Positions 1 to 64,000 of a DNA stretch of 64,000 nucleotides are shown here, piece after piece. This DNA comes from Escherichia coli. Its GTDB lineage: Bacteria; Pseudomonadota; Gammaproteobacteria; Enterobacterales; Enterobacteriaceae. The DNA lies in NCBI RefSeq assembly GCF_050320075.1, contig NZ_CP190018.1. One strand, written 5' to 3'. Within the stretch, counting starts at the first letter, position 1. The number at the start of each line of letters is the position of its first letter. The notes beneath the pieces were generated by a model. That model did no database searches, was not told the origin of the DNA, and saw only the letters and a list, made by a program, of their open reading frames with translations. The position numbers and the translations under genes were made by a program.

Positions 1-183
1 GCCCGCAGGCGCGTATTTACTATGCGGAAATGTTGGCGAAAATGAGTCGGTTACGTGAAGCCAACGAGCAGTATGTTGCCGTGGTTGATACGGCTAAACG
101 CTCAAGACCTCATTATAGAAAACACCACCGGGAATGGATTAAGACCGCCAATGAGCGGCTGAAGCAGAGTGTGGTGCAATGAA
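1..183 (+). CDS. 3' end of an unidentified gene running off the left edge (partial)
   Basis: Frame 3 is open from the window edge to TGA at 181-183 (about 60 codons, ...RIYYAEMLAKMSRLREANEQYVAVVDTAKRSRPHYRKHHREWIKTANERLKQSVVQ); the other two + frames are closed. No family recognised; it does not look like an ABC ATPase C-terminus. Confidence 0.3.
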
Positions 184-404
184 AATCTTCTTTGCCGTTA
201 GACCAGTGTCGCGGCAATCTTTTGTTAAAATTGAAAAATGTAGCTCTCATCGGGCAGCAAAACTGGACGCAGAATTTGCTGCCATTTTTGCTCTTCATGG
301 TAAGGAGTTCTGGCGATTAGCTGGCCGTTAATCGCCTCTTTTCAGTGCATTCTCGGGATATCCGTGCCCCATCTCCCATTTTCCCTCACCCGTACCGTCA
401 CCGC

Positions 405-485
405 CTTGTCATCTTTCTGACACCTTACTATCTTACAAATGTAACAAAAAAGTTATTTTTCTGTAATTCGAGCATGTCATGTTAC
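405..485 (+). promoter_or_regulatory. ugpB promoter region with array of PhoB-box-like heptamers
   Basis: Heptamers resembling CTGTCAT at ~11 bp spacing (ttgtcat 406-412, ctgacac 417-423, tgtaaca 440-446, ctgtaat 461-467, atgtcat 474-480) about 60-130 bp upstream of the ugpB start; the ugp operon is a known Pho regulon member. Confidence 0.5.
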
Positions 486-541
486 CCCGCGAGCATAAAA
501 CGCGTGAATTCGCGCATTCGGTACAACAAGAGAGATAAACG

Positions 542-1858
542 ATGAAACCGTTACATTATACAGCTTCAGCACTGGCGCTCGGACTGGCGTTAATGGGGAA
601 TGCACAGGCAGTGACGACCATTCCGTTCTGGCATTCTATGGAAGGGGAACTGGGTAAAGAGGTGGATTCTCTGGCCCAACGTTTTAACGCCGAAAACCCG
701 GATTACAAAATTGTACCGACCTATAAAGGCAACTACGAACAGAATTTAAGCGCGGGGATTGCCGCATTTCGTACCGGCAACGCGCCTGCTATTTTGCAGG
801 TTTATGAAGTTGGCACCGCCACCATGATGGCGTCGAAAGCCATTAAACCGGTATATGACGTGTTTAAAGAGGCGGGGATTCAGTTCGATGAGTCGCAGTT
901 TGTGCCGACGGTTTCAGGCTACTACTCCGACAGCAAAACCGGCCACTTACTCTCCCAGCCGTTCAACAGCTCGACTCCCGTTCTCTATTACAACAAAGAC
1001 GCCTTCAAGAAAGCCGGTTTAGACCCGGAACAGCCGCCGAAAACCTGGCAGGATCTGGCGGACTATGCCGCAAAACTGAAAGCCTCCGGTATGAAGTGCG
1101 GCTACGCCAGCGGCTGGCAGGGCTGGATCCAACTGGAAAACTTTAGCGCCTGGAACGGTCTGCCGTTTGCCAGCAAAAACAACGGCTTTGACGGCACAGA
1201 CGCGGTGCTGGAGTTCAACAAGCCGGAGCAGGTGAAACACATCGCTATGCTCGAAGAGATGAACAAGAAGGGCGATTTCAGCTACGTCGGGCGTAAGGAT
1301 GAATCCACTGAGAAGTTCTATAACGGTGATTGCGCGATGACCACCGCCTCTTCCGGTTCTCTCGCCAACATTCGCGAGTACGCCAAATTTAACTACGGCG
1401 TAGGCATGATGCCTTACGACGCCGATGCGAAAGATGCGCCACAAAACGCCATTATCGGCGGAGCCAGCTTGTGGGTAATGCAGGGTAAAGATAAAGAAAC
1501 TTATACGGGTGTGGCGAAGTTCCTCGACTTCCTCGCGAAGCCAGAAAACGCTGCCGAGTGGCATCAGAAAACTGGTTATCTGCCAATCACCAAAGCGGCG
1601 TATGACCTGACCCGTGAGCAGGGTTTTTATGAGAAAAACCCAGGGGCGGATACCGCGACGCGTCAGATGCTGAATAAGCCGCCGTTACCGTTCACCAAAG
1701 GGCTGCGTCTGGGCAACATGCCGCAGATCCGCGTGATTGTGGATGAAGAGCTGGAGAGCGTGTGGACCGGTAAGAAGACACCACAGCAGGCGCTGGATAC
1801 CGCCGTTGAGCGTGGGAACCAGTTACTGCGCCGCTTTGAGCAGTCTACGAAGTCTTAA
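542..1858 (+). CDS. ugpB: sn-glycerol-3-phosphate ABC transporter periplasmic binding protein
   Basis: 438 aa ORF with signal peptide ([23 protein letters not shown]); length and sequence match UgpB as recalled; followed by ugpAEC. Confidence 0.96.
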
Positions 1859-1864
1859 TTCTCT

Positions 1865-2010
1865 TACCCTCACCCTAACCCTCTCCCAAAGGGAGAGGGG
1901 ACCGATCGGCGTGGTATCCAGGTGCCGTGTCGGTTTGCAACTTCGCTCGGTGGGAAAGTATGCACCGCCTTTCTCCCTCGCCCCTTTGGGGAGAGGGCCG
2001 GGGTGAGGGG
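1865..2010. repeat. intergenic element with nested inverted repeats between ugpB and ugpA
   Basis: Left unit ccctcaccctaaccctctccc-aaa-gggagagggg (1865-1900) and right unit ccctcgcccctttggggagagggccggggtgagggg (1969-2010); each has a local hairpin and the outer arms are mutually inverted. Confidence 0.5.
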
Positions 2011-2033
2011 AACACAACACGAAGAGTTTAACT

Positions 2034-2921
2034 ATGTCATCATCCCGTCCGGTGTTCCGCTCGCGCTGGCTGCCCTATTTGCTGGTCGCGCCGCAGCTCA
2101 TTATCACCGTTATCTTTTTTATCTGGCCTGCGGGCGAAGCGTTGTGGTACTCGCTGCAAAGCGTCGATCCGTTTGGTTTCTCCAGCCAGTTTGTCGGCCT
2201 GGATAACTTCGTCGCGCTGTTTCATGACAGCTACTATCTCGACTCCTTCTGGACGACGATAAAATTCAGCACCTTTGTCACCGTCAGCGGTTTGCTGGTG
2301 TCGCTGTTCTTTGCGGCGCTGGTGGAGTACATCGTGCGCGGCAGCCGTTTCTATCAAACCTTAATGCTGCTGCCTTACGCCGTGGCACCCGCCGTTGCCG
2401 CCGTATTGTGGATCTTCCTGTTTAACCCTGGTCGCGGGCTGATCACCCATTTTCTCGCTGAGTTCGGCTACGACTGGAACCACGCGCAAAACAGCGGTCA
2501 GGCGATGTTTCTGGTGGTGTTTGCCTCGGTGTGGAAGCAAATTAGCTACAACTTTCTGTTCTTCTATGCCGCGCTGCAATCCATTCCCCGTTCGTTTATC
2601 GAAGCCGCAGCCATCGACGGTGCAGGCCCGATTCGCCGCTTCTTTAAGATTGCGCTGCCGCTTATCGCTCCGGTGAGTTTCTTCCTGCTGGTGGTGAACC
2701 TGGTGTACGCCTTCTTCGACACCTTCCCGGTGATCGACGCCGCCACGTCCGGCGGGCCGGTTCAGGCCACCACGACGCTGATTTATAAGATTTACCGCGA
2801 AGGCTTTACCGGACTGGATCTGGCTTCGTCTGCCGCGCAGTCGGTGGTGTTGATGTTCCTCGTCATCGTGCTGACGGTGGTGCAGTTCCGCTATGTTGAA
2901 AGCAAGGTGCGTTACCAATGA
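2034..2921 (+). CDS. ugpA: sn-glycerol-3-phosphate ABC transporter permease
   Basis: 295 aa multi-TM ORF; position and length match UgpA. Confidence 0.96.
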
Positions 2922-3763
2922 TTGAGAACCGTCCGTGGCTGACAATATTCAGCCATACCATGCTGATCCTCGGGATCGCGGTGATCCTCTTCCCGCTGTA
3001 CGTGGCGTTTGTCGCGGCGACGCTGGATAAACAGGCCGTCTACGCCGCGCCGATGACGCTAATCCCCGGCACACATCTGCTGGAAAACATCCACAACATC
3101 TGGGTGAACGGGGTAGGCACGAATAGTGCGCCTTTCTGGCGGATGTTGCTTAACAGCTTTGTGATGGCGTTCAGCATTACGCTCGGCAAAATTACCGTCT
3201 CGATGCTTTCGGCATTTGCCATTGTCTGGTTTCGTTTTCCGCTACGTAACCTCTTCTTCTGGATGATTTTTATCACTCTGATGTTGCCGGTTGAAGTGCG
3301 TATTTTCCCGACGGTGGAAGTGATCGCCAATCTGAAAATGCTCGACAGCTACGCCGGTTTAACGCTGCCGCTGATGGCCTCGGCGACCGCCACGTTTCTT
3401 TTCCGCCAGTTCTTTATGACGCTGCCGGATGAGCTGGTGGAAGCGGCGCGGATCGACGGTGCGTCACCAATGCGCTTCTTTTGCGACATCGTTTTTCCGC
3501 TCTCCAAAACTAATCTGGCGGCGCTGTTTGTGATCACCTTTATCTACGGCTGGAACCAGTATTTGTGGCCGTTGTTGATTATTACCGATGTGGATCTCGG
3601 CACCACCGTGGCAGGGATTAAAGGGATGATCGCCACTGGCGAAGGCACCACGGAATGGAACTCGGTGATGGCGGCGATGTTGTTAACGCTGATCCCTCCG
3701 GTGGTGATTGTTTTAGTGATGCAGCGTGCCTTTGTGCGCGGCCTGGTCGATAGTGAGAAATAA
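2918..3763 (+). CDS. ugpE: sn-glycerol-3-phosphate ABC transporter permease
   Basis: 281 aa multi-TM ORF; start overlaps ugpA stop (ATGA). Confidence 0.96.
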
Positions 3764-3764
3764 G

Positions 3765-4835
3765 ATGGCAGGACTGAAATTACAGGCAGTAACCAAAAGC
3801 TGGGATGGCAAAACCCAGGTCATTAAACCGCTGACCCTTGATGTGGCGGATGGCGAATTTATCGTGATGGTCGGGCCGTCTGGCTGCGGGAAATCGACGT
3901 TATTGCGAATGGTGGCCGGACTGGAGCGGGTAACGACGGGCGATATCTGGATCGACCGCAAGCGTGTCACCGAAATGGAGCCGAAAGATCGCGGGATTGC
4001 GATGGTGTTCCAGAACTACGCGCTCTATCCGCATATGAGCGTAGAGGAGAATATGGCGTGGGGGCTGAAAATTCGCGGCATGGGCAAGCAACAAATTGCC
4101 GAACGTGTTAAAGAAGCGGCGCGCATTCTGGAGCTGGACGGCCTGCTTAAGCGCCGCCCGCGTGAGTTATCTGGCGGTCAGCGTCAGCGTGTGGCGATGG
4201 GGCGTGCGATTGTGCGTGAGCCGGCAGTGTTCCTGTTTGATGAGCCGCTCTCTAACCTCGATGCCAAGTTGCGTGTGCAGATGCGTCTTGAACTGCAACA
4301 GCTGCACCGTCGCCTGAAAACGACTTCACTCTACGTTACCCACGATCAGGTTGAGGCGATGACGCTCGCCCAGCGAGTAATGGTGATGAACGGCGGCGTT
4401 GCCGAACAGATTGGCACGCCAGTTGAAGTGTACGAAAAGCCCGCCAGCCTGTTTGTGGCGAGTTTTATCGGCAGTCCGGCGATGAATCTGCTGGCAGGGC
4501 GTGTGAATAACGAAGGTACGCATTTCGAACTGGACGGCGGTATCGCGCTGCCGCTAAACGGTGGCTACCGTCAGTATGCTGGACGTAAAATGACTCTCGG
4601 CATTCGCCCGGAACATATTACGCTACGTTCGCAGGCTGAAGGTGGCGTGCCGCTGGTGATGGACACGCTGGAGATCCTCGGCGCAGATAACCTGGCGCAC
4701 GGACGCTGGGGCGAACAGAAGCTGGTGGTGCGACTGGCGCATCAGGAGCGCCCGACGGCAGGCAGCACGCTGTGGCTGCATCTGCCGGAAAATCAGCTGC
4801 ATCTTTTTGATGGTGAAACAGGACAACGAGTATGA
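3765..4835 (+). CDS. ugpC: sn-glycerol-3-phosphate ABC transporter ATP-binding protein
   Basis: 356 aa from ATG 3765 ([13 protein letters not shown]...); Walker [13 protein letters not shown] signature LSGGQRQR; ATG one nt after ugpE stop. Confidence 0.95.
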
Positions 4836-5575
4836 GTAACTGGCCTTATCCCCGCATCGTCGCCCATCGTGGCGGCGGTAAACTGGCCCCGGAGAACACC
4901 CTGGCAGCAATCGACGTCGGGGCAAAATACGGTCATAAGATGATCGAATTTGACGCGAAGTTATCGAAAGATGGCGAGATCTTCCTGCTCCATGACGACA
5001 ATCTTGAACGCACCAGCAACGGCTGGGGCGTCGCGGGCGATCTGAACTGGCAGGATTTACTGCGCGTGGATGCAGGCAGTTGGTACAGCAAAGCGTTTAA
5101 AGGTGAGCCGCTACCGTTGCTTTCGCAGGTGGCGGAACGCTGTCGCGAACACGGGATGATGGCGAATATCGAAATCAAACCCACCACTGGCACCGGGCCA
5201 TTAACGGGCAAAATGGTGGCGCTGGCGGCACGCGAACTGTGGGCCGATATGACGCCGCCGCTGCTGTCATCGTTTGAGATTGATGCTTTAGAAGCTGCAC
5301 AACAGGCTGCACCGGAACTGCCGCGCGGTTTGTTGTTGGATGAGTGGCGCGACGACTGGCGAGAACTGACCGCGCGACTGGGCTGCGTCTCTATTCATCT
5401 CAATCATAAGTTGCTTGATAAAGCGCGAGTGATGCAGTTGAAAGACGCCGGATTACGGATTCTGGTTTATACCGTCAATAAACCCCAGCGCGCGGCAGAG
5501 TTGCTGCGCTGGGGCGTGGATTGCATCTGCACCGATGCGATTGACGTGATTGGTCCGAACTTTACGGCCCAATAG
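4832..5575 (+). CDS. ugpQ: glycerophosphodiester phosphodiesterase
   Basis: 247 aa; start overlaps ugpC stop; length and sequence match UgpQ. Confidence 0.95.
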
Positions 5576-6002
5576 TTTTCAACGGAATATCAGGCTGCGG
5601 CGTGCTGGGCTGATTCAGCATGTCGCCGTTTCTCCTCTCCGGCAACATATGCTGCTGATTCAACGGACTATCCGGATTACGGTTGCTGTTTAACATCCCG
5701 CCGTTGGTGTTGGGCAGCATTTGCTGCCGGGCGGGATTTCGCTCCCCCGGCTGTGACTGCAACACCCGCTGAGAATTATTGTTGATCTGGTTTTCTAAAT
5801 GCTGCTGTTGCAACTGCGTTTGCGTTTTCAGTTGCTGATTCAGCATCCCTTTTTGCTGGATTTGCTGCGTTTGCATTTGAGTCTGCATCCGCTGCTGGCT
5901 GGGGATCTGATATCCCGGCTGGTTGGGGTTGTTCAGAGTATTAATGGGCTGTGCAAAGCCGACAAACGGCAGGAGTGCCGTCAAAAGCAGAAGTCGTTTC
6001 AT
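5562..6002 (-). CDS. yhhA: secreted Gln-rich protein YhhA
   Basis: 146 aa with signal peptide and Q-rich repeats; convergent with ugpQ, 3' ends overlap by 14 nt. Confidence 0.85.
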
Positions 6003-6121
6003 CGCGTATCCTCCTCTGAAGATATTCTTTAAGTTTACTCGCTTCCCGGCAAAACGATGATTAATTCAGAGTTATATACCAGGCTTAGCTGGGGTTGCCC
6101 CTTAATCTCTGGAGAATAACG

Positions 6122-7864
6122 ATGATAAAACCGACGTTTTTACGCCGGGTAGCCATTGCTGCTCTGCTCTCAGGAAGTTGTTTTAGCGCCGCCGCCGCGC
6201 CTCCTCCGCCACCTGTTTCTTATGGCGTGGAGGAAGATGTCTTCCATCCGGTACGCGCGAAACAGGGGATGGTGGCGTCTGTAGATGCTACTGCCACTCA
6301 GGTGGGCGTGGATATCCTCAAGGAGGGCGGGAATGCCGTTGATGCTGCCGTGGCGGTGGGCTACGCGCTGGCGGTAACGCATCCGCAGGCGGGGAATCTG
6401 GGCGGCGGTGGTTTTATGCTGATCCGCTCGAAAAATGGCAATACCACCGCTATCGATTTCCGCGAAATGGCACCCGCCAAAGCGACCCGCGATATGTTCC
6501 TTGATGATCAGGGTAACCCGGACAGCAAAAAATCACTCACTTCGCATCTGGCCTCCGGTACGCCCGGTACGGTAGCAGGTTTCTCGCTGGCGTTGGATAA
6601 ATACGGCACCATGCCGTTGAACAAAGTGGTGCAACCGGCGTTTAAACTGGCACGCGATGGTTTTATCGTTAACGACGCGTTGGCTGACGATCTCAAAACC
6701 TACGGTAGCGAAGTGTTGCCGAATCACGAAAACAGCAAGGCTATCTTCTGGAAAGAGGGCGCGCCGCTGAAAAAGGGCGACAAGCTGGTGCAGGCGAACC
6801 TGGCAAAGAGCCTGGAGATGATTGCCGAAAACGGCCCGGACGAATTCTACAAAGGCACGATAGCGGAACAGATTGCCCAGGAGATGCAGAAAAACGGTGG
6901 CTTGATCACTAAAGAAGATTTAGCGGCGTATAAAGCGGTCGAACGTACACCGATTAGCGGCGATTATCGCGGGTATCAGGTTTACTCCATGCCACCGCCA
7001 TCTTCCGGCGGGATCCATATCGTACAAATCCTCAATATTCTGGAAAACTTCGATATGAAGAAATACGGCTTTGGCAGCGCCGACGCGATGCAAATCATGG
7101 CAGAAGCTGAGAAATATGCCTACGCCGACCGCTCGGAATATCTTGGCGACCCGGATTTTGTCAAAGTTCCGTGGCAGGCGCTGACCAATAAAGCCTATGC
7201 CAAATCTATTGCCGATCAAATCGATATCAATAAAGCGAAGCCATCCAGCGAAATTCGCCCCGGCAAGCTTGCGCCTTATGAGAGTAATCAAACTACCCAT
7301 TACTCAGTGGTGGATAAAGACGGCAACGCGGTAGCGGTGACCTATACGCTGAACACCACCTTCGGGACGGGCATTGTCGCGGGCGAGAGCGGTATTCTGC
7401 TTAATAACCAGATGGATGATTTCTCCGCCAAACCTGGCGTACCGAACGTTTACGGGCTGGTGGGTGGTGACGCCAACGCGGTCGGGCCGAATAAACGCCC
7501 GCTGTCGTCGATGTCCCCAACCATTGTGGTGAAAGACGGTAAAACCTGGTTAGTGACTGGTAGCCCAGGCGGTAGCCGGATCATCACTACCGTGCTGCAA
7601 ATGGTGGTGAACAGCATCGATTATGGTATGAATGTCGCCGAAGCGACCAATGCACCGCGTTTCCACCATCAGTGGTTGCCGGACGAGCTGCGTGTCGAAA
7701 AAGGGTTTAGCCCGGATACGCTCAAGCTGCTGGAAGCAAAAGGTCAGAAAGTGGCGCTGAAAGAGGCGATGGGTAGTACACAAAGCATTATGGTTGGGCC
7801 GGACGGCGAGTTGTACGGCGCATCCGATCCGCGCTCGGTGGATGATTTAACGGCGGGTTATTAA
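6122..7864 (+). CDS. ggt: gamma-glutamyltranspeptidase
   Basis: 580 aa from ATG 6122 (MIKPTFLRRVAIAALLSG...); signal peptide; conserved TTHYSVVD autoprocessing region. Confidence 0.95.
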   Translation: MIKPTFLRRVAIAALLSGSCFSAAAAPPPPPVSYGVEEDVFHPVRAKQGMVASVDATATQVGVDILKEGGNAVDAAVAVGYALAVTHPQAGNLGGGGFMLIRSKNGNTTAIDFREMAPAKATRDMFLDDQGNPDSKKSLTSHLASGTPGTVAGFSLALDKYGTMPLNKVVQPAFKLARDGFIVNDALADDLKTYGSEVLPNHENSKAIFWKEGAPLKKGDKLVQANLAKSLEMIAENGPDEFYKGTIAEQIAQEMQKNGGLITKEDLAAYKAVERTPISGDYRGYQVYSMPPPSSGGIHIVQILNILENFDMKKYGFGSADAMQIMAEAEKYAYADRSEYLGDPDFVKVPWQALTNKAYAKSIADQIDINKAKPSSEIRPGKLAPYESNQTTHYSVVDKDGNAVAVTYTLNTTFGTGIVAGESGILLNNQMDDFSAKPGVPNVYGLVGGDANAVGPNKRPLSSMSPTIVVKDGKTWLVTGSPGGSRIITTVLQMVVNSIDYGMNVAEATNAPRFHHQWLPDELRVEKGFSPDTLKLLEAKGQKVALKEAMGSTQSIMVGPDGELYGASDPRSVDDLTAGY

Positions 7865-7870
7865 GGTTAG

Positions 7871-7900
7871 CGGCCCTCTTCGTGGGAAGAGGGCCGTATT
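7871..7900 (+). terminator. probable rho-independent terminator of ggt
   Basis: Hairpin cggccctcttc-gtgg-gaagagggccg immediately after the ggt stop, followed by tatt. Confidence 0.5.
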
Positions 7901-7929
7901 GTCAGGGCAAGCCGGGTAATGACTCCAAC

Positions 7930-8433
7930 TTACTGATAGTGTTTTATGTTCAGATAATGCCCGATGACTTTGTCATGCAGCTCCACCGATTTTGAGAACG
8001 ACAGTGACTTCCGTCCCAGCCTTGCCAGATGTTGTCTCAGATTCAGGTTATGTCGCTCAATGCGCTGAGTGTAACGCTTGCTGATTACGTGCAGCTTTCC
8101 CTTCAGGCGGGATTCATACAGCGGCCAGCCATCCGTCATCCATACCACGACCTCAAAGGCCGACAGCAGGCTCAGAAGACGCTCCAGTGTGGCCAGAGTG
8201 CGTTCACCGAAGACGTGCGCCACAACCGTCCTCCGTATCCTGTCATACGCGTAAAACAGCCAGCGCTGACGTGATTTAGCACCGACGTAGCCCCACTGTT
8301 CGTCCATTTCAGCGCAGACAATCACATCACTGCCCGGCTGTATGCGCGAGGTTACCGACTGCGGCCTGAGTTTTTTAAGTGACGTAAAATCGTGTTGAGG
8401 CCAACGCCCATAATGCGGGCGGTTGCCCGGCAT
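7930..8433 (-). CDS. insB: IS1 InsB (transposase C-terminal part, made as InsAB' by frameshift)
   Basis: 167 aa ORF in the -1 frame overlapping the insA 3' end; matches IS1 InsB. Confidence 0.92.
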
Positions 8434-8627
8434 CCAACACCATTCATGGCCATATCAATGATTTTCTGGTGTGTACCGGGTTGAGAAGCGGTGTAAGTGA
8501 ACTGCAGTTGCCATGTTTTACGGCAGTGAGAGCAGAGATAGCGCTGATGTCCGGCAGTACTTTTACCGTTACGCACCACGCCTTCAGTAGCTGAGCAGGA
8601 GGGACAACTGATGGAGATGGAAGCCAC
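8352..8627 (-). CDS. insA: IS1 InsA
   Basis: 91 aa [43 protein letters not shown]...; zinc-finger/HTH protein of IS1. Confidence 0.92.
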
Positions 8628-8655
8628 GGGAGCACCTCAAAAACACCATCATACA

Positions 8656-9114
8656 CTAAATCAGTAAGTTGGCACCATTACCGGTATTTGCGATAAGATG
8701 TTGACAGAGGATAAATTCATAACTAACAGTTAATGTTTCTGTATCCAGTTGATTTTCAATGATCTGATGATGAATAGCCGATAAAAAAGCGCCTCTTAGT
8801 TGTATATAATAATACTTTCCCCATCTACCAAATCTATTTATTCGATAGAAGTCAAATTCCATAAATAATTGTTCATTATTGTTAATGGAATTAATAAATA
8901 ATGGAGTGCTTTTATCAATTAATTTACAAAATGTTATACCATGAAACTGTGAACCAAGCCCCGTATTAGTAATACTATTTAAGAATGAGAATGTAAATAT
9001 TTCATCCTCATGCCCGCTCTGCCAGCGATTACCTGTAGACTCAGAAGTCCCACAACCTGCGGAGATGCTTCCTTGTTGTTCTCCCGTTACTGTCAGGTAA
9101 ACAATATTACTCAT
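8656..9114 (-). pseudogene. yhhZ: Hcp-family (type VI secretion tube protein-like) gene truncated by IS1; the last 9 codons and the stop lie inside IS1
   Basis: 152 aa ORF MSNIVYLTVTGEQQGSISAGC...HEDEIFTFSFLNSITNTG...ITFCKLIDKSTPLF has Hcp-type motifs; the reading frame crosses the IS1 boundary at 8682 and stops at 8656; AT-rich. The yhhZ symbol is by position, from memory. Confidence 0.65.
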
Positions 9115-9349
9115 CCATGAAAAGTCCTTTTATGGCATGCTATTTTATCAATGGCACTATTATGCTTGTTAATTGTTATTTATTTACTCCAGGAAATTGT
9201 AGGCGTATATATTAAAAAATAAAATATTACACTTTAGGACGTAATTATGAGGTAAATCTTATATATTTATTGGGAAAATAAATACATTAAAAGAAGGTAT
9301 GCCGATTTTGAATGACACCCTTTTTCCATCTCAGAAAAAGGGCACTATC

Positions 9350-9838
9350 TTACTTCACCCGCGCCATATAATACGCATCGACATATTCACCATTACGTAA
9401 TGCGTACTTCTTGCCAGTCCCTTCAATCTCAAATCCAAATTTTTTATAGACTTTAATTGCTGGCGCGTTATCGATGAACACCGTTAGCTCAATACGATCT
9501 ACCCGCAACCAGTTGTCGCACATTTCAATCATCTCTCGCATCAGGGCGCTGGCGACGCCGCGATTCTTCCAACGGGAGTCGACACAAATACCAAAATCTG
9601 CAACATGACTGCGGCGTGGGCGCTGTTGCACGTCAATGGTGAGATGGCCCACGACGTCTCCATCAATACAGGCGACGAGTTGCTTGATGCCGGGACGATC
9701 GGCGAGTCGCTCCTGCCACATATGATCGGAAGGATGAGGCACCTGTAGCGTGTTGCAATACACCTCCGGCTGGGCGTGAATCTGCCTGATGGCCTCGTAA
9801 TCGCGCGTTTCAGCATGGCGTATCACTATCTCACTCAT
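9350..9838 (-). CDS. yhhY: GNAT-family N-acetyltransferase
   Basis: 162 aa from ATG at 9838 (MSEIVIRHAETRDYEAIRQIH...); GNAT motif region RGVASALMREMIE. Confidence 0.9.
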   Translation of the reverse strand: MSEIVIRHAETRDYEAIRQIHAQPEVYCNTLQVPHPSDHMWQERLADRPGIKQLVACIDGDVVGHLTIDVQQRPRRSHVADFGICVDSRWKNRGVASALMREMIEMCDNWLRVDRIELTVFIDNAPAIKVYKKFGFEIEGTGKKYALRNGEYVDAYYMARVK

Positions 9839-9919
9839 TCCTTTGTCCTCTTTGGGGTAAATGTCCCTTTCAACATCATTGACTTTCAAATGCGAGTCAA
9901 ATGCATTTTTTTTGCAAAA

Positions 9920-9960
9920 AGTGTTGGACAAGTGCGAATGAGAATGATTATTATTGTCTT
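9920..9960 (+). promoter_or_regulatory. ryhB promoter with Fur box
   Basis: gcgaatgagaatgattattattg (about 9934-9956) matches the Fur-box consensus (gataatgataatcattatc) and overlaps the -10 region directly upstream of the ryhB start. Confidence 0.65.
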
Positions 9961-10050
9961 GCGATCAGGAAGACCCTCGCGGAGAACCTGAAAGCACGAC
10001 ATTGCTCACATTGCTTCCAGTATTACTTAGCCAGCCGGGTGCTGGCTTTT
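9961..10050 (+). ncRNA. ryhB: Fur-repressed small RNA RyhB
   Basis: Sequence gcgatcaggaagaccctcgcggagaacctgaaagcacgacattgctcacattgcttccagtattacttagccagccgggtgctggctttt matches RyhB as I recall it, ending in a terminator hairpin gccagccgggtgctggc plus T-run; sits between divergent yhhY and yhhX as in K-12. Confidence 0.9.
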
Positions 10051-10172
10051 TTTTTGATCTTTCGTTTTCAATTTATCCACGGGAAGTGCTTGTGTTCGTT
10101 ATGCGCACTCCAGTAGGAACCACGTCCGCTTTGCGCTAAGGTGTAAATAATCACCTTAAAAAGGACGAAATC

Positions 10173-11210
10173 ATGGTCATCAACTGCGCCTTTATTGGCT
10201 TCGGCAAAAGCACCACCCGTTACCATCTGCCGTATGTACTTAACCGCAAGGATAGCTGGCATGTCGCGCATATTTTTCGCCGCCATGCGAAGCCGGAAGA
10301 ACAGGCCCCCATTTACTCTCATATCCATTTCACCAGCGATCTCGACGAAGTACTAAACGATCCCGATGTTAAGCTGGTTGTGGTCTGCACCCATGCAGAC
10401 AGCCACTTCGAGTACGCGAAGCGCGCGCTGGAAGCCGGGAAAAATGTGCTGGTCGAAAAACCGTTCACCCCGACGCTTGCCCAGGCGAAGGAGCTGTTTG
10501 CGCTGGCGAAAAGCAAAGGACTGACCGTCACGCCGTATCAGAATCGTCGTTTTGATTCCTGCTTCCTGACAGCGAAAAAAGCGATTGAAAGTGGCAAGTT
10601 GGGAGAGATTGTCGAAGTGGAAAGCCATTTTGACTATTACCGCCCGGTGGCAGAAACCAAACCTGGGCTGCCGCAGGATGGCGCGTTCTATGGTCTTGGT
10701 GTGCATACGATGGACCAGATTATTTCTCTGTTCGGTCGCCCGGATCACGTCGCTTATGACATCCGCAGCCTGCGTAATAAAGCCAATCCTGACGACACCT
10801 TTGAAGCGCAGCTGTTTTATGGCGACCTGAAAGCCATCGTCAAAACCAGCCATCTGGTGAAAATCGATTATCCGAAATTTATCGTTCACGGTAAGAAAGG
10901 TTCGTTTATTAAATACGGTATCGACCAGCAGGAAACCAGCCTCAAGGCTAATATTATGCCGGGCGAACCGGGATTCGCAGCGGATGATTCGGTCGGTGTG
11001 CTGGAGTATGTCAATGACGAGGGTGTGACGGTCAGAGAAGAGATGAAGCCGGAGATGGGCGATTACGGGCGCGTTTATGATGCGTTGTATCAAACCATCA
11101 CCAACGGTGCGCCAAATTACGTCAAGGAATCTGAAGTTCTTACCAATCTGGAAATCCTTGAACGAGGATTTGAGCAAGCCTCTCCCTCCACAGTGACTCT
11201 CGCGAAGTAA
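10173..11210 (+). CDS. yhhX: Gfo/Idh/MocA-family oxidoreductase
   Basis: 345 aa; N-terminal Rossmann motif AFIGFGKS; length matches YhhX. Confidence 0.9.
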   Translation: MVINCAFIGFGKSTTRYHLPYVLNRKDSWHVAHIFRRHAKPEEQAPIYSHIHFTSDLDEVLNDPDVKLVVVCTHADSHFEYAKRALEAGKNVLVEKPFTPTLAQAKELFALAKSKGLTVTPYQNRRFDSCFLTAKKAIESGKLGEIVEVESHFDYYRPVAETKPGLPQDGAFYGLGVHTMDQIISLFGRPDHVAYDIRSLRNKANPDDTFEAQLFYGDLKAIVKTSHLVKIDYPKFIVHGKKGSFIKYGIDQQETSLKANIMPGEPGFAADDSVGVLEYVNDEGVTVREEMKPEMGDYGRVYDALYQTITNGAPNYVKESEVLTNLEILERGFEQASPSTVTLAK

Positions 11211-11332
11211 GTTTGATGGCCCCTCGAATAGTTCAATTTTTTTGAACAGAGGGGTCAATTTTCACCCTCTATCATCCCAGGCGGATCGGGTCCACACTAA
11301 GCCCATCGAAATCATTCAGGGGGCGAATAAAA

Positions 11333-12028
11333 ATGATCTACTTACGCAAAGCAAATGAACGTGGTCATGCAAATCATGGCTGGCTGGACTCCTGGCATAC
11401 TTTCTCTTTTGCCAACTATTACGATCCGAACTTTATGGGCTTCTCCGCGCTGCGCGTGATTAACGACGACGTGATTGAAGCAGGGCAGGGCTTCGGCACT
11501 CACCCGCATAAAGATATGGAAATTTTGACCTACGTGCTGGAAGGTACTGTTGAGCATCAGGACAGCATGGGCAATAAAGAGCAGGTTCCGGCGGGTGAGT
11601 TCCAGATTATGAGTGCGGGTACGGGTATTCGTCACTCAGAGTACAACCCAAGCAGCACCGAGCGTCTGCATCTGTATCAAATCTGGATCATGCCTGAAGA
11701 AAACGGTATTACGCCGCGTTATGAACAGCGTCGCTTCGATGCCGTACAGGGCAAACAGCTGGTGCTCTCGCCGGATGCGCGTGATGGTTCGCTGAAAGTG
11801 TATCAGGATATGGAACTGTACCGCTGGGCGCTGGTAAAAGATGAGCAGTCGGTGCATCAGATTGCCGCTGAACGCCGCGTCTGGATTCAGGTGGTGAAAG
11901 GCAATGTCACCATTAACGGCGTGAAAGCCTCGACCAGCGATGGTCTGGCAATCTGGGATGAGCAGGCAATCTCCATTCATGCGGATAGCGACAGCGAAGT
12001 GTTACTGTTCGATCTGCCGCCGGTTTAA
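11333..12028 (+). CDS. yhhW: pirin-like quercetin 2,3-dioxygenase
   Basis: 231 aa; cupin metal-binding motif GFGTHPHKDMEILTYVLEG; length matches YhhW. Confidence 0.9.
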   Translation: MIYLRKANERGHANHGWLDSWHTFSFANYYDPNFMGFSALRVINDDVIEAGQGFGTHPHKDMEILTYVLEGTVEHQDSMGNKEQVPAGEFQIMSAGTGIRHSEYNPSSTERLHLYQIWIMPEENGITPRYEQRRFDAVQGKQLVLSPDARDGSLKVYQDMELYRWALVKDEQSVHQIAAERRVWIQVVKGNVTINGVKASTSDGLAIWDEQAISIHADSDSEVLLFDLPPV

Positions 12029-12251
12029 AACTCAACGGCATCTTTGAAGCCTGCCTTTTTGCAGGCTTCCTCACTCGCTCCGGTCGCGTGCTGATGTACG
12101 CTTCCGGGGTTTTGCCGCGTCGTTAGCACAATGCGATGCAATTGATTTAGTGTATATCTAATAATTGTAAACAAGCACTGTTTTCCCCGGGAAGGTTCTG
12201 ATGCGTCCGTGTTAAACTAAGAGAATCTATCTCTTTTGTACCTTCAGGACG

Positions 12252-13247
12252 ATGAAAAAGAAAAGACCCGTACTTCAGGATGTGGCTGACCGTGTAGGCG
12301 TGACCAAAATGACGGTCAGCCGTTTTTTACGCAACCCGGAGCAGGTTTCCGTCGCTCTACGCGGCAAGATTGCCGCCGCTCTTGATGAACTGGGTTATAT
12401 TCCCAATCGCGCGCCCGATATCCTCTCTAATGCCACCAGCCGGGCGATTGGCGTCCTGTTACCTTCTCTCACCAACCAGGTTTTCGCGGAAGTATTACGC
12501 GGAATCGAAAGCGTCACCGACGCGCACGGTTATCAAACTATGCTGGCGCACTACGGTTATAAACCGGAAATGGAGCAAGAACGCCTCGAATCAATGCTCT
12601 CATGGAATATCGATGGACTGATCCTCACCGAACGTACCCACACGCCACGCACCTTAAAGATGATTGAAGTGGCGGGGATTCCGGTGGTGGAGTTGATGGA
12701 CAGCAAGTCGCCGTGCCTCGATATTGCCGTCGGTTTTGATAACTTTGAAGCGGCACGCCAGATGACCACCGCCATTATTGCTCGCGGGCATCGCCACATT
12801 GCCTATCTCGGCGCACGTCTCGACGAACGTACTATCATCAAACAGAAGGGATACGAACAGGCGATGCTGGATGCAGGCCTGGTGCCGTATAGCGTGATGG
12901 TTGAGCAATCTTCTTCTTACTCTTCCGGTATTGAACTGATTCGCCAGGCGAGGCGGGAATATCCGCAGCTGGATGGCGTGTTCTGTACTAATGATGACCT
13001 GGCGGTCGGCGCGGCGTTTGAATGCCAGCGTCTGGGGTTGAAAGTTCCTGACGATATGGCGATTGCCGGTTTCCATGGTCATGACATTGGTCAGGTGATG
13101 GAACCACGGTTGGCGAGCGTACTGACGCCGCGTGAGCGGATGGGCAGTATTGGCGCTGAACGCCTGCTGGCGCGTATTCGTGGCGAATCTGTGACACCGA
13201 AAATGTTAGATTTAGGTTTCACCTTGTCACCGGGCGGATCTATTTAA
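12252..13247 (+). CDS. gntR: gluconate operon repressor, LacI family
   Basis: 331 aa; N-terminal HTH LQDVADRVGVTKMTVSRFL; followed by gntK and gntU. Confidence 0.95.
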   Translation: MKKKRPVLQDVADRVGVTKMTVSRFLRNPEQVSVALRGKIAAALDELGYIPNRAPDILSNATSRAIGVLLPSLTNQVFAEVLRGIESVTDAHGYQTMLAHYGYKPEMEQERLESMLSWNIDGLILTERTHTPRTLKMIEVAGIPVVELMDSKSPCLDIAVGFDNFEAARQMTTAIIARGHRHIAYLGARLDERTIIKQKGYEQAMLDAGLVPYSVMVEQSSSYSSGIELIRQARREYPQLDGVFCTNDDLAVGAAFECQRLGLKVPDDMAIAGFHGHDIGQVMEPRLASVLTPRERMGSIGAERLLARIRGESVTPKMLDLGFTLSPGGSI

Positions 13248-13325
13248 GCCCACAAATTTGAAGTAGCTCACACTTATACACTTAAGGCACGGATGGATAT
13301 TGCTTCTGATATTGTCCGGCCGGAC

Positions 13326-13356
13326 AATGTTACCGATAACAGTTACCCGTAACATT
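13326..13356 (+). promoter_or_regulatory. tandem GntR operators in the gntK promoter
   Basis: aatgttaccgataacagttacccgtaacat contains two overlapping palindromes of the ATGTTACCxxTAACAT type about 30 bp upstream of the gntK start. Confidence 0.6.
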
Positions 13357-13385
13357 TTTATTTCTTGTATTGTGGGGGCACCACT

Positions 13386-13913
13386 TTGAGCACGACTAAC
13401 CATGATCACCACATTTACGTCTTGATGGGCGTATCGGGCAGCGGCAAATCTGCGGTCGCCAGTGAAGTGGCGCATCAACTTCATGCCGCGTTTCTTGATG
13501 GCGATTTCCTCCATCCAAGGCGCAATATCGAAAAAATGGCGTCTGGTGAACCGCTGAATGACGACGATCGCAAACCGTGGTTGCAGGCGCTGAACGACGC
13601 CGCGTTTGCTATGCAGCGCACCAATAAAGTGTCGCTGATCGTCTGTTCTGCACTGAAAAAACACTATCGCGACTTGCTGCGTGAAGGTAATCCGAATCTC
13701 TCGTTCATCTACCTGAAAGGCGATTTTGATGTGATTGAAAGCCGCCTGAAAGCGCGCAAAGGCCATTTCTTTAAAACCCAAATGTTGGTGACGCAGTTTG
13801 AAACGCTGCAGGAGCCGGGTGCGGACGAAACCGATGTACTGGTGGTGGATATCGATCAACCGCTGGAAGGTGTTGTGGCAAGCACCATTGAGGTTATTAA
13901 AAAAGGCAAATAA
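13386..13913 (+). CDS. gntK: gluconokinase
   Basis: 175 aa from TTG 13386 (STTNHDHHIYVLMGVSGSGKSAVA); P-loop GVSGSGKS. Confidence 0.92.
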   Translation: MSTTNHDHHIYVLMGVSGSGKSAVASEVAHQLHAAFLDGDFLHPRRNIEKMASGEPLNDDDRKPWLQALNDAAFAMQRTNKVSLIVCSALKKHYRDLLREGNPNLSFIYLKGDFDVIESRLKARKGHFFKTQMLVTQFETLQEPGADETDVLVVDIDQPLEGVVASTIEVIKKGK

Positions 13914-13916
13914 GTA

Positions 13917-15257
13917 GTGACTACATTAACGCTTGTTTTAACAGCAGTAGGGTCTGTTTTACTGCTGCTGTTTTTAGTCATGAAGGCGCGTATGCACGCT
14001 TTCCTGGCTTTGATGGTGGTGTCCATGGGGGCTGGCCTTTTTTCCGGTATGCCGCTCGATAAAATCGCAGCGACGATGGAAAAAGGGATGGGAGGCACCC
14101 TCGGCTTCCTGGCGGTGGTTGTCGCCCTGGGAGCTATGTTTGGCAAGATCTTACATGAAACCGGCGCAGTCGATCAGATTGCCGTCAAAATGCTCAAATC
14201 CTTCGGTCACAGCCGCGCGCATTATGCCATCGGCCTTGCGGGGCTGGTCTGTGCGCTACCGCTGTTCTTTGAAGTGGCGATTGTTCTGCTGATTAGCGTT
14301 GCTTTCTCAATGGCGCGCCACACCGGTACGAACCTGGTGAAGCTGGTAATCCCATTATTCGCAGGCGTGGCGGCCGCGGCTGCGTTCCTGGTGCCTGGAC
14401 CAGCGCCAATGCTGCTGGCATCGCAGATGAATGCCGACTTTGGCTGGATGATCCTGATTGGCCTGTGTGCGGCAATTCCGGGAATGATTATTGCCGGGCC
14501 GCTGTGGGGTAATTTCATCAGCCGCTACGTGGAGCTGCATATTCCTGACGACATCAGCGAACCACATCTCGGCGAAGGCAAAATGCCATCTTTCGGATTC
14601 AGCCTGTCGCTGATCCTGTTGCCGCTGGTGCTGGTAGGGCTGAAAACCATTGCCGCGCGTTTTGTGCCAGAAGGCTCTACCGCTTACGAATGGTTCGAGT
14701 TTATTGGTCATCCGTTTACCGCGATTCTGGTTGCTTGTCTGGTGGCGATTTATGGCCTGGCAATGCGTCAGGGCATGCCAAAAGACAAAGTGATGGAGAT
14801 TTGCGGTCACGCGCTGCAACCGGCGGGGATCATTCTGCTGGTGATTGGTGCAGGCGGCGTGTTCAAACAGGTGCTGGTTGACTCTGGCGTAGGTCCGGCA
14901 CTGGGCGAAGCGTTAACCGGCATGGGCCTGCCGATTGCCATCACCTGCTTCGTGCTGGCAGCTGCAGTGCGCATCATTCAGGGTTCTGCCACCGTTGCCT
15001 GTTTAACGGCGGTGGGACTGGTGATGCCGGTTATTGAACAACTGAACTACTCCGGTGCGCAAATGGCGGCGCTGTCGATTTGTATCGCCGGTGGTTCGAT
15101 TGTTGTCAGCCACGTTAACGACGCCGGTTTCTGGTTGTTCGGTAAATTTACCGGCGCGACCGAAGCCGAAACGCTGAAAACCTGGACCATGATGGAAACC
15201 ATACTCGGCACTGTTGGTGCCATCGTTGGGATGATTGCGTTCCAGCTGTTGAGTTAA
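13917..15257 (+). CDS. gntU: low-affinity gluconate:H+ symporter
   Basis: 446 aa from GTG 13917 (MTTLTLVLTAVGSVLLLLF...); GntP-family membrane protein; intact in this sequence. Confidence 0.92.
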   Translation: MTTLTLVLTAVGSVLLLLFLVMKARMHAFLALMVVSMGAGLFSGMPLDKIAATMEKGMGGTLGFLAVVVALGAMFGKILHETGAVDQIAVKMLKSFGHSRAHYAIGLAGLVCALPLFFEVAIVLLISVAFSMARHTGTNLVKLVIPLFAGVAAAAAFLVPGPAPMLLASQMNADFGWMILIGLCAAIPGMIIAGPLWGNFISRYVELHIPDDISEPHLGEGKMPSFGFSLSLILLPLVLVGLKTIAARFVPEGSTAYEWFEFIGHPFTAILVACLVAIYGLAMRQGMPKDKVMEICGHALQPAGIILLVIGAGGVFKQVLVDSGVGPALGEALTGMGLPIAITCFVLAAAVRIIQGSATVACLTAVGLVMPVIEQLNYSGAQMAALSICIAGGSIVVSHVNDAGFWLFGKFTGATEAETLKTWTMMETILGTVGAIVGMIAFQLLS

Positions 15258-15268
15258 TTACTGCGACA

Positions 15269-15296
15269 AATTACTGCGAGCTTGCTCGCAGTAATT
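15269..15296. promoter_or_regulatory. perfect 13-bp-arm palindrome at the gntU / insertion junction (terminator or operator)
   Basis: aattactgcgagc-tt-gctcgcagtaatt starts 12 nt after the gntU stop; preceded by a direct half-repeat ttactgcgac. Confidence 0.4.
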
Positions 15297-15396
15297 CATT
15301 TCTCTTATCTCCTCTCTTCATCTTTTTGATCTCTCTCGCAAATTTACCTGCTAATAATCCGTTCTAATCACTGCCTAAAGATCGCAGGAGATAAAG

Positions 15397-17493
15397 ATGG
15401 AAAAGCACGGAGCTGAATTGCTTTTACAGCGGATGTTAGGAAATACCACCGCTACTTTCAGGGAAGGGCAATGGGAAGCCATAGATGCAGTGGTTAATCA
15501 GCGGCGAAAACTGCTGGTTGTACAGCGCACCGGCTGGGGGAAAAGTGCCGTGTACTTCATCGCCAGTAAAATCTTCCGCGATCGCGGCGCTGGCCCGACA
15601 ATTATCATCTCTCCTTTGCTTGCCCTGATGCGTAACCAGGTTGCCGCCGCTGAACGGTTAGGTATTACGGCTGAAACGTTGAATTCTACAAACAGGGAAG
15701 AATGGCAGCGCATTAGCGATAAGTTGCTGCAAGGTGAGGTCGATTGCTTGCTGGTTTCCCCGGAACGTTTGGCAAACCAGGACTTTATCGAAACGGTTTT
15801 ATATCCTATAGCCGATCGTATTGGCTTGCTTGTGGTCGACGAGGCGCACTGCATCTCTGATTGGGGCCACGATTTTCGCCCGGATTACCGACGTATATTA
15901 GATATTTTGCGCCAACTGCCTGCGAATACCCCTGTTCTGGGTACAACCGCGACAGCGAATAACCGTGTTGTTGAGGATATCCGTCAGCAATTGGGTGACA
16001 TTGTGATTCAGCGTGGAACGCTGGCTCGCGAAAGTTTGGCGCTTGATGCCTTAGTCTTAGGAGAACAGTCATCCCGTCTGGCATGGTTAGCAACGGTTAT
16101 CCCTCAGTTTTCCAAATCGGGAATTGTTTATACCCTGACGACTCGCGATGCTGAACTTGTCGCCGAGTGGTTAAGGAAAAATGGTATCAGTGCATTTGCT
16201 TACTACAGCGGCGTGACTTGTGAAGGCGCGGAAGATTCTAATACTGCCAGGGAATATCTGGAGCAGGCACTGCTGGCAAATAAAATCAAAGTGCTGGTCG
16301 CGACGACGGCATTAGGTATGGGGTTTGATAAACCTGATTTAGGTTTCGTCATTCATTATCAGATGCCGGGGTCTATTGTCGGTTACTACCAACAGGTGGG
16401 GCGTGCCGGGCGTGCTATAGATTCCGCAGTTGGCATATTGCTTTGTGGTGGTGAAGACCGCGCTATTCATCAATTCTTCCGTGAAAGCGCCTTTCCTGCG
16501 GAGGCGCAAATTCATGAAATACTCAACGTACTTAGCGAGAATGACGGTCTTACCCTACGAGGCATTGAACAACGGACGAATCTTCGTTATGGGCAAATAG
16601 AAAAAGCACTGAAATTATTGGTAGCGGAAAATCCATCGCCTGTGGTGTATACCGAGAAATTATGGCGCAGAACTATCGTCAGTTTTTCTCCTGATCATGA
16701 ACGAATTAACCATTTGATGAATCAGAGAAAAAGTGAACTGGCAGACGTTGAAAGCTATATCACGACCAAGGAGTGCAAAATGCAATTTCTGCGCCGTGCA
16801 CTCGATGAGCCAAGTGCCGAACGTTGTGGTAAATGTAGCAGTTGTCTTCAGCATCCGTTATTGTCGCCCGACATTGATAGCGGCTTACTCCATGCGGCAA
16901 ATTTATTTATTAAACACGCTGACCTGCCGTTAAATCTCAATAAACAGGTGGCAGCTGGGGCTTTTACGCAATACGGATTTAAAGGGAACTTGCCTGCGGG
17001 TTTACAAGGATCTACGGGGCGAATCCTTTCTCGTTGGGGAGATTCCGGGTGGGGAAAGCAGGTAGCACAGGAGAAAAAAACGGGGCGCTTAAGTGATGAG
17101 CTGGTAGAAGCATGTGCGGAAATGGTTCGCCAACGCTGGAATCCGCATCCTGAACCAACCTGGGTATGCTGCGTTCCTTCATTAAGGCACCTCGACCTGG
17201 TTCCTGATTTTGCCCGGCGACTGGCGGCGAAACTTGGCTTACCTTTTATTGATGCCATTGAAAAAGTCGTGGACAATCCACCGCAGAAAATGCAGCAAAA
17301 CCGTTTTCACCAGTGTCAAAATCTCGACGGGGCGTTTGTGATTACCCCTCCTTTGATGCCAGGTCCGGCGTTGCTGGTTGACGATATCGTGGATTCTGCA
17401 TGGACGCTGACAGTTCTGACAGCACTGTTACGCCAGGCAGGTTGCCCGACGGTTTATCCTCTTGCCCTTGCTTCTACCTCGGTAAAAAATTGA
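15397..17493 (+). CDS. RecQ-family DEAH helicase with C-terminal CxxC and phosphoribosyltransferase-like domain (PsyrT/RqlH-like candidate toxin or effector)
   Basis: 698 aa; Walker A QRTGWGKSAV, DEAH box VVDEAHCISDWGHDFRPDYRR, helicase-C motif YQQVGRAGR, then CGKCSSC and a PRTase-type nucleotide loop LLVDDIVDSAWT near the C-terminus; SD gcaggag upstream of the ATG. Confidence 0.85.
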   Translation: MEKHGAELLLQRMLGNTTATFREGQWEAIDAVVNQRRKLLVVQRTGWGKSAVYFIASKIFRDRGAGPTIIISPLLALMRNQVAAAERLGITAETLNSTNREEWQRISDKLLQGEVDCLLVSPERLANQDFIETVLYPIADRIGLLVVDEAHCISDWGHDFRPDYRRILDILRQLPANTPVLGTTATANNRVVEDIRQQLGDIVIQRGTLARESLALDALVLGEQSSRLAWLATVIPQFSKSGIVYTLTTRDAELVAEWLRKNGISAFAYYSGVTCEGAEDSNTAREYLEQALLANKIKVLVATTALGMGFDKPDLGFVIHYQMPGSIVGYYQQVGRAGRAIDSAVGILLCGGEDRAIHQFFRESAFPAEAQIHEILNVLSENDGLTLRGIEQRTNLRYGQIEKALKLLVAENPSPVVYTEKLWRRTIVSFSPDHERINHLMNQRKSELADVESYITTKECKMQFLRRALDEPSAERCGKCSSCLQHPLLSPDIDSGLLHAANLFIKHADLPLNLNKQVAAGAFTQYGFKGNLPAGLQGSTGRILSRWGDSGWGKQVAQEKKTGRLSDELVEACAEMVRQRWNPHPEPTWVCCVPSLRHLDLVPDFARRLAAKLGLPFIDAIEKVVDNPPQKMQQNRFHQCQNLDGAFVITPPLMPGPALLVDDIVDSAWTLTVLTALLRQAGCPTVYPLALASTSVKN

Positions 17494-18695
17494 TGAATCT
17501 TTCAGCCAATGCACAAGCGACTCTCCTGCTAACCAGCGATTTTTCTCGCGCGGCGGCGAGTGAGTATAAACCTCTTAGTAATAGTGAATGGGGGAAGTTT
17601 GCATTATGGCTGAAGCACCAACGTATCAGTCCCGCCGATCTTCTGGTGCCGCAACCGCAAGAGAAACTTACAGGCTGGAGCGATCCGCGTATTTCTCAGG
17701 AGCGTATTCTTGGCTTGCTGGCGCGTGGTCATAGTCTGGCGTTGGCGGTAGATAAGTGGCAACGCGCCGGTTTATGGATCTTAACCCGCGGAGATGCCGA
17801 TTATCCCGTTCGCTTGAAAAACCGATTGCGAACGGATGCACCTCCCGTTTTATTTGGCTGCGGGAATAAAGCATTACTGCAAGCGGAAGGTATGGCGATT
17901 GTTGGCTCGCGAGATGCTCCGACTGCCGATTTGCGCTATACCCAACAACTGGCAGCGAAACTGGCCCAACAGGGGATTTGCGTTATCTCTGGTGGTGCGC
18001 GAGGTATTGATGAATGTGCAATAGCGTCGGCGCTGGAGGCCGGAGGAACTGCCGTTGGCGTATTAGCTGATAGCTTGTTAAAAACGAGCACGTTAGTGAA
18101 ATGGCGTGAAGGGCTTATAGCAGGCAACCTGGTGTTGATTTCACCGTTTTACCCAGAGGTACGTTTCACCGTCGGCAATGCGATGGCGCGGAATAAATAT
18201 ATTTATTGCCTTGCTGAAAGCGCAATGGTTGTACGTGCGGGAATGACCGGTGGAACGATAACCGGAGCGATGGAGGCGTTAAAACATCAGTGGCTGCCTG
18301 TTCTGGTTAAACCAAATCAGGATGTGCAATCAGCCAATTCACGATTAGTAGAAAATGGGGCGTCATGGAGTGCTGAACAGGCTGAGAATGTGACGATCAG
18401 ACTGCCAGACGTTCCTGGGCTGATGTATGACAGAGCACTCCGTAACGCTCAACCAGAATTGTTTTCGCTGCACGAAGATGACGCAAATTACGCAGTGATG
18501 CCCTCGCATACCCCTGTCGATTTTTATCAACTTTTTGTGGCGGAACTGGCGATCCTTGCAAAGGAATCGATAAGTATTGAAAGGCTGGCGTCTTGTACTG
18601 GTTTAACCATCGAACAAATTAGTATGTGGCTGAACCGCGCAGAAGAAGAGGGAAGGGTTATCCGATTGGGCGAAGGTCATTATCAGTTCAGGTAA
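17493..18695 (+). CDS. DprA/Smf-like Rossmann-fold protein (PsyrA/RqlI-like candidate antitoxin or partner)
   Basis: 400 aa from ATG 17493 (MNLSANAQATLLL...); DprA signature VISGGARGIDECAIASALEAGGTAVGVLADSL and NAMARNKYIYCLAESAMVV; the ATG overlaps the helicase TGA by one nt. Confidence 0.8.
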   Translation: MNLSANAQATLLLTSDFSRAAASEYKPLSNSEWGKFALWLKHQRISPADLLVPQPQEKLTGWSDPRISQERILGLLARGHSLALAVDKWQRAGLWILTRGDADYPVRLKNRLRTDAPPVLFGCGNKALLQAEGMAIVGSRDAPTADLRYTQQLAAKLAQQGICVISGGARGIDECAIASALEAGGTAVGVLADSLLKTSTLVKWREGLIAGNLVLISPFYPEVRFTVGNAMARNKYIYCLAESAMVVRAGMTGGTITGAMEALKHQWLPVLVKPNQDVQSANSRLVENGASWSAEQAENVTIRLPDVPGLMYDRALRNAQPELFSLHEDDANYAVMPSHTPVDFYQLFVAELAILAKESISIERLASCTGLTIEQISMWLNRAEEEGRVIRLGEGHYQFR

Positions 18696-18698
18696 TAA

Positions 18699-18734
18699 AA
18701 CAGGTGCCGCCTCTGGTTGTGTGCAGCACCTGTT
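18699..18734. terminator. bidirectional hairpin between the DprA-like gene and convergent yhgN
   Basis: aacaggtgc ...18-nt loop... gcacctgtt, flanked by A-run and T-run, placed between the two convergent stop codons. Confidence 0.45.
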
Positions 18735-18740
18735 TGAACC

Positions 18741-19334
18741 TTACCCCTTCATCCACATTCGAATGCCGTCGAGGAACATCTGGGTTGCCATCATCACCAG
18801 AATCAATCCCATCAGGCGTTCAAGTGCGTTCACCCCTTTCTCGCCCAGCAGACGTAAAAATAGCGAAGACTGTAGCAGGATGACAAAGGTGCCACCCCAG
18901 GCCAGCAGCAGAGCAATTACCAAATGTCCCATCTGATTCGGGTACTGATGAGACAACAACATCAGCGTGGCGAGAATAGTCGGCCCGGCGACTAACGGAA
19001 TTGCCAACGGCACGATAAACGGCTCTTCACCTGCCGGAAGCCCGCTGCTATTTCCTGAAGCACTGGGGAAAATCATCTTAATGGCGATCAGAAACAGAAT
19101 GATGCCGCCAGAAATGGAGACGGTTTCTGCCCGCAGGCTAAGAAATGCCAGAATTTTCTCACCCGCAAACAGGAACACCAGCATCACCAGGAGAGCAATA
19201 AGCAACTCTCGCACCATGATTGCCCGCCGTCTTTTCGGTTCAGTATGTTTCAGTACGGACATGAAAATAGGTAGGTTTCCGAGCGGATCCATAATCAGGA
19301 TCAATAAAACTGCTGCAGAAATGATTTCATTCAT
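18741..19334 (-). CDS. yhgN: MarC-family inner membrane protein
   Basis: 197 aa hydrophobic ORF MNEIISAAVLLILIMDPLGNLPIF...; length matches YhgN. Confidence 0.9.
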   Translation of the reverse strand: MNEIISAAVLLILIMDPLGNLPIFMSVLKHTEPKRRRAIMVRELLIALLVMLVFLFAGEKILAFLSLRAETVSISGGIILFLIAIKMIFPSASGNSSGLPAGEEPFIVPLAIPLVAGPTILATLMLLSHQYPNQMGHLVIALLLAWGGTFVILLQSSLFLRLLGEKGVNALERLMGLILVMMATQMFLDGIRMWMKG

Positions 19335-19525
19335 AACTCAAATTCCCTGATAATTGCCGCGGACTTTCTGCGTGCTAACAAAGCAGGATAAGTCGCATTA
19401 CTGATGGCTTCGCTATCATTGATTAATTTCACTTGCGACTTTGGCTGCTTTTTGTATGGTGAAAGATGTGCCAAGAGGAGACCGGCACATTTATACAGCA
19501 CACATCTTTGCAGGAAAAAACGCTT

Positions 19526-20629
19526 ATGAAAAATGTTGGTTTTATCGGCTGGCGCGGTATGGTCGGCTCCGTTCTCATGCAACGCATGGTTGAAGAGCGC
19601 GACTTCGACGCCATTCGCCCTGTCTTCTTTTCTACTTCTCAGCTTGGTCAGGCTGCGCCGTCTTTTGGCGGAACCACTGGCACACTTCAGGATGCCTTTG
19701 ATCTGGAGGCGCTAAAGGCCCTCGATATCATTGTGACCTGTCAGGGCGGCGATTATACCAACGAAATCTATCCAAAGCTTCGTGAAAGCGGATGGCAAGG
19801 TTACTGGATTGACGCAGCATCGTCTCTGCGCATGAAAGATGACGCCATCATCATTCTTGACCCCGTCAATCAGGACGTCATTACCGACGGATTAAATAAT
19901 GGCATCAGGACTTTTGTTGGCGGTAACTGTACCGTAAGCCTGATGTTGATGTCGTTGGGTGGTTTATTCGCCAATGATCTTGTTGATTGGGTGTCCGTTG
20001 CAACCTACCAGGCCGCTTCCGGCGGTGGTGCGCGACATATGCGTGAGTTATTAACCCAGATGGGCCATCTGTATAGCCATGTGGCAGATGAACTCGCGAC
20101 CCCGTCCTCTGCTATTCTCGATATCGAACGCAAAGTCACAACCTTAACCCGTAGCGGTGAGCTGCCGGTGGATAACTTTGGCGTGCCGCTGGCGGGTAGC
20201 CTGATTCCGTGGATCGACAAACAGCTTGATAACGGTCAGAGCCGCGAAGAGTGGAAAGGGCAGGCGGAAACCAACAAGATCCTCAACACATCTTCCGTAA
20301 TTCCGGTAGATGGTTTATGTGTGCGTGTCGGGGCATTGCGCTGCCACAGCCAGGCATTCACTATTAAATTGAAAAAAGATGTGTCTATTCCGACCGTGGA
20401 AGAACTGCTGGCTGCGCACAATCCGTGGGCGAAAGTCGTTCCGAACGATCGGGAAATCACTATGCGTGAGCTAACCCCAGCTGCCGTTACCGGCACGCTG
20501 ACCACGCCGGTAGGCCGCCTGCGTAAGCTGAATATGGGACCAGAGTTCCTGTCAGCCTTTACCGTGGGCGACCAGCTGCTGTGGGGGGCCGCGGAGCCGC
20601 TGCGTCGGATGCTTCGTCAACTGGCGTAA
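19526..20629 (+). CDS. asd: aspartate-semialdehyde dehydrogenase
   Basis: 367 aa from ATG 19526 ([21 protein letters not shown]...); active-site region [11 protein letters not shown]. Confidence 0.96.
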
Positions 20630-20901
20630 TCTTTATTCATTAAATCTGGGGCGCGATGCCGCCCCTGCTAGTGCGTAATACAGGAGTAAGCGCAGATGTT
20701 TCATGATTTACCGGGAGTTAAATAGAGCATTGGCTATTCTTTAAGGGTGGCTGAATACATGAGTATTCACAGCCTTACCTGAAGTGAGGACGACGCAGAG
20801 AGGATGCACAGAGTGCTGCGCCGTTCAGGTCAAAAAAATGTCACAACCAGAAGTCAAAAATCCAGTTGGATGGGGTGACACAATAAAACAGGAAGACAAG
20901 C

Positions 20902-23088
20902 ATGTCCGATCGTATCGATAGAGACGTGATTAACGCGCTAATTGCAGGCCATTTTGCGGATCCTTTTTCCGTACTGGGGATGCATAAAACCACCGCGGGA
21001 CTGGAAGTCCGTGCCCTTTTACCCGACGCTACCGATGTGTGGGTGATTGAACCGAAAACCGGGCGCAAACTCGCAAAACTGGAGTGTCTCGACTCCCGTG
21101 GATTCTTTAGCGGTGTCATTCCGCGACGTAAGAATTTTTTCCGCTATCAGTTGGCTGTTGTCTGGCATGGTCAGCAAAACCTGATAGATGATCCTTACCG
21201 TTTTGGTCCGCTAATCCAGGAAATGGATGCCTGGCTATTATCTGAAGGTACTCACCTGCGCCCGTATGAAACCTTAGGCGCGCATGCAGATACTATGGAT
21301 GGCGTCACAGGTACGCGTTTTTCTGTCTGGGCTCCAAACGCCCGTCGGGTCTCGGTGGTTGGGCAATTCAACTACTGGGACGGTCGCCGTCATCCGATGC
21401 GCCTGCGTAAAGAGAGCGGCATCTGGGAACTGTTTATCCCTGGGGCGCATAACGGTCAGCTCTATAAATATGAGATGATTGATGCCAATGGCAACTTGCG
21501 TCTGAAGTCCGACCCTTATGCCTTCGAAGCGCAAATGCGCCCGGAAACCGCGTCTCTTATTTGCGGTCTGCCGGAAAAGGTTGTGCAGACTGAAGAGCGC
21601 AAAAAAGCGAATCAGTTTGATGCGCCAATCTCTATTTATGAAGTTCACCTGGGCTCCTGGCGTCGCCACACCGACAACAATTTCTGGTTGAGCTACCGCG
21701 AGCTGGCCGATCAACTGGTGCCTTATGCTAAATGGATGGGCTTTACCCACCTCGAACTGCTGCCCATTAACGAGCATCCCTTCGATGGCAGTTGGGGTTA
21801 TCAGCCAACCGGCCTGTATGCACCGACCCGCCGTTTTGGTACTCGCGACGACTTCCGTTATTTCATTGATGCCGCACACGCAGCTGGTCTGAACGTGATT
21901 CTCGACTGGGTGCCAGGCCACTTCCCGACCGATGACTTTGCGCTTGCCGAATTTGATGGCACGAACTTGTATGAACACAGCGATCCGCGCGAAGGCTATC
22001 ATCAGGACTGGAATACGCTGATCTACAACTATGGTCGCCGTGAAGTCAGTAACTTCCTTGTCGGTAACGCGCTTTACTGGATTGAACGTTTTGGTATTGA
22101 TGCGCTGCGCGTCGATGCGGTGGCGTCAATGATTTATCGCGACTACAGCCGTAAAGAGGGGGAGTGGATCCCGAACGAATTTGGCGGGCGCGAGAATCTT
22201 GAAGCGATTGAATTCTTGCGTAATACCAACCGTATTCTTGGTGAGCAGGTTTCCGGTGCGGTGACAATGGCGGAGGAGTCTACCGATTTCCCTGGCGTTT
22301 CTCGTCCGCAGGACATGGGCGGTCTGGGCTTCTGGTACAAGTGGAACCTGGGATGGATGCATGACACCCTGGACTACATGAAGCTCGACCCGGTTTATCG
22401 TCAGTATCATCACGATAAACTGACCTTCGGGATGCTCTACAACTACACTGAAAACTTCGTCCTGCCGTTGTCGCATGATGAAGTGGTCCACGGTAAAAAA
22501 TCGATTCTCGACCGGATGCCGGGCGACGCATGGCAGAAATTCGCTAACCTGCGCGCCTACTACGGCTGGATGTGGGCATTCCCGGGCAAGAAACTGCTGT
22601 TCATGGGGAACGAATTTGCCCAGGGCCGCGAGTGGAACCATGACGCCAGCCTCGACTGGCATCTGTTGGAAGGCGGCGATAACTGGCACCACGGTGTCCA
22701 GCGTCTGGTGCGCGATCTGAACCTCACCTACCGCCACCATAAAGCAATGCATGAACTGGATTTTGACCCGTACGGCTTTGAATGGCTGGTGGTGGATGAC
22801 AAAGAACGCTCGGTGCTGATCTTTGTGCGTCGCGATAAAGAGGGTAACGAAATCATCGTTGCCAGTAACTTTACTCCGGTGCCGCGTCATGATTATCGCT
22901 TCGGCATTAACCAGCCGGGCAAATGGCGTGAAATCCTTAATACCGATTCCATGCACTATCACGGCAGTAATGTCGGCAATGGCGGCACGGTACACAGCGA
23001 TGAGATTGCCAGCCACGGTCGTCAGCATTCATTAAGCCTGACACTACCACCGCTGGCCACTATTTGGCTGGTTCGGGAGGCAGAATGA
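20902..23088 (+). CDS. glgB: 1,4-alpha-glucan branching enzyme
   Basis: 728 aa; first gene of the glgBXCAP cluster. Confidence 0.97.
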
Positions 23089-25058
23089 CACAACTCGCCA
23101 TTGGCAAACCCGCACCCCTCGGCGCGCATTACGACGGTCAGGGCGTCAACTTCACACTTTTCTCCGCTCATGCCGAGCGGGTAGAACTGTGTATCTTTGA
23201 CGCCAATGGCCAGGAACATCGCTATGACTTGCCAGGGCACAGTGGCGACATTTGGCACGGTTATCTGCCGGATGCGCGTCCGGGTTTGCGTTATGGTTAT
23301 CGCGTTCATGGCCCCTGGCAACCCGCCGAGGGGCATCGCTTTAACCCGGCGAAGTTGTTGATTGATCCTTGCGCGCGGCAAATTGACGGGGAATTTAAAG
23401 ATAACCCGCTGCTGCACGCCGGTCATAATGAACCTGACTATCGCGACAACGCCGCCATTGCGCCGAAATGCGTAGTGGTGGTTGATCACTATGACTGGGA
23501 AGATGATGCCCCGCCGCGCACGCCGTGGGGCAGCACCATCATTTATGAAGCCCATGTCAAAGGATTAACGTACCTGCATCCGGAGATCCCGGTCGAGATC
23601 CGTGGCACTTATAAAGCCCTGGGGCATCCGGTGATGATCAACTATTTGAAACAGTTGGGCATTACCGCGCTGGAACTGCTGCCGGTGGCGCAGTTTGCCA
23701 GCGAACCACGCCTGCAACGTATGGGTCTAAGTAACTACTGGGGTTATAACCCGGTGGCGATGTTTGCGCTGCATCCGGCGTATGCCTGCTCCCCAGAAAC
23801 GGCGCTGGATGAGTTTCGCGATGCAATCAAAGCACTGCATAAAGCGGGTATCGAAGTCATTCTTGATATCGTGCTCAACCATAGTGCGGAACTGGACCTC
23901 GACGGTCCGTTATTCTCTCTGCGTGGGATCGACAACCGTAGCTATTATTGGATAAGAGAAGACGGCGATTATCACAACTGGACCGGTTGTGGCAACACGC
24001 TCAATTTGAGTCATCCGGCGGTAGTGGATTATGCCAGCGCTTGCCTGCGTTATTGGGTAGAAACCTGCCACGTCGATGGTTTCCGCTTTGATCTGGCGGC
24101 AGTCATGGGCCGTACGCCAGAGTTCCGTCAGGATGCGCCGTTGTTTACCGCTATCCAGAACTGCCCGGTGCTCTCGCAGGTGAAGTTAATTGCTGAACCG
24201 TGGGATATTGCTCCTGGTGGTTATCAGGTGGGAAATTTCCCGCCGCTGTTTGCCGAGTGGAACGATCATTTCCGCGATGCTGCCCGTCGTTTCTGGCTTC
24301 ATTATGATTTGCCTCTGGGGGCGTTTGCCGGGCGTTTTGCTGCCTCCAGCGATGTTTTTAAACGTAATGGTCGTCTGCCGAGTGCCGCGATTAATCTCGT
24401 CACCGCGCATGACGGTTTTACGCTTCGCGACTGCGTTTGCTTCAACCATAAACATAATGAAGCAAACGGAGAAGAAAATCGCGACGGGACCAACAACAAT
24501 TATAGTAACAATCATGGTAAAGAAGGGTTAGGCGGTACTCTTGACCTGGTTGAACGGCGTCGCGACAGCATTCACGCCCTGTTAACAACGTTGTTGCTCT
24601 CCCAGGGTACGCCGATGTTACTGGCCGGTGACGAACATGGTCACAGCCAGCATGGCAATAACAATGCCTACTGTCAGGATAACCAATTAACCTGGTTGGA
24701 CTGGTCGCAGGCAAGCAGTGGTTTAACCGCATTTACCGCCGCGTTAATCCATCTGCGCAAGCGCATTCCCGCTTTGGTGGAGAATCGCTGGTGGGAAGAA
24801 GGCGACGGCAATGTCCGTTGGCTAAATCGATATGCTCAACCTTTAAGCACGGATGAGTGGCAAAACGGGCCGAAACAGCTGCAAATTCTGCTCTCGGATC
24901 GCTTTTTGATCGCAATTAACGCCACGCTTGAGGTAACAGAGATTGTTTTACCTGCTGGGGAGTGGCACGCCATTCCCCCATTCGCTGGAGAGGATAACCC
25001 AGTGATTACGGCTGTCTGGCAGGGACCTGCACACGGATTGTGTGTGTTCCAGAGATGA
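23085..25058 (+). CDS. glgX: glycogen debranching enzyme
   Basis: 657 aa from ATG 23085 ([20 protein letters not shown]...); ATGA overlap with the glgB stop. Confidence 0.95.
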
Positions 25059-25075
25059 TAAAAAAGGAGTTAGTC

Positions 25076-26371
25076 ATGGTTAGTTTAGAGAAGAACGATC
25101 ACTTAATGTTGGCGCGCCAGCTGCCATTGAAATCTGTTGCCCTGATACTGGCGGGAGGACGTGGTACCCGCCTGAAGGATTTAACCAATAAGCGAGCAAA
25201 ACCGGCCGTACACTTCGGCGGTAAGTTCCGCATTATCGACTTTGCGCTGTCTAACTGCATCAACTCCGGGATCCGTCGTATGGGCGTGATCACCCAGTAC
25301 CAGTCCCACACTCTGGTGCAGCACATTCAGCGCGGCTGGTCATTCTTCAATGAAGAAATGAACGAGTTTGTCGATCTGCTGCCAGCACAGCAGAGAATGA
25401 AAGGGGAAAACTGGTATCGCGGCACCGCAGATGCAGTTACCCAAAACCTCGACATTATCCGCCGTTATAAAGCGGAATACGTGGTGATCCTGGCGGGCGA
25501 CCATATCTACAAGCAAGACTACTCGCGTATGCTTATCGACCACGTCGAAAAAGGCGCACGTTGCACCGTTGCTTGTATGCCAGTACCGATTGAAGAAGCC
25601 TCCGCATTTGGCGTTATGGCGGTTGATGAGAACGATAAAATTATCGAATTCGTTGAAAAACCAGCTAACCCGCCGTCAATGCCGAACGATCCGAGCAAAT
25701 CTCTGGCGAGTATGGGTATCTACGTCTTTGACGCCGACTATCTGTATGAACTGCTGGAAGAAGACGATCGCGATGAGAACTCCAGCCACGACTTTGGCAA
25801 AGATTTGATTCCCAAGATCACCGAAGCCGGTCTGGCCTATGCACACCCATTCCCGCTCTCTTGCGTACAATCCGACCCGGATGCCGAGCCGTACTGGCGC
25901 GATGTGGGTACGCTGGAAGCTTACTGGAAAGCGAACCTCGATCTGGCCTCTGTGGTGCCGGAACTGGATATGTACGATCGCAATTGGCCAATTCGCACCT
26001 ACAATGAATCATTACCGCCAGCGAAATTCGTGCAGGATCGCTCCGGTAGCCACGGGATGACCCTTAACTCACTGGTATCCGGCGGTTGTGTGATCTCCGG
26101 TTCGGTGGTGGTGCAGTCCGTTCTGTTCTCGCGCGTTCGCGTGAATTCATTCTGCAACATTGATTCCGCCGTATTGTTACCGGAAGTATGGGTAGGTCGC
26201 TCGTGCCGTCTGCGCCGCTGCGTCATCGATCGTGCTTGTGTTATTCCGGAAGGCATGGTGATTGGTGAAAACGCAGAGGAAGATGCACGTCGTTTCTATC
26301 GTTCAGAAGAAGGCATCGTGCTGGTAACGCGCGAAATGCTACGGAAGTTAGGGCATAAACAGGAGCGATAA
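25076..26371 (+). CDS. glgC: glucose-1-phosphate adenylyltransferase
   Basis: 431 aa from ATG 25076 with aaggag SD; motif [13 protein letters not shown]. Confidence 0.96.
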
Positions 26372-27804
26372 TGCAGGTTTTACATGTATGTTCAGAGATG
26401 TTCCCGCTGCTTAAAACCGGCGGTCTGGCTGATGTTATTGGGGCATTACCCGCAGCACAAATCGCAGACGGCGTTGACGCTCGCGTACTGTTGCCTGCAT
26501 TTCCCGATATTCGCCGTGGCGTGACCGATGCGCAGGTAGTATCCCGTCGTGATACCTTCGCCGGACATATCACGCTGTTGTTCGGTCATTACAACGGGGT
26601 TGGCATTTACCTGATTGACGCGCCGCATCTCTATGATCGTCCGGGAAGCCCGTATCACGATACCAACTTATTTGCCTATACCGACAACGTGTTGCGTTTT
26701 GCGCTGCTGGGGTGGGTTGGGGCAGAAATGGCCAGCGGGCTTGACCCATTCTGGCGTCCTGATGTGGTGCATGCGCACGACTGGCATGCAGGCCTTGCGC
26801 CTGCGTATCTGGCGGCGCGCGGGCGTCCGGCGAAGTCGGTGTTTACTGTGCACAACCTGGCCTATCAAGGCATGTTTTATGCACATCACATGAATGACAT
26901 CCAATTGCCATGGTCGTTCTTTAATATTCATGGGCTGGAATTCAACGGACAAATCTCTTTCCTGAAGGCCGGTCTGTACTATGCCGATCACATTACGGCA
27001 GTCAGCCCAACCTACGCTCGCGAGATCACCGAACCGCAGTTTGCCTACGGTATGGAAGGTCTGTTGCAACAGCGTCACCGTGAAGGGCGTCTTTCCGGCG
27101 TACTGAACGGCGTGGACGAGAAAATCTGGAGTCCAGAGACGGACTTACTGTTGGCCTCGCGTTACACCCGCGATACGTTGGAAGATAAAGCGGAAAATAA
27201 GCGCCAGTTACAAATCGCAATGGGGCTTAAGGTTGACGATAAAGTGCCGCTTTTTGCAGTGGTGAGCCGTCTGACCAGCCAGAAAGGTCTCGACCTGGTG
27301 CTGGAGGCCTTACCGGGTCTTCTGGAGCAGGGCGGGCAACTGGCGCTACTCGGCGCGGGCGATCCGGTGCTGCAGGAAGGTTTCCTTGCGGCGGCAGCGG
27401 AATACCCCGGCCAGGTGGGCGTTCAGATTGGCTATCACGAAGCATTTTCGCATCGCATTATGGGCGGCGCGGACGTCATTCTGGTGCCCAGTCGTTTTGA
27501 ACCGTGCGGCTTAACGCAACTTTATGGATTGAAGTACGGTACGCTGCCGTTAGTGCGGCGCACCGGTGGGCTTGCTGATACGGTTTCTGATTGTTCTCTT
27601 GAGAACCTTGCAGATGGCGTCGCCAGTGGGTTTGTCTTTGAAGATAGTAATGCCTGGTCGCTGTTACGGGCTATTCGACGTGCTTTTGTACTGTGGTCTC
27701 GTCCTTCACTGTGGCGGTTTGTGCAACGTCAGGCTATGGCAATGGATTTTAGCTGGCAGGTCGCGGCGAAGTCGTACCGTGAGCTTTACTATCGCTTGAA
27801 ATAG
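26371..27804 (+). CDS. glgA: glycogen synthase
   Basis: 477 aa; [22 protein letters not shown]; TAATG overlap with glgC. Confidence 0.97.
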
Positions 27805-30270
<2,466 letters not shown>

Positions 30271-30286
30271 GTTCGCTAAAAAACAG

Positions 30287-30314
30287 AACGGGGCCAAAAG
30301 GTCCCGTTTTTTTT
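30287..30314 (+). terminator. rho-independent terminator of glgP
   Basis: aacggggcc-aaaa-ggtcccgtt hairpin followed by an 8-T run. Confidence 0.65.
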
Positions 30315-30386
30315 CGCCTTTATTTAGGAAAAGTGTCCAGAGGGGGCGAGGGTTATCGGGGAGTATAATTTCGCCATTCAGCAAGA

Positions 30387-31904
30387 ATGGAAAGAATAAT
30401 GCAAAACGGAAAATGGATTTTGACCTCGCTGGTAATGACTTTTTTTGGCATCCCCATACTGGCGCAATTTTTGGCAGCGGTTGTTGCCATGCTGGGGGCC
30501 GGGCTTGCCGCTATTCTTGAGTTTTGCAATTTACTCTTTACACCAACAATTTATCTTCTACTCAACGTCTTTATGCTGACGCTGGGCGCATTACTGCTAT
30601 TTTTCTCTGGGCGAGTGTGGGCGGGCGATAGCGCACCAGAAAACAGAGAAATAGCCGCCTGGCGACAATGTCTTTTTTTAGTTCCCGCTTTATTAACCCT
30701 GGTTGGCTGGATAATCACGCTACATCTGGCAGATTATCAATTTCGCCAGATGGGAGCCGGTTGGTTGGCAAACCTTATGCTTCCCTGGTTGGGCGTTTTT
30801 ACAGTCTCATTCGTCGGTGGTGAGTACTGGTGGATAGTCATTATTCCCGTTGGCGCGCATATCAGTTTTTCACTGGGATACGGCTGGCCGACCAGACACC
30901 CTTTAACCGGCACCTCCGGTCTACGTTGCCGTAATTTACTTCTGTTCATTCTTCTCTTACTGGGTATTGTCGCTGGTTATCAGGCTTATTTATATAAACA
31001 GCTTAATCCCGGCGTCGGTGTGCGTGAAAATATTGATACCTGGGCCTGGCGACCCGATAAACTTAATAATCAACTGACGCCACTGCGTGGTAAACCACAA
31101 ATTCAATTTACGCAAAACTGGCCGCGACTCGATGGCGCTACGGCGGCGTACCCCATTTATGCCTCTGCATTTTATGCATTAAGTGTAATACCAGAGGATT
31201 TTCACGTTTGGGATTATCTGGATAACTCTCGTACGCAAGAAGCATATAACAAAATCGTTAACGGTGATGCCGATATTATTTTCGTGGCGCAACCTTCCGA
31301 TGGGCAAAAAAAACGCGCTGAGAAATCGGGCGTCACTTTGCTGTACACGCCATTTGCCCGTGAAGCGTTTGTTTTCATCGTCAATGCGGATAATCCGGTT
31401 AATTCCCTGACTGAACAACAAGTGCGTGACATTTTTAGTGGCGCAATTACCAACTGGCGCACGGTTGGCGGTAACGATCAGGAGATCCAGACCTGGCAAC
31501 GCCCGGAAGACTCTGGCAGCCAGACAGTGATGCAATCGCAGGTCATGAAAAATGTCCGCATGATCTCGCCGCAGGAAACCGAAGTGGCAAGCATGATGGA
31601 GGGAATGATTAAAGTCGTTGCCGAATACCGTAATACAAACAACGCAATAGGCTACACCTTCCGCTATTACGCAACACAAATGAATGCCGATAAAAATATA
31701 AAACTGCTAGCGATTAACGGTATTGCACCGACTGCAGAAAATATTCGCAATGGCAAATATCCCTATGTCGTCGATGCATTTATGGTAACGCGGGACAATA
31801 TGACGTCAGAAACACAAAAACTGGTTGAATGGTTTTTAACGCCGCAGGGGCAGAGTCTGGTGGAAGATGTGGGCTATGTGCCGCTGTATCCAACAATGAA
31901 ATAA
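30387..31904 (+). CDS. membrane protein with N-terminal multi-TM domain fused to a periplasmic PstS-like (PBP-like_2) binding domain
   Basis: 505 aa; first ~190 aa hydrophobic; C-terminal domain has the PstS-type motif NPVNSLTEQQVRDIFSGAITNWRTVGG and QRPEDSGSQTVM; tataat -10 at 30364-30369; alternative start ATG 30399. Confidence 0.8.
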   Translation: MERIMQNGKWILTSLVMTFFGIPILAQFLAAVVAMLGAGLAAILEFCNLLFTPTIYLLLNVFMLTLGALLLFFSGRVWAGDSAPENREIAAWRQCLFLVPALLTLVGWIITLHLADYQFRQMGAGWLANLMLPWLGVFTVSFVGGEYWWIVIIPVGAHISFSLGYGWPTRHPLTGTSGLRCRNLLLFILLLLGIVAGYQAYLYKQLNPGVGVRENIDTWAWRPDKLNNQLTPLRGKPQIQFTQNWPRLDGATAAYPIYASAFYALSVIPEDFHVWDYLDNSRTQEAYNKIVNGDADIIFVAQPSDGQKKRAEKSGVTLLYTPFAREAFVFIVNADNPVNSLTEQQVRDIFSGAITNWRTVGGNDQEIQTWQRPEDSGSQTVMQSQVMKNVRMISPQETEVASMMEGMIKVVAEYRNTNNAIGYTFRYYATQMNADKNIKLLAINGIAPTAENIRNGKYPYVVDAFMVTRDNMTSETQKLVEWFLTPQGQSLVEDVGYVPLYPTMK

Positions 31905-31929
31905 CGCTCGAGAGAAAGGAATCAGCGCA

Positions 31930-32922
31930 ATGAATAAATTCACCTGTGTTTTACTATTAGGTACGGCGCTACTGGCGGGATGTGTCGACCGGGAAGGGTA
32001 CTATAACAGCGTCAGGGAAGAAGACAGCCATGGACTGACGTCTCTGCGGGGGCAACCTGAATTACGTTACAACGATGATTGGTCAAGATGGCCGAGAGTG
32101 TACGGCGCTACAGCCTTATACCCGCTGTATGCCTCCGCGTATTATGAATTAGTACCCGAGCCAAAAGATAAGGATCGAACCTCGCTGGCCTGGCAGGCGT
32201 ATGGTTTGCAACAAACCCGAACAGCTGAAGCCTACGATAGTCTGATTAAGGGTACCGCGACGGTTATTTTTGTTGCACAACCGTCGGAAGGACAGAAAAA
32301 ACGTGCAGAAGAAGCAGGTGTTAAACTCAAATATACCGCTTTCGCCCGCGAAGCCTTTGTCTTTATCGTTGATATCAAAAACCCGGTTAATTCACTTAGC
32401 GAACAGCAGGTCAAAGACATTTTTAGCGGTAAAGTGAGTCGCTGGAATAAAGTGGGCGGCGGTGACGAAGGTATAAAAATCTGGCAGCGGCCAGAAGATT
32501 CTGGAAGCCAAACGGTTATGAAGGGACTGGTTATGCAAGATACTCCAATGCTGCCAGCCAAAAAATCCACTGTTATCGATCTTATGGGCGGTTTAATTAC
32601 CGAAGTCGCCGACTACCAAAATACACCATCTTCTATTGGATACACCTTCCACTATTACGTCACACGTATGAATGACAATATGCTCAAAATGCGCAAACAG
32701 ATCAAACTGCTGGCTATAAATGGCGTTGCACCTACAGAGGAAAATATCCGTAACGGCACTTATCCGTACATAATTCATGCTTATATGGTGACGCACGAAA
32801 ACCCTACGCTGGAAACGCAGAAATTCGTCGACTGGTTTTTAAGCCCGCAGGGACAGCAATTGGTAGAGGATGTGGGCTATGTGCCGATTTATGACGCATC
32901 ATCCGAATCATCAGGACAATAA
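31930..32922 (+). CDS. lipoprotein with PstS-like (PBP-like_2) binding domain, paralog of the C-terminal domain of the upstream gene
   Basis: 330 aa; lipobox LLAGC; shares IFVAQPSxGQKKRAE..GV.L.YT.FAREAFVFIV..NPVNSL.EQQV.DIFSG...W..VGG...I..WQRPEDSGSQTVM with the upstream ORF; SD aaagga. Confidence 0.8.
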   Translation: MNKFTCVLLLGTALLAGCVDREGYYNSVREEDSHGLTSLRGQPELRYNDDWSRWPRVYGATALYPLYASAYYELVPEPKDKDRTSLAWQAYGLQQTRTAEAYDSLIKGTATVIFVAQPSEGQKKRAEEAGVKLKYTAFAREAFVFIVDIKNPVNSLSEQQVKDIFSGKVSRWNKVGGGDEGIKIWQRPEDSGSQTVMKGLVMQDTPMLPAKKSTVIDLMGGLITEVADYQNTPSSIGYTFHYYVTRMNDNMLKMRKQIKLLAINGVAPTEENIRNGTYPYIIHAYMVTHENPTLETQKFVDWFLSPQGQQLVEDVGYVPIYDASSESSGQ

Positions 32923-32924
32923 AG

Positions 32925-33525
32925 ATGAATAAAATCAGACTTTATATTCCTCCGTTAATTCTTGGTTTTGTTATTGTGCCGTTGTTGGTGTGGCCGACGG
33001 TGGTTGCGCTGGCTGCTTGTGTTATCACGCTGAGTTTTATGGGAGAAATACTGTTCTCTATCCCGCTCATGTTCAGGCGTATTTCACTTCTGGAATTCCA
33101 ACTTGGGTTATTGGCTGAATATGCACTTTTTTTTTCTGTGCCATGTGTTGCGTTGGTTGGCAATTTTCTTGCAGAGCTCAATCTGAACTGAAAAGCAGAC
33201 TCCATTGTTGGTTGGTATTTGCACCAGTTTATTTCTGGTTGCTCCTGTGGAATATCATTTTCTATGTCGCGCCAGCGCAAATTGCTTTGCTGGAAAATAT
33301 GCGCAATTTCTTTCTGACCATTGTCTGGTTACCCCTGAATTTTTTCAATTTGGGTCTCAGCCGTGGACTGACTTTATCGGTCCGATAAGCGCCCAGCTTG
33401 GTTTTGCATTGGGATATTATTGCCAGTGGCGTAGCAAAAATAGAAGTCAGAGGAAGAAGTGGGGCGAGTGGGTAATGTGTCTGAGTTTTGTTACGTTGGG
33501 TATGATTGCGTGGGCTTTGCGGTAA
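32925..33525 (+). pseudogene. frameshifted membrane-domain gene, paralog of the N-terminal TM domain of the 30387 ORF
   Basis: Three successive overlapping ORFs in frames 0, 2 and 1 (32925-33191, 33143-33388, 33205-33525) each align to consecutive parts of the TM domain of the 505-aa protein (e.g. NMRNFFLTIVWLPLNFFNLG vs QMGAGWLANLMLPWLGVFTVS; PISAQLGFALGY vs PVGAHISFSLGY). Confidence 0.55.
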
Positions 33526-33576
33526 TTCCTTGAATCAAAAAGTAGGTCAGATTGTTGACGAAGTGCGCTTTGTTTA

Positions 33577-33675
33577 TGCCGGATGCTGCGTGAACGCCTT
33601 ATTTTGTCTACAAAATCATGCAAATTCAATATATTGCATAAACCACGTAGGCCTGATAAGCGTAGCGCATCAGGC
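33577..33675. repeat. REP (palindromic unit) elements
   Basis: gccggatgctgcgtgaacgccttat (partial REP) and gtaggcctgataagcgtagcgcatcaggc (canonical REP) followed by a T-run. Confidence 0.65.
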
Positions 33676-33699
33676 AGTTTTTTTGTTTATCATCAGTCT

Positions 33700-33723
33700 C
33701 AGGTCAGATTGAAATCTGACCTG
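33700..33723 (-). terminator. hairpin immediately downstream of glpD
   Basis: caggtcagat-tgaa-atctgacctg, a perfect 10-bp stem 17 nt after the glpD stop. Confidence 0.45.
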
Positions 33724-33739
33724 ACCACCTTATGTTAAA

Positions 33740-35245
33740 TCACGAAGCCAGCGATAACCTCTGCTGCGTATACTCCACTAGCCACTGACTCACACGAGAT
33801 TGTTGATCCGCATTCAGCCACATGCCTTGTTTTGTGCGACGCCACAGGGCATCGTCGGCACGGCGGACCCATTCGTGATCCACCAGGTATTTCAGTTCCG
33901 CTTCGTAGAACTCATGACCGAAATCTTCCCCGAGATCGCCTATCGCCCCCGCATTGCAGAGCAGCAGCTCGCTGTTGCTGCCGTAAGTGCGCGCGTAGTG
34001 ACGTGCCAGCGATTCGGTCAGGAATGGGTAACGACGGCGCAGACGAGCTGAGTAATCGTCGCGGTCGCCTTCAATGGCACCACCCGGCAGCACGCTCTCT
34101 TTCGTCCATGCCGGGCCAATGCCCTGATAATACGGCGTCAGTTTTTCCAGCGCATGTTCCGCCAGTTTGCGGTAGGTGGTCAACTTACCGCCGAATACCG
34201 ACAGCAGCGGCGCTTTGCCGTTTTCATCATGGATATCAAGGGTGTAATCACGAGTGATAGCCTGCGGCGAATCGGACTCATCATCACACAGCGGACGCAC
34301 GCCGGAGTAGGTCCAGACGATATCGTCCCGGCTTAACTGCTTTTTAAAGTGCGTGTTATACACTTTCAGCAGGTAATTGATTTCACTCTCTTCAATTTTT
34401 ACTGCTTTTGGATCACCTTTGTATTCCACATCGGTGGTGCCGATGATGGAAAACTCGTCCATCCACGGGATCACGAAGACAATACGTTTATCTTCGTTTT
34501 GCAGAATGTAGGCCTGCTTTTGTGTATGCACACGCGGCACCACAATATGGCTGCCTTTGATCAGGCGAATGCCATAAGGTGAGGGTAGATGCATCCCGTC
34601 GTCGAAGAACTGCTTCACCCACGGGCCGGTGGCGTTCACGAGGCCGCGCGCTTGCCAGCTATATTTTTTGCCGGTATCGATATCTTCTGCTTCCACAATC
34701 CACAGGCCGTTTTCGCGGCGAGCAGAAGTGGCACGAGTCCGGGTAAGCACTTCACCGCCTTTACGTACCACCATCTGGGCGTTGGCGAGCACCAGACGGG
34801 CGTCATCTACCCAACAGTCGGAATATTCGAATCCGCGCTTAATTTCCGGTTTTAATACTGAATTTGCGCCAAAACGCAAACCGGTTGATCCCGGTAGGCT
34901 GGTGCGTTTACCCAGATGATCGTACATAAACAGACCAATCCGAATCATCCACGCCGGGCGCAGATGCGGACGATGCGGCAGGCGAAAACGCATCGGGAAG
35001 GCGATATGCGGGGCCATTTTCAGTAGCACTTCACGTTCAGCCAGCGCCTCGCTGACCAGGCGGAATTCATAGTGCTCAAGGTAGCGCAGGCCACCGTGAA
35101 TGAGTTTTGAACTGGCGGAAGAGGTCGCACAAGCGAGATCCTGCGCCTCCAGCATCAGCACGGATAAACCGCGTCCAGCGGCGTCTGCCGCGATACCAGC
35201 ACCATTGATGCCGCCACCTATCACAATCAGATCTTTGGTTTCCAT
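33740..35245 (-). CDS. glpD: aerobic glycerol-3-phosphate dehydrogenase
   Basis: 501 aa from ATG at 35245 (METKDLIVIGGGINGAGIAADAAGRG...); FAD-binding motif. Confidence 0.96.
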   Translation of the reverse strand: METKDLIVIGGGINGAGIAADAAGRGLSVLMLEAQDLACATSSASSKLIHGGLRYLEHYEFRLVSEALAEREVLLKMAPHIAFPMRFRLPHRPHLRPAWMIRIGLFMYDHLGKRTSLPGSTGLRFGANSVLKPEIKRGFEYSDCWVDDARLVLANAQMVVRKGGEVLTRTRATSARRENGLWIVEAEDIDTGKKYSWQARGLVNATGPWVKQFFDDGMHLPSPYGIRLIKGSHIVVPRVHTQKQAYILQNEDKRIVFVIPWMDEFSIIGTTDVEYKGDPKAVKIEESEINYLLKVYNTHFKKQLSRDDIVWTYSGVRPLCDDESDSPQAITRDYTLDIHDENGKAPLLSVFGGKLTTYRKLAEHALEKLTPYYQGIGPAWTKESVLPGGAIEGDRDDYSARLRRRYPFLTESLARHYARTYGSNSELLLCNAGAIGDLGEDFGHEFYEAELKYLVDHEWVRRADDALWRRTKQGMWLNADQQSRVSQWLVEYTQQRLSLAS

Positions 35246-35276
35246 GCTGCCCTCATTCACTTTCGTTAAAGCTCAT

Positions 35277-35299
35277 AAATGTTCGTTATCGAACATATT
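35277..35299. promoter_or_regulatory. GlpR operator in the glpD / glpE divergent promoter region
   Basis: aaatgttcgttatcgaacatatt is a near-perfect palindrome matching the GlpR operator consensus (ATGTTCG..CGAACAT), 32 bp upstream of glpD. Confidence 0.65.
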
Positions 35300-35356
35300 A
35301 GCAAAGAATCGCGCTTTAGGTAACATTGAAAAAACATTTTAGAGTGATATGTATAA

Positions 35357-35761
<405 letters not shown>

Positions 35762-35793
35762 CGCTTTATACTGTCCCCTTTTGTGTGGAATAA

Positions 35794-36636
<843 letters not shown>

Positions 36637-36652
36637 TTCCAGGGATTTATAA

Positions 36653-37411
36653 ATGAAACAAACACAACGTCACAACGGTATTATCGAACTGGTTAAACAG
36701 CAAGGTTATGTCAGTACCGAGGAACTGGTGGAGCACTTCTCCGTCAGCCCGCAGACTATTCGTCGTGACCTCAATGAGCTGGCAGAGCAAAACCTGATCC
36801 TGCGCCATCATGGCGGCGCGGCGCTGCCTTCCAGTTCGGTTAACACCCCGTGGCACGATCGCAAGGCCACCCAGACCGAAGAAAAAGAGCGCATCGCCCG
36901 CAAAGTGGCGGAGCAAATCCCCAACGGCTCGACGCTGTTTATCGATATCGGCACCACCCCGGAAGCGGTGGCGCACGCGCTGCTTAATCACAGCAATTTG
37001 CGCATTGTCACCAACAATCTCAACGTCGCTAACACGTTGATGGTAAAAGAAGATTTCCGTATTATTCTCGCCGGTGGCGAATTACGTAGCCGCGATGGTG
37101 GGATCATAGGCGAAGCGACGCTCGATTTTATCTCCCAGTTCCGCCTTGATTTCGGCATTCTGGGGATCAGCGGCATCGATAGCGACGGCTCGTTGCTGGA
37201 ATTCGATTACCACGAAGTTCGCACCAAACGCGCTATTATTGAGAACTCGCGCCACGTTATGCTGGTTGTCGATCACTCGAAATTTGGCCGTAATGCGATG
37301 GTCAATATGGGGAGCATCAGCATGGTTGATGCTGTCTACACCGACGCCCCGCCGCCAGTAAGCGTCATGCAGGTGCTGACGGACCATCATATTCAACTGG
37401 AGCTGTGCTGA
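36653..37411 (+). CDS. glpR: glycerol-3-phosphate regulon repressor, DeoR family
   Basis: 252 aa; N-terminal HTH; 3' end overlaps convergent rtcR by 19 nt. Confidence 0.95.
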   Translation: MKQTQRHNGIIELVKQQGYVSTEELVEHFSVSPQTIRRDLNELAEQNLILRHHGGAALPSSSVNTPWHDRKATQTEEKERIARKVAEQIPNGSTLFIDIGTTPEAVAHALLNHSNLRIVTNNLNVANTLMVKEDFRIILAGGELRSRDGGIIGEATLDFISQFRLDFGILGISGIDSDGSLLEFDYHEVRTKRAIIENSRHVMLVVDHSKFGRNAMVNMGSISMVDAVYTDAPPPVSVMQVLTDHHIQLELC

Positions 37412-38991
37412 TCCTGCAAGGCTTCCCACGTCAGACCAAAACGCGCCAGGTATTTGCGTAGCCGATCTGCGTCGTTGACGCTGGCTTTGCCCTGGCGCGA
37501 AACGTCAAAAAGCTGGCGTCCGGCAGCAGAAAGCGACTTTGCCTGGCGGCAGATAGCGATAACGTGTTCCAGTTGCATACGGTCGAAGAGATCGATGTTT
37601 TCTGCCTCTGCGCCCAGCAGTTGTGTAAGCGCGGAGGGACGGCTCTCCTGCCAGTTATAGCGCAGACGGTTTATCTCATCTTCAACCACGTCCAGAGTGA
37701 TGCGTCCGCTAGTGGCAAAGGTGGCCATCCGCGTGACGCTGGCAGAAAGTTCGCGAAAGTTACCGCGCCATGTTGCCTGGGGAGATGTCGCAAAGGCCAG
37801 CCAGGCGCGCCGCGCTTCGGTGTTAAAACGCACGCTGTCACCAGTGAGTGAGGCGTGGCGCTCCACTTCATAATCCAGGTTCGGTTCAATATCTTCCTGG
37901 CGCTGGAGTAGACCCGGCAGGGTGAAGGTCCAGAGATTGATCCGCGCGTACAGATCTTCGCGGAATTTGCCTTCGGCAACCAGCTGACGCAAATCGCGCA
38001 CCGTTCCGGCGATAAGCTGAAAGTCGCTACTCACCTGGCGATCGCTGCCAAACGGATAAAAGGTTTTCTCTTCAATGGCTTTCAGCAGCATTGCCTGTTC
38101 GTCTGCGCCCAATTCGCCAATCTCATCAAGAAATAACATCCCGCCGTTGGCGCTGCGTAATAATCCTTCCCGCGACTCCCGCGCCCCGGTAAACGCGCCT
38201 TTCACATGACCAAACAGCGTCGACATGGCGGTATCGCCACGCAGGGTGGCGCAGTTCATTTCCACAAACGCGCCGCTAAACTGATGCCGCGCCTGTTTCA
38301 ATTCAAAGATGCGTCGCGCCAGAAATGACTTACCCGCCCCGGTCGGGCCGTTAAGCAGGATCGGTGCGCGGGATTTGATCGCCACTTTTTCGATCTGCTC
38401 AATCATGCGGTTGAAGTGTGGGTTACGCGTGGCGATGCCTGATTTGAGGAAATCGAGCGTTTGTTGGCGTTCCTCGGCAAAGCGGCTGGCGATAGCGTTA
38501 TAACGGCTTAAATCGAGATCGATAATCGTCACTTCACCTGCGCCGCGCGGTTGTTCTTTTTTGCGCGGTGGTGAAGATTGTATCAACCGGGCGGGCAGGT
38601 AACGCGCTTCTGCCAGTAGAAACCAGCAAATCTGCGCGACGTGGGTGCCGGTGGTGATGTGAATTAAATAATCTTCATTTTCTGGCTGGAACGCGTAACC
38701 ACGGGCGAAATCATGCAGGCAGGCGTAAACCTCTTCGAAATCCCACGGGTTATGCAGTTCTATCTCAACGCCCACCACTTCTGTTTCTGGCGAAACGCTG
38801 GCGATATCGCGTTTAAGCGTTTCGAATAGCGAGCGCGAGCGGGCGTCGTGCAATAATTCCAGCCGATCGATAACTAACGATTCTTGCTGGCATAGACAGA
38901 GTGTCGGACGCCATTTTGACCAGCGCTGACTGCCGCGCCCGGCATAATCCAGCACCGTTCCGACAAAACCAAAAGCCACTGTTTTACGCAT
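37393..38991 (-). CDS. rtcR: sigma-54-dependent transcriptional activator of rtcBA
   Basis: 532 aa; AAA+ sigma-54 interaction domain (GPTGAGKS, GAFTGA). Confidence 0.95.
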   Translation of the reverse strand: MRKTVAFGFVGTVLDYAGRGSQRWSKWRPTLCLCQQESLVIDRLELLHDARSRSLFETLKRDIASVSPETEVVGVEIELHNPWDFEEVYACLHDFARGYAFQPENEDYLIHITTGTHVAQICWFLLAEARYLPARLIQSSPPRKKEQPRGAGEVTIIDLDLSRYNAIASRFAEERQQTLDFLKSGIATRNPHFNRMIEQIEKVAIKSRAPILLNGPTGAGKSFLARRIFELKQARHQFSGAFVEMNCATLRGDTAMSTLFGHVKGAFTGARESREGLLRSANGGMLFLDEIGELGADEQAMLLKAIEEKTFYPFGSDRQVSSDFQLIAGTVRDLRQLVAEGKFREDLYARINLWTFTLPGLLQRQEDIEPNLDYEVERHASLTGDSVRFNTEARRAWLAFATSPQATWRGNFRELSASVTRMATFATSGRITLDVVEDEINRLRYNWQESRPSALTQLLGAEAENIDLFDRMQLEHVIAICRQAKSLSAAGRQLFDVSRQGKASVNDADRLRKYLARFGLTWEALQDQHSSS

Positions 38992-39125
38992 CTTAGATAT
39001 CCTTATAAAAGACGATATTTCATTATCGGTAAATTGGCTTTGCGGGAAATCTCCGTTTACGGACGTAAAGGTATAATTTTTTTAAAAACAATGAATTAAA
39101 AAATTAAGCTGCTTATTTAATTTTC

Positions 39126-39141
39126 TGGTACGACGGTTGCA
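39126..39141 (+). promoter_or_regulatory. sigma-54 (-24/-12) promoter of rtcBA
   Basis: tGGtacgacggttGCa: GG-N10-GC spacing with TGGTAC-N5-TTGCA, 37 bp upstream of the rtcB ATG and downstream of divergent rtcR. Confidence 0.65.
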
Positions 39142-39177
39142 ATTATCAGGACATACCAACGAAAAGAGAAAAACAAA

Positions 39178-40404
39178 ATGAATTACGAATTACTGACCAC
39201 TGAAAATGCCCCGGTAAAAATGTGGACCAAAGGCGTGCCGGTAGAGGCCGATGCGCGTCAGCAACTTATTAATACGGCGAAGATGCCGTTTATTTTCAAA
39301 CATATTGCGGTAATGCCTGATGTACACCTGGGTAAAGGTTCCACCATTGGTAGCGTGATCCCAACCAAAGGGGCGATTATTCCGGCGGCGGTGGGCGTGG
39401 ATATCGGTTGTGGAATGAACGCGCTGCGTACCGCGTTAACGGCGGCAGACCTGCCTGAAAACCTGGCGGAGCTGCGTCAGGCGATTGAAACAGCCGTGCC
39501 GCACGGACGTACTACCGGACGTTGTAAACGTGATAAAGGCGCATGGGAAAATCCGCCTGTTAACGTCGATGCGAAATGGGCTGAGCTGGAAGCCGGTTAT
39601 CAGTGGTTAACGCAAAAATATCCCCGTTTCCTGAATACCAATAACTATAAACACCTGGGAACGCTGGGAACGGGTAACCACTTTATTGAAATCTGCCTTG
39701 ATGAGTCGGACCAGGTGTGGATTATGCTGCACTCCGGTTCACGCGGAATTGGTAACGCCATCGGGACTTACTTTATCGATCTGGCGCAAAAAGAGATGCA
39801 GGACCAACTTGAGACGTTGCCGTCGCGTGATCTGGCGTACTTTATGGAAGGTACGGAATACTTTGATGATTACCTGAAAGCCGTGGCCTGGGCGCAGCTT
39901 TTTGCCAGCCTTAACCGCGATGCGATGATGGAAAACGTGGTAACGGCGTTGCAGAGCGTTACGCAGAAAACGGTAAGACAGCCACAAACGCTGGCGATGG
40001 AAGAGATCAACTGTCATCACAACTATGTGCAAAAAGAACAGCACTTTGGTGAAGAGATCTACGTGACGCGTAAAGGCGCGGTGTCTGCGCGTGCGGGTCA
40101 ATATGGAATTATTCCAGGGTCGATGGGAGCGAAAAGCTTTATCGTCCGTGGGCTGGGAAATGAAGAATCGTTCTGTTCGTGCAGCCACGGTGCCGGGCGG
40201 GTAATGAGCCGTACCAAAGCGAAAAAACTGTTCAGCGTGGAAGATCAAATTCGTGCCACCGCGCATGTGGAATGCCGTAAAGATGCCGAAGTGATCGACG
40301 AAATCCCGATGGCGTATAAAGATATTGATGCGGTGATGGCGGCACAAAGCGATCTGGTGGAAGTTATCTATACCCTGCGTCAGGTGGTGTGCGTAAAAGG
40401 ATAA
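39178..40404 (+). CDS. rtcB: RNA-splicing ligase RtcB
   Basis: 408 aa; RtcB metal-binding His/Cys motifs (HSGSRG, CHHNY). Confidence 0.95.
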   Translation: MNYELLTTENAPVKMWTKGVPVEADARQQLINTAKMPFIFKHIAVMPDVHLGKGSTIGSVIPTKGAIIPAAVGVDIGCGMNALRTALTAADLPENLAELRQAIETAVPHGRTTGRCKRDKGAWENPPVNVDAKWAELEAGYQWLTQKYPRFLNTNNYKHLGTLGTGNHFIEICLDESDQVWIMLHSGSRGIGNAIGTYFIDLAQKEMQDQLETLPSRDLAYFMEGTEYFDDYLKAVAWAQLFASLNRDAMMENVVTALQSVTQKTVRQPQTLAMEEINCHHNYVQKEQHFGEEIYVTRKGAVSARAGQYGIIPGSMGAKSFIVRGLGNEESFCSCSHGAGRVMSRTKAKKLFSVEDQIRATAHVECRKDAEVIDEIPMAYKDIDAVMAAQSDLVEVIYTLRQVVCVKG

Positions 40405-41424
<1,020 letters not shown>

Positions 41425-41466
41425 TATAAAGATGTAAGCCGGATCCGACGTAATATCCGGCTGAAC

Positions 41467-44178
<2,712 letters not shown>

Positions 44179-44714
44179 TCACTTCACTGTGGAAAATGAG
44201 GAAATATTATTTTTTTTGCGCTTCGTAATTAATGGTTATAAGGTCGGCCAGAAACCTTTCTAATGCAAGCGATGACGTTTTTTTATGTGTCTGAATTTGC
44301 ACTCTGTCACAATTCCAAATCTTTATTAATGACTCACCTAAAACGACGCTGATACAGCGTGAATGCTGGGTTGTACGGTATTTCCCTTATGTTCATCAGA
44401 TTCATTTAAGCAAGGGTTTCTTCTTCATTCCTGATGAAAGTGCTATCTAAAAAGATGATCTTAATAAATCTATTAAGAATGAGATGGAGCACACTGGATA
44501 TTTTACTTGTGAAACTGTTTCACTCCTTTACTTAATTTATAGAGTTACCTTCCGCTTTTTGAAAATACGCAACGGCCATTTTTTGCACTTAGATACAGAT
44601 TTTCTGCGCTGTATGGCATTGATTTGCTGCTAATCCTGTGGTTTGCACTAGCTTTAAGTGGTCGAGATCACATTTCCTTGCTCATCCCCGCAACTCCTCC
44701 CTGCCTAATCCCCC

Positions 44715-44760
44715 GCAGGATGAGGAAGGTCAACATCGAGCCTGGCAAACTAGCGATAAC
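44715..44760 (+). promoter_or_regulatory. malPQ promoter region with MalT box
   Basis: ggatgagga at 44718-44726 matches the MalT box GGA(T/G)GA about 70 bp upstream of the malP start. Confidence 0.45.
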
Positions 44761-44770
44761 GTTGTGTTGA

Positions 44771-47188
<2,418 letters not shown>

Positions 47189-47197
47189 GGAAGCTCG

Positions 47198-49279
47198 ATG
47201 GAAAGCAAACGTCTGGATAATGCCGCGCTGGCGGCGGGGATTAGCCCCAATTACATCAATGCCCACGGTAAACCGCAGTCGATTAGCGCCGAAACCAAAC
47301 GGCGTTTGCTTGACGCGATGCATCAACGTACCGCCACGAAAGTGGCGGTAACGCCAGTCCCGAATGTCATGGTTTATACCAGCGGCAAAAAAATGCCGAT
47401 GGTGGTGGAGGGCAGCGGCGAATATAGCTGGCTGCTGACCACCGAAGAAGGAACGCAGTACAAAGGCCATGTAACGGGGGGCAAAGCGTTCAATCTACCG
47501 ACGAAGCTGCCGGAAGGTTATCACACGCTGACACTCACCCAGGACGACCAGCGCGCGCATTGCCGGGTGATTGTGGCACCGAAACGCTGTTACGAACCGC
47601 AGGCGTTGCTGAATAAACAAAAGCTGTGGGGTGCCTGCGTTCAGCTTTATACGCTGCGATCGGAAAAAAACTGGGGTATTGGGGATTTTGGCGATCTCAA
47701 AGCGATGCTTGAGGATGTGGCAAAACGTGGCGGGTCGTTCATCGGTCTGAACCCGATTCATGCGCTCTATCCGGCAAATCCGGAAAGTGCCAGCCCGTAT
47801 AGCCCGTCTTCTCGCCGTTGGCTGAATGTGATTTATATCGACGTTAACGCCGTCGAAGATTTCCATCTTAGCGAAGAGGCTCAGGCCTGGTGGAAGTTGC
47901 CGACCACGCAACAGACGCTGCAACAGGCGCGGGATGCCGACTGGGTTGATTACTCCACGGTTACCGCCCTAAAAATGACAGCATTACGAATGGCGTGGAA
48001 AGGTTTCGCGCAACGTGATGATGAACAGATGACCGCGTTTCGCCAGTTTGTTGCCGAGCAAGGCGACAGCCTGTTCTGGCAGGCGGCGTTTGACGCACTA
48101 CATGCCCAGCAAGTGAAAGAGGACGAAATGCGCTGGGGCTGGCCTGCATGGCCAGAGATGTATCAGAACGTGGATTCACCAGAAGTGCGCCAGTTCTGCG
48201 AAGAACATCGTGATGACGTCGATTTTTATCTCTGGTTGCAGTGGCTGGCTTACAGCCAGTTTGCCGACTGCTGGGAGATAAGCCAGGGCTATGAAATGCC
48301 GATTGGCTTGTATCGTGATCTGGCGGTTGGCGTAGCGGAAGGTGGGGCGGAAACCTGGTGCGACCGTGAACTGTATTGCCTGAAAGCGTCGGTAGGCGCA
48401 CCGCCGGATATCCTCGGCCCGTTGGGGCAGAACTGGGGATTGCCGCCAATGGACCCGCATATCATCACCGCGCGTGCCTATGAACCGTTTATCGAGCTGT
48501 TGCGTGCCAATATGCAAAACTGCGGCGCATTACGAATTGACCATGTGATGTCGATGCTGCGTTTGTGGTGGATACCGTATGGCGAGACGGCGGATCAGGG
48601 CGCGTATGTACACTATCCGGTGGATGATCTGCTCTCGATTCTGGCACTCGAAAGTAAACGTCATCGCTGCATGGTGATTGGTGAAGATCTCGGTACCGTA
48701 CCGGTAGAGATTGTCGGTAAGCTGCGCAGCAGCGGTGTGTACTCCTACAAAGTGCTCTATTTCGAAAACGACCACGAGAAGACATTCCGCTCACCGAAAG
48801 CGTACCCAGAGCAGTCGATGGCGGTTGCGGCGACACACGACCTGCCTACGCTACGCGGCTACTGGGAGAGCGGGGATCTAACGCTGGGCAAAACGCTGGG
48901 GTTGTATCCGGATGAAGTGGTACTGCGCGGTCTGTATCAGGATCGCGAACTGGCGAAGCAAGGACTGCTGGATGCTCTGCATAAATATGGTTGCCTGCCA
49001 AAACGTGCCGGGCATAAGGCATCGTTGATGTCGATGACGCCGACGCTGAATCGTGGTTTGCAACGTTATATCGCTGACAGTAACAGTGCCCTGTTAGGGC
49101 TACAGCCAGAAGACTGGCTGGATATGGCGGAACCGGTAAATATTCCCGGCACCAGTTACCAGTATAAAAACTGGCGGCGCAAGCTCTCTGCAACGCTTGA
49201 GGCGATGTTTGCCGATGATGGCGTGAACAAGTTGCTGAAGGATTTGGACAGACGGCGCAGAGCGGCAGCGAAGAAGTAG
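47198..49279 (+). CDS. malQ: 4-alpha-glucanotransferase (amylomaltase)
   Basis: 693 aa; follows malP with a 9 bp gap. Confidence 0.95.
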   Translation: MESKRLDNAALAAGISPNYINAHGKPQSISAETKRRLLDAMHQRTATKVAVTPVPNVMVYTSGKKMPMVVEGSGEYSWLLTTEEGTQYKGHVTGGKAFNLPTKLPEGYHTLTLTQDDQRAHCRVIVAPKRCYEPQALLNKQKLWGACVQLYTLRSEKNWGIGDFGDLKAMLEDVAKRGGSFIGLNPIHALYPANPESASPYSPSSRRWLNVIYIDVNAVEDFHLSEEAQAWWKLPTTQQTLQQARDADWVDYSTVTALKMTALRMAWKGFAQRDDEQMTAFRQFVAEQGDSLFWQAAFDALHAQQVKEDEMRWGWPAWPEMYQNVDSPEVRQFCEEHRDDVDFYLWLQWLAYSQFADCWEISQGYEMPIGLYRDLAVGVAEGGAETWCDRELYCLKASVGAPPDILGPLGQNWGLPPMDPHIITARAYEPFIELLRANMQNCGALRIDHVMSMLRLWWIPYGETADQGAYVHYPVDDLLSILALESKRHRCMVIGEDLGTVPVEIVGKLRSSGVYSYKVLYFENDHEKTFRSPKAYPEQSMAVAATHDLPTLRGYWESGDLTLGKTLGLYPDEVVLRGLYQDRELAKQGLLDALHKYGCLPKRAGHKASLMSMTPTLNRGLQRYIADSNSALLGLQPEDWLDMAEPVNIPGTSYQYKNWRRKLSATLEAMFADDGVNKLLKDLDRRRRAAAKK

Positions 49280-49326
49280 TAGGGTGCGGTTGATGCCGGA
49301 TGCGATGCATCCGGCAGTCGGTGTTA

Positions 49327-50643
49327 TCAAATCACCATATTCAGCAGCAGACAGCCTACCAGACCGCACACCGAGATAATGGTTTCCAGCATCGACCAGG
49401 ACTTGATGGTCTCGCCGATAGTCAGGTTAAAGTACTCTTTGAACAGCCAGAAGCCCGGATCGTTCACGTGAGAGAAAATCACACTACCGGAACCAACCGC
49501 AATAACCATCAGCTCCGGGCTAACACCCGTCGTTGCAATCAGCGGTGCCGCGATACCACCCGCAGTGATTGCCGCAACGGTTGCGGAACCCAGCGCGATA
49601 CGCAGTACGGCAGCAATCGACCAGGCCATCAGCAGCGGAGAAATGTTGGTTTCGTGCATCATGGAAGCAATGTATTTGTCCACGCCGCTGTCTACCAGCA
49701 CCTGCTTGAACGCACCGCCACCACCGATAATCAACAGCATCATCGCAATGATTTTGATGGAAGAAACCAGCGTGTCGTTAATCTGATCCATTGAACGACC
49801 ACGGTTCAGACCAAAGGTGAACATCGCAATCAGTACGGCAATCAGCGTAGCCATTACCGGGTCACCGAGGAACTCCGCTACCGGCAGGAAAGCGTGACCT
49901 TTCGGCAGGATCATTTCGGCAATCGCACGCATCGCCATCAGCACAACCGGGACCAGAGAGGTCCAGACGCTTACGCCAAAACTCGGCATCTCTTCTTCGC
50001 TGAAGGTTTTCGCGCTGTACAGACCTTCCGGGATCGGCTTATCGATACCTTTCAGCACGCGAGCGTAAACCGGACCGGCGAGAATCACGGTCGGGATTGC
50101 CAGAATAGTACCGTACAGCAGAGTTTTACCCATATCGGCATTGAAAATGGTGGCAATCGCAGTCGGACCCGGATGCGGTGGCAGGAAGCCGTGGGTCACA
50201 GACAGTGCAGCCGCCATTGGTACACCAACATACAGCAGTGGAATATTCGCGGAAGCCGCGATGGTAAACACCAGCGGCAGCATCAGCACGAAACCCACTT
50301 CATAGAACAGGGCAAAACCAACGGTAAAACCGGTCAGTACCACCGCCCACTGGATGTGTTTTTTACCAAATTTAGCAATCAGCGTGGTGGCGATACGTTG
50401 TGCGCCACCACAGTCTGCCAGCATTTTGCCCAGCATTGCGCCAAAACCCATGATCAGGGCAAGGCTACCGAGCGTCCCGCCGACACCGGCTTTGATGGAG
50501 CCAATAACTTTATCCAGCGGCATTCCTTGCATTAATCCAACAGCAAGCGCCACGAGGACGAGAGCGATGAAGCCGTTCATTTTGAAGCGGATCATCAGGA
50601 GCAACAACAAGATTACACCGATAGCAACAATGACTAATGGCAT
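49327..50643 (-). CDS. gntT: high-affinity gluconate transporter
   Basis: 438 aa GntP-family permease (MPLVIVAIGVILLLLLMIRFKM...). Confidence 0.95.
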   Translation of the reverse strand: MPLVIVAIGVILLLLLMIRFKMNGFIALVLVALAVGLMQGMPLDKVIGSIKAGVGGTLGSLALIMGFGAMLGKMLADCGGAQRIATTLIAKFGKKHIQWAVVLTGFTVGFALFYEVGFVLMLPLVFTIAASANIPLLYVGVPMAAALSVTHGFLPPHPGPTAIATIFNADMGKTLLYGTILAIPTVILAGPVYARVLKGIDKPIPEGLYSAKTFSEEEMPSFGVSVWTSLVPVVLMAMRAIAEMILPKGHAFLPVAEFLGDPVMATLIAVLIAMFTFGLNRGRSMDQINDTLVSSIKIIAMMLLIIGGGGAFKQVLVDSGVDKYIASMMHETNISPLLMAWSIAAVLRIALGSATVAAITAGGIAAPLIATTGVSPELMVIAVGSGSVIFSHVNDPGFWLFKEYFNLTIGETIKSWSMLETIISVCGLVGCLLLNMVI

Positions 50644-50663
50644 GATTTACCTGGCCTTTCATT

Positions 50664-50820
50664 TGTTATGGGTAACGTCAATTTTCTGACGACAAACTCT
50701 AATTATCCCAATCGGGAACAGAGATATTGCGGCACCACGACTGATACCCACCAAAACTAATTATTGTAGTCAGATGTCAGGAGTATGTTTGGTACCCACG
50801 TGAATGATACGGGTAACATC
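50664..50820 (-). promoter_or_regulatory. gntT promoter region with GntR operator-like palindromes
   Basis: tgatacgggtaacat (50804-50818) and ttatgggtaacgtca (50666-50680) resemble the GntR operator half-sites seen upstream of gntK. Confidence 0.5.
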
Positions 50821-50947
50821 CGGCGTTTGAGAATCACCAGAGCGGGGTAAATTTAAATTATGAGAGGTTGGTCATATTATCGCGAGGAAACGAAGGGAGG
50901 GATTTGCCAAAGCAATGCTGCGCCAACGTCTGGCACATGTTCAACGT

Positions 50948-51003
<56 letters not shown>

Positions 51004-51579
51004 TTAGTAGTAGGAGTGCTCGCCGCGCTGGTGTTCGGTGAGATCGCGCACACCTTTCAGCTCCGGGAATTCGTTCAGCAGCTGCTTCTCGATCCCTTCT
51101 TTCAGCGTCACATCTACCATGGAACAACCGTTACAGCCGCCGCCAAATTGCAGAATGGCGTAACCGTCTTCGGTGATTTCCATCAGCGAAACGCGACCAC
51201 CGTGACCAGCAAGCTGTGGGTTGATCTGCGACTGCAGCATATACTCCACGCGCTCCATCAGCGGTGCATCGTCTGCGACTTTACGCATTTTGGCGTTAGG
51301 CGCTTTCAGCGTTAACTGGGAACCCAACTGGTCTGTAACAAAGTCGATCTCTGCATCTTCCAGGTAAGGAGCGCTTAACTCATCAACATACGCGGTCAGC
51401 AGGTCAAATTTCAGGGCAGTGTCGGTGGCTTCTACAGCGTCCGGCGGACAATAAGAAACGCCACATTCAGCGTTAGGCGTGCCAGGGTTAATCACAAATA
51501 CGCGGATTTGTGTCCCTTCTTCCTGATTTGCCAGCAGTTTGGCAAAGTGCGCTTGTGCAGCATCGGAAATACGGATCAT
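51004..51579 (-). CDS. nfuA: Fe-S cluster carrier protein NfuA
   Basis: 191 aa; C-terminal Nfu motif [17 protein letters not shown]. Confidence 0.95.
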
Positions 51580-51637
51580 AGTAATGGCCTAATAGTTGAC
51601 TATTTTAGTTGGTTATAATACGCCCATCATCGAGGCT

Positions 51638-52354
<717 letters not shown>

Positions 52355-52355
52355 A

Positions 52356-53129
<774 letters not shown>

Positions 53130-53157
53130 GTGGCTTTTGAAATGGCGAGACAGAACT

Positions 53158-53331
53158 TTACTGACTCGCCGCAGCCAACTCTTCTTCTGACACCCCGGTA
53201 AAACGCAGGGTGTCTGCAAGATGGACTCCGGATTACAGCATTCTTTTGGCGATATCCAGGGCTTCCAGGCGTCGATCCAATAAATAACCAATCAGGTAAC
53301 TAATAAGATATTCTCTTTCTGCATCTGTCAT
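53158..53331 (-). pseudogene. degenerate, frameshifted copy of an Rpn-family C-terminal tail immediately 3' of yhgA
   Basis: Minus-strand translation gives MTDAEREYLISYLIGYLLDRRLEALDIAKRML* then, in another frame, SGVHLADTLRFTGVSEEELAAASQ*, which parallels the yhgA C-terminus ...[36 protein letters not shown]. Confidence 0.45.
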
Positions 53332-53348
53332 TAAAACCATCCTTTACG

Positions 53349-54242
53349 TTATTGATGATTTATTTCAGCAAGGTCTTCAACCGTCAGGCTGGTAAATCGC
53401 AGAACGTCCTCAAGAGAGACTCCGGCATCCAGCATGGTTTTGGCAATATTTAGGGCGTTGGTACGTATACCTTTCTGAAACCCCTCCTGCCGCAATCTTT
53501 CCGCAATAGTCATTAAACTCTCCTTGTGTTTCGGTGAACGTTCGGCCACACCGTCGATAAAATCGTTAAAACGTACCGCATCGCCAGTTTGCAGTATGTA
53601 ATTAAACAGCCCTTTGATTTGTCTGTCATTAGCGTATCCACTACTTAATAAGCAGGCCATTTGCTCTACCAGCCCCATCAGGTCGCGTTGACGAATATGT
53701 TTTTGAATTAACTCCAGCAGTGCCATACGTCGGTGCTGCATGATTTCATCATCAGGCATGACGGTGACATCAATCAGCGGAAATGCAGAGGCATAAAGCT
53801 GCCTTGCCAGGTTGGGATCGGCGAAACAATCAAGCCAACACAGCGAATAGGGATAGGGGCTTTCAATACCGTGGTAAAACAACAATGGCACCACCATCGG
53901 CAAGGTTTTGTATCCGGCATCCAGGTGATTTTGCATTGCGGCAATGGCGTAGCGCATCATGCGAAATGCGATCAGTTTGTTTGAGGTGCTTTGATGTTCA
54001 ATCAGACAATAGATGTATCCTGGCCCTTGTTCCGTTTTCACCGACCACAGCACGTCGGAATAGCTTTCACGCAGATCGTCATCAATAAAGCTGCTCGACT
54101 CCAGCTTGAGGGTTTTCATATCACAGAGCGCGTGAATGGGTGCCGGTAAATGAAACGCAAGAAAATCGCGTGCCGTCTCCGGTTGGCGTAAAAAGAGTTT
54201 GAACAGCGCATCGTGTGGGGTGGAACTCTGCTTTTTGCTCAT
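53349..54242 (-). CDS. yhgA: Rpn-family recombination-promoting nuclease (PD-(D/E)XK, transposase_31-like)
   Basis: 297 aa; [28 protein letters not shown]...; matches YhgA/RpnA by sequence and position next to bioH. Confidence 0.88.
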
Positions 54243-54444
54243 GGCGTTCCTTCACCTGTTATTTGAATGCCGCGACTCTACGCGCCACTCCACACCTGTG
54301 CATTAGCCAGTTTTCATCCCTGCGAGACGCTTTCAGAGGAACTTACGTCGCGCTGCAAGAATTGCATTTTTATGGAAAGCCGCACGCAAAAAAGCCCGGA
54401 TGCAAACGCATACCGGGCTTTTCAAAACAGGCGATGGAGTATGG

Positions 54445-54681
54445 TTAACGCAGCGCCCACCACTCGCGCAGACAGACTTTGCCTTCCGGGCAGCTTTTAC
54501 AACTGCCAGAGAGGCAGCCGTCAGGTTCTTCCTGAATCCGCACGGCTTTGCCCATGCTTTCCAGCTGTTGCAGCATGGCGTTAATCATTGGCTGCGGCGT
54601 ATTCAATGCCTGGCTTATCTGGGCCGCTTCCATACGGCCCCGTAACGCCAGCAAATCACGTACCTGAATAAGTGAAGCCAT
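54445..54681 (-). CDS. feoC: ferrous iron transport protein FeoC
   Basis: 78 aa from ATG at 54681 ([28 protein letters not shown]...); C-terminal Cys cluster [15 protein letters not shown]. Confidence 0.9.
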
Positions 54682-57002
54682 TAATGGCAATCACCGGTGG
54701 TGCTGGCTGCGCAGCAACTGCTTACCGATTTGCGCGTTGCCAGCAGTTCGATATTCACCCGGCTACGCGCGCGGCGCAGCAGACCGATAACCACGATGTT
54801 AAACAGGATAACCGCCAGAATGCACACCAGGCTGTAAGTTGGATGCTGGCTGTAGCTGGCGACTTGATAGAACAATGTTGCCAGCGAGTAAGCGATATTC
54901 AGCCCCCACAGGATGGAGAAGCCCATCCAGCCACGGCTTGATTCACGGGCGATAGCACCCATCACCGAGATGCACGGTACGTACAGCAGGACGAAAATCA
55001 GGTAGCTGTATGCGGCAGCTGCGCTACCGAATTTCTGATCCATCACACCCATCGCCCCGGTACCCATTTCGCCGTCGCCTTTGCTCGCTTCAATCGGGTT
55101 CATCAGTACGCTAAGGCTGAAGGTGTCTTTCAGGCTCTGCCAGGTTTCATCTACCGCACTGAACAGCTCTTCACCGAGGTTAAATTCCGCCGGATTGAAC
55201 TCTTCGTCCTGAATATTTTCTGCGGTGTAGAGGGTGTTGAGCGTACCCACCACCACTTCTTTCGCCATTGCGCCTGTAAACAGGCCAACCGTTGCCTGCC
55301 AGTTATCTTCATGCACGCCAATCGGCTTGAAGACTGGGGTGATCACCCGGCTGACGGAAGCCAGCGCCGAGTCGTTGATGTTATCGACGATTTTCCCGCT
55401 CAGAGAGAAGCTGTTGAAAGCACTCAGGAAAATGCTGACGATGATAATCACTTTACCAGCACGCAGAACGAAGCCTTTCAGACGCTGCCAGGTCTGGATA
55501 ATCAGGCTTTTAACGTGTGGTACATGGTAGACCGGCAGCTCCATGACAAACGGCGTCGCTTCACCGCGCATGATGGTGTACTTGAGCATCAGGCCCGTCA
55601 GCACCGCCATTACGATACCGAGCATATACAGCGAGAAGACCGCCAGCGCACCGTTCTGCCCGAAGAAGGCAGCCGCAAATACTGCGAAGATAGCCAGACG
55701 CGCGCCGCAGGACATAAACGGTGCCATCATGATGGTCATCAGACGTTCACGCGGTGCATCAAGCGTACGTGCGCCCATTACCGACGGTACGTTACAACCG
55801 AAACCAACGATCAGCGGTACAAAGGATTTCCCCGGCAAGCCCAGCGCCTGCATCAGACGGTCCATCACAAACGCCGCACGCGCCATATAGCCGGAGTCCT
55901 CAAGGAAGGAGAGGAACAGGTACATCATGCCGATCTGCGGCACCAGTGGCAGCACGGTGTTAATACCGCCACCCAGGCCCTGGGCGAGGAAGATAGTCAG
56001 CCAGTCCGGGAAGTGGAGCGTGTAGCCAATCCATTGAATACCATGCACAAATAGCGCCACGGAGCCGACGTCAAACAGCGGCTGTAACGCCCCGCCGATG
56101 TTGATAGCCAGCAGGAACATCAGGTACATCACAAAGAGGAAAATCGGCAGACCGAGGAAACGGTTGAGCACGATTTTATCTACCGCAGTGGTGAAACGGC
56201 TGGGTTCTGCCGTCAGGGTGTTGCTTACCACATCACAGATGGCAGCAATGCACTGGTAACGCGCATCGGCAATGTGCAGCGCCGGATCATCCATCTCATT
56301 ACGCAGACGGGCGAGGGCGGCATCAAGATGCTGCGACGCTTCACCGGCGTAGGCGCGGCTGTAGATATCGCCTTCCAGCATTTGCAGGCCCAGCCAGCGA
56401 CGTTGTTTCAGCGGGATGTCGGAAGGCATCACTTTTGCCAGTGAATCTGCTTCGTTGAGTAGCGGCTGTGCGTAATGCACCAGTTCCACATTCTCGTTAG
56501 CTTTATAGCGATCAATCGCCAGCTTGAGCGCTTCAATACCGCGACCACGGGTTGAAACCAGCGGGATCACCGGGCAGCCAAGACGCGCCGACAGAGCATC
56601 AATTTCAATACGAATATTTTGCTTCTCGGCAATGTCGAGCATGTTCAGTGCCACGATGCAGGGAATGCCGAGTTCCAGCAGTTGCAGCGTCAGGTACAGG
56701 TTACGCTCAAGGTTAGACGCATCCACCACGTTAATCAGCAGGTCGGCGTCGCCACTCAGAATATAGTGACAGGCGATTTGCTCATCGAGCGAGGTCTGCG
56801 ATGAGATGGTGGTCAGAGAATAGGTGCCGGGCAGGTCCACCAGCGTGACCTGATGATCGGTGGTGGAGAATTGCCCTTCTTTACGTTCGACGGTAACACC
56901 AGCCCAGTTACCTACACGCTGACGTGCGCCAGTGAGCTGGTTAAATAAGGTTGTCTTGCCAGAATTTGGATTACCAATTAAGCCAATGGTTAATTTTTTC
57001 AT
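54681..57002 (-). CDS. feoB: ferrous iron transporter FeoB
   Basis: 773 aa from ATG at 57002 ([25 protein letters not shown]); G-protein domain plus polytopic membrane domain. Confidence 0.96.
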
Positions 57003-57018
57003 TGTTGTTATCACCGTA

Positions 57019-57246
57019 TTAACAGGAAACCGCTTCCACTTCTAATAAGGCCAGATCTTTTTTGCGTAATACCAGGCTCACACGACGGGTTTCGATATGA
57101 ATGGGGTCGCCGAGTGGAGCGACGCGCACCACATTAAAAGAGGAGCCAGGTAACATGCCTAGAGAAAGCAGTTTTTGGCGATATGCCGGGCTGATTTCAC
57201 GGGAAAAGCCAGTGATTTTCCACGCAGTATCTGGAGTGTATTGCAT
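57019..57246 (-). CDS. feoA: ferrous iron transport protein FeoA
   Basis: 75 aa [51 protein letters not shown]... Confidence 0.95.
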
Positions 57247-57354
57247 AGGTGCCTACTTGTTTCTCATTAACTGGATAACTACCTCATGGGGCGTTTGACA
57301 GCGACATGAGACCAGATGATTTGCCAACGAAGGAGAGATTAAATAATCAACAAC

Positions 57355-57377
57355 ACAATGATAATGAGAATGGTTTC
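57355..57377 (-). promoter_or_regulatory. Fur box in the feoABC promoter
   Basis: aatgataatgagaatggtt resembles the Fur consensus gataatgataatcattatc, about 110 bp upstream of feoA. Confidence 0.55.
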
Positions 57378-57578
57378 TATCAGCAATACTTAAAATGTGT
57401 GCGAATGTTGGTTTGAATAATAATCTGACTCAATGTTGATGTGGCTCAAGGTTATATCGCAGCGAAAATATAATTCGAATAGCGAATTACCAGGACTGGT
57501 TAATGTTTAATTAAGGTTTCAGTTGTTAATGAAGTGATAAATATTAACGGGATATATTGAGAGTTTGGTTGTGGAATA

Positions 57579-57609
57579 AAAAGGCCGGAGATATTCTCCG
57601 GCACTTTTA
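57579..57609 (-). terminator. hairpin terminator downstream of tex
   Basis: aaaaa-ggccggagatattctccggc-actttt, a near-perfect palindrome flanked by A and T runs, about 80 nt after the tex stop. Confidence 0.5.
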
Positions 57610-57614
57610 TGTCA

Positions 57615-57662
57615 GGCAAGGCGTTCGTTGCCAGATGCGGCGTGAACGCTTTATCTGGCAGG
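57615..57662. repeat. REP-like palindromic unit
   Basis: gccagatgcggcgtgaacgctttatctggc resembles the REP consensus. Confidence 0.45.
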
Positions 57663-57685
57663 TTTACGTTTGTCTATCAGGGCGT

Positions 57686-60007
57686 TTAACGTTTTTTGCC
57701 CATTGCCGCCGCCAGCGCATCCATCATCGCGCTGTTACCGGCAGGCTGCGCTTCACGCCCACGCGGTTTGGCTGCCGGGCGGTTGTTTTGCGGGCGTTCA
57801 TTACCGCCGCCGCGACGGGCGTTGGTTTCGCCAGGCTGCTCGTCCAGACGCATAGTCAGGGCGATACGTTTACGCTGAAGATCGACTTCGAGCACTTTCA
57901 CCTTCACAATGTCGCCCGCTTTCACCACGGTATGCGGATCTTCCACAAACTTGTTCGACAATGAAGAGATGTGAACCAGGCCGTCCTGATGCACGCCAAT
58001 ATCGACAAACGCGCCAAAGTTGGTGACGTTGGTCACCGCGCCTTCGAGGATCATACCCGGTTGCAGGTCGTTCATTGTCTCGACGCCATCGGCAAACTGA
58101 GCGGTTTTAAATTCCGGACGCGGATCGCGACCTGGTTTTTCCAGCTCTTTGATGATGTCAGTTACTGTCGGCACACCGAATTTCTCATCAGTAAAGTCAG
58201 ACGCTTTCAGGTTACGCAGCTCGCTGCTGTTACCCATCAGATCTTTCAGTGCCTGCTGCGTCGCCGCCAGAATGCGTTCCACCACCGGATAGGCTTCCGG
58301 GTGAACGGTAGAGGCGTCCAGCGGGTTATCACCATGGTTAATGCGCAAGAAGCCCGCACACTGTTCGAAGGCTTTCGGCCCCAGACGGCTCACTTTTAAC
58401 AGTTGCTGACGGTTCTGGAACTGCCCGTTCTCATCGCGCCAGGCAACGATGTTTTGCGCCATCATGCGCGTCAGGCCCGCCACGCGAGTTAACAGCGGAA
58501 CAGAAGCAGTGTTGAGATCGACGCCAACGGCGTTTACGCAGTCTTCTACTACTGCATCCAGTTTGCGGGCCAGCTGCGTCTGGCTGACGTCATGCTGATA
58601 CTGACCTACGCCGATAGATTTCGGATCGATTTTCACCAGCTCCGCTAGCGGATCCTGCAAACGACGGGCGATAGACACCGCGCCACGCAGCGAAACGTCG
58701 AGATCCGGGAACTCCTGCGCTGCCAGCTCGGAAGCCGAGTAAACCGACGCGCCAGCTTCGCTGACGATCACTTTCTGCGCGGTCACTTTCGGGAACTGCT
58801 TCTGCACGTCGAGATAGAAACGCTCAGTTTCGCGGGAAGCTGTACCGTTGCCGATCGCCACCAGTTCAACATTATGCTTTTCACACAGGGCAGCAACGGT
58901 CATCGCTGCTTTTGCGGCTTGTCCGGTGTGCGGGTAAATGGTATCGGTCGCCACCAGTTTGCCAGTTGCATCGACCACCGCTACTTTTACCCCGGTACGC
59001 AGACCCGGATCGAGGCCCATCGTTGCACGCAGTCCGGCTGGGGCCGCCATCAGCAGATCGTGCAGGTTACGGGCAAAGACGTTGATTGCTTCATCTTCCG
59101 CGCGTTCGCGCACGGTGCCCATCAGTTCGGTTTCCAGATGCATCAGCACCTTGATGCGCCACGTCCAGCTCACCACGCCTTTGCGCCAGCTATCCGCCGG
59201 GGCATTGTTCAGGCGCAGGCCGAGATGATCCATAATGATTTGCTCGCAATAGCTCTCTTTTGGCGGCTCATCGAACTGCGGATCGGCATTCAGCGAAAGC
59301 TGAAGTACGCCTTCGTTACGACCACGGAACATCGCCAGCGCGCGGTGAGAAGGCACCGTTGACAGCGGTTCGTGATGATCGAAATAGTCGCGGAATTTCG
59401 CCCCTTCCTCTTCTTTACCACTCACCACCGTAGAAACTAAATGCGCGTTCTTCCACAGATAATCACGTACTTTTGCCAGCAGCGCGGCATCTTCGGCAAA
59501 CCGTTCCATCAGGATATAGCGCGCGCCGTCCAGCGCGGCTTTGGTATCTGCCACGCCTTTATCGGCATCAATATATTGTGCAGCGGCGACTTCTGGCGTG
59601 TGTGACGGATCGCTCCACAGCAGATCGGCCAACGGCTCAAGCCCTGCTTCAATGGCGATTTGCCCGCGGGTGCGGCGTTTAGGTTTGTAGGGCAGGTAGA
59701 GGTCTTCGAGTTCGGTTTTGCTTAAGGTGGCGTTGATGGCATTCGCCAGCTCGTCAGTGAGTTTGCCTTGCTCGGAAATGGATTTGAGGATCGCCTGACG
59801 TCTCTCTTCCAGCTCGCGCAGATAGCTCAGACGCGTTTCCAGATTACGCAGCTGCGTGTCATCCAGACCGCCGGTGATTTCCTTACGATAACGTGCGATA
59901 AACGGCACGGTATTCCCTTCGTCAAGCAGGCGAACGGCAGCGTCAACCTGTTCCGGGCGCGCCTGAATTTCACCCGCAATAATGCGGCAGAACGAATCAT
60001 TCATCAT
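57686..60007 (-). CDS. tex: transcription accessory protein Tex (S1 domain)
   Basis: 773 aa; [43 protein letters not shown]; C-terminal S1 domain. Confidence 0.95.
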
Positions 60008-60103
60008 GGTTTGAGTTCATCTTTTCGGATCAAAAATCAGGGGATAGTTATACGGACTGGCTGGCAAAAATGCCAGCCATCGGCAGGAGGTTAAGACTCT
60101 TCC

Positions 60104-60580
60104 TTACGGTTTCACGTACTCGATAGCATTAACATACCAGCTCGCTTCCCCGGCAGGGGTATTCACCACCGCCAAATCGCCCACCTCTTTTTTCAACAAT
60201 GCGCGAGCCATCGGGGAATCGATAGAGATGTAATCTTTACGACCAAAAATTTCATCGTAGCCGACAATACGGAAACGGTGAGTCACGCCATCGTCGTTTT
60301 CAATCTCCACCCACGCACCAAAAAAGACTTTGCCTTCCTGCTGCGGGGAGTAATCGACGATTTTGAGATTTTCCATGCATTTAGTGAGATAGCGCACGCG
60401 ACGGTCGATTTCACGCAGGCGCTTTTTATTATACTGATAGTCAGCATTTTCGCTGCGGTCGCCCAGACTTGCGGCCCAGGTCACCTTTTTTGTGACCTCC
60501 GGGCGTTCTTCACGCCAGAGATAATTAAGCTCTTGTTTGAGTTTTTCATACCCTTCCCGGGTAACCAGGGGCGTTTTCAT
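60104..60580 (-). CDS. greB: transcript cleavage factor GreB
   Basis: 158 aa from ATG at 60580 (MKTPLVTREGYEKLKQELNYLW...). Confidence 0.93.
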   Translation of the reverse strand: MKTPLVTREGYEKLKQELNYLWREERPEVTKKVTWAASLGDRSENADYQYNKKRLREIDRRVRYLTKCMENLKIVDYSPQQEGKVFFGAWVEIENDDGVTHRFRIVGYDEIFGRKDYISIDSPMARALLKKEVGDLAVVNTPAGEASWYVNAIEYVKP

Positions 60581-60807
60581 CTCGTTGATTCCCTTTGTCT
60601 GTTTGATAATGCGCACATTGGGTATAACGTGATCATATCAACAGAATCAATAATGTTTCGCCGAATAAATTGTATACTTAAGCTGCTGTTTAATATGCTT
60701 TGTAACAATTTAGGCTGAAATTCATACCAGATTTAGCTGGTGACGAACGTGAGCTTTTTTAAGAATACACGCTTACAAATTGTTGCGAACCTTTGGGAGT
60801 ACAAACA

Positions 60808-62876
<2,069 letters not shown>

Positions 62877-62907
62877 ATAAAACGGGAGGCGAAGGTGCCT
62901 CCTGTTT

Positions 62908-63204
62908 TTAGATTGTTTTCAATTGATTGATAATGAAAGGATTCGCTTGCAAAAGCAGGAGCAATTTTCGGGGTGCTCCGGTAGGTTGACGGCGTTTGGT
63001 TTCCCAGCTTTTGACCAGGTCATAACTTACCCCTACGGCGACAGCAAAATCTTGCTGACGTAAACCCGTTGCTTCACGGATCGCTTTTACATCGATTTCG
63101 CTAAAAGTATGGACGTGCTCTGGTTCAGGCGCTTCTTCACCCTTTTCGATGCGTACCATTTCTTCTGCGCTGGCAAGAAGATCAGCAAATAATTCGTCTT
63201 TCAT
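62908..63204 (-). CDS. XRE-family HTH antitoxin (HigA-like)
   Basis: 98 aa; HTH region IREATGLRQQDFAVAVGVSYDLVKSWETKRRQPTG; lies 58 bp downstream of the toxin-like ORF on the same strand. Confidence 0.75.
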   Translation of the reverse strand: MKDELFADLLASAEEMVRIEKGEEAPEPEHVHTFSEIDVKAIREATGLRQQDFAVAVGVSYDLVKSWETKRRQPTGAPRKLLLLLQANPFIINQLKTI

Positions 63205-63262
63205 CTGTTTTCAATGCCTCCGTTGGCATTTCGGCCATGGTGGAATTTGTGGAGCTTCAACA

Positions 63263-63580
63263 TTAAAGCAGCTTCTCGGACAATAGTTTCAATGCCTTTC
63301 TTTGTTCTTCTGTTAAATCATCCTGTTCATTTTTAGGATAAATCAACGCCAGATAAATTCGGCCATTGCGTGTTACGTTGTAATAAATTATCCGAATGCC
63401 ACCCCGTTTCCCCATTCCAGAACGGTTCCAGCGAATTTTTCTAAAACTGCCTGTGCCTGCGATAATGTCACCGGCAGTGGGATCTTGAATGAGTAGTTCC
63501 TGAAAAGCCCGGAACTCATCATCAGGTAACAATAACTGGCGGCGTTTGCTAAATCCTTGTAGTTCAATAAACGTGAACAT
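63263..63580 (-). CDS. RelE/ParE-superfamily toxin of the Gp49/HigB-like type
   Basis: 105 aa; motif KRGGIRIIYYNVTRNGRIYLALIYPKNEQDDLTEEQ typical of Gp49/HigB-like toxins; toxin-first order. Confidence 0.75.
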   Translation of the reverse strand: MFTFIELQGFSKRRQLLLPDDEFRAFQELLIQDPTAGDIIAGTGSFRKIRWNRSGMGKRGGIRIIYYNVTRNGRIYLALIYPKNEQDDLTEEQRKALKLLSEKLL

Positions 63581-63653
63581 AATGCATCCTGCGGTCTATT
63601 GATAATTATAAGTGTACCGTGTACATATTGGTAGCTAATTAGATATAAAAAAA

Positions 63654-63677
63654 CCCCTTATCCGTTTGGATAAGGGG
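63654..63677 (-). terminator. rho-independent terminator of pck
   Basis: ccccttatcc-gttt-ggataagggg preceded on + by a 7-A run (a U-run on the pck strand), 20 nt after the pck stop. Confidence 0.65.
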
Positions 63678-63696
63678 TCAATGAGATTTCAGCTGA

Positions 63697-64000
63697 TTAC
63701 AGCTTCGGACCAGCCGCTACCAGCGCGGCACCCGCAGGGGTGTCGGTGTATTTATCGAAGTTGTCGATAAACAGTTTCGCCAGCGTTTCAGCTTTTTCCT
63801 GCCACTGTTCCGGAGAGGCGTAGGTGTTACGCGGATCGAGAATCTTCGTGTCTACGCCCGGCAGTTCTGTTGGGATCGCCAGGTTAAACATCGGCAGAGT
63901 GAAGGTTTCTGCGTTATCCAGCGAACCGTTGAGGATGGCGTCGATAATGGCGCGGGTATCTTTAATGGAGATACGTTTGCCAGTGCCGTTCCAGCCGGTG
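63697..64000 (-). CDS. pck: phosphoenolpyruvate carboxykinase (ATP), 3' part only
   Basis: C-terminus ...[63 protein letters not shown] matches Pck; the gene runs off the right edge. Confidence 0.9.

Follow-up and report, generated by a model that had tools for sequence, protein, structure and literature searches.

Which gene, if any, ends at the left edge of this stretch of Escherichia coli DNA (the window; 64,000 nucleotides of contig NZ_CP190018.1), a short distance upstream of ugpB? In E. coli K-12 MG1655, livF lies immediately upstream of ugpB with an intergenic region of 398 bp between them, as the earlier note on this DNA had rightly assumed. The window opens with a reading frame on the plus strand (frame 3, window 3-182) whose translation is PQARIYYAEMLAKMSRLREANEQYVAVVDTAKRSRPHYRKHHREWIKTANERLKQSVVQ* and includes both peptide fragments quoted in that note. 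The frame comprises 59 sense codons followed by a TGA stop at 180-182; the stop had been placed at 181-183, one base off, but the open frame and its peptide were read correctly. It was also correct that no other frame is open across window 1-183, the remaining five containing two to six stops each. Judged from base composition, the chance of 59 open codons is p ~0.07 per frame. Openness alone is therefore a weak argument, and the significance of the frame comes from homology and from the pattern of substitutions.

Genomes collinear with the window contain the missing part of the gene. The frame runs on upstream for a further 189 codons as far as an ATG, giving a gene of 248 codons (747 nt) that starts 565 nt upstream of the window and 118 bp past the livF stop. 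In strain CFSAN061763, which is 100% identical, the window frame is the end of a 747-nt coding sequence, WP_000558842.1, annotated as a 'tetratricopeptide repeat protein' (TPR). The genomes YZLc1-3 and Ec-U3 match window 1-10200 at 100% in one aligned piece that includes a strain-specific IS1 junction, and the annotation of YZLc1-3 gives the order livF, 118 bp, an intact 248-aa TPR gene ending with the 59 codons of window 3-182, and ugpB. The window allele is identical to those of CFSAN061763 and YZLc1-3. In O157:H7 Sakai the gene is ECs_4300, lying between livF (ECs_4301) and ugpB (ECs_4299). We conclude, with a probability of roughly 0.9, that the left-edge frame is the 3' end of an accessory gene for a membrane-anchored TPR protein, which is under selection, would form its own transcription unit and would serve as an inner-membrane scaffold. 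The gene is already known, being annotated in hundreds of public genomes, and its presence is ordinary strain-to-strain variation in gene content. The features at the left end of the window are as follows.

1-182, plus strand, in frame from base 3: 3' end of the TPR gene, codons 190-248 and the TGA at 180-182 (translation, 100% identity)
179-331, plus strand: 50-aa ORF overlapping the TPR stop (ATGA), from the ORF list; hypothetical protein WP_001302354.1 in strain CD45
183-358, no strand: 176-bp spacer, single copy, confined to genomes with a match to the TPR segment
312-336, plus strand: terminator-like hairpin with a 10-bp stem and 5-nt loop, followed by TCTTTTCAGT (terminator scan, RNA fold)
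359-541, plus strand: conserved ugpB upstream region, common to the window, K-12 and Citrobacter locus types
542-1858, plus strand: ugpB, 438 aa, the downstream neighbour (ORF list and annotation of collinear genomes)

The 50-aa ORF, annotated in some RefSeq genomes, gave no Pfam match, has no conserved counterpart in Citrobacter and has probably been over-annotated. The 176-bp spacer is present as a single copy in 640 genomes, in 636 of them at 99% identity or more, and has no counterpart in the K-12 spacer or in the C. freundii sequence downstream of the TPR gene there. Rfam gave nothing relevant on window 1-2100 and no family within this spacer.

The two simpler readings of the frame can be dealt with together. 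That it is just the 3' end of livF can be dropped altogether, as livF is a separate coding sequence which ends before the TPR gene starts and with which the frame is not continuous. The TPR protein has no ABC_tran match, in keeping with the earlier remark that the product does not resemble the C-terminus of the LivF ABC ATPase, and identity as LivF or another ABC ATPase was rejected. Alignment with the K-12 locus, a check that the earlier note had proposed, gave the same answer, similarity to K-12 being found from window 359 onward. The note had also entertained an ORF arising by chance in the regulatory region of ugpB, and at p ~0.07 the length of the frame would not in itself speak against this. 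However, the frame continues to an ATG in every collinear genome, its product has full-length homologs across Gammaproteobacteria and a confidently predicted TPR fold, its substitutions are biased to the third codon position, and the conserved region upstream of ugpB begins only at window 359. The likelihood of a chance ORF is thus practically nil.

How widespread the gene is was determined by megablast, with window 1-541 as the query and 5426 complete E. coli genomes as the database. Matches were found in 5424, with the entire query covered in just 640; in the others, K-12 MG1655 included, the match is limited to window 359-541. A global MAFFT alignment with K-12 smeared the unrelated spacers, and the junctions were set by megablast and blastn matches. 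The difference from K-12 spans 1041 bp, starting with the first base past the livF stop and ending at window 358; the segment is made up of the 118-bp spacer, the 747-nt gene and the 176-bp spacer. It occurs in 659 of the 5426 genomes (~12%), at 660 places that are all chromosomal, none being on a plasmid, and in Sakai it is 99.7% identical at the same position. In E. coli strain Br_112_kylling (NZ_CP182371.1 1036037-1037920) the match to the segment is in two pieces, with an IS4-like ISVsa5 transposase between or beside them.

The K-12-type junction was found in 4630 of the genomes. K-12 has a 215-bp spacer unrelated to the 1041-bp segment, and a search of this spacer for a relic of the TPR gene returned only chance matches of 8-20 nt. 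The K-12-type spacer has a median of 11 matching places per genome and therefore contains repeated sequence, which we read as a putative REP/BIME-type repeat. In C. freundii, livF is followed directly by an ortholog of the TPR gene (75% aa identity), then by four extra genes and then by ugpB. The extra genes in C. freundii CP055551.1 (extracted-locus positions 6850-8324) are a PhdYeFM-antitoxin/Fic pair and two hypothetical genes, of 93 and 135 aa. All three locus types become homologous again at nearly one point: the match to K-12 starts at window 359 and extends to the ugpB ATG at 98.4% identity, and the match to C. freundii starts at window 364, at 84% identity. These differing contents and the common point at which homology resumes define a variable slot just upstream of a ~183-bp conserved ugpB control region, occupied by a repeat-bearing spacer in K-12, by the TPR gene in the window and by the TPR gene with four others in Citrobacter. 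The frame that had seemed unexpected is strain variation from K-12 rather than a new feature, and its importance lies mainly in correct annotation.

Two further differences were seen downstream in the window. The ugpB-ugpA intergenic region (window 1859-2017) has 175 bp with a pair of 42-nt inverted GC-rich units of the CCCTCTCCCAAAGGGAGAGGGG type; the K-12 spacer has 97 bp and a different palindromic sequence, which may be read as REP-like. The ugp operon itself thus contains another polymorphism of repeat elements. At window ~7915-9114 on the minus strand, an IS1 transposase ORF (7930-8433) stands in place of the yrhB, yrhD and yrhA genes of CFSAN061763. The Hcp/tssD gene beside it is reduced to a 152-aa fragment, a partial pseudogene in the YZLc1-3 annotation, which suggests that a small T6SS-related cluster has suffered an IS1-associated deletion.

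The earlier note spoke of a gene inserted between livF and ugpB. An additional gene is indeed present, but the direction implied by 'inserted' may be wrong. The ancestral state is better taken as presence, since the gene occupies the same slot in Citrobacter, its E. coli alleles are deeply diverged and it lacks any signature of mobility; a 94%-identical protein on record from E. fergusonii, known from its protein record, likewise favours loss or replacement in K-12. The alternative is that some lineages of E. coli acquired the gene recently, by horizontal transfer into their livF-ugpB spacer. Its presence in just 12% of genomes would suit this, as would the variability of the slot, which in Citrobacter has taken up four extra genes, a Phd/Fic-type pair among them. 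Composition is also in its favour: compared with Citrobacter, the TPR gene shows pS 0.80 and GC3 0.54, whereas the flanking core genes show pS 0.47-0.58 and GC3 0.65-0.74. Being more diverged and lower in GC3 than its flanks, the gene may at some time have been acquired horizontally and need not descend strictly vertically.

A recent arrival is nevertheless difficult to reconcile with the presence of the gene in C. freundii, where it directly follows livF at the same place and in the same orientation, or with the E. fergusonii protein. Mobility genes, plasmid copies and flanking repeats are all absent: the alignment with K-12 has no repeats at the junctions, and the gene has neither a transposase nor an integrase as a neighbour in CFSAN061763 or YZLc1-3, giving no sign that it is the cargo of a mobile element. 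Furthermore, divergence among the E. coli alleles is pS ~0.19 and is equalled by that of the adjoining 3' end of livF, which points to long residence with exchange by homologous recombination. We therefore consider recent insertion the less probable account, though it keeps a substantial minority share of the probability, and it appears more likely from these comparisons that the K-12 state arose by loss or by replacement with the repeat-bearing spacer. A recombination mosaic is visible in strains CD45, KE55 and O145 RM8843-C1, which differ from the window allele by 4-5% at the 3' end of livF and by 5.4-5.8% in the TPR gene, and by 0-3 bases each in the 176-bp spacer, the ugpB promoter and the 5' end of ugpB. 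As divergence is high up to the TPR gene and near zero beyond it, a breakpoint lies near the TPR stop codon.

Homologs of the TPR protein extend well beyond the enteric bacteria and are full length, at ~245 aa. Identities are 67-77% in Citrobacter, where the orthologs stand at 75-77%; they are 41-44% in Pseudomonas and 37% in Exilibacterium, and Pseudomonas, Exilibacterium and many metagenomes together span 31-44%. A profile search of 1.84 billion representatives gave at least 678 clusters (50% identity) at E<=1e-30, almost all of them matching end-to-end. Named members include Xanthomonas and Steroidobacteraceae, and those looked up are labelled only 'tetratricopeptide repeat protein' or 'hypothetical'. 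No named, characterised homolog was found, and a literature search by locus tags gave nothing on the gene.

The substitution pattern is that of a coding sequence clearly under purifying selection, as judged from sequence comparison. Against C. freundii the whole gene shows pN 0.141 and pS 0.804 (pN/pS 0.18), with 47, 30 and 139 differences at codon positions 1, 2 and 3. The part within the window behaves in the same way, its last 60 codons having 13, 11 and 40 differences at the three positions (pN 0.20, pS 0.92). Decay to a non-functional remnant in E. coli would account for a gene that is dispensable, 88% of genomes being without a copy, for the long Shine-Dalgarno spacing read straight off the E. 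coli sequence, and for the few genomes with partial or IS-interrupted copies (three hits). On the other hand, 658 of the 659 carriers have 80% or more of the 1041-bp segment, pN/pS among E. coli alleles is only 0.10-0.12, and all five alleles that were translated are intact, four encoding 248 aa and one 249 aa. Decay is therefore very improbable, and a gene maintained by selection where it is present is the better description.

The gene is flanked by structures that suggest an independent transcription unit. A hairpin of -21.6 kcal/mol (z = -5.6) lies right after the livF stop, and Citrobacter has a hairpin of different sequence at the same place. The hairpin at window 312-336, 130 nt past the TPR stop and ahead of the promoter region of ugpB, folds at -19.5 kcal/mol (z = -3.5), is followed by a run of T and probably terminates transcription of the TPR gene. 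Together the two hairpins suggest a monocistronic unit insulated from both liv and ugp. A promoter scan called no convincing sigma-70 promoter within the 118-bp livF-TPR spacer, which leaves room for read-through from the liv operon. The spacer does contain a block conserved with Citrobacter, ACAGACTTGTTTCA...CCAGGAGG, which is a candidate promoter only.

On the ugpB side, a review (PMC4415409) that cites Kasahara et al. (1991) describes a downstream ugp promoter with several PHO boxes and an upstream promoter dependent on cAMP-CRP. A strict 18-mer Pho-box consensus with up to three mismatches had no match in the window. The CRP-site pattern was no more frequent than expected by chance, with one two-mismatch site at window 407-422.

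The TPR assignment is secure at the level of domain models. Pfam scored TPR_19 at 38.7 bits (cut-off 25) and TPR_2 at 29.8 bits (cut-off 27), which places the protein in the TPR clan, and TPR_14 and TPR_19 were matched by all 107 members of the family alignment. This alignment contains a strongly conserved motif in the TPR part, NPDFxSADGHLLYAR. The N-terminal part resembles PLDc_N (PF13396) over residues 26-44, at 20.0 bits and E = 6.9e-4, below the gathering cut-off of 23.3; 62 of the 107 members match this model at E<=0.01, the best at 4.7e-7, and there is a weak match to TIGR04265 over residues 31-55. Within the two hydrophobic segments of this region H16 and Y41 are invariant, and W26, P34, G37 and P48 nearly so.

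AlphaFold2, run with the 107-sequence alignment, gave an all-helical model with pLDDT 95.6 and pTM 0.84. In this predicted model a hairpin of helices 2-19 and 25-51 precedes helix pairs from residue 71 to 222, which form a helix-turn-helix solenoid, and capping helices reach to 247. The helices at 191-202, 206-222, 225-230 and 232-247 are encoded in the window and make up the final TPR pair and the C-terminal cap. The mean numbers of lysine plus arginine across the family are 0.06 in the N-terminal tail, 2.2 in the loop and 4.1 after helix 2. These counts mildly favour an orientation with both termini in, so that the TPR domain would be on the cytoplasmic side, although the membrane orientation is ambiguous because the loop and the segment after the hairpin are both positively charged.

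From these features, the product is likely to be an independently transcribed, inner-membrane-tethered TPR scaffold. The PLDc_N-type hairpin would hold the TPR scaffold at the inner membrane, and the scaffold so held would bind a putative partner. Gene neighbourhoods are unrelated in six lineages (Citrobacter, Pseudomonas, Exilibacterium and three metagenomic) and therefore offer no clue to function. The near-invariant polar residues H16, Y41 and W26 inside the hairpin hint at a role beyond anchoring. One could imagine, speculatively and with the odds well against it, that the hairpin senses or binds a lipid or membrane partner and that the family is a new membrane-associated regulatory module; if so, this module would be accessory in E. 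coli and present in O157:H7. The combination of PLDc_N hairpin and TPR domain is widespread and its members carry no functional name, which makes the family a modest target for studies of membrane TPR adaptors.

A PADLOC-DB search with the TPR protein returned no anti-phage defence family at E<=0.001. Elsewhere in the window, two overlapping genes occupy 15397-18695 on the plus strand between gntU and yhgN. One encodes a 698-aa RecQ-like helicase that matches the PADLOC model PsyrT at 1064 bits, the other a 431-aa DprA/SLOG protein that matches PsyrA at E = 4.6e-200. These matches identify a PsyrTA-type toxin-antitoxin/defence pair, which is annotated in CFSAN061763 as well.

Among known proteins, YfgM and CpoB (YbgF), envelope TPR proteins of E. 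coli, resemble the TPR protein in their generic TPR fold. CpoB identity was rejected (TIGR02795, 31.6 bits against an equivalog cut-off of 90.1), as was a HemY-type protein (TIGR00540, 16.8 bits against 142), and the Pfam and NCBIfam searches gave no match to a YfgM-type model. The general architecture of anchor plus TPR domain is that of LapB (YciM), an inner-membrane TPR adaptor of E. coli in which an N-terminal membrane anchor is followed by a TPR scaffold thought to sit at the cytoplasmic face. The TPR protein is, however, much shorter, and its anchor is a two-helix PLDc_N-type hairpin where that of LapB is a single helix. Its C-terminal 59 residues contain no cysteine and hence no rubredoxin-type metal site such as would mark a LapB, and no LapB model was among its NCBIfam matches at E<=1. 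The anchor resembles the PLDc_N hairpin of the cardiolipin synthase ClsA. In the TPR protein a TPR domain follows the hairpin, without the phospholipase-D catalytic domains, but the hairpin itself is likewise hydrophobic and two-helical with a conserved W...P..G...Y signature, and the N-terminal hairpin of ClsA has both termini in the cytoplasm, like the orientation favoured here.

Follow-up and report, generated by a model that had tools for sequence, protein, structure and literature searches.

What fills the gap between ugpB and ugpA in the Escherichia coli genome analyzed here, and what does it do there? The window, by which we mean the whole stretch of 64,000 nucleotides that was analyzed, harbors ugpB (542-1858, + strand; 438 aa), encoding the periplasmic sn-glycerol-3-phosphate binding protein, followed by ugpA (2034-2921, + strand; 295 aa), encoding a permease subunit. 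Both genes were assigned from the list of open reading frames (ORFs) and from PGAP annotation, in 100% identical genomes for ugpB and in window-identical genomes for ugpA. The stop codon of ugpB is TAA (1856-1858), and the sequence and the ORF list leave an intercistronic spacer of 175 nt (1859-2033, + strand). Small ORFs that overlap the spacer (1737-2006, +; 1823-2020, -; 1922-2206, +) were treated as spurious, and PGAP calls nothing there in identical genomes. An earlier note on this DNA had described a nested inverted-repeat element in the spacer, and its presence is confirmed by the sequence itself, by an inverted-repeat search and by the 0 matches to its unit patterns that are expected in shuffles of the window. 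A chance origin of the inverted repeat is excluded.

The element is almost certainly an inverted pair of BoxC units (also called PIT, for potential intrastrand triplex, or TMECO), with a type A unit on the - strand and a type B unit on the + strand. The published TMECO pattern, 5'-CCCTCNCCC-N3-6-GGGNGAGGG-N3-GGGNGAGGG-3' (Holder 2015, PMC4666352), has exactly two matches in the 64-kb window, at 1867-1899 on the - strand and at 1975-2009 on the + strand, with 0 expected. A loop of TTA defines type A and a loop of CCG type B (Holder 2015, PMC4666352). The left unit matches the pattern exactly; it reads CCCTCACCC-TAA-CCCTCTCCC-AAA-GGGAGAGGG on the + strand and CCCTCTCCC-TTT-GGGAGAGGG-TTA-GGGTGAGGG on the - strand, where its second loop is TTA. 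The right unit, CCCTCGCCCC-TTT-GGGGAGAGGG-CCG-GGGTGAGGG on the + strand, also matches the pattern exactly and has the loop CCG and one mismatch within its stem; when G2010 is added, its sequence equals that of K-12 TMECO no. 3 as given in Table 1 of Holder 2015.

The earlier note had spoken of two inverted G/C-rich units of about 40 bp, each with a local hairpin and lying about 110 bp apart. The inverted units were found as described, the length was not (33-36 nt by the published definition), and the distance is correct when taken from start to start (108 nt). Both local hairpins are present: that of the left unit, CCCTCTCCC-AAA-GGGAGAGGG (1879-1899, + strand), is a perfect 9-bp stem of 1879-1887 with 1891-1899 and has a predicted stability of -16.8 kcal/mol as RNA, and that of the right unit has 10 bp with one mismatch. 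In the repeat search, the mutually inverted units appear as 42-nt arms that are 74% complementary and separated by 75 nt, and the whole element measures 144 bp. The outer GGGTGAGGG/CCCTCACCC segments of the ugp pair point away from each other, which constitutes a divergent layout.

BoxC is a classic small repeat family of E. coli without an accepted function, for which Bergler in 1992 and Bachellier in the 1990s are reportedly sources. The family was named in the 1990s, rediscovered as PIT by Hoyne and Maher in 2000 and renamed TMECO by Holder et al. in 2015 (PMC4666352); besides Holder 2015, the relevant literature on BoxC, RSA, IRU and ERIC repeats includes Petrillo/Cozzuto 2008. The dispersed intergenic repeat family that the earlier note could not name is thus identified by pattern match. 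The spacer is matched by blastn in 5385 of 5426 complete E. coli genomes, at a median of 12 places per genome, so that the unit is not unique, and the BoxC copies examined all lie between genes. In a search of 1500-2400 with Rfam covariance models, the best matches reached 15-20 bits, compared to gathering scores of 37-168; CRISPR-DR20, whalefall-1 and MIR1437, all below threshold, were discarded as chance matches. The exact left-unit string is absent from the examined part of the table in which Holder et al. list 823 TMECOs of 56 strains (PMC4666352), and, as far as that part of the table goes, the ugp locus is therefore probably outside the catalogue. Published work already covers the family, its types A and B and its inverted pairs; what is new is the ugpB-ugpA locus, and as a genome feature the ugp element is an unexceptional member of a repeat family already known.

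The arrangement of the pair follows that of the family. All five inverted pairs of K-12 combine type A with type B (Holder 2015, PMC4666352), and the 10 divergent pairs that we examined all do so too. In K-12, the pair at lldD-trmL (TMECO 17+18) is the sole divergent one, the other four being convergent, with GGGTGAGGG segments that point inward (PMC4666352). The ugp pair, which is not among the K-12 copies, is also divergent and has the same layout as lldD-trmL, with type A on the - strand followed by type B on the + strand. The distance between its units is 75 nt, in contrast to 16-59 nt in the K-12 pairs. A divergent BoxC pair is also found at phnL-phnK in strains ACN002 and ST2747.

About 20-25 nt of the inner side move with each unit, type A units being followed by GACCGnTCGGCG...GTAT and type B units preceded by ...TTTCT. 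Behind the left unit, a GACCGATCGGCGTGGTATCCAGG-like flank (1900-1925, + strand) extends as far as blastn matches at other loci reach (window position 1925), and type A units at dolP-yraQ, lldD-trmL and pepA-holC have the motif behind them as well; this flank is taken to be part of a longer BoxC repeat. In front of the right unit, a flank ending in CACCGCCTTTCT (1955-1974, + strand) starts where blastn matches elsewhere begin (window position 1955), and TTTCT is found 5' of the type B unit in nearly all pairs. These unit-linked flanks fit a longer BoxC consensus of about 56 bp, and the length of BoxC is listed as about 56 bp (PMC2267715). The core between them (1926-1954, + strand) is specific to the locus: it forms small local stems in the predicted fold and has no counterpart at other BoxC pairs, and an alignment of the ugp, lldD-trmL and phnL-phnK pairs revealed conserved ends around a variable core.

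Beginning 8 nt past the stop codon of ugpB and ending 24 nt short of the ugpA ATG, the BoxC pair takes up the whole slot between this stop codon and the ugpA ribosome-binding site. A Shine-Dalgarno-like AAGAG (2022-2026, + strand), recognized by reading the sequence and by comparing spacer ends across species, lies 7 nt before the ATG. A promoter scan of the spacer gave no sigma-70 promoter-like site, and a scan for intrinsic terminators gave no hairpin followed by a T-run, the stem being followed by GAACACAACACG. The BoxC pair is neither a promoter nor an intrinsic terminator. In earlier experiments, single PIT/BoxC units had displayed neither promoter nor terminator activity and had no effect on RNA polymerase (PMC4666352).

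Folding calculations point to RNA structure. The minimum free energy (MFE) of the spacer RNA is -86.8 kcal/mol, compared to -64 kcal/mol for dinucleotide shuffles, none of 200 of which folded as well; two runs gave z values of -4.9 and -5.5. The predicted structure is a long-range stem that joins both units (1867-2009, + strand) through helices of 10, 9, 6 and 5 bp (1867-1876/2000-2009, 1879-1887/1989-1997, 1888-1893/1982-1987 and 1895-1899/1975-1979), in which the TAA and CCG loops are opposed and form a 2x2 internal loop. When pairs were limited to a span of 45 nt, the energy was -69.2 kcal/mol, 17.6 kcal/mol worse than with the long stem. The equilibrium pair probability of the helix 1879-1887/1989-1997 is about 1.0 for its first five pairs and 0.27 at its inner end, and that of the left local hairpin is 0.001. 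In this model the long-range stem predominates at equilibrium, and the predicted ensemble is not that of a balanced switch. With RNAalifold, seven orthologous BoxC spacers yielded the same long stem as their consensus, the outer 19 pairs being present in all seven. One position of the outer helix is altered on both sides in two of the seven (A-U to U-A), a change that may reflect a species-wide family consensus and not selection on pairing. Strong folding is also frequent beyond BoxC: of 74 orthologous spacers, many of which have unrelated sequences, 74% have z values below -2 (the median of all being -3.3), and the z value of the spacer found in K-12 is -7.9. A 5-bp helix of CUCUU (1861-1865) with AAGAG (2022-2026), which would mask the Shine-Dalgarno sequence of ugpA, occurs in the MFE structure of the bare spacer and is lost when 47 nt of ugpA are added; by eye, it is not consistently present in orthologous spacers, and it was rejected.

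Within E. coli, the slot has two common occupants. Among the 5426 complete genomes, 317 (5.8%) carry the 175-nt BoxC-pair spacer and 5105 (94.1%) a 97-nt spacer with a REP pair; in one of the few remaining genomes, a transposase of the IS110 family lies just after ugpB. The ugpB-ugpA spacer of K-12 MG1655 is of the 97-nt type and consists of two inverted REP units (a BIME). The REP consensus, whose core GATGCG...CTTATC[CA]GGCCTAC reportedly goes back to Stern et al. in 1984, fits one unit of the K-12 spacer (5938-5962 of the K-12 locus extract) and two more sites upstream of ugpB; it has no match in 1859-2033 and a sole match in the window, at 33647-33671. REP copies were counted with this consensus pattern; by blastn, the K-12 REP spacer is found at a median of 3 places per genome, a low count probably because short REP matches miss the E-value cutoff in a 28-Gb database. 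In a comparison of the junction, the window and K-12 differ only in the stretch that begins just past the ugpB stop codon and runs up to about 25 nt from the ATG of ugpA, and the flanks are colinear with those of K-12 (97.5% and 95.7% identity) and display no local peak of divergence. E. coli has two clean alleles at this locus and no spread of deletions. The presence of the BoxC allele in just 5.8% of genomes indicates that it is not required.

Both states are also found in other genera. A scan that took one genome for each species with UgpA gave 80 loci, from which the ugpB-ugpA spacers were extracted. REP pairs, in spacers of 97-107 nt, are found in Escherichia albertii, the E. coli representative, Pseudocitrobacter faecalis, three Citrobacter, Pseudescherichia vulneris, Escherichia sp. 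ESNIH1, a soil MAG, Cedecea and Enterobacter sp. R1. Divergent BoxC pairs are present in at least six other enterobacterial species belonging to as many genera, namely, a Pseudocitrobacter MAG (spacer of 123 nt), Pluralibacter sp. (167 nt), Kluyvera genomosp. 1 (218 nt), Superficieibacter electus (308 nt), strain RIT691 (130 nt) and Enterobacter cloacae DSM 26481 (129 nt). All ugpB-ugpA BoxC pairs have their type A unit on the left and their type B unit on the right, and the Kluyvera and Superficieibacter spacers have a duplicated core. Enterobacter BIGb0383 and Pluralibacter gergoviae harbor a collapsed single hairpin (72 and 80 nt), and Leclercia has one type A BoxC unit between two REPs (155 nt). 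The 3' ends of the spacers also differ: the ribosome-binding region that closes the spacer is exemplified by CAGTTCAGGAATTAAC in REP spacers and is a different, AGAGTTTAACT-like one in most BoxC spacers, the final AGAGTTTAACT being identical between the window and Kluyvera. The AAGAG version of the ugpA ribosome-binding site accompanies the BoxC-type spacers when spacer ends are compared across species. A neighbor-joining tree of ugpA tracks taxonomy, and the two spacer types are interspersed in it; the window is placed with K-12, and both Pseudocitrobacter genomes form one group despite their different spacer types. The slot has thus changed its occupant several times, the flanking genes remaining typical of their species. 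Our literature search on REP function at ugpB-ugpA gave nothing specific to the locus. The two-allele REP/BoxC polymorphism in E. coli and the recurrence of both states across genera also appear to be new, with no earlier report found in the literature search.

Taken as a whole, the best explanation, to which we assign a probability of roughly 0.6, is that an inverted BoxC pair occupies the slot and probably forms an intercistronic mRNA hairpin that would protect ugpB. The ugp operon would be transcribed through the spacer, and in the mRNA both units would pair into an interrupted, G/C-rich stem of about 30 bp. This stem would block 3'-to-5' exonucleases, as REP pairs do at junctions of binding-protein and permease genes, and could double as a site of processing. 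As a result, the ugpB part of the mRNA would persist longer than the distal ugpAECQ part, and the binding protein would be made in excess of the membrane subunits. The REP precedents are those said to have been described at malE-malF by Newbury et al. in 1987 and, reportedly, at hisJ-hisQ by Stern et al. in 1988. REP sequences shield transcripts from 3' exonucleolytic decay (PMC10100675). A simpler hairpin of this kind, uncoupling ugpB from the permease genes, is plausible because the alternative allele is a REP pair and because the orthologous spacers of most species are structured.

That the ugp pair acts as a barrier in the way a REP pair does is an argument from analogy, which we hold tentatively and at somewhat below even odds. 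The two elements share the slot and the operon, each consists of a dispersed palindromic repeat in two inverted copies, both begin about 8-10 nt past the stop codon, and their RNA stabilities per nucleotide are similar (-0.50 kcal/mol/nt for BoxC and -0.51 kcal/mol/nt for REP). Their sequences, on the other hand, are unrelated, and a role in mRNA decay is experimentally supported for REP but not for BoxC. REPs have known partners, with links to RAYT transposases, gyrase and IS targeting, whereas we know of no such partner for BoxC. A stem that begins 8 nt past the stop codon could, by analogy, even lower and not raise the expression of ugpB, as Liang, Rudd and Deutscher in 2015 reportedly found REPs near stop codons to reduce the expression of the upstream gene.

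The most serious alternative is that the pair is a neutral or selfish repeat without function at ugp, that it spreads or is exchanged by recombination into tolerant slots, and that its RNA structure is a by-product of the palindrome. We regard this as a distinct possibility, with a probability well short of one-half. The rarity of the BoxC allele in E. coli fits such a reading, as do the collapsed remnants in Enterobacter BIGb0383 and P. gergoviae and the occupation of the slot by REPs as well and, in one genome, by an element of the IS110 family. Strains differ to an unusual degree in their BoxC loci, for which the years since the 1990s have brought no function (Holder 2015, PMC4666352); Holder et al. 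also reported that the units are unlinked to gene function or position (PMC4666352). A structured spacer could just mean that palindromic repeats are tolerated there. Other observations speak against this reading. Every Enterobacteriaceae spacer examined has some palindromic element, another being present wherever one is missing, and both collapsed remnants still have a hairpin. Significant structure is found in spacers of most of the 74 species although their sequences are unrelated, and the BoxC element begins 8-14 nt past the stop codon and leaves only about 21-29 nt for the ribosome-binding site, with RIT691 (40 nt) as the exception.

It is improbable that the element acts mainly as DNA, through an intrastrand triplex of the G-rich strand or a cruciform of the pair in single-stranded DNA that would stall replication or repair and cause local instability. 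In vitro, oligonucleotides of TMECO types A and B form a stable intrastrand purine-motif triplex of the G-rich strand, and rearrangement is more pronounced at TMECO loci than at controls (Holder 2015, PMC4666352). The identity of the right unit to TMECO no. 3, the polymorphism of the ugp locus and the core duplications in Kluyvera and Superficieibacter are consistent with such an effect. In vivo DMS footprinting, however, did not support a stable triplex, and double-stranded TMECO DNA remains duplex (PMC4666352). At ugp itself, an unstable element is difficult to reconcile with two clean alleles that together make up 317 plus 5105 of 5426 E. coli genomes without a spread of deletions, and with flanks that are colinear with K-12 and lack a local peak of divergence.

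A still less probable explanation, which we consider very unlikely, is that the element is a MITE whose units are terminal inverted repeats moved by some transposase. Similar to MITEs and to ERIC/IRU, RSA and YPAL repeats, the ugp element is small, intergenic and dispersed, with inverted ends and an RNA fold; its length of 144 bp and its 42-nt inverted ends at 74% complementarity are suggestive, the pairing of type A with type B is nonrandom (10/10 pairs here and 5/5 in K-12), and in E. cloacae the pair is flanked by a 7-mer direct repeat, AAAACCT. Unlike such elements, it has no consistent target-site duplication, no conserved core and no Rfam match: eight of nine pairs lack a convincing duplication (seven are without any of at least 3 nt, and one has a 3-mer), and the internal core varies among ugp, lldD-trmL and phnL-phnK. 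In K-12, units also occur singly and in convergent pairing (PMC4666352), and Holder et al. reported no association with mobile elements (PMC4666352). At ugp, moreover, the BoxC pair replaces the REP pair instead of being added to it.

The earlier note had suggested that alternative RNA structures could set the ugpB:permease ratio, and a riboswitch-like toggle of this kind, between local hairpins and long-range pairing, is very unlikely. Both folds are possible in the sequence when 1859-2033 is folded, and in the course of transcription the left local hairpin (-16.8 kcal/mol) would be the first to form. At equilibrium, however, the long stem is favored by 17.6 kcal/mol and the left hairpin has a probability of 0.001; the core between the units is unconserved between loci or species, and the Rfam search of 1500-2400 gave no match to a ligand-binding or otherwise known RNA family.

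If the protective-hairpin reading of the ugp pair is correct, it may extend to the family. A doubtful generalization is that BoxC pairs are functional equivalents of REP pairs and that the ugpB-ugpA slot is selected for a strong hairpin, short-patch recombination having refilled it several times across Enterobacteriaceae with one family or the other, each accompanied by a ribosome-binding site of its own type. Equivalence to REP would, if true, be the first physiological role for BoxC after about 30 years, as an intercistronic mRNA stabilizer or processing site. The ugp junction offers a natural experiment in this respect, with a BoxC pair in about 6% and a REP pair in about 94% of E. coli genomes and the same states in other genera, and the pair of alleles makes the function of BoxC directly testable. 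Should mRNA decay and the UgpB:UgpA ratio prove to be the same with either allele, BoxC and REP pairs would be interchangeable RNA hairpin modules; should the alleles differ, the polymorphism would be a candidate explanation for why strains differ in their physiology under phosphate starvation.

The end of ugpB carries a possible trace of how the BoxC allele arrived. The 12-kb neighborhood as a whole is about 4% diverged from another E. coli, which weakens any inference of local import, and substitutions at the end of ugpB give a weak hint that a short patch may have been imported: its last 18 nt differ from those of other Escherichia by three substitutions, two of which match the state in Enterobacter, Pluralibacter and Superficieibacter.

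Divergence between the window and the genome of E. coli K56-43-un, a comparison strain, varies along the sequence. Identity between the two is ~96% over the ugp-ggt-yhhX neighbourhood (window 359-12029) and 98.6% over the next 9 kb (window 12188-21178), and the BoxC allele in the ugpB-ugpA spacer therefore lies within a broader divergent haplotype block. Homology between the window and K-12 begins no earlier than window 359. At the start of the window (1-182) lies the 3' end of a gene for a tetratricopeptide-repeat protein, which in this lineage is positioned between livF and ugpB, as at 3778-4524 of the extracted locus L089; the K-12 livF-ugpB spacer contains two REP units and lacks this gene. 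Within the ORF at 3726-4835, which corresponds to ugpC, identity to K-12 falls to 89-90% over 400 nt (window 3834-4233) between flanks at 94-99%, a dip that suggests a recombination mosaic inside the gene. Compared with other Escherichia, ugpB of the window has three substitutions within its last 18 nt (window 1838-1858), so that the protein ends in ...FEQSTKS rather than ...FEKSTKS, and the CAG codon here is common to the window, Enterobacter, Pluralibacter, Superficieibacter and Leclercia. This substituted 3' end may mark the boundary of a stretch of imported sequence.

Other occupants of the ugpB-ugpA slot were also found. The spacer of Leclercia adecarboxylata (L017 2346-2500) is a hybrid, with one type A BoxC unit (loop TTA) between the two REP units of a BIME, and could represent a transitional form linking REP-type and BoxC-type spacers. 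A rare third state is seen in E. coli FDAARGOS_1286 (L090 3101-4236), in which a frameshifted IS110-family transposase gene directly follows ugpB, the match to the K-12 spacer ends within the REP pair, and ugpA no longer adjoins ugpB. REPs are known targets of IS110-family elements such as IS621. In Kluyvera (L014 2283-2500, 218 nt) and Superficieibacter (L018 2193-2500, 308 nt), the interior of the BoxC pair, comprising inner flank, core and degenerate hairpin, is tandemly duplicated. The pair of Enterobacter cloacae DSM 26481 (L044 1105-1233) is flanked, with small offsets, by a 7-nt direct repeat, AAAACCT, the only feature longer than 3 nt resembling a target-site duplication among the nine BoxC pairs checked; it may be due to chance.

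Each of the three large operons under PhoB control (pst, phn and ugp) contains BoxC, either internally or at its end, with two copies in phn. The copies are located in K-12 pstA-pstB and 3' of K-12 phnP (Holder et al. 2015, Table S2; PMC4666352), between phnL and phnK in two loci from other genomes (L003 and L004, 2501-2610), and in ugp (window 1867-2009). Pho operons hold 2 of the 18 K-12 BoxC loci against roughly 1% of genes, a post hoc, descriptive comparison. No similarity was seen between BoxC and the PhoB box.

A solo type A BoxC unit occupies the recA-recX spacer of some strains, including E. coli M6 (L086 1520-1554), a location with no unit in the K-12 list of Holder et al. (PMC4666352). 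The REP consensus core used (GATGCGCTACGCTTATCAGGCCTAC) has its sole exact match in the 64-kb window at 33647-33671, on the minus strand.

Follow-up and report, generated by a model that had tools for sequence, protein, structure and literature searches.

An IS1 copy without a target-site duplication marks a 1,959-bp loss from the ggt–yhhY islet of Escherichia coli

Gene order and junctions at the locus

The window, by which we mean the whole 64-kb stretch of E. coli DNA analysed here, carries the genes ugpQ, yhhA, ggt (plus strand), IS1, a truncated tssD/yhhZ (minus strand), yhhY (minus strand) and yhhX, in that order. The features between ggt and yhhY, with these two genes themselves, are as follows.

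6122–7864, plus strand: ggt (gamma-glutamyltransferase), intact, the left neighbour; from the open reading frame and the RefSeq annotation of the identical YZLc1-3 sequence
7871–7896, no strand: perfect 11-bp hairpin (7871–7881 / 7886–7896) between the convergent ggt and yrhB, retained
7902–7914, minus strand: remnant of the 3′ end of yrhB, 13 nt (C GGC TTG CCC TGA), from comparison with the intact yrhB of strain 631
7906–7914, no strand: GGCAAGCCG, a 9-bp IS1 target present once here and twice, as a duplication, around the simple insertion in strain SCU-112
7915–8682, minus strand: IS1, complete, 768 bp; in RefSeq an IS1 family transposase with programmed frameshift, WP_223216367.1
7915–7937, no strand: IRR, the insB-distal terminal inverted repeat of IS1, from an inverted-repeat search
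7930–8433, minus strand: insB′ frame, an open reading frame of 167 aa, from the list of open reading frames
8352–8627, minus strand: insA, 91 aa, from the same list
8370–8378, minus strand: TTAAAAAAC, the motif for the −1 frameshift that yields the InsAB′ transposase, at position 305 counted from IRL
8656–8682, minus strand: IS1-encoded tail of eight codons (GNGANLLI) and a stop on the truncated tssD, the stop lying within IRL at 8656
8660–8682, no strand: IRL, the insA-proximal terminal inverted repeat of IS1, which holds the stop codon of the truncated tssD frame
8683–9114, minus strand: tssD/yhhZ remnant, 144 native codons of 392, Hcp domain only; an open reading frame, a pseudogene in RefSeq
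9350–9838, minus strand: yhhY (N-acetyltransferase), intact, the right neighbour; from the open reading frame and the RefSeq annotation of the identical YZLc1-3 sequence

The IS1 copy starts 50 bp downstream of the ggt stop codon (7862–7864), the distance given in a preliminary description of this sequence, and 18 bp beyond the end of the hairpin. The same description had the element abutting the ggt terminator. A hairpin is indeed there, but a terminator scan did not call it, no T-run is present, and the junction actually falls inside yrhB, within its last codons. The hairpin is a putative bidirectional terminator that may serve both ggt and yrhB.

The 9-mers on either side of the element, GGCAAGCCG (7906–7914) and GGTATTTGC (8683–8691), do not repeat one another, and a search around the element for a flanking direct repeat of 8 nt or more, at any offset, found none. 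The earlier observation that the 8–9 bp direct repeat is missing was thus correct, and the window IS1 lacks the 9-bp target-site duplication by which a simple insertion is recognised. This duplication is a trait of the insertion event and not of the element, and its absence marks a secondary deletion.

The IS1 copy and the truncated tssD gene

The element is complete and lies exactly where the preliminary description placed it. It is assigned to the IS1 family by its length, its inverted repeats (IRR and IRL are complementary at 20 of 23 positions, or 87%), its insA and insB′ frames with an A6C site between them, a motif whose role in IS1 frameshifting has been described (PMC12428005), and its similarity to reference copies. 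It is 93.2% identical to IS1A/E of K-12 over 768 bp with zero gaps, differs at 52 of 768 positions from the K-12 copy in yrhA (IS1E), and matches the yrhA IS1 of strain U1 throughout (768/768, 100%). The two other genomes found to carry this allele (see below) each contain some 18–26 matches to IS1.

The Hcp-family gene has been cut, as first described, after 144 native codons and not the roughly 143 originally counted. Over this native part the predicted protein does not differ from that of relatives; a single private SNP there, at 8944, is synonymous. Membership of the Hcp family is supported by a profile search, in which residues 1–146 of the remnant match positions 1–160 of the 167 in TIGR03344 (2.3e-34). 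What is left counts as a pseudogene remnant, not as an effector. IS1 is in tandem with tssD, with 28 nt between the end of the stump and insA, and transcription from the tssD promoter could plausibly read through into the element.

The missing interval

Among 5,426 complete E. coli genomes searched, the allele with both junctions was found in only two, YZLc1-3 from chicken faeces in China (NZ_CP123240.1) and Ec-U3 from human urine in Burkina Faso (NZ_CM192149.1), each 100% identical to the window over 49.9 kb, both junctions included. Near-identical relatives as a whole differ from the window by 0–6 SNPs across 47–50 kb. The clonal group comprises at least 58 further genomes with about 3 mismatches in a 24.9-kb query, tied in similarity with U1. 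Three members of the clone, 631, LH85-a and 144, were fetched and examined for the islet. They have no IS1 at the locus, lie 4–6 SNPs from the window over about 47 kb, and carry an intact islet in the order ggt–yrhB–yrhD′–yrhA (164 aa)–tssD (392 aa)–yhhY. In the 47-kb SNP table, four SNPs are private to the window lineage: 8944A, 9292A, 29722T and 33733T.

Mapped onto the IS1-free islet of strain 631 (locus L011), the window is without exactly 1,959 bp, L011 8001–9959, which correspond to 346000–347958 of NZ_CP040263.1 in strain 631. Both bounds are at complete IS1 ends and nothing else is missing. The loss takes tssD codons 145–392, the whole of yrhA, yrhD′, and yrhB except for its 13-nt remnant. 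The interval is absent from elsewhere within the 64-kb window, and is found once, chromosomally, in 3,797 of the 5,426 genomes. The comparison with IS1-free relatives thus bears out the earlier statement that the C-terminal extension of the Hcp gene and the downstream cognate genes are lost, and the locus holds neither a 9-bp duplication nor an intact Hcp gene.

One feature expected of an adjacent deletion is present: the IS is intact and the loss begins exactly at an IS1 terminus. With 1,959 bp missing between the IS1 ends, the original proposal of an adjacent deletion or an inter-IS1 recombination, as opposed to a simple insertion, fits the locus well, and it is close to certain that an IS1-associated deletion of some kind produced it. 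Slippage or illegitimate recombination that did not involve the IS ends was also considered; it is argued against by the microhomology at the deletion end points, which amounts to 1 nt on the right, where it leaves a 1-nt ambiguity, and none on the left. IS1 prefers AT-rich DNA, and the low G+C content of the islet (33.5%, against 51–54% in the flanks) is consistent with this preference.

The lost proteins

In relatives of the strain, full-length TssD/YhhZ matches TIGR03344 at residues 1–147 and PF05638 at residues 26–139, and its Hcp domain matches Hcp chains in the PDB at 5e-12 to 7e-10. The C-terminal region has an HNH-like motif, VHHKLSLDDGGTNDFENLVLIENEPYH, and its profile matches are weak (HNH at 0.013, residues 322–343; Cas8f-HNH at 0.05, residues 315–351). 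In the literature YhhZ is an ‘evolved Hcp’ whose HNH domain is degenerate (PMC2907695), and it is assigned to group 32 of the His-Me fingers (PMC5714182). Hcp-ET1, a related Hcp–HNH fusion, acts as a DNase delivered by the T6SS and has a cognate immunity protein (PMC6730261). The yrhA product of the relatives belongs to the YrhA family by profile match (NF038335). Models are lacking in PADLOC for TssD/YhhZ, YrhA and YrhB, and in NCBIfam for YrhB and YrhD. In the window the HNH/His-Me finger toxin domain is absent from tssD, which ends at codon 144, and yrhA, the putative immunity gene next downstream, is wholly deleted.

IS1 alleles across the islet

Every IS1 copy recovered at the islet was mapped onto the IS1-free reference. 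All nine simple insertions, from which nothing is missing, have perfect 9-bp duplications. They lie in yrhA (U1 and K-12), in yrhB (MS 21-1), at the 3′ end of yrhB (SCU-112) and in tssD (ES2, SW071611 and 2018-11-3CC), and two further direct copies occupy yrhA and tssD in WEM25. All eight alleles without a duplication (the window type, EC291, ET846, the BY63/ETEC1730 type, 730V1, HZ13, YPE10 and XJW9B277) lack 1.2–2.7 kb of the islet, starting exactly at an IS1 end. The association is perfect, and a missing duplication in this islet signals a secondary deletion. Such a split, nine of nine against eight of eight, means that the lack of a duplication in the window is not a matter of chance decay.

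The seven other alleles of the second class resemble the window in having a complete IS1 and no duplication, but differ from it in IS1 isoform, orientation, genetic background and right-hand end point, and they are independent events. Their right end points lie inside yhhY, upstream of yhhY or in yrhA. The BY63/ETEC1730 type is a widespread allele in which the toxin gene is kept and yrhA is lost.

A recurrent IS1 target beside ggt

The junction nucleotide that follows GGCAAGCCG (L011 8000) is common to the window type, EC291, HZ13 and SCU-112. The last three lineages differ from the window in flanking SNPs, IS1 isoform and/or orientation. EC291 has an IS1A in the window's orientation, with its right end inside yhhY and one flank deleted. 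HZ13 has an IS1B that points the other way and ends on the right just past the yhhY stop codon, so that yhhY is intact; again one flank is deleted. In SCU-112 the element is again an IS1B of opposite orientation, here a simple insertion that duplicates GGCAAGCCG. The duplication in SCU-112, together with the use of the same nucleotide in HZ13 and EC291, identifies GGCAAGCCG as a true insertion target, hit independently at least four times.

Of the ten ggt-side junctions mapped, this one nucleotide accounts for four, and five others lie within the next 50 bp. The chance of four in ten on a single nucleotide is about 2e-6 if junctions are uniform over the roughly 550 bp detectable by the queries, and about 5e-4 if they are restricted to a 60-bp range. 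The site sits at the boundary between G+C-rich DNA and the AT-rich islet. It is quite probable, then, that GGCAAGCCG is a nucleotide-precise, orientation-independent hot spot for IS1, used independently in at least four lineages, and that along with other IS1 insertions, in yrhB, yrhA and tssD, it drives a recurrent and convergent erosion, throughout the species, of an orphan Hcp–HNH toxin/immunity islet. If so, the BY63/ETEC1730 allele would imply either that YrhA is dispensable or that the HNH domain is not toxic to its own cell. The hot spot and the repeated, convergent erosion of the islet are the only mildly new point here, and the site could be a natural substrate for the study of target choice by IS1. 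A hot spot would draw intramolecular and intermolecular transposition alike, and so does not by itself discriminate between the possible routes to the window allele.

How the allele may have arisen

On balance, the locus seems likely to have arisen by insertion of IS1 at GGCAAGCCG, followed by a single IS1 adjacent deletion into tssD, although our confidence in this history is limited. IS1 would first have entered GGCAAGCCG, 50 bp past the ggt stop codon, creating a 9-bp duplication, and the insertion-only intermediate would have had the junctions GGCAAGCCG–IS1 and IS1–GGCAAGCCGAAGG. The IRL of the same copy would then have undergone intramolecular replicative transposition into tssD codon 144/145. 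The intervening DNA and the second copy of GGCAAGCCG would have been lost as a non-replicating circle, whilst IS1 would have stayed in place, joined at its exact terminus to the new target in tssD. The predicted product has both IS1 ends intact, no duplication and an Hcp-only stump, with the YrhA partner, yrhD′ and yrhB lost. We infer both the order of these events and their mediation by transposase from the sequences compared.

This history needs two events in the window lineage. IS1 transposition is mainly replicative (PMC12428005), and every IS copy that lacked a duplication in evolving E. coli was traced to an insertion with a later adjacent deletion (PMC11708052). No intermediate of the same lineage, with this isoform at GGCAAGCCG, a duplication and an intact islet, is present among the 5,426 complete genomes; the SCU-112 insertion, which has its duplication at the same nucleotide, belongs to another lineage and has another isoform and orientation.

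The same DNA could have been lost, along with one IS1 copy, by RecA-dependent homologous recombination between two directly oriented copies that shared an isoform and had inserted independently at GGCAAGCCG and at tssD codon 144/145, leaving a survivor with hybrid flanks. This is a minority possibility, though one of some substance, since its predicted product is indistinguishable from the observed sequence and missing duplications are known to result from recombination between IS copies (PMC11708052). Suitable substrates exist, for WEM25 holds two directly repeated IS1 copies in the islet, in yrhA and tssD; simple insertions of IS1 in tssD are found in at least four other lineages, and there are about 18–26 IS1 matches per genome. 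However, recombination calls for three events where insertion and adjacent deletion call for two, no two-copy intermediate was seen in the window lineage, and among the 5,426 genomes IS1 occupies the codon-144 site of tssD in only the two carriers of the deletion. As between recombination of two IS1 copies and adjacent deletion, the evidence leans towards insertion with one adjacent deletion.

An insertion in yrhA like that of U1, with the duplication GATTATTAA, offers a different starting point. Two successive adjacent deletions, one in which IRR removes 1,047 bp leftwards to GGCAAGCCG and one in which IRL removes 920 bp rightwards into tssD, would turn it into the window allele. U1 belongs to the same clone, at 6 SNPs in 47 kb, and its IS1 is identical (768/768), in the same orientation and situated between the deletion end points. 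Even so, we consider two deletions a less likely history than recombination. Three events are needed unless U1 is a sister, and the SNPs over 47 kb (four private to the window lineage, two to U1 and none shared and derived) give a star-like tree. The U1-type junction occurs in U1 only among the 5,426 genomes, many members of the clone tie with U1 in similarity, and the three examined are without IS1 at the locus. U1 cannot be shown to be a direct, ancestor-like sister, having no derived SNP in common with the window and being no more similar to it than are IS1-free members of the clone. Since the yrhA insertion is unique to U1 and no derived SNP is shared, an intermediate in yrhA is not required. 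Recombination and two deletions would each yield exactly the final sequence seen.

Capture of IS1 in a single, transposase-independent step, at the repair of a spontaneous 1,959-bp deletion or double-strand break, would also give no duplication. Capture at breaks has been proposed for some IS5 and IS481 events (Ngan et al. 2024, PMC11708052), a study that documents new deletions with an IS copy lacking a duplication at their centre. For the window this is very improbable. All 14 of the E. coli B cases in that work were ascribed to insertion followed by adjacent deletion, and the left junction of the window is an exact IS1 target, with a duplication in SCU-112, which speaks for target choice by transposase and not for a random break. 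Lastly, repeats are a classic source of mis-joins and IS1 has about 20 copies per genome, but a collapse or mis-join of reads at IS1 is scarcely credible when two independent complete assemblies from different continents share the junctions and 49.9 kb of identical flank, and when analogous deletions occur in seven other lineages.

Implications of the loss

All of the parts of this allele are known, namely IS1, IS-mediated deletion and YhhZ/YrhA, and the allele is already a pseudogene in RefSeq; it is an ordinary, textbook IS1 scar of a deletion, in an islet already known to vary. In this lineage a putative nuclease toxin has gone along with its partner. The double loss should be neutral for the cell, with consequences only when it competes against kin delivering the toxin. 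The allele can mark the lineage of a sub-clone present in poultry in China and in human urine in Burkina Faso. It is also a clean example of how an absent target duplication reliably signals a hidden deletion, and it adds a data point on the recurrent IS1 target beside ggt, by way of which many E. coli lineages have lost an orphan Hcp–nuclease toxin and its partner.

Comparison with known systems

One close counterpart is IS1E in yrhA of K-12 MG1655. The K-12 order given in the preliminary description was right (with yrhD included, it is tssD(yhhZ)–yrhA–IS1–yrhD–yrhB–ggt), as was the remark that it differs from that of the window. As in the window, the K-12 element is an IS1 in the ggt–yhhY islet, in the same orientation and in tandem with yhhZ–yrhA. 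In contrast to the window, IS1E is a simple insertion at another site, with the duplication TTTAATGTC and nothing deleted, whereas the corresponding site in yrhA is gone from the window. Read-through from upstream raises the transposition of K-12 IS1E (PMC12428005).

The deletions recorded during long-term evolution of E. coli B are like that of the window in that the IS ends are exact, there is no duplication and the loss proceeds from an IS terminus (PMC11708052). Those cases differ in that they involve IS150 and were followed through time as a two-step process, whereas the history of the window is reconstructed from comparative genomes.

With respect to the effectors of the Hcp-ET1/YhhZ type, the window gene is the orthologue of yhhZ. 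In its full-length form this gene encodes an N-terminal Hcp domain and a C-terminal HNH/His-Me finger region and is followed by yrhA. The window keeps only the Hcp part (144 aa) of this arrangement, the toxin domain and yrhA having been removed by the deletion.

Recurrent use of the islet by IS1

The IS1 copy beside ggt abuts a sequence that this element has used repeatedly.
window 7906-7914 (7992-8000 in L011, the IS1-free locus of strain 631): 9-mer GGCAAGCCG, last codons of yrhB; also present in the comparison loci L004, L022 and L023
Among the mapped IS1 junctions of the AT-rich ggt-yhhY islet, the identical nucleotide at GGCAAGCCG has been used in four independent lineages, in both orientations, and five additional junctions fall within the next 50 bp. 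One of the four hits, in strain SCU-112, is a simple insertion at the yrhB 3' end, with GGCAAGCCG duplicated.

IS1 has also entered the islet elsewhere, as seen in strain WEM25 (locus L014).
L014 831-1598 and 2282-3050: pair of IS1 copies in direct orientation, located in yrhA and tssD
Each copy is surrounded by its own 9-bp duplication, and one of the two (769 bp) carries a frameshift. Between two such copies, IS1-IS1 recombination could readily take place.

Deletion and its consequences for tssD and yrhA

A further IS1-bounded deletion allele of the islet is found in strains BY63 and ETEC1730.
L018 (BY63) 3067-5024, also L019 (ETEC1730): deletion allele removing yrhB, yrhD and yrhA, of which 15 nt of yrhA are left
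The 392-aa Hcp-HNH gene tssD is intact in this allele, the match geometry of which is common to 17 records, two of them (BY63 and ETEC1730) inspected. Judged from these sequences, many strains of this type would retain a putative toxin without its presumed immunity gene. The retention of tssD with loss of yrhA casts doubt on one of two assumptions: that YhhZ is toxic, or that YrhA confers immunity.

In the window lineage (YZLc1-3 and Ec-U3), two of the four private SNPs in 47 kb lie no more than 610 bp from the IS1 end, whereas only about 0.05 would be expected in this stretch.
window 8944: tssD remnant, F57 TTC>TTT, synonymous
window 9292: tssD-yhhY intergenic region
A loosening of constraint once tssD had become a pseudogene could account for this excess, as could chance.

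Other features

Strain 631 also differs from the window at rtcR, where clustered differences and a gap of about 280 bp (L011 ~38670-39956, corresponding to window ~38495-38800) accompany annotation as a shorter RtcR-family protein; this difference has no connection with the IS1 deletion at ggt. Three gene groups were noted at other positions.
window ~62850-63520 (12979-13651 in comparison locus L021): NadS-family gene and RelE/ParE-family type II toxin gene, between envZ and pckA
window 30396-33525, + strand: two PstS-family genes for phosphate-binding proteins, both full-length, and a hypothetical gene with a frameshift, between glgP and glpD
window 15397-18695, + strand: RecQ-like helicase gene and overlapping DprA-like gene, between gntU and yhgN
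The first is a small strain-variable toxin-antitoxin-like insert. Gene calls for the second come from RefSeq, as annotated on YZLc1-3, whose sequence is identical here; the K-12 interval presumably holds a remnant pseudogene only. The third occupies a position at which K-12 is not known to have such a pair. Because its members match the PADLOC models for PsyrT (E=0, 1064 bits) and PsyrA (5e-200), it is identified as a PsyrTA (RqlHI) toxin-antitoxin anti-phage defence pair.

Follow-up and report, generated by a model that had tools for sequence, protein, structure and literature searches.

An AT-rich spacer in Escherichia coli as the probable upstream end of a small, H-NS-associated yhhZ islet reduced by IS1

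In E. coli K-12, two "promoter islands" of the yhhZ/yrhA locus have been listed, at 3580023 (+317, inside yhhZ) and at 3581031 (+347, yrhA) (PMC3661553, Table 1). Both were assigned to a GIST island, predicted to be foreign by Nakamura and by Lawrence, and recorded as H-NS-bound by Kahramanoglou and by Oshima (PMC3661553). The yhhZ product has been described as an "evolved Hcp" (PMC2907695) and as a Hcp1-family His-Me finger toxin (PMC5714182). A Hcp-HNH DNase delivered by T6SS2, Hcp-ET1, was reported in STEC, with antibacterial activity (PMC6730261, reviewing Ma et al. 2017); K-12 and B strains are without a T6SS (PMC6730261). Capture of insertion sequences by AT-rich, H-NS-bound DNA has been shown for IS5-family elements (PMC11335895). 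For the IS1E copy at yrhA of K-12, read-through from upstream has been proposed, with the predicted promoters yhhZp5 and yhhZp7 being cited (PMC12428005).

Here, a 64,000-nucleotide stretch of E. coli DNA (the window) was analysed around a spacer between yhhY and a Hcp-like gene. We put the probability at about 80% that this spacer forms the intergenic stretch at the upstream end of a small, AT-rich accessory islet, which is H-NS-associated and was reduced by IS1. The composition of the spacer, its accessory and recombining status, its homology and the IS1 truncation beside it were observed directly.

Boundaries and composition of the spacer

The yhhY-yhhZ intergenic region (9115-9349, minus strand) forms the regulatory part at the 5′ end of the yhhZ islet. 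Its coordinates in the sequence-only reading were correct, with the Hcp-like ORF starting at 9114 on the minus strand and the yhhY stop codon at 9350-9352. Both A/T strings quoted there for the spacer were found again in the sequence. Calling it "almost entirely A/T" was an overstatement, the region being 71% A+T (28.9% G+C).

A sliding G+C calculation revealed a trough from ~8600 to 9450, and the spacer differed from the window average, as had been expected. Its G+C was 0.289, compared with a window mean of 0.520 (sd 0.053, 235-nt windows), and values as low were reached by 0.27% of the 235-nt windows in the 64 kb. Intergenic DNA is richer in A/T in general, and of the 24 intergenic regions with a length of 80 nt or more this one had the lowest G+C, only 2.25 sd under their mean (0.44). 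The tract 8628-9349 had a G+C of 0.328, and the window minimum (0.26) was located at 8711-8945, inside the Hcp ORF rather than in the spacer. The longest A/T-only run detected by a scan of the whole 64-kb window, 24 nt, was at 9206-9229. TpA reached 12.8% in the spacer, compared with 4.3% in the window. The density of -10-like hexamers (at least 5/6), used as a proxy for promoter islands on a spacer of 235 bp as against the at least 300 bp of the PlatProm definition, was 3.4 per 100 bp versus 0.41 in the window, ~8-fold higher and in the top 0.4% of windows.

The Hcp ORF had also been called AT-rich relative to neighbouring core genes. This held, with a G+C of 0.34 and a GC3 of 0.268, compared with a GC3 of 0.40-0.74 for the 47 other crude genes.

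As composition controls we used the remaining intergenic regions of low G+C in the window (0.31-0.39): 38992-39177 (0.306, the next lowest), 44173-44794, 57293-57620 and 60617-60792 (0.341). Judged by ORF sizes, these four look like the rtcR/rtcB, malT/malP, feoA-upstream and greB/ompR spacers.

By itself, the composition of the spacer is not diagnostic, and the argument is carried by the GC3 of the ORF and by presence/absence data. The spacer might be no more than the usual AT-rich promoter or intergenic stretch found beside a long-resident gene. Its low G+C would then come from the make-up of intergenic DNA in general (promoter, UP-like and curved sequences) and say nothing of foreign origin or silencing. 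The window's intergenic mean of 0.44 and the low values of the first and last control regions speak for this reading. So does the divergence of the spacer from K-12 (95.3% identity), which equals the rate of the flanking core genes (95.5% for ggt and 94.9% for yhhY). We nevertheless consider it unlikely. The GC3 of the adjoining ORF lies far outside the gene distribution, the G+C of the 2.7-kb islet is low throughout (0.337), and the K-12 orthologue has published foreign-gene predictions and H-NS binding. The distribution data given below oppose it further.

An IS1-truncated yhhZ in a recombining accessory islet

The gene order around the spacer was ugpQ-yhhA-ggt (6095-7864, plus strand), IS1, truncated tssD/yhhZ, spacer, yhhY, RyhB, yhhX, yhhW and gntR. 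Positions 7800-10100 were 100% identical to E. coli strain YZLc1-3. Where it is intact, the islet consists of yhhZ-yrhA-yrhD-yrhB (2676 bp, G+C 0.337) between the core genes ggt and yhhY. It encodes an orphan Hcp-HNH type VI effector and the presumed immunity genes yrhA, yrhD and yrhB. The C-terminus of intact YhhZ had a HNH match of 17.4 bits, below the Pfam cut-off of 21.4, and YrhB matched Pfam Imm35 (immunity protein 35) with 81.8 bits.

In the window, codons 1-144 of the 392-aa Hcp-HNH effector remain as a yhhZ (tssD) remnant (8683-9114, minus strand). Its Hcp domain is complete (Pfam T6SS_HCP, PF05638, 47.7 bits, residues 26-139). The ORF of 152 aa comprises YhhZ residues 1-144 and 8 IS1-derived codons, followed by a stop, and ends at 8656. 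The remnant was 97% identical to residues 1-144 of intact YhhZ, and 97-98.6% identical to intact alleles. It is followed by an IS1 copy of 768 bp (7915-8682, minus strand), whose insA/insB are co-directional with the truncated yhhZ. Compared with the intact islet, IS1 replaces ~1.96 kb: the HNH-coding part of yhhZ, then yrhA and yrhD, and yrhB except for its last 13 nt. These 13 nt (stop codon and ~3 codons; 7902-7914, minus strand) still separate IS1 from the ggt terminator hairpin.

No target-site duplication was found at the ends of this IS1 (7915-8682), the flanks being ggcaagccg and ggtatttgc. From the sequence, the IS1 without a duplication and the loss of ~1.96 kb look like an IS1-mediated adjacent deletion. 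The toxin domain and the adjacent immunity genes are thus absent from the window through the IS1 deletion, while intact alleles carry the HNH part, yrhA and yrhB. The Hcp-like ORF is therefore an IS1-truncated pseudogene remnant; the same gene is annotated in YZLc1-3 as a pseudogene, "missing C-terminus". The sequence-only reading had overlooked this truncation.

Of the 5426 complete E. coli genomes, only two, YZLc1-3 and Ec-U3, had the exact IS1 junction. At least six other IS1 events, each independent, had struck the ~2.7-kb islet; the junction query behind this count sees one orientation only, and no orientation bias is claimed. Strains SW071611, WEM25, ES2 and 2018-11-3CC carried IS1 at different yhhZ codons, and yrhA was interrupted by IS1E in K-12 and also in WEM25. 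In strain 730V1, an IS1-linked deletion removed the spacer except for its last 34 bp. Taken together, these events suggest that the islet is an IS1 hot spot.

In K-12 MG1655, IS1E splits yrhA, a presumed immunity gene, and the toxin gene yhhZ is intact. A cell could tolerate the loss of yrhA beside an intact yhhZ only with a silent or inactive YhhZ, and this indirectly supports silencing or a degenerate HNH domain. The yrhB gene of K-12 (b3446) is annotated as "putative heat shock chaperone"; its product has the Imm35 match given above. The genes yrhA and yrhB of B. subtilis have a methionine-to-cysteine function. The "conversion of methionine to cysteine" assigned to yhhZ-yrhAB in PMC3309015 appears to be a name collision with these unrelated genes.

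With a pseudogene next to the spacer, AT-richness could also be secondary, arising by relaxed selection and AT-biased mutation after inactivation by IS1. The gene is indeed a pseudogene here, and its exact IS1 junction is confined to the two genomes named above. However, strains with an intact yhhZ had the same spacer composition (G+C 0.302), their spacers were 95-97% identical to this one, as in other islet-bearing E. coli, and the upstream regions in Citrobacter are equally AT-rich. The high identity of the remnant to intact alleles also leaves little time for decay. Since intact alleles share the composition, decay after inactivation was rejected, and we regard it as extremely improbable.

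The stretch 8690-9349 was present in 3826 of the 5426 complete genomes (70.5%), in single copy and always on the chromosome. An empty site was found in 986 genomes, with 58-60 bp between ggt and yhhY and a different hairpin in between. A third allele had yrhB only (ggt-yrhB-yhhY). In all alleles, divergence set in at the ggt and yhhY stop codons or slightly inside them. That the segment is missing in 29.5% of genomes, cleanly replaced by 58-60 bp, is not what an ordinary spacer of a long-resident gene would lead one to expect.

At the core-gene boundary of the islet, yhhY (N-acetyltransferase; 9350-9838, minus strand) is a strong recombination mosaic. Ten strains had 79 variable sites in its 489 nt, with pairwise identities down to 91.6%. 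Variants linked to the islet were restricted to the last ~60 nt. For example, yhhY of strains p11A (empty site) and 8178 (islet) was 98.2% identical and differed only in this part. Outside these last ~60 nt, the yhhY haplotype does not follow the state of the islet, which is therefore exchanged by homologous recombination. The raised diversity looks, from the alignments, like that flanking a polymorphic toxin/immunity slot. The RyhB-containing spacer adjoining yhhY was 98-99% identical.

Classical genomic island signatures were lacking: no tRNA, integrase or flanking direct repeats were detected at the islet borders. This absence of mobility signatures, like the filling of the same slot in Citrobacter, would also fit an ordinary intergenic region. 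A plasmid as vector for the cassette was considered and rejected, the close PLSDB matches being multi-megabase records that are evidently chromosomes. The PLSDB records NZ_CP134663.1, NZ_CP141089.1 and NZ_OL790696.1 (4.8-4.9 Mb) carry the yhhZ locus and are evidently mislabelled chromosomes. Sequences 94-98% identical to E. coli yhhZ were also found in a MAG labelled Flavihumibacter and in an Alkalicoccobacillus porphyridii contig (256 bp); both are most likely E. coli contamination.

A homologue of the Hcp-toxin cassette filled the same slot (yhhX-yhhY...ggt) in four Citrobacter genomes. Their Hcp-toxins were 70-75% identical over the first ~229 residues, several with different C-termini. A yrhA homologue was found at one Citrobacter locus and a yrhB homologue at another. 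The G+C of the 300 bp upstream of these cassettes was 0.30-0.36. Since the same slot is occupied in Citrobacter, the acquisition is old, and "acquired" here means ancient and since reshuffled, rather than recent. As judged from these sequences, the AT-rich leader travels together with the cassette. In C. youngae and three more Citrobacter loci, an ORF of 294 aa with normal G+C was located between yhhY and the Hcp-toxin leader. It has a signal-peptide-like N-terminus and no counterpart in E. coli.

Sequence elements in the spacer and its RyhB neighbourhood

Directly after the yhhY stop codon, on the islet side, there is a stem-loop, GCCCUUUUUCU...AGAAAAAGGGU (9317-9343, minus strand), without a U-tract. 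It folds with -14 to -15 kcal/mol (z -2.06) and was unchanged across eight alleles, except for two single-base changes. From its sequence, it is probably the 3′ hairpin of the yhhY transcript. A simple terminator scan called no intrinsic terminator in the spacer, this stem-loop included.

Upstream of the remnant, the Shine-Dalgarno sequence AAGGA (9125-9129, minus strand) lies 10 nt before the yhhZ ATG (9112-9114), and it is kept in the Citrobacter and Salmonella arizonae relatives. No canonical sigma-70 promoter (-35/-10, 16-18 nt spacing) was found by consensus scan on the minus strand of 9115-9349. The best proximal promoter candidate for the truncated yhhZ, on reading the sequence, is an extended -10-like element, TGATAAAAT (9142-9150, minus strand). 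A hexamer scan added further -10-like hexamers on the minus strand, namely CATAAT at 9244-9249, TACAAT at 9196-9201 and CATAAT at 9159-9164. A literature search for transcription start site data on a yhhZ promoter found none. The constitutive RpoD promoters catalogued by gSELEX include some within the islet and none in the yhhY-yhhZ spacer.

ORFs in the spacer were only of 20-36 aa, typical of AT-rich DNA, and its repeats were short and at chance level. An Rfam search (E ≤ 1) over 7800-10300 matched RyhB as the sole family. The adjacency to RyhB given by the sequence-only reading was thereby confirmed, with the sRNA gene at 9990-10054 on the plus strand (83 bits). A consensus scan called its promoter, TGGACA-18-TATTAT (9925-9958), which overlaps the Fur box, and its terminator was at 10029-10047. 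Fur control in common with RyhB was considered for the spacer and rejected. The best spacer match to the Fur box GATAATGATAATCATTATC was 11/19, which 95.6% of shuffles equalled, whereas the RyhB promoter, as a positive control, scored 16/19 at 9940. As the spacer is without a Fur box, no regulatory meaning of the adjacency to RyhB was detected.

One block of the spacer, AGATTTnCCTCA ... TAAAGTGnAAnnTTTTAnTTT ... TATACG (9204-9259, minus strand; ~90-145 nt upstream of the ATG), is shared by E. coli and five Citrobacter cassettes of the same slot. The E. coli and Citrobacter spacers gave a collinear blastn match of 22 nt at 91%. In their alignment, this block and the ribosome-binding site matched and the remainder was not conserved. 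In paralogous cassettes located elsewhere (C. youngae, S. arizonae), the ribosome-binding site was the only part in common with the E. coli spacer. The block is a candidate promoter or regulator site.

This conservation raises the possibility that the spacer is a specifically regulated promoter, at which the block binds a dedicated activator or counter-silencer (for example for T6SS or iron), and that H-NS is not the main control. The block was kept in the five Citrobacter cassettes while the rest of the spacer was not, and a report of yhhZ induction in biofilms, cited in a review (PMC2907695), points in the same direction. On the other hand, an AT-rich alignment from only two clades is weak evidence, and the spacer has neither a Fur box (11/19) nor a GG-N10-GC sigma-54 motif, the latter not seen on reading its sequence. 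Such regulation would also be compatible with H-NS silencing and not exclusive of it. We therefore hold a promoter under dedicated control to be quite improbable.

A bolder version is just as doubtful. Here the block would be an activator or counter-silencer operator by which the orphan Hcp-toxin cassette is turned on in specific conditions, and the recurrent IS1 events would be selected rather than neutral decay. If true, IS1 events would have been selected to remove a costly toxin, or to put IS1 under that promoter.

H-NS association and comparison with described systems

An origin of the spacer by horizontal acquisition, with H-NS-type silencing, had been proposed from its composition. This reading gained support from the accessory distribution, from recombination and from the published K-12 tables. 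Several features of xenogeneic DNA were found together, namely low G+C over several hundred bp, an accessory distribution with exchange, and an atypical GC3. H-NS data for the orthologous K-12 region had been suggested as a check, and there yhhZ/yrhA are listed as H-NS-bound, and as foreign by three prediction methods.

The K-12 yhhZ gene is at 3581863-3583041 in NC_000913.3, where the spacer occupies 3581627-3581862 and the islet 3581863-3585043. With the offset between U00096.2 and U00096.3 assumed to be ~1977 bp, the orthologue of promoter island 3580023_317 was placed at ~8661-8977, inside yhhZ. This part is listed as H-NS-bound and foreign in K-12, and it holds the G+C minimum of the window. 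The published K-12 islands fall in the yhhZ and yrhA ORFs, outside the 235-bp spacer. By ChAP-seq of K-12, SE11 and SE15 (PMC4720273, S2 Table), H-NS binding in ggt was confined to the 3′ end, and binding was also flagged for the transcription unit of yhhY. This pattern fits an H-NS patch spanning the islet.

A search for direct H-NS or expression data on yhhZ, derepression in hns mutants included, yielded nothing from the supplementary files of Kahramanoglou 2011, Singh 2014, Cooper 2024, ROSE and an RNA-seq compendium. The high-affinity H-NS 10-mer TCGATAAATT had one match with two mismatches in the spacer, four in 8650-9350, and none with one mismatch or fewer. Such a high-affinity 10-mer is not obligatory for H-NS binding.

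Taking the spacer as the upstream end of an H-NS-associated islet, we propose that H-NS, probably together with StpA, would polymerise over the remaining ~670-bp AT-rich tract (8683-9349). Under this H-NS coat, spurious promoters and the weak, non-canonical promoter(s) of yhhZ would stay quiet. Transcription that escaped would run through the Hcp-only pseudogene into insA of IS1.

Among the closest described systems are the K-12 yhhZ/yrhA promoter islands of the Ozoline group (PMC3661553), which represent the same locus, with a low-G+C orthologue that is 95-97% identical. Dense promoter-like hexamers and an accessory distribution are common to both. In contrast to K-12, only ~670 bp survive here of the ~2.7-kb AT-rich tract.

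Hcp-ET cassettes share with the window remnant an N-terminal Hcp domain. With the intact yhhZ alleles they share, in addition, a HNH-like domain at the C-terminus and, downstream of it, small genes of the immunity type (YrhB as Imm35). The Citrobacter homologues diverge after ~229 residues, like polymorphic toxins. By this analogy, YhhZ may be equated with Hcp-ET1, and its delivery by a T6SS is putative. Unlike in Hcp-ET cassettes, the toxin domain and all immunity genes were deleted here by IS1.

The islet with its independent IS1 insertions in several lineages also resembles the described capture of insertion sequences (PMC11335895), but with IS1 and not an IS5-family element. As for IS1E in K-12 (PMC12428005), the IS1 of the window is co-directional with the truncated yhhZ and directly downstream of it, and upstream transcription can enter. 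Compared with both of these cases, the IS1 in the window also brought a 1.96-kb deletion.

The AT-rich, H-NS-associated yhhZ islet is thus already described, and the finding is correct but ordinary. It is a textbook case of an AT-rich toxin-immunity islet in a fixed slot, polymorphic by recombination, listed for H-NS in K-12 and hit repeatedly by IS1. Its value is mainly for annotation, where the spacer is to be read as a relic promoter region rather than as a new element.

Follow-up and report, generated by a model that had tools for sequence, protein, structure and literature searches.

The ryhB locus of an Escherichia coli window: an intact small RNA gene with a predicted Fur operator beside an IS1-associated deletion

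Introduction

The closest described system is ryhB of E. coli K-12 MG1655 (b4451, NC_000913.3 3580922–3581016), which lies between the divergent yhhY and the downstream yhhX. The gene is Fur-repressed (PMC2189734), and its Fur site, of 25.2 bits and located at −15, binds Fur in gel-shift experiments; its flanking sites score 8.2 and 8.3 bits, and four walkers are spread over 31 bp (PMC2189734). RyhB homologues of other Gammaproteobacteria, grouped in the Rfam family RF00057, share an exact 27-nt core with the E. coli RNA, whereas their 5′ stem-loop and spacing vary and, in several genera, two copies occur on separate contigs. Fur control in vivo has also been reported for feoABC of K-12 (Kammler et al. 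1993, as cited in PMC2189734), with sites of 13.4, 10.9 and 10.5 bits upstream of feoA (PMC2189734). Beyond yhhY, K-12 carries an IS1E element within yrhA, together with a full-length yhhZ, yrhD and yrhB.

We describe here how the corresponding loci compare in a stretch of 64,000 nucleotides from E. coli, referred to below as the window, which runs antiparallel to the K-12 coordinates. The segment 9925–10056 is almost certainly the canonical, intact E. coli ryhB locus, as judged from its sequence, with a predicted sigma-70 promoter, a predicted high-affinity Fur operator, a 90–95-nt small RNA and an intrinsic terminator. Such a locus is textbook knowledge and carries no novelty, and since this copy matches the characterised RyhB, the significance beyond annotation is small. 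What is gained for this strain are the exact position of ryhB and a numerical score for its Fur site.

The ryhB gene

The gene and its immediate neighbours are arranged as follows.

9350–9838, minus strand: yhhY, GNAT N-acetyltransferase of 162 aa, intact, divergent from ryhB
9961–10055, plus strand: RyhB small RNA, 95 nt by the K-12 RefSeq boundaries; the classical 90-nt form is 9961–10050
9994–10020, plus strand: RyhB core or target-pairing region GCACGACATTGCTCACATTGCTTCCAG, an exact 27-mer
10029–10056, plus strand: intrinsic terminator, from a terminator scan, the minimum free energy (MFE) fold and the Rfam structure line
10173–11210, plus strand: yhhX, oxidoreductase of 345 aa, intact, downstream of ryhB, with one substitution relative to K-12

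An Rfam scan of the whole window yields a single ryhB copy, a match to RF00057 at 9990–10054 on the plus strand that scores 83.1 bits (gathering score 55; E = 3.6e-14) and spans the entire model, positions 1–67. The model represents only the 3′ 67 nt of RyhB, and the complete transcript was placed by aligning the window to the yhhY–yhhX intergenic region of MG1655. In this alignment RyhB is 100% identical to b4451, with no difference from +1 through the terminator and for 11 nt further; three changes relative to K-12 follow past the terminator. Neither the seed nor the terminator thus carries a substitution relative to MG1655, and the single-stranded target-pairing core GCACGACAUUGCUCACAUUGCUUCCAG is found exactly at 9994–10020, the same as in K-12. 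The terminator comprises a stem at 10029–10047 of 7 bp, five of them G-C pairs, closed by a 5-nt loop and followed by nine T, as befits the Rho-independent terminator and U-tail that make up the Hfq-binding 3′ end of RyhB. Gene order, yhhY-ryhB-yhhX-yhhW-gntR, is that of K-12, and the yhhX/yhhY synteny of E. coli is thus kept. The first-pass annotation of this DNA had described the RyhB sequence as complete, which the alignment bears out; the span that it gave, 9920–10050, holds the −35 element, the Fur box, the −10 element and the RNA, but leaves the last bases of the U-tail (to 10056) outside.

The MFE fold of RyhB recovers both the terminator and the central hairpin. Folded alone, on the other hand, RyhB is no more stable than its shuffles (z = −0.67), a behaviour that is common among small RNAs; folding energy was left out as evidence, and the covariance-model match outweighs this weak result. 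A literature search for a coding or dual-function role of RyhB gave nothing relevant, and the mechanically called open reading frames that overlap ryhB were discounted as evidence for genes.

RefSeq/PGAP records with the identical sequence (for example CFSAN061763; L002, about 5112–5206) carry no ryhB feature, and the K-12 record lists it as an ncRNA. The missing feature is an annotation gap and no sign of gene absence, and comparisons that rely on annotation will overlook ryhB in most E. coli genomes.

The promoter and Fur operator of ryhB

The regulatory elements lie directly upstream of the RNA.

9925–9930, plus strand: −35 hexamer TGGACA, from a promoter scan, same as K-12
9937–9955, no strand assigned: main Fur dimer site AATGAGAATGATTATTATT in 9-1-9 register, from the matrix, centred at 9946, which is −15 from the transcription start
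9940–9958, no strand assigned: Fur box GAGAATGATTATTATTGTC by the classical 19-bp definition, lying across spacer and −10 element
9949–9954, plus strand: −10 hexamer TATTAT, from the promoter scan, inside the Fur box

A consensus scan of 9700–10300 finds only one promoter-like site, with 10/12 hexamer matches and an 18-nt spacer, and the start predicted 7 nt past the −10 element coincides with the K-12 +1. Both hexamers and the Fur box are the same as in K-12, in agreement with the earlier description of the Fur-box promoter as complete. By mismatch count, GAGAATGATTATTATTGTC agrees with the consensus GATAATGATAATCATTATC at 16 of 19 positions and is the sole site of at least 15/19 in the 64 kb; block shuffles gave 0.13 sites at 15/19 per window and none at 16/19 in 30 shuffles. 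A second match, of 14/19 and shifted by 6 bp, occurs at 9934.

For quantitative scoring, which the first-pass annotation had called for, a Fur matrix was built from 12 experimentally supported K-12 sites, with ryhB itself excluded. Ten of these were taken by coordinate (yoeA, gpmA, sodA, fecI, entC, fhuF, nohA, fadD, cir and exbB) and the remaining two were the best sites found between fepA and fes and between fepD and entS, one for each region. The coordinates were those of footprint- or gel-shift-supported sites in Table 4 and the text of PMC2189734, converted to NC_000913.3, and all ten coordinate-based sites fell in register at offset 0. The main ryhB site is strong: its 24.5 bits are the top score of the window, where the next best is 10.9, and fall within the range of the training sites themselves (20.8–29.2 bits). 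They also exceed every maximum among 100 shuffled windows (mean 12.3, highest 18.6 bits). Weaker sites flank the main one at 6 bp on each side, of 3.8 bits (centre 9940) and 9.2 bits (centre 9952), and the ryhB operator thus shows the clustered architecture of weaker sites at 6-bp spacing that fits the description in PMC2189734. The predicted operator, at −15 and over the −10 element, argues for a Fur-repressed promoter, and its placement over both spacer and −10 has the geometry expected for repression by promoter occlusion. By consensus and matrix alike, no other Fur site within the 64-kb window exceeds chance.

The way in which RyhB works was reportedly established by Masse and Gottesman in 2002, and the same scheme would hold at the present locus. 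When iron is present, Fe2+-Fur dimers on the operator would occlude the ryhB promoter; upon iron starvation Fur would depart and RyhB would be made. Together with Hfq, the RyhB core would then pair with the mRNAs of non-essential iron proteins (such as sodB, sdhCDAB, acnB and ftnA), leading to decay of the target mRNAs, and iron would be spared. The same Fur would also repress feoABC, 47 kb away, via weaker clustered sites. For this strain we infer induction upon iron limitation and Hfq-dependent down-regulation of sodB, sdhCDAB and other targets from the identity of the gene with that of K-12.

Conservation of RyhB and its Fur box

Of 5,426 complete E. coli genomes, 5,424 contain the 321-bp ryhB locus. 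When contigs representing one genome per species were searched for the core, at least 120 stretches proved to hold the exact 27-nt sequence; they belong to Enterobacterales, Aeromonas, Photobacterium, Aliivibrio, Zobellella and Salinivibrio. Among the 118 loci with enough upstream sequence, 116 have a Fur match of 14/19 or better in the 120 nt before the core, the box being 50–80 nt from the core, against 8 of 360 random 120-nt windows drawn from the same loci; core and Fur box therefore form a conserved unit. E. albertii and other enterobacteria have the same Fur box, likewise at −54 relative to the core, and the present window holds the standard Escherichia form of this unit.

Many genomes outside Escherichia differ from the window, with its one copy, in possessing two separate exact-core loci, each with its own upstream Fur box. 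They come from Yersinia, Photorhabdus, Serratia, Pantoea, Pectobacterium, Hafnia and Mixta, and the locus pairs include L008/L009, L014/L015, L029/L030, L040/L041 and L056/L057. In Salinivibrio two copies of the RyhB core are arranged in tandem, about 300 bp apart.

A minority promoter allele

Relative to K-12, the ryhB promoter differs at two places only, the base at −1 and a run of T upstream.

9906–9913 (−55 to −48): T-run, eight T here and seven in K-12
9960, plus strand: single-nucleotide difference at −1, T here and C in K-12, from the alignment

Of 5,418 E. coli genomes, 394 (~7% of complete genomes) contain the exact 59-mer 9932–9990, whereas in 5,023 the best match is 95–99% identical, the sampled rows all having one mismatch; the −1T form of the promoter is therefore a minority lineage allele.

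IS1 and the deletion beside yhhY

On the far side of yhhY the window departs from K-12.

7915–8682, minus strand: IS1 element of 768 bp, with 23-nt terminal inverted repeats and intact insA/insB
8656–9114, minus strand: tssD/yhhZ (Hcp-toxin fusion) in truncated form, with 144 codons of its own and 8 from the IS1 end, and the junction at 8682

The element has what defines IS1, namely inverted repeats of 23 nt (87% complementary), insA of 91 aa, insB of 167 aa and the A6C frameshift site TTAAAAAAC on the minus strand at about 8371–8379. No target-site duplication of 8–9 bp is present, the flanks GGCAAGCCG and GGTATTTGC being unlike each other, as expected after an IS-adjacent deletion. Deletion of adjacent DNA is a classical behaviour of IS1. 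Compared with the near-identical, IS1-free strain CFSAN061763, IS1 replaces 1,958 bp, and what has been lost is yrhB except for 13 bp, the yrhD remnant, yrhA, and tssD/yhhZ past codon 144, that is, the 3′ two-thirds of the Hcp-toxin gene. Compared with K-12, too, the window lacks yrhB, yrhD and yrhA, as well as yhhZ as far as codon 144, which is the last one kept. The remaining product matches Pfam T6SS_HCP (PF05638) with 47.8 bits over residues 25–138 and contains the Hcp domain only; a full-length YhhZ-type protein would have Hcp plus a C-terminal nuclease domain in 392 aa, and the gene is thus a truncated remnant. Its end, after codon 144 and eight IS1-derived codons, confirms the earlier reading of an IS1-disrupted Hcp locus.

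Strain U1 (NZ_CP041359.1; L003, 2963–3730) carries a 100% identical IS1 of the same 768 bp in the same orientation, likewise between ggt and yhhY but inside yrhA, and there it is flanked on both sides by the 9-bp duplication GATTATTAA and by complete flanks. The window has no duplication and, compared with U1, lacks 1,047 bp towards ggt and 920 bp towards yhhZ. This suggests, as the simplest history, an insertion of IS1 in yrhA that may have been followed by two successive IS1-adjacent deletions; no intermediates with a single flank missing were seen. Both junctions are common to two of 5,426 complete E. coli genomes, YZLc1-3 (chicken) and Ec-U3 (human), both of which match the window at 100% identity across 24 kb. 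We considered whether the element is the IS1E of K-12 and rejected this: the two are only 93.2% identical and their flanks differ, IS1E residing elsewhere in yrhA, and this is therefore not the K-12 insertion.

At the sequence level the effect on yhhY and ryhB is nil. YhhY has two conservative substitutions relative to K-12 and a Pfam Acetyltransf_1 match of 68 bits, and its gene shows no nucleotide difference from IS1-free relatives; over 8682–10200 those relatives differ from the window at two positions, 8944 in the tssD fragment and 9292 in the gap between tssD and yhhY. The IS1-associated deletion thus leaves the ryhB promoter, the RNA and both flanking genes unchanged, and the earlier claim that ryhB and yhhY were undisturbed holds at this level. 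A distance of ~850 bp to the rearrangement had also been given; this fits the start of the Hcp gene (9114, 847 bp from the ryhB +1), but the IS1 boundary at 8682 is 1,279 bp away. The IS1 event has cost the strain the C-terminus of the Hcp toxin as well as yrhA, yrhD and yrhB, and the iron-regulatory locus has been spared.

Alternative explanations

That the RyhB match is a chance likeness or a decayed, non-functional remnant is improbable to the point of being negligible; the Rfam E-value, the full identity with an experimentally characterised K-12 gene, the retention of the locus in all but two of the complete E. coli genomes and the exactness of the core across many genera refute it, and nothing was found in its favour. 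With the locus taken as RyhB, one may still ask whether the −1T/eight-T allele makes a measurable difference from K-12 in Fur repression, in promoter strength or in the choice of start site. Nothing else in the promoter differs from K-12, and the two changes belong to a minority form. Furthermore, the −1 T occupies position 18 of the weak promoter-proximal Fur site (centre 9952), the score of which it raises from 5.6 to 9.2 bits, and the T-run lies within the UP-element zone. Both changes, however, fall outside the 24.5-bit main site and outside both hexamers, and position 18 of a 9-bit flanking site adds little binding energy. T also occurs naturally at the equivalent −1 position in other genera with the same box (for example L061 and L092), and a one-base homopolymer change upstream of −35 is common neutral variation. 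An effect of the allele on RyhB regulation is thus possible but unlikely; if true, the −1 T and the eight-T run would make repression by Fur slightly tighter or move the RyhB start site, and would thereby give the lineage its own set-point of the iron-sparing response.

The other way in which an intact sequence could mislead concerns IS1, since the element and its flanking deletions might affect how yhhY or ryhB is expressed, be it by read-through, by an outward promoter or by changed local topology. IS1 is itself intact, the stop codon of yhhY is only 668 bp away from it, the tssD fragment reads into the IS1 end, and the arrangement is rare, being confined to the two genomes named above. However, yhhY shares the minus strand and its direction with the tssD fragment and with insA/insB; IS1 therefore lies downstream of yhhY, where it cannot give that gene a promoter. 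ryhB, on the other hand, is divergent, 1.28 kb off, and has its own promoter and terminator, and the differences at 8944 and 9292 lie outside yhhY and outside the yhhY–ryhB intergenic region. We thus regard a disturbance of either gene by IS1 as very improbable, and retain the reading of a canonical ryhB locus with its standard Fur operator.

The predicted Fur sites of feoABC

The second iron-related locus of the window is feoABC, with the following features.

54445–54681 (about): feoC
54681–57002 (about): feoB
57019–57246, minus strand: feoA, first gene of feoABC, start at 57246, from the open reading frame list and K-12 alignment
57357–57381, no strand assigned: feoA-proximal pair of Fur sites, centres 57366 and 57372, 6 bp apart, from the matrix
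57416–57434, no strand assigned: feoA-distal Fur site, centre 57425, from the matrix

The proximal sites score 10.7 bits (57366) and 10.9 bits (57372), each with 13/19 by consensus, and the distal site scores 8.6 bits. By position, 57366, 57372 and 57425 match the 13.4-, 10.9- and 10.5-bit sites of PMC2189734, respectively. These values, 8.6–10.9 bits, are much weaker than the 24.5 bits of the ryhB site and compare with shuffled-window maxima averaging 12.3, so that singly none of the three is above chance in 64 kb. The 200 bp that hold the three predicted sites are, on the other hand, identical to K-12 and place them at the expected positions relative to feoA, and the sites gain credibility because of their clustering, their promoter position, the K-12 identity and the published in vivo data for that identical sequence. 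The feoA sites are thus right by position and literature, and weak by matrix. Fur boxes had been placed at 57355–57377 by the first-pass annotation; they are present and the same as in K-12, but taken alone they are weak. Its description of the window as carrying two Fur-controlled loci is a fair summary, no other standout site being present.

Other features of the window

A Dam site, GATC, at 9963–9966 covers +3 to +6 of ryhB, directly past the Fur operator. A GATC 'within or upstream of yhhY' is listed among sites whose methylation changes with time (PMC5155068); because that paper gives no position, a link between the two cannot be claimed.

The other of the two above-gathering Rfam matches in the window is the small RNA ES036 (CssrF) at 33612–33654, with 43.6 bits (gathering score 37.6); it is situated between glpD and glgP, barely within the portion that K-12 also has.

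Several segments are extra relative to K-12, as listed here with the genes that they contain.

15258–18740: 3.5-kb segment absent from K-12, between gntU and yhgN, with a PsyrTA anti-phage toxin-antitoxin pair
15397–17493: PsyrT, RecQ-like helicase, PADLOC 1064 bits
17400–18695: PsyrA, DprA/SLOG-like, 663 bits
30622–33460: 2.8-kb segment absent from K-12, between glgP and glpD, where K-12 keeps only a yzgL remnant
30387–31904 and 31930–32922: two PstS-like (PBP_like_2) proteins of the glgP–glpD segment, accompanied by small hydrophobic open reading frames
53265–53480: about 216 bp extra within the 3′ end of rpnA (yhgA)
53349–54242, minus strand: RpnA, here 297 aa, with a different C-terminus and the N-terminal YhgA-like nuclease domain intact
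62908–63580: some 790 bp between envZ and pck that K-12 lacks, with a small toxin-antitoxin-like pair
62908–63204: HTH_3/HTH_31 protein of 98 aa, partner of the RelE-family protein
63263–63580: RelE-family protein of 105 aa, Pfam RelE 27.6 bits, just above the cutoff

Follow-up and report, generated by a model that had tools for sequence, protein, structure and literature searches.

A cassette between gntU and yhgN of Escherichia coli that is very probably the rqlH-rqlI (PsyrTA) operon

Identification of the cassette

The segment lying between gntU and yhgN in the Escherichia coli DNA analysed here (a stretch of 64,000 nucleotides, called the window below) is very probably the chromosomal rqlH-rqlI operon of this species, a two-gene toxin-antitoxin-like module that appears in the phage-defence literature as PsyrTA. 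The cassette is a known system, listed as phage defence, in which a phosphoribosyltransferase (PRTase)-dependent genotoxic toxin is neutralised by a bound DprA-like antitoxin. A 2015 publication described its operon structure, toxicity, neutralisation and part in gut and urinary-tract fitness, and its annotation as PsyrTA by PADLOC and DefenseFinder is routine. The original prediction identified the family, the genes, their domains and the exact boundaries from the raw sequence alone.

The traits expected of an RqlHI/PsyrTA system are all present: a helicase core, a PRTase domain with DIVD663, an adjoining downstream DprA-like gene on the same strand, full-length profile matches and orthology. 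The window proteins are identical at 688 of 698 residues (99%, RqlH) and 391 of 400 residues (98%, RqlI) to those that strain CFT073 encodes at the same gntU-yhgN site, and the order gntK-gntU-rqlH-rqlI-yhgN-asd is common to both. K49, D148 and D663, which were mutated by Russell & Mulvey (2015), are found at the same positions in the window RqlH; the window encodes intact RqlH and RqlI with all published key residues. The prediction of a PsyrTA/RqlHI-type module is thus borne out, both by these identities and by the full-length PsyrT and PsyrA matches given below. The window allele is 100% identical to that of CFSAN061763 and others.

Location, boundaries and flanks

Alignment with the empty-site strain 7FA and K-12 MG1655 shows the cassette standing in the exact place of a 56-bp gntU-yhgN spacer: it starts directly after the gntU stop (15257) and ends directly before the yhgN stop (18741). 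The limits first proposed were therefore exact, and gntU and yhgN are, as originally stated, neighbours in K-12, MG1655 having the empty site with its 56-bp spacer; the cassette is present in only part of E. coli genomes. The cassette, its flanking genes and the hairpins at its two ends are as follows.

15258..18740, no strand assigned: whole rqlHI (PsyrTA) cassette, 3483 bp (alignment with empty-site strain 7FA and MG1655)
13917..15257, + strand: gntU, left flanking core gene (RefSeq annotation, identical locus of strain CFSAN061763)
18741..19334, - strand: yhgN, right flanking core gene (RefSeq annotation)
15269..15296, + strand: left-end hairpin, terminator-like; perfect 13-bp inverted repeat, then a T-rich tail (terminator scan, inverted repeat I10)
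18698..18735, no strand assigned: right-end hairpin; 13-nt arms, 92% complementary, 12-nt loop (inverted repeat I23)

The left-end hairpin, just past gntU, is sequence supplied by the cassette, and our junction comparison found its core (CTGCGAG..CTCGCAG) again, partly imperfect, at the same junction in Silvania and K. grimontii; judged from its sequence, it would function as a terminator. The right-end hairpin lies between the convergent rqlI and yhgN genes. The terminator scan made no call for it, and it possibly acts as a bidirectional terminator. A comparison of the 56-bp spacer with the cassette ends, made in search of deletion scars, showed no more than a vague similarity in the form of a T-rich tail, a CTCTCCTC motif and a hairpin, too little to tell gain from loss.

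The original prediction of a region without integrase, tRNA or flanking direct repeats also holds: no integrase was found with the cassette, there is no tRNA in 10000-24000, and the repeat search yielded short chance pairs but no direct repeats on either side of the cassette. An Rfam scan of 13000-21000 (E<=1) returned just two sub-threshold chance matches.

The toxin gene, rqlH

15397..17493, + strand: rqlH / psyrT, toxin gene, 698 aa (PADLOC, NCBIfam, Pfam, motifs, CFT073 identity)
15386..15390, + strand: Shine-Dalgarno AGGAG, 6 nt 5' of the rqlH ATG (direct sequence reading)
16921..17490, + strand: PRTase-coding part of rqlH, residues 509-698 (limits and mutagenesis from PMC4670107, fold confirmed here)

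A scan for consensus sigma-70 promoters gave none in the 139 bp ahead of rqlH, 15297-15396 included; a candidate extended -10-like element, TGcTAATAAT at 15349-15358, was noted on reading the sequence by eye only.

RqlH matches PADLOC PsyrT along nearly its whole length (E=0, 1064 bits, residues 3-697 on 5-687 of 689). The predicted 698-aa RecQ-family helicase was found as such in the open reading frame 15397-17493, with Pfam DEAD (4.9e-25) and Helicase_C (4.2e-13) and a score of 252.8 bits against NCBIfam recQ_fam (TIGR00614, cutoff 219.8). The RecQ-family SF2 helicase core spans residues ~19-356, with K49 in GWGKS (46-50) and DEAH at 148; matches to RecQ structures in the PDB cover residues 4-356 only. 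RecQ_Zn_bind is weak (0.0014), and the CxxC that had been noticed in the helicase is part of a RecQ-type zinc motif, C460/C477/C480/C483 (C-x16-C-x2-C-x2-C).

The C-terminal domain (residues ~509-698) carries the PRPP loop VDDIVDS, with D663 in DIVD. Since its Pfam match (Pribosyltran) is weak (0.0084), the predicted PRTase assignment called for an independent check, and three lines of evidence support it: most homologues of RqlH residues 490-698 have a precomputed PF00156 match; a profile of the domain, run against the PDB, gave matches that are almost all PRPP-loop proteins; and an AlphaFold (AF2) model of the domain (pLDDT 87, pTM 0.85) matches the folds of APRT, ComF, HGXPRT, PurF and ShosT. 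The domain is in this way independently confirmed as having a predicted PRTase fold. A PDB sequence search found no solved structure for the RqlH PRTase domain or for RqlI, its matches being RecQ cores, DprA and ShosA.

RqlH was also compared with DpdF of 7-deazaguanine DNA modification (Dpd), an assignment that we reject: NF041063 gives 149 bits against a cutoff of 550, the PADLOC DpdF matches are weaker than PsyrT and mostly partial, and the neighbours are gntU and yhgN with no dpd cluster.

The antitoxin gene, rqlI, and the gene junction

17493..18695, + strand: rqlI / psyrA, antitoxin gene, 400 aa (PADLOC PsyrA, Pfam, 98% CFT073 identity, 80 homologous loci)

The rqlH TGA overlaps the ATG of the 400-aa rqlI in TGATG (TTGATGAAT), so that the junction is built for translational coupling, as predicted. 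The rqlI open reading frame (17400/17493-18695, + strand) encodes 431 or 400 aa depending on the start, RefSeq giving 431 aa from the ATG at 17400. We favour the 400-aa start, the one originally predicted, because of the extent of the PsyrA profile (3.5e-200, residues 1-400 on 1-397 of 398) and because the matches in the 80 homologous loci start at RqlI residue 1-3, abutting the upstream stop.

The DprA/Smf signature reported for this 400-aa protein is well supported: DNA_processg_A is strong in RqlI (1.5e-49), as is SLOG LDcluster4 (4e-11), and the DprA-like Rossmann/SLOG domain (residues 89-296, GGARGID at 167) is followed by an HTH-like C-terminal region. Of the three arginines with which H. 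pylori DprA contacts ssDNA (residue identities from PMC12961424), two are conserved in RqlI, as R140 and R233, and the third is replaced by Met260.

Might rqlH and rqlI simply encode a further RecQ and a further DprA, with ordinary functions in DNA repair and competence? The RefSeq products (‘RecQ family ATP-dependent DNA helicase’ and ‘DNA-processing protein DprA’) would favour this, as would the RecQ-family subfamily model scoring above its cutoff. The equivalog models, however, both fail, for canonical RecQ (TIGR01389, 296 against a cutoff of 640; NF008279, 225 against 1015) as for canonical DprA (TIGR00732, 101.8 against 191; NF008007, 79.9 against 495); moreover, the helicase bears a PRTase domain, and the published toxicity is at odds with a plain repair role. 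We regard such ordinary functions as extremely improbable.

Published biology and a proposed mechanism

Experiments on RqlHI have mainly used strain F11, with an rqlI deletion also made and tested in CFT073 (Russell & Mulvey 2015, PMC4670107). [quoted passage not shown] The PRTase domain is described there as required for toxicity and alone not sufficient; helicase-dead RqlH (K49A, D148A) has a worse effect, and regulation by the helicase domain is reported to be complex. RqlI co-immunoprecipitates with RqlH only if the PRTase domain is present, and neutralises the toxicity (PMC4670107). The same authors describe the helicase and PRTase combination as unique among known helicases. From these findings on the F11 proteins, which are near-identical to those of the window, we expect genotoxicity, rescue and RqlH-RqlI binding for the window allele also.

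Working from these activities, we propose that some disturbance would free the RqlH PRTase. Candidate triggers, by analogy with ShosTA (a system whose ShosA does not bind its ShosT), are either: phage ssDNA or replication intermediates, sensed via the helicase or the DprA-like domain; or a shut-off of host gene expression, leading to loss of a labile antitoxin. The freed PRTase, with PRPP, might then modify a nitrogen acceptor (nucleobase, nucleotide or DNA base), and DNA damage and replication arrest could follow, aborting the infection.

For the E. coli allele, phage defence is a candidate function, and here an alternative deserves weighing: that RqlHI is mainly a housekeeping-like DNA-metabolism module, in which RqlH and RqlI jointly act on DNA, whether chromosomal or incoming, for example through base salvage at DNA ends or through phosphoribosylation guided by the helicase, and that toxicity reflects an imbalance without RqlI. 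We consider this unlikely, while noting that it is the model proposed by Russell & Mulvey, who prefer a cooperative physiological role on DNA over a pure toxin-antitoxin function, and who report that rqlI mutants are less fit in gut and infection models and are rescued by rqlH deletion (PMC4670107). In that work an F11 rqlHI double deletion was also set in competition with the wild type in vivo. The DNA-metabolism model would also fit a study of PsyrTA in which the native E. coli NILS69 system, expressed in K-12, gave a growth defect only and no detectable phage protection. Against it, PsyrTA is listed as phage-defensive and a cloned PsyrTA system did protect against phages in the preprint of Millman et al., and the pairing of a PRTase with a DprA-like protein recurs in ShosTA, a proven abortive-infection system.

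Distribution, evolution and decay

Of 5426 complete E. coli genomes, 1641 (~30%) have the cassette, as the predicted strain variability required, and the others that were sampled have the empty 56-bp site. In every carrier it is chromosomal, with no mobility genes. This fixed chromosomal site with no mobile-element context would suit a role in DNA metabolism, as would co-divergence of the cassette with its flanks and the presence of a related lineage at the same site in two other genera. Yet the cassette is dispensable, as it is absent from ~70% of E. coli genomes and rqlH is inactivated in the O157:H7 lineage, which speaks against such a housekeeping role.

Across deep E. coli lineages, rqlH and rqlI both show purifying selection, with dN/dS of 0.07 and 0.20, respectively. 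Synonymous divergence of the cassette between lineages (dS 0.10 and 0.05) equals that of the flanks (0.03-0.11), which suggests, on sequence comparison, that the cassette may be a polymorphism of long standing and not a recently gained segment. The original description of an ‘insertion’ was accordingly right in that the segment is variable and not self-mobile, and its wording may misstate the history. In all 80 loci recovered from other species, rqlI is immediately preceded by an RqlH homologue match, with the ends abutting or almost so, and the two-gene architecture is kept across phyla; the RqlH match is full-length in the great majority, a few being shortened by contig ends or disruption.

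Several decayed copies were seen. The O157:H7 lineage, ~19% of carriers, has rqlI intact and rqlH inactivated by frameshift and duplication; in one isolate rqlH is interrupted by a CTX-M-15 transposition unit (ISEcp1). A truncated C-terminal RqlH fragment is named ‘ComF family protein’ by PGAP. Repeated loss of the toxin gene with the antitoxin gene kept is as expected of a toxin-antitoxin pair, and these observations could guide strain choice for work on the RqlHI family.

That the toxin gene is hit first in decayed copies would also be compatible with rqlHI being a selfish addiction module, of no benefit to the host, that persists because cells losing rqlI die as long as RqlH is present. Shotgun-cloning bias and direct tests revealed the toxin-antitoxin behaviour, and attempts to transform a PsyrTA antitoxin deletion failed (Millman et al. 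preprint). We think pure addiction improbable, however, given purifying selection on both genes, the constancy of the two-gene architecture, and the absence of the cassette from plasmids and mobile elements, the setting in which addiction would be profitable.

In Klebsiella grimontii and Silvania, this same site is taken up by a related RqlHI lineage. It is conceivable, if rather doubtful, that the site downstream of gntU holds an ancient, vertically co-diverging RqlHI lineage common to Escherichia, Klebsiella grimontii and Silvania, as would be suggested by the same junctions, the partly conserved left-hairpin core, the grouping into one clade in the trees of both proteins and, within E. coli, a dS of the cassette equal to that of its flanks. 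In that case the presence/absence polymorphism in E. coli would have been maintained for a long time, and the module would not be a horizontally shuffled defence islet; RqlHI could serve mainly in DNA metabolism or gut fitness, phage defence being secondary or lacking; and the target of the PRTase could be DNA itself, or a nucleobase where the helicase has unwound DNA, a reaction without described precedent.

Comparison with known systems

The closest relatives are the RqlHI systems of ExPEC strains F11, CFT073 and 536 (PMC4670107), with the same operon, at the same site and of the same lengths (698 and 400 aa). CFT073 rqlHI differs from the window only allelically, by 10 and 9 substitutions, the ~3% DNA divergence equalling that of the flanking genes. 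PsyrTA (Sberro et al. 2013, in Pseudomonas syringae; Millman et al. 2022; PADLOC and DefenseFinder models) is matched here by full-length PADLOC profiles, and the toxin gene is upstream with stop and start abutting, as in Pseudomonas loci L058-L073; the Pseudomonas homologues are, though, only ~60% (toxin) and ~45% (antitoxin) identical to the window proteins. RqlH of M. smegmatis, the source of the transferred helicase-dead mutations, has the same toxin domain architecture but is described as stand-alone, with no RqlI partner, as are nearly all Gram-positive homologues in that account (PMC4670107).

The competence proteins are related by fold. Among the top structural matches of the RqlH PRTase is H. 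pylori ComF (7p0h; ComF/ComFC), which covers more columns than any other, and DprA shares its Rossmann fold with RqlI, which differs in missing the equivalog cutoffs and in Met260; the rqlHI locus has no competence context.

The proposed kinship with ShosTA of E. coli (PMC11961720, PMC12961424) is real but secondary. RqlI matches the ShosA profile at 6.6e-27 against 3.5e-200 for PsyrA, and RqlH has no PADLOC ShosT match, its N-terminal 360 residues being a RecQ helicase core where ShosT has its PRTase joined to an N-terminal hydrolase/pyrophosphatase domain; we therefore do not class the cassette as ShosTA. RqlI co-precipitates with RqlH via the PRTase domain; no such binding takes place between ShosA and ShosT, a type IV pair. 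What the two systems share is a toxin acting through a PRPP-binding PRTase, with DNA damage and filamentation, and a DprA-like antitoxin: RqlI matches PDB entries 9vzo and 8zva at 1e-7, and ShosT is among the fold matches of the RqlH PRTase.

Layout and limits of the cassette

Alignment with two strains that lack the cassette, 7FA and K-12 MG1655, places its left edge directly 3′ of the gntU stop codon and its right edge against the yhgN stop codon, so that the limits of the original prediction (15258-18740) prove exact. What it stands in place of is a 56-bp gntU-yhgN spacer that has a hairpin of its own.

Features of the gntU-yhgN region (window positions)
13917-15257, + strand: gntU, left flank
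15269-15296: cassette-borne hairpin just 3′ of gntU, its 13-bp arms perfectly paired and its tail T-rich
15397-17493, + strand: rqlH open reading frame, 698 aa
17493 or 17400 to 18695, + strand: rqlI open reading frame, 400 aa from ATG 17493 or 431 aa from ATG 17400 (RefSeq)
18698-18735: cassette-borne hairpin between the convergent rqlI and yhgN
18741-19334, - strand: yhgN, right flank

A strong AGGAG lies 6 nt 5′ of the rqlH ATG, and the rqlI ATG at 17493 overlaps the rqlH TGA (TTGATGAAT); judged from its sequence, this junction is built for translational coupling. The RefSeq start of rqlI would instead give a 94-nt overlap with rqlH, adding the stretch 17400-17492. Two things favour the 400-aa form: the match to the PsyrA profile, and a set of 80 homologous loci from other species, in which RqlI matches start at residue 1-3 of that form; the RefSeq start is thus probably too far upstream. 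The RefSeq labels “DprA” and “RecQ family helicase” also obscure the identity of the system. Searches for tRNA, integrase and flanking direct repeats found none at the cassette, an Rfam scan around it returned no family, and its G+C content (0.45-0.53) is no different from that of its surroundings.

The cassette is RqlHI/PsyrTA

The PADLOC PsyrT profile matches the whole of the first protein (E = 0, 1064 bits), and the PsyrA profile the whole of the second (3.5e-200). Other assignments fared worse: for the second protein ShosA scored far lower (6.6e-27) and the NCBIfam equivalog cutoffs for canonical DprA failed; for the first, PADLOC DpdF matches were far below PsyrT and mostly partial, and the NCBIfam equivalog cutoffs for DpdF and for canonical RecQ both failed, while the RecQ-family subfamily cutoff was passed. 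Pfam finds DEAD and Helicase_C in the first protein, with weak RecQ_Zn_bind and Pribosyltran (i-E 0.0084), and DNA_processg_A (1.5e-49) with one SLOG family in the second. RqlH carries the motifs GWGKS (46-50), DEAH (148) and DIVD (663), and cysteines 460/477/480/483 spaced C-x16-C-x2-C-x2-C. RqlI has GGARGID at 167, and its R140 and R233 correspond to two of the three ssDNA-contact arginines of H. pylori DprA, the third being Met260 (residue identities from PMC12961424).

The rqlH-rqlI pair was characterised in ExPEC strain F11, with rqlI also deleted in CFT073 and 536 (Russell & Mulvey, PLoS Pathog 2015, PMC4670107). The CFT073 chromosome has the order gntK, gntU, 698-aa helicase gene, DprA-like gene, yhgN, asd, and its proteins are identical to those of the window at 688/698 (RqlH) and 391/400 (RqlI) positions. 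According to that study the two genes share one transcript and are lacking from MG1655; RqlH made in the absence of RqlI inhibits growth and brings on SOS induction, filamentation and a higher mutation rate; toxicity needs the PRPP loop of the phosphoribosyltransferase (PRTase) domain, although this domain by itself is insufficient; helicase-dead RqlH is toxic, and D663A suppresses that toxicity; and RqlI co-immunoprecipitates with RqlH except when the PRTase domain is deleted. The positions mutated there (K49A, D148A and D663A) are K49, D148 and DIVD663 of the window protein. PsyrTA (Sberro et al. 2013) belongs to the same family; Millman et al. (2022) include it among phage-defence systems and found its psyrA deletion unobtainable. 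PsyrTA is a routine annotation in several E. coli defensome papers, one of which reports phylogroup E2 to be enriched for it and another a conserved expression and “similar genomic context” across strains. Given the near-identity with CFT073 and this published work, the window cassette is RqlHI/PsyrTA, already known; the PsyrTA/RqlHI-type module of the original prediction is therefore upheld by full-length profile matches, CFT073 identity and published toxicity data.

The PRTase domain

As the Pfam match to the PRTase domain was marginal, and the original prediction had named failure to detect this domain as refuting it, we checked it in three further ways. Precomputed PF00156 assignments are present on most database homologues of RqlH residues 490-698. 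A profile from 35 homologues, searched against the PDB, retrieved almost only PRPP-loop enzymes (PRPP synthetase, HGPRT), in an alignment that spans VLLVDD(I/V)VDSGWT. An AlphaFold2 model of the C-terminal domain (mean pLDDT 87, pTM 0.85) matches type-I PRTase folds only, including APRT, HGXPRT, PurF, ShosT and H. pylori ComF, the last with the longest coverage. Together these three lines identify the C-terminal domain of RqlH as a PRTase, as had been proposed.

Distribution and age in E. coli

The cassette was found in 1650 of 5426 complete E. coli genomes (at 80% coverage or more in 1641), always on the chromosome and as a rule in one copy; the cassette-free genomes sampled have the 56-bp empty site, which bears out its description as a strain-variable island. 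Its alleles range from 100% down to about 97% identity. Between the window and CFT073, dS is 0.10 for rqlH and 0.05 for rqlI, values that match those of the flanking genes (gntU 0.106, yhgN 0.07, asd 0.027), so that the cassette has diverged together with its neighbourhood and by this measure is a long-standing resident rather than something inserted recently. The corresponding dN/dS values (rqlH 0.07, rqlI 0.20) place both genes under purifying selection. The wider CFT073 neighbourhood (locus L004, local coordinates) also holds a RelE/ParE toxin pseudogene adjoining nadS (678-995), and, lying between glpD and glgP, a fimbrial operon with three hypothetical genes (30197-39624).

Relatives in other species

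A scan for RqlI, with one genome per species, gave the 80 loci, and in all 80 an RqlH homologue (56-74% identity over the best segment) lies directly upstream, with stop and start abutting or nearly so; the RqlH match spans the full length at the great majority of them and is cut by contig ends or disruption at a few. No close allele was found in another species at this sampling of one genome each. The two best relatives, in Silvania hatchlandensis (RqlI 61%, RqlH 72%; L006 3762-7212) and in Klebsiella grimontii (57% and 70%; L008 3758-7564), both the counterpart of window 15258-18740, occupy the same site, directly 3′ of gntU and before yhgN/asd, yhgN being reduced to a 47-bp remnant in K. 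grimontii. In these two species DNA identity is 80-85% in the flanks versus 67-69% in the cassette. Silvania has the left-end hairpin core (CTGCGAG..CTCGCAG) unchanged, and K. grimontii has a partly degenerate version of it. For RqlH and RqlI alike, neighbour-joining trees unite E. coli with these two species in one clade and intermix other Enterobacterales with Vibrio, Shewanella and Psychrobacter; as the trees are without bootstrap support, the three-genus clade is suggestive only. The same-site pattern fits either an ancient insertion followed by many losses, or a site-specific hotspot.

Chelonobacter oris (Pasteurellaceae; L019) and Providencia rettgeri (L020) have RqlH and RqlI (~3821-7299 in each locus) that are nearly identical in the trees, which indicates a recent horizontal transfer of the pair outside the gntU-site lineage.

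Decay of the toxin gene

Strain 319 has an intact rqlI but an rqlH pseudogene (L003 1098-3222, corresponding to window 15397-17493), which has lost 1 bp at nt 516 and carries a 29-bp tandem duplication within its PRTase part. The duplication occurs in 292 genomes, by name O157:H7 and relatives, and 309 genomes share the 66-bp stretch with the nt 516 deletion at 99% identity or more. With rqlH a pseudogene in the O157:H7 lineage, about 19% of carriers would be antitoxin-only in function. Phylogroup E2 is counted as PsyrTA-enriched by defence finders despite these carriers. Isolate NRZ94505 (NZ_OZ501598.1; L087 4552-6586) likewise keeps rqlI intact, its rqlH being interrupted by a chromosomal ISEcp1-blaCTX-M-15 unit with IS26 and Tn3 remnants; PGAP names the residual PRTase fragment “ComF family protein”. 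A toxin-antitoxin pair would be expected to decay in this way, losing the toxin and keeping the antitoxin.

Mechanism and comparison with ShosTA

The window allele is intact and retains all the catalytic residues tested in the 2015 study. One finding speaks against the E. coli allele acting in defence: PsyrTA of strain NILS69, expressed in K-12, gave a growth defect only, with no detectable phage protection. The remaining interest lies in the biochemistry of the family and in its fixed-site evolutionary pattern.

By likeness to ShosTA, the release of RqlH might be triggered by phage ssDNA or by host shut-off. ShosTA is toxic only when its PRTase binds PRPP. Both ssDNA and RecA are bound by the DprA-like antitoxin of that system, and its toxin is freed by host shut-off or phage ssDNA. 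The two systems differ, however, in antitoxin binding: RqlI binds its toxin, RqlH, and ShosA does not bind its own, ShosT.

Follow-up and report, generated by a model that had tools for sequence, protein, structure and literature searches.

A perfect palindrome lies just past the end of gntU, at the junction with an island that only some Escherichia coli chromosomes carry. The question that it raises is whether it marks the insertion of the island, regulates the genes that follow it, or forms the end of the transcript that precedes it. We have addressed this in a stretch of 64,000 nucleotides (contig NZ_CP190018.1 of the RefSeq assembly GCF_050320075.1), which is called the window throughout and whose positions are used for all coordinates. 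The initial annotation of this DNA, made from the sequence without database searches, had left the choice between an insertion boundary and an operator for the downstream genes.

The inverted repeat consists of two arms of 13 nt each, AATTACTGCGAGC (15269-15281) and GCTCGCAGTAATT (15284-15296), which are 100% complementary and are separated by the spacer TT. It is the longest perfect close-spaced inverted repeat of the 64-kb window, and no such 28-mer was obtained in 100 shuffles of the window (0/100, with 0 expected by chance). The gntU ORF stops with TAA at 15255-15257 and the palindrome begins at the 12th nucleotide after it. The initial annotation had described the arms, their spacing and this distance correctly. 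It had also reported a direct copy of the half-site upstream, and this copy is slightly better than claimed: it is an exact match of 11 nt, AATTACTGCGA, which opens with the AA of the gntU stop codon and could pair with the right arm as well. The 2-nt spacer, by comparison, holds for the DNA but not for a transcript, where a loop of two nucleotides is impossible. When folded as RNA, the sequence forms a stem of 12 bp closed by a CUUG tetraloop, with an energy of -16.6 kcal/mol for the hairpin alone; the surrounding 91-nt region has a z-score of -3.9. No other copy of the 28-mer with up to three mismatches is present in the 64-kb window, and the half-site, with one mismatch allowed, recurs in the window only at 55677, a chance site. 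A search of Rfam returned only sub-threshold noise, with no family matching the palindrome. The features discussed below are listed in the table.

Table. Features of the gntU-psyrTA-yhgN region, in window coordinates, with the evidence for each
Feature	Position	Strand	Evidence
gntU, gluconate transporter, last gene of gntRKU	13917..15257	+	ORF; RefSeq annotation of identical DNA
Exact 11-nt copy of the left arm, AATTACTGCGA	15256..15266	+	Direct-repeat search; the second copy is 15269-15279
Island-specific segment, 3,483 nt, in place of the 56-nt gntU-yhgN spacer of K-12	15258..18740	.	K-12 comparison
Perfect palindrome / predicted gntU 3'-end hairpin	15269..15296	+	Inverted-repeat search, RNA fold, terminator-like scan
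Core CTGCGAG-N4-CTCGCAG, with a variable 4-nt loop	15274..15291	+	Alignments of eight enterobacterial lineages
Pyrimidine-rich, G-poor tract (25 C, 5 G, 75% pyrimidine)	15297..15376	+	80-nt window statistics
CRP-site-like TTTGA-N6-TCGCA (TTTGA-TCTCTC-TCGCA)	15325..15340	+	Invariant columns TGAT...TC in the 8-lineage alignment
TCTAAT, -10-like hexamer in a conserved (C/T)T(A/T)AAT block	15363..15368	+	8-lineage alignment
psyrT / rqlH, RecQ-like helicase with a C-terminal phosphoribosyltransferase domain (toxin)	15397..17493	+	PADLOC PsyrT, E = 0; Pfam DEAD/Helicase_C and a weak Pribosyltran match; PMC4670107
psyrA / rqlI, DprA-like antitoxin (annotated start 17400)	17400..18695	+	PADLOC PsyrA, 4.6e-200; Pfam DNA_processg_A (DprA/SLOG)
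Second hairpin, AAACAGGTGC...GCACCTGTTT, flanked by the stop codons of psyrA and the convergent yhgN	18698..18735	.	Fold, -22.5 kcal/mol, z = -2.9

Whether the palindrome is native to the chromosome or came with the island can be decided by comparison with genomes that lack the insertion, as had been suggested at the outset. The breakpoints of the island fall exactly on the two stop codons, those of gntU and yhgN, and in a megablast of empty-site genomes the match stops at query base 158, which corresponds to position 15257 of the window. The flanking genes are the same on both sides of the comparison: GntU (WP_000210111.1) and YhgN (WP_001002544.1) have identical accessions in K-12 RV308 and in occupied genomes. 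The K-12 spacer contains a different hairpin, CCCGGTAG...CTACCGGG, followed by a T-tract (TTCTTTTC), and no trace of the palindrome was found in spacers of this type. Since it lies within the segment specific to the island and leaves no trace in K-12, the palindrome is part of island-specific DNA and is not native to empty-site genomes. Its position there is the 3' untranslated region of gntU.

In the RefSeq annotation of identical DNA the gene order is gntR-gntK-gntU-RecQ family helicase-DprA-yhgN(-)-asd. Judged from its gene arrangement and profile matches, the helicase/DprA pair is the known PsyrTA (RqlHI) system: a RecQ-like helicase joined to a phosphoribosyltransferase domain is followed by an overlapping DprA-like gene, the type of locus described in PMC4670107. 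The pair has been reported to behave as a toxin-antitoxin-like system in extraintestinal pathogenic E. coli, PsyrT being neutralised by PsyrA through direct protein contact (PMC4670107), and it has also been described as a phage-defence system (bioRxiv 10.1101/2022.05.11.491447). The transcript test of Russell and Mulvey was limited to co-transcription of rqlH and rqlI (PMC4670107), and a literature search found no read-through data and no mapping of the psyrTA promoter, of the gntU 3' end or of the palindrome.

Two further points concern the right-hand part of the island. RefSeq gives PsyrA a length of 431 aa from 17400, which places its start 94 nt within psyrT, and the PADLOC profile begins at residue 32. 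The orthologues are of 391-401 aa, and an ATG at 17493 overlaps the psyrT TGA (TGATG). The true start is probably at 17493, and this overlap suggests translational coupling. The second hairpin, behind psyrA, is likely to be a bidirectional terminator for the right end of the island; it is specific to the island allele and unrelated to the terminator of K-12. In the island allele, gntU and psyrA/yhgN are thus each followed by a hairpin.

Of 5,426 complete E. coli genomes, 1,643 carry the palindrome at 100% identity and as a single copy. The junction is covered by 1,650 of the 5,424 complete genomes that gave a match; a 53-nt segment was found in 1,644 genomes and the palindrome itself in 1,643. 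It tracks the island (1,643-1,644 versus 1,650 genomes). In each of the 1,643 genomes it occupies a single chromosomal place, which is not the multicopy pattern of REP-like elements, and a plasmid search revealed no copy of either the spacer or the palindrome. The island exists as two alleles that differ by about 8% over a 401-nt junction query. Their spacers, of 139-140 nt, are 85% identical, with the differences lying toward psyrT, and the palindrome and the direct repeat are identical in both.

Some strains show individual changes. In E. coli HB6 (NZ_CP040305.1, L087 2499-2530; O157-like) one 13-nt repeat unit is deleted, the sole case among about 1,644 genomes. TAA runs directly into the palindrome there, so that its first bases are shared with the gntU stop codon. 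The unit appears to have been lost by slippage between the direct repeats, to which the upstream copy is prone. In O157:H7-type genomes (L003 4798-6922; L087 2629-4753) psyrT is annotated as a pseudogene with a frameshift and an internal stop, while psyrA and the hairpin are intact, so this lineage seems to have lost an active toxin. Copies of PsyrT in Shigella sonnei are truncated too (656-657 aa; P0002-P0008).

The same layout occurs in other enterobacteria. The nearest relatives of PsyrT beyond Escherichia and Shigella have 68-74% protein identity, and assemblies of Citrobacter freundii, Silvania hatchlandensis and five more enterobacterial lineages carry gntU, a hairpin and psyrTA in this order. 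A hairpin was found in all nine of the gntU-linked psyrTA lineages examined, including one with a different right flank (L102). DNA identity to the window is 84-87% for gntU and about 70% for psyrT, and falls to 54-66% for the spacer, which is 139-144 nt long. In every lineage the hairpin is on the gntU strand, starts 9-14 nt past the gntU stop and contains the core CTGCGAG-N4-CTCGCAG. Outside E. coli its stem is 12-14 bp long and its energy ranges from -11 to -23 kcal/mol. The direct repeat, in contrast, is confined to the E. coli lineage and the alignment shows that it is not kept in the other seven. An attenuator, with the upstream repeat and the right arm pairing as an alternative structure, was considered and rejected, as lineages other than E. 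coli do not keep the repeat and HB6 can do without it.

Alignment of eight lineages reveals which parts of the hairpin are maintained. Among the pairs of the core, four are constant and each of the other three varies in a single lineage. Seven of the eight lineages differ in the loop (CTTG, CCTT, TTTC, TTTA, CACG, TCTC and CATG), and the outer stem has been rewritten while remaining complementary (ATTA/TAAT, ATTG/CAAT, TAAG/CTTA, AGCG/CGCT and AAAG/CTTT). Over these eight lineages 95.8% of stem cells are paired and all five outer pairs show compensatory double changes. None of 500 shuffles matched the observed pairing or covariation score, and registers slid along the alignment pair at only 24-57%. 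Such compensatory pairing is what an intrinsic terminator should show. Compensatory changes together with a free loop indicate that selection acts on a folded single strand, a hairpin. As for the strand, an assignment by folding energy was tried and is not decisive: the two strands fold about equally, so the assignment comes from the orientation of the genes and from three stem cells that are G-U wobbles on the + strand. Both point to RNA of the + strand.

The hairpin does not accompany psyrTA elsewhere. The core was absent from all 80 distant psyrT loci, taken from contigs of one genome per species, and the 26 closest of these had no consistent shared palindrome upstream of psyrT, most having none at all. 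Two of the 26 (L016 and L024) do have long palindromes upstream of psyrT, of unrelated sequence. In the second, from Alcaligenaceae bacterium CGII-64 (about 3920-3960), GTAGATCGGATTAAGCGCT-GG-AGCGCTTAATCCGATCTAC forms a perfect palindrome with 19-nt arms 80 nt upstream of psyrT; it may be a REP-like element, and its sequence is unrelated to that of the E. coli palindrome. A plasmid copy of psyrTA lies within a type I restriction-modification operon, with a gap of only 14 nt upstream and without a hairpin. This is the diverged psyrTA of the IncF conjugative plasmid NZ_OX030731.1 (L098, 37352-40869), which separates hsdS from hsdR and leaves next to no intergenic space; the same adjacency of Methylase_S and psyrT is seen in L101. 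The absence of the hairpin from the distant loci and from the plasmid ties it to the arrangement of gntU followed by a co-directional psyrTA, and not to the defence module. At the gntU site the hairpin and psyrTA always occur together, and an element that belongs to gntU is not fully separable from one that belongs to this clade of psyrTA. A scan of metagenomes with GCTGCGAGNNNNCTCGCAGC gave at least 120 contigs, mostly environmental, but none among the matches listed encodes GntU, PsyrT or PsyrA by tblastn, and they were set aside as chance matches.

How good a terminator would such a hairpin be? It is a stable stem-loop, with five G-C pairs in its 12-bp stem, situated just past the stop codon on the transcribed strand, and a simple terminator-like scan flags it. 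The initial annotation had considered the stem AT-rich for a terminator. This objection is weak: the five G-C pairs fall within a 7-bp core, and the stability is like that of the native K-12 gntU terminator (-16.6 versus -15.1 kcal/mol). The tail, CAUUUCUCUU, is less convincing, an intrinsic terminator being expected to have about 7-9 nt of U, richest at its start, directly behind the stem. It is T/C-rich and passes the loose scan but has no clean U-run. Its TransTermHP-style score is -2.5 with the full stem and -3.7 with two A-U pairs opened; the K-12 terminator reaches -4.17, and the scores of -2.0 to -3.5 obtained here mark the U-tract as weak and interrupted. At least five T in the eight nucleotides beside the stem end are present in six of the eight lineages, Silvania and L099 being the two that fail. 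The tract that follows has a composition extreme for the window: its C-G skew and its pyrimidine bias rank in the top 0.6% and the top 0.04% of 80-nt windows, respectively. The other lineages have retained the bias. A C-rich, G-poor composition is the appearance of a Rho-loading region, and the tract provides the weak U-tract and a possible region of this (rut-like) type.

Apart from the hairpin, the only blocks conserved in the spacer are TGA-N6-TC(A/G), (C/T)T(A/T)AAT and the Shine-Dalgarno sequence, all of them downstream of the hairpin. The first of these is the consensus of the CRP-like block, whose counterpart in three lineages is TCTGA-N6-TCACA. The CRP consensus is TGTGA-N6-TCACA. From this resemblance we predict a CRP activator site of the psyrTA promoter. 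The -10-like hexamer lies about 30 nt downstream of the centre of this putative site; if the transcription start is set 7 nt past the hexamer, the centre would be about 42 nt upstream of the start, a geometry like that of class II promoters. A strict sigma-70 scan of 15000-15600 yielded no promoter, so the proposed position is derived only from the conserved blocks. At distant psyrT loci the CRP-like block occurs in 2 of 80, which is not above chance. With an inferred start near 15375, the centre of the palindrome (15282.5) would lie about 92 nt upstream of the start, and upstream of the CRP-like block as well. This is outside the usual range of repressor sites.

We consider it reasonably probable that the palindrome works as a hairpin at the 3' end of the gntU message, which would terminate transcription or help to terminate it, stabilise the message and insulate the psyrTA operon, in which the toxin gene comes first. 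The gntRKU transcript would end in the stem of 12 bp, its 4-nt loop and the T/C-rich tail. Where a co-directional psyrTA sits between gntU and yhgN, this hairpin would take the place of the bidirectional terminator of the K-12 type. Most likely it would be a rather weak intrinsic terminator, and the C-rich, G-poor untranslated tract might back it up through Rho; in addition, the hairpin would shield the 3' end of gntU from exonucleases. Overall, gluconate-induced read-through would be kept away from the toxic psyrT, and psyrTA would be transcribed from a promoter of its own some 60-80 nt further downstream.

A different division of labour between the same elements must be weighed against this. 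Rho might load on the C-rich tract and be the main factor that stops transcription of gntU, the hairpin being only a barrier to 3'-to-5' exonucleases that sets and stabilises the end of the mRNA. Transcripts terminated by Rho are commonly trimmed back to stable stem-loops, and the length (12-14 bp) and perfection of the stem would suit such a role, as would a U-tract that is weak or absent in several lineages and a following tract of extreme, conserved composition. The tract before the promoter-like blocks and the ribosome-binding site is, however, only about 80-100 nt long, leaving little room for release sites upstream of psyrT, and the T-rich tail is present in six of the eight lineages. 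We regard this version as unlikely. The proposal that the palindrome arose from the insertion of psyrTA, as the remnant of an attachment site, a transposon end or a target duplication, is hardly credible. The initial annotation was right in placing it inside island DNA at the left junction: it is 12 nt from the breakpoint, with an 11-nt direct repeat adjoining it. However, no related sequence was found at the right boundary or elsewhere in the window, the island consists of psyrT and psyrA only, with no integrase or transposase gene, and each genome has the palindrome once, never on a plasmid. A layout with a 139-144-nt spacer that persists across genera in which gntU is only 84-87% identical indicates an old, stable locus. 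The direct repeat occurs in E. coli alone, and the covariation shows ongoing selection for pairing.

The conservation of the core deserves separate consideration. Its 7 bp are almost constant while the surroundings have diverged, as would be expected of conserved binding half-sites, and a pure stability constraint does not fully explain a near-invariant core amid a scrambled spacer. For this reason two readings that involve recognition of the palindrome are kept alive at low probability. The operator proposed in the initial annotation is one of them: a dimeric regulator, either PsyrA/RqlI through a C-terminal winged-helix-like region or a host factor, would bind CTGCGAG-N4-CTCGCAG in the DNA and control psyrTA or gntU. 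Many toxin-antitoxin operons are autoregulated through palindromes, and here the palindrome is perfect in 1,643 genomes, with near-invariant half-sites at a fixed 4-bp spacing of variable sequence across eight diverged lineages. Against this, compensatory changes in all five outer pairs and G-T wobbles are unexpected for a site that is bound by protein as DNA. A centre about 92 nt upstream of the start is a poor position for a repressor (the promoter being itself predicted), and the palindrome is missing from the 80 other psyrTA loci and from the plasmid copy, with no consistent substitute at the 26 closest of these loci. In addition, PsyrA neutralises PsyrT by direct protein contact (PMC4670107), and neither the spacing of a LexA box nor the sequence of a GntR operator is matched. 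We therefore consider the operator proposal improbable. The core might otherwise be a recognition element, as RNA or as extruded single-stranded DNA, for PsyrA, PsyrT or a host factor, so that the hairpin at the junction regulates or licenses the toxin and couples transcription of gntU, or local unwinding of the DNA, to the activity or expression of the defence system. Covariation of the outer stem combined with near-invariance of the inner 7 bp would fit, and the proteins are of suitable kinds, the PsyrA family being single-stranded-DNA binders and PsyrT a helicase (bioRxiv 10.1101/2022.05.11.491447). There is no precedent for it, though, and no such hairpin at other psyrTA loci; the core could also be invariant because any single mutation is costly to a short G-C-rich stem, and the sample comprises eight lineages only. 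This makes it a very improbable explanation.

The significance of the proposed gntU 3'-end hairpin is mainly one of clarification. The island is resolved as the known PsyrTA/RqlHI pair in an old, stable slot between gntU and yhgN, and the palindrome as a probable, unannotated member of a very common class of elements beside a system that has already been described. A toxin-first operon placed next to the gluconate operon would need a hairpin at the end of the preceding transcript to avoid being driven by it. If termination is leaky, as the weak U-tract allows, gluconate or the cAMP-CRP status of the cell could modulate the level of PsyrTA. Such modulation would bear on the phenotypes reported for rqlI mutants, which concern gut colonisation and strain-specific toxicity (PMC4670107). 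Similarly, if the promoter is a CRP-dependent one of class II, expression of the defence system and its toxin would be linked to carbon status.

Two other regions of the window came to light during the analysis. A second perfect palindrome, TCAGGTCAGATT-GA-AATCTGACCTGA, with 12-nt arms and a 2-nt spacer, is found at 33699-33724, just past the 3' end of glpD, and REP-like sequences lie close to it (about 33580-33680). The segment of about 30400-33530 (L002 35297-38425) contains two genes for phosphate-binding proteins of the PstS family and a hypothetical gene between glgP and glpD, as annotated in a matching RefSeq genome; it may be another strain-variable insert.

Several known types of element can be compared with the gntU palindrome. 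The LexA box is CTG-N10-CAG with TACTG...CAGTA arms; in the palindrome CTG (15274-76) and CAG (15289-91) are separated by 12 nt instead of 10, and the TA flanks are not conserved in the other lineages. A GntR operator was ruled out because the sequence does not fit its consensus. The features of a mobile-element end are lacking too, as no repeat occurs at the opposite boundary and the only domains between gntU and yhgN are helicase/PRTase and DprA/SLOG. With REP/BIME elements the palindrome shares an extragenic position at the 3' end of an operon, but it occurs once per genome and does not resemble the REP-like sequences of the window. Toxin-antitoxin operators resemble it in being perfect inverted repeats with conserved half-sites upstream of a toxin-antitoxin operon, here PsyrTA/RqlHI, but the palindrome is not at the predicted promoter, does not travel with the module and has outer arms that covary. 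The stem-loops that stabilise the 3' ends of Rho-terminated mRNAs are likewise long, perfect hairpins with no canonical U-tract and with a C-rich, G-poor tract behind them, the palindrome differing from them in being single-copy and not a REP element. Like the intrinsic terminator between gntU and yhgN in K-12, the hairpin has a G-C-rich core near the stop codon on the transcribed strand, a similar stability and a T-rich tail, and it occupies the same position. Compared with the intrinsic terminators of Enterobacteriaceae in general, its stem is longer and has an A-U-rich base, its U-tract is weak and interrupted by C, and its core is unusually invariant.
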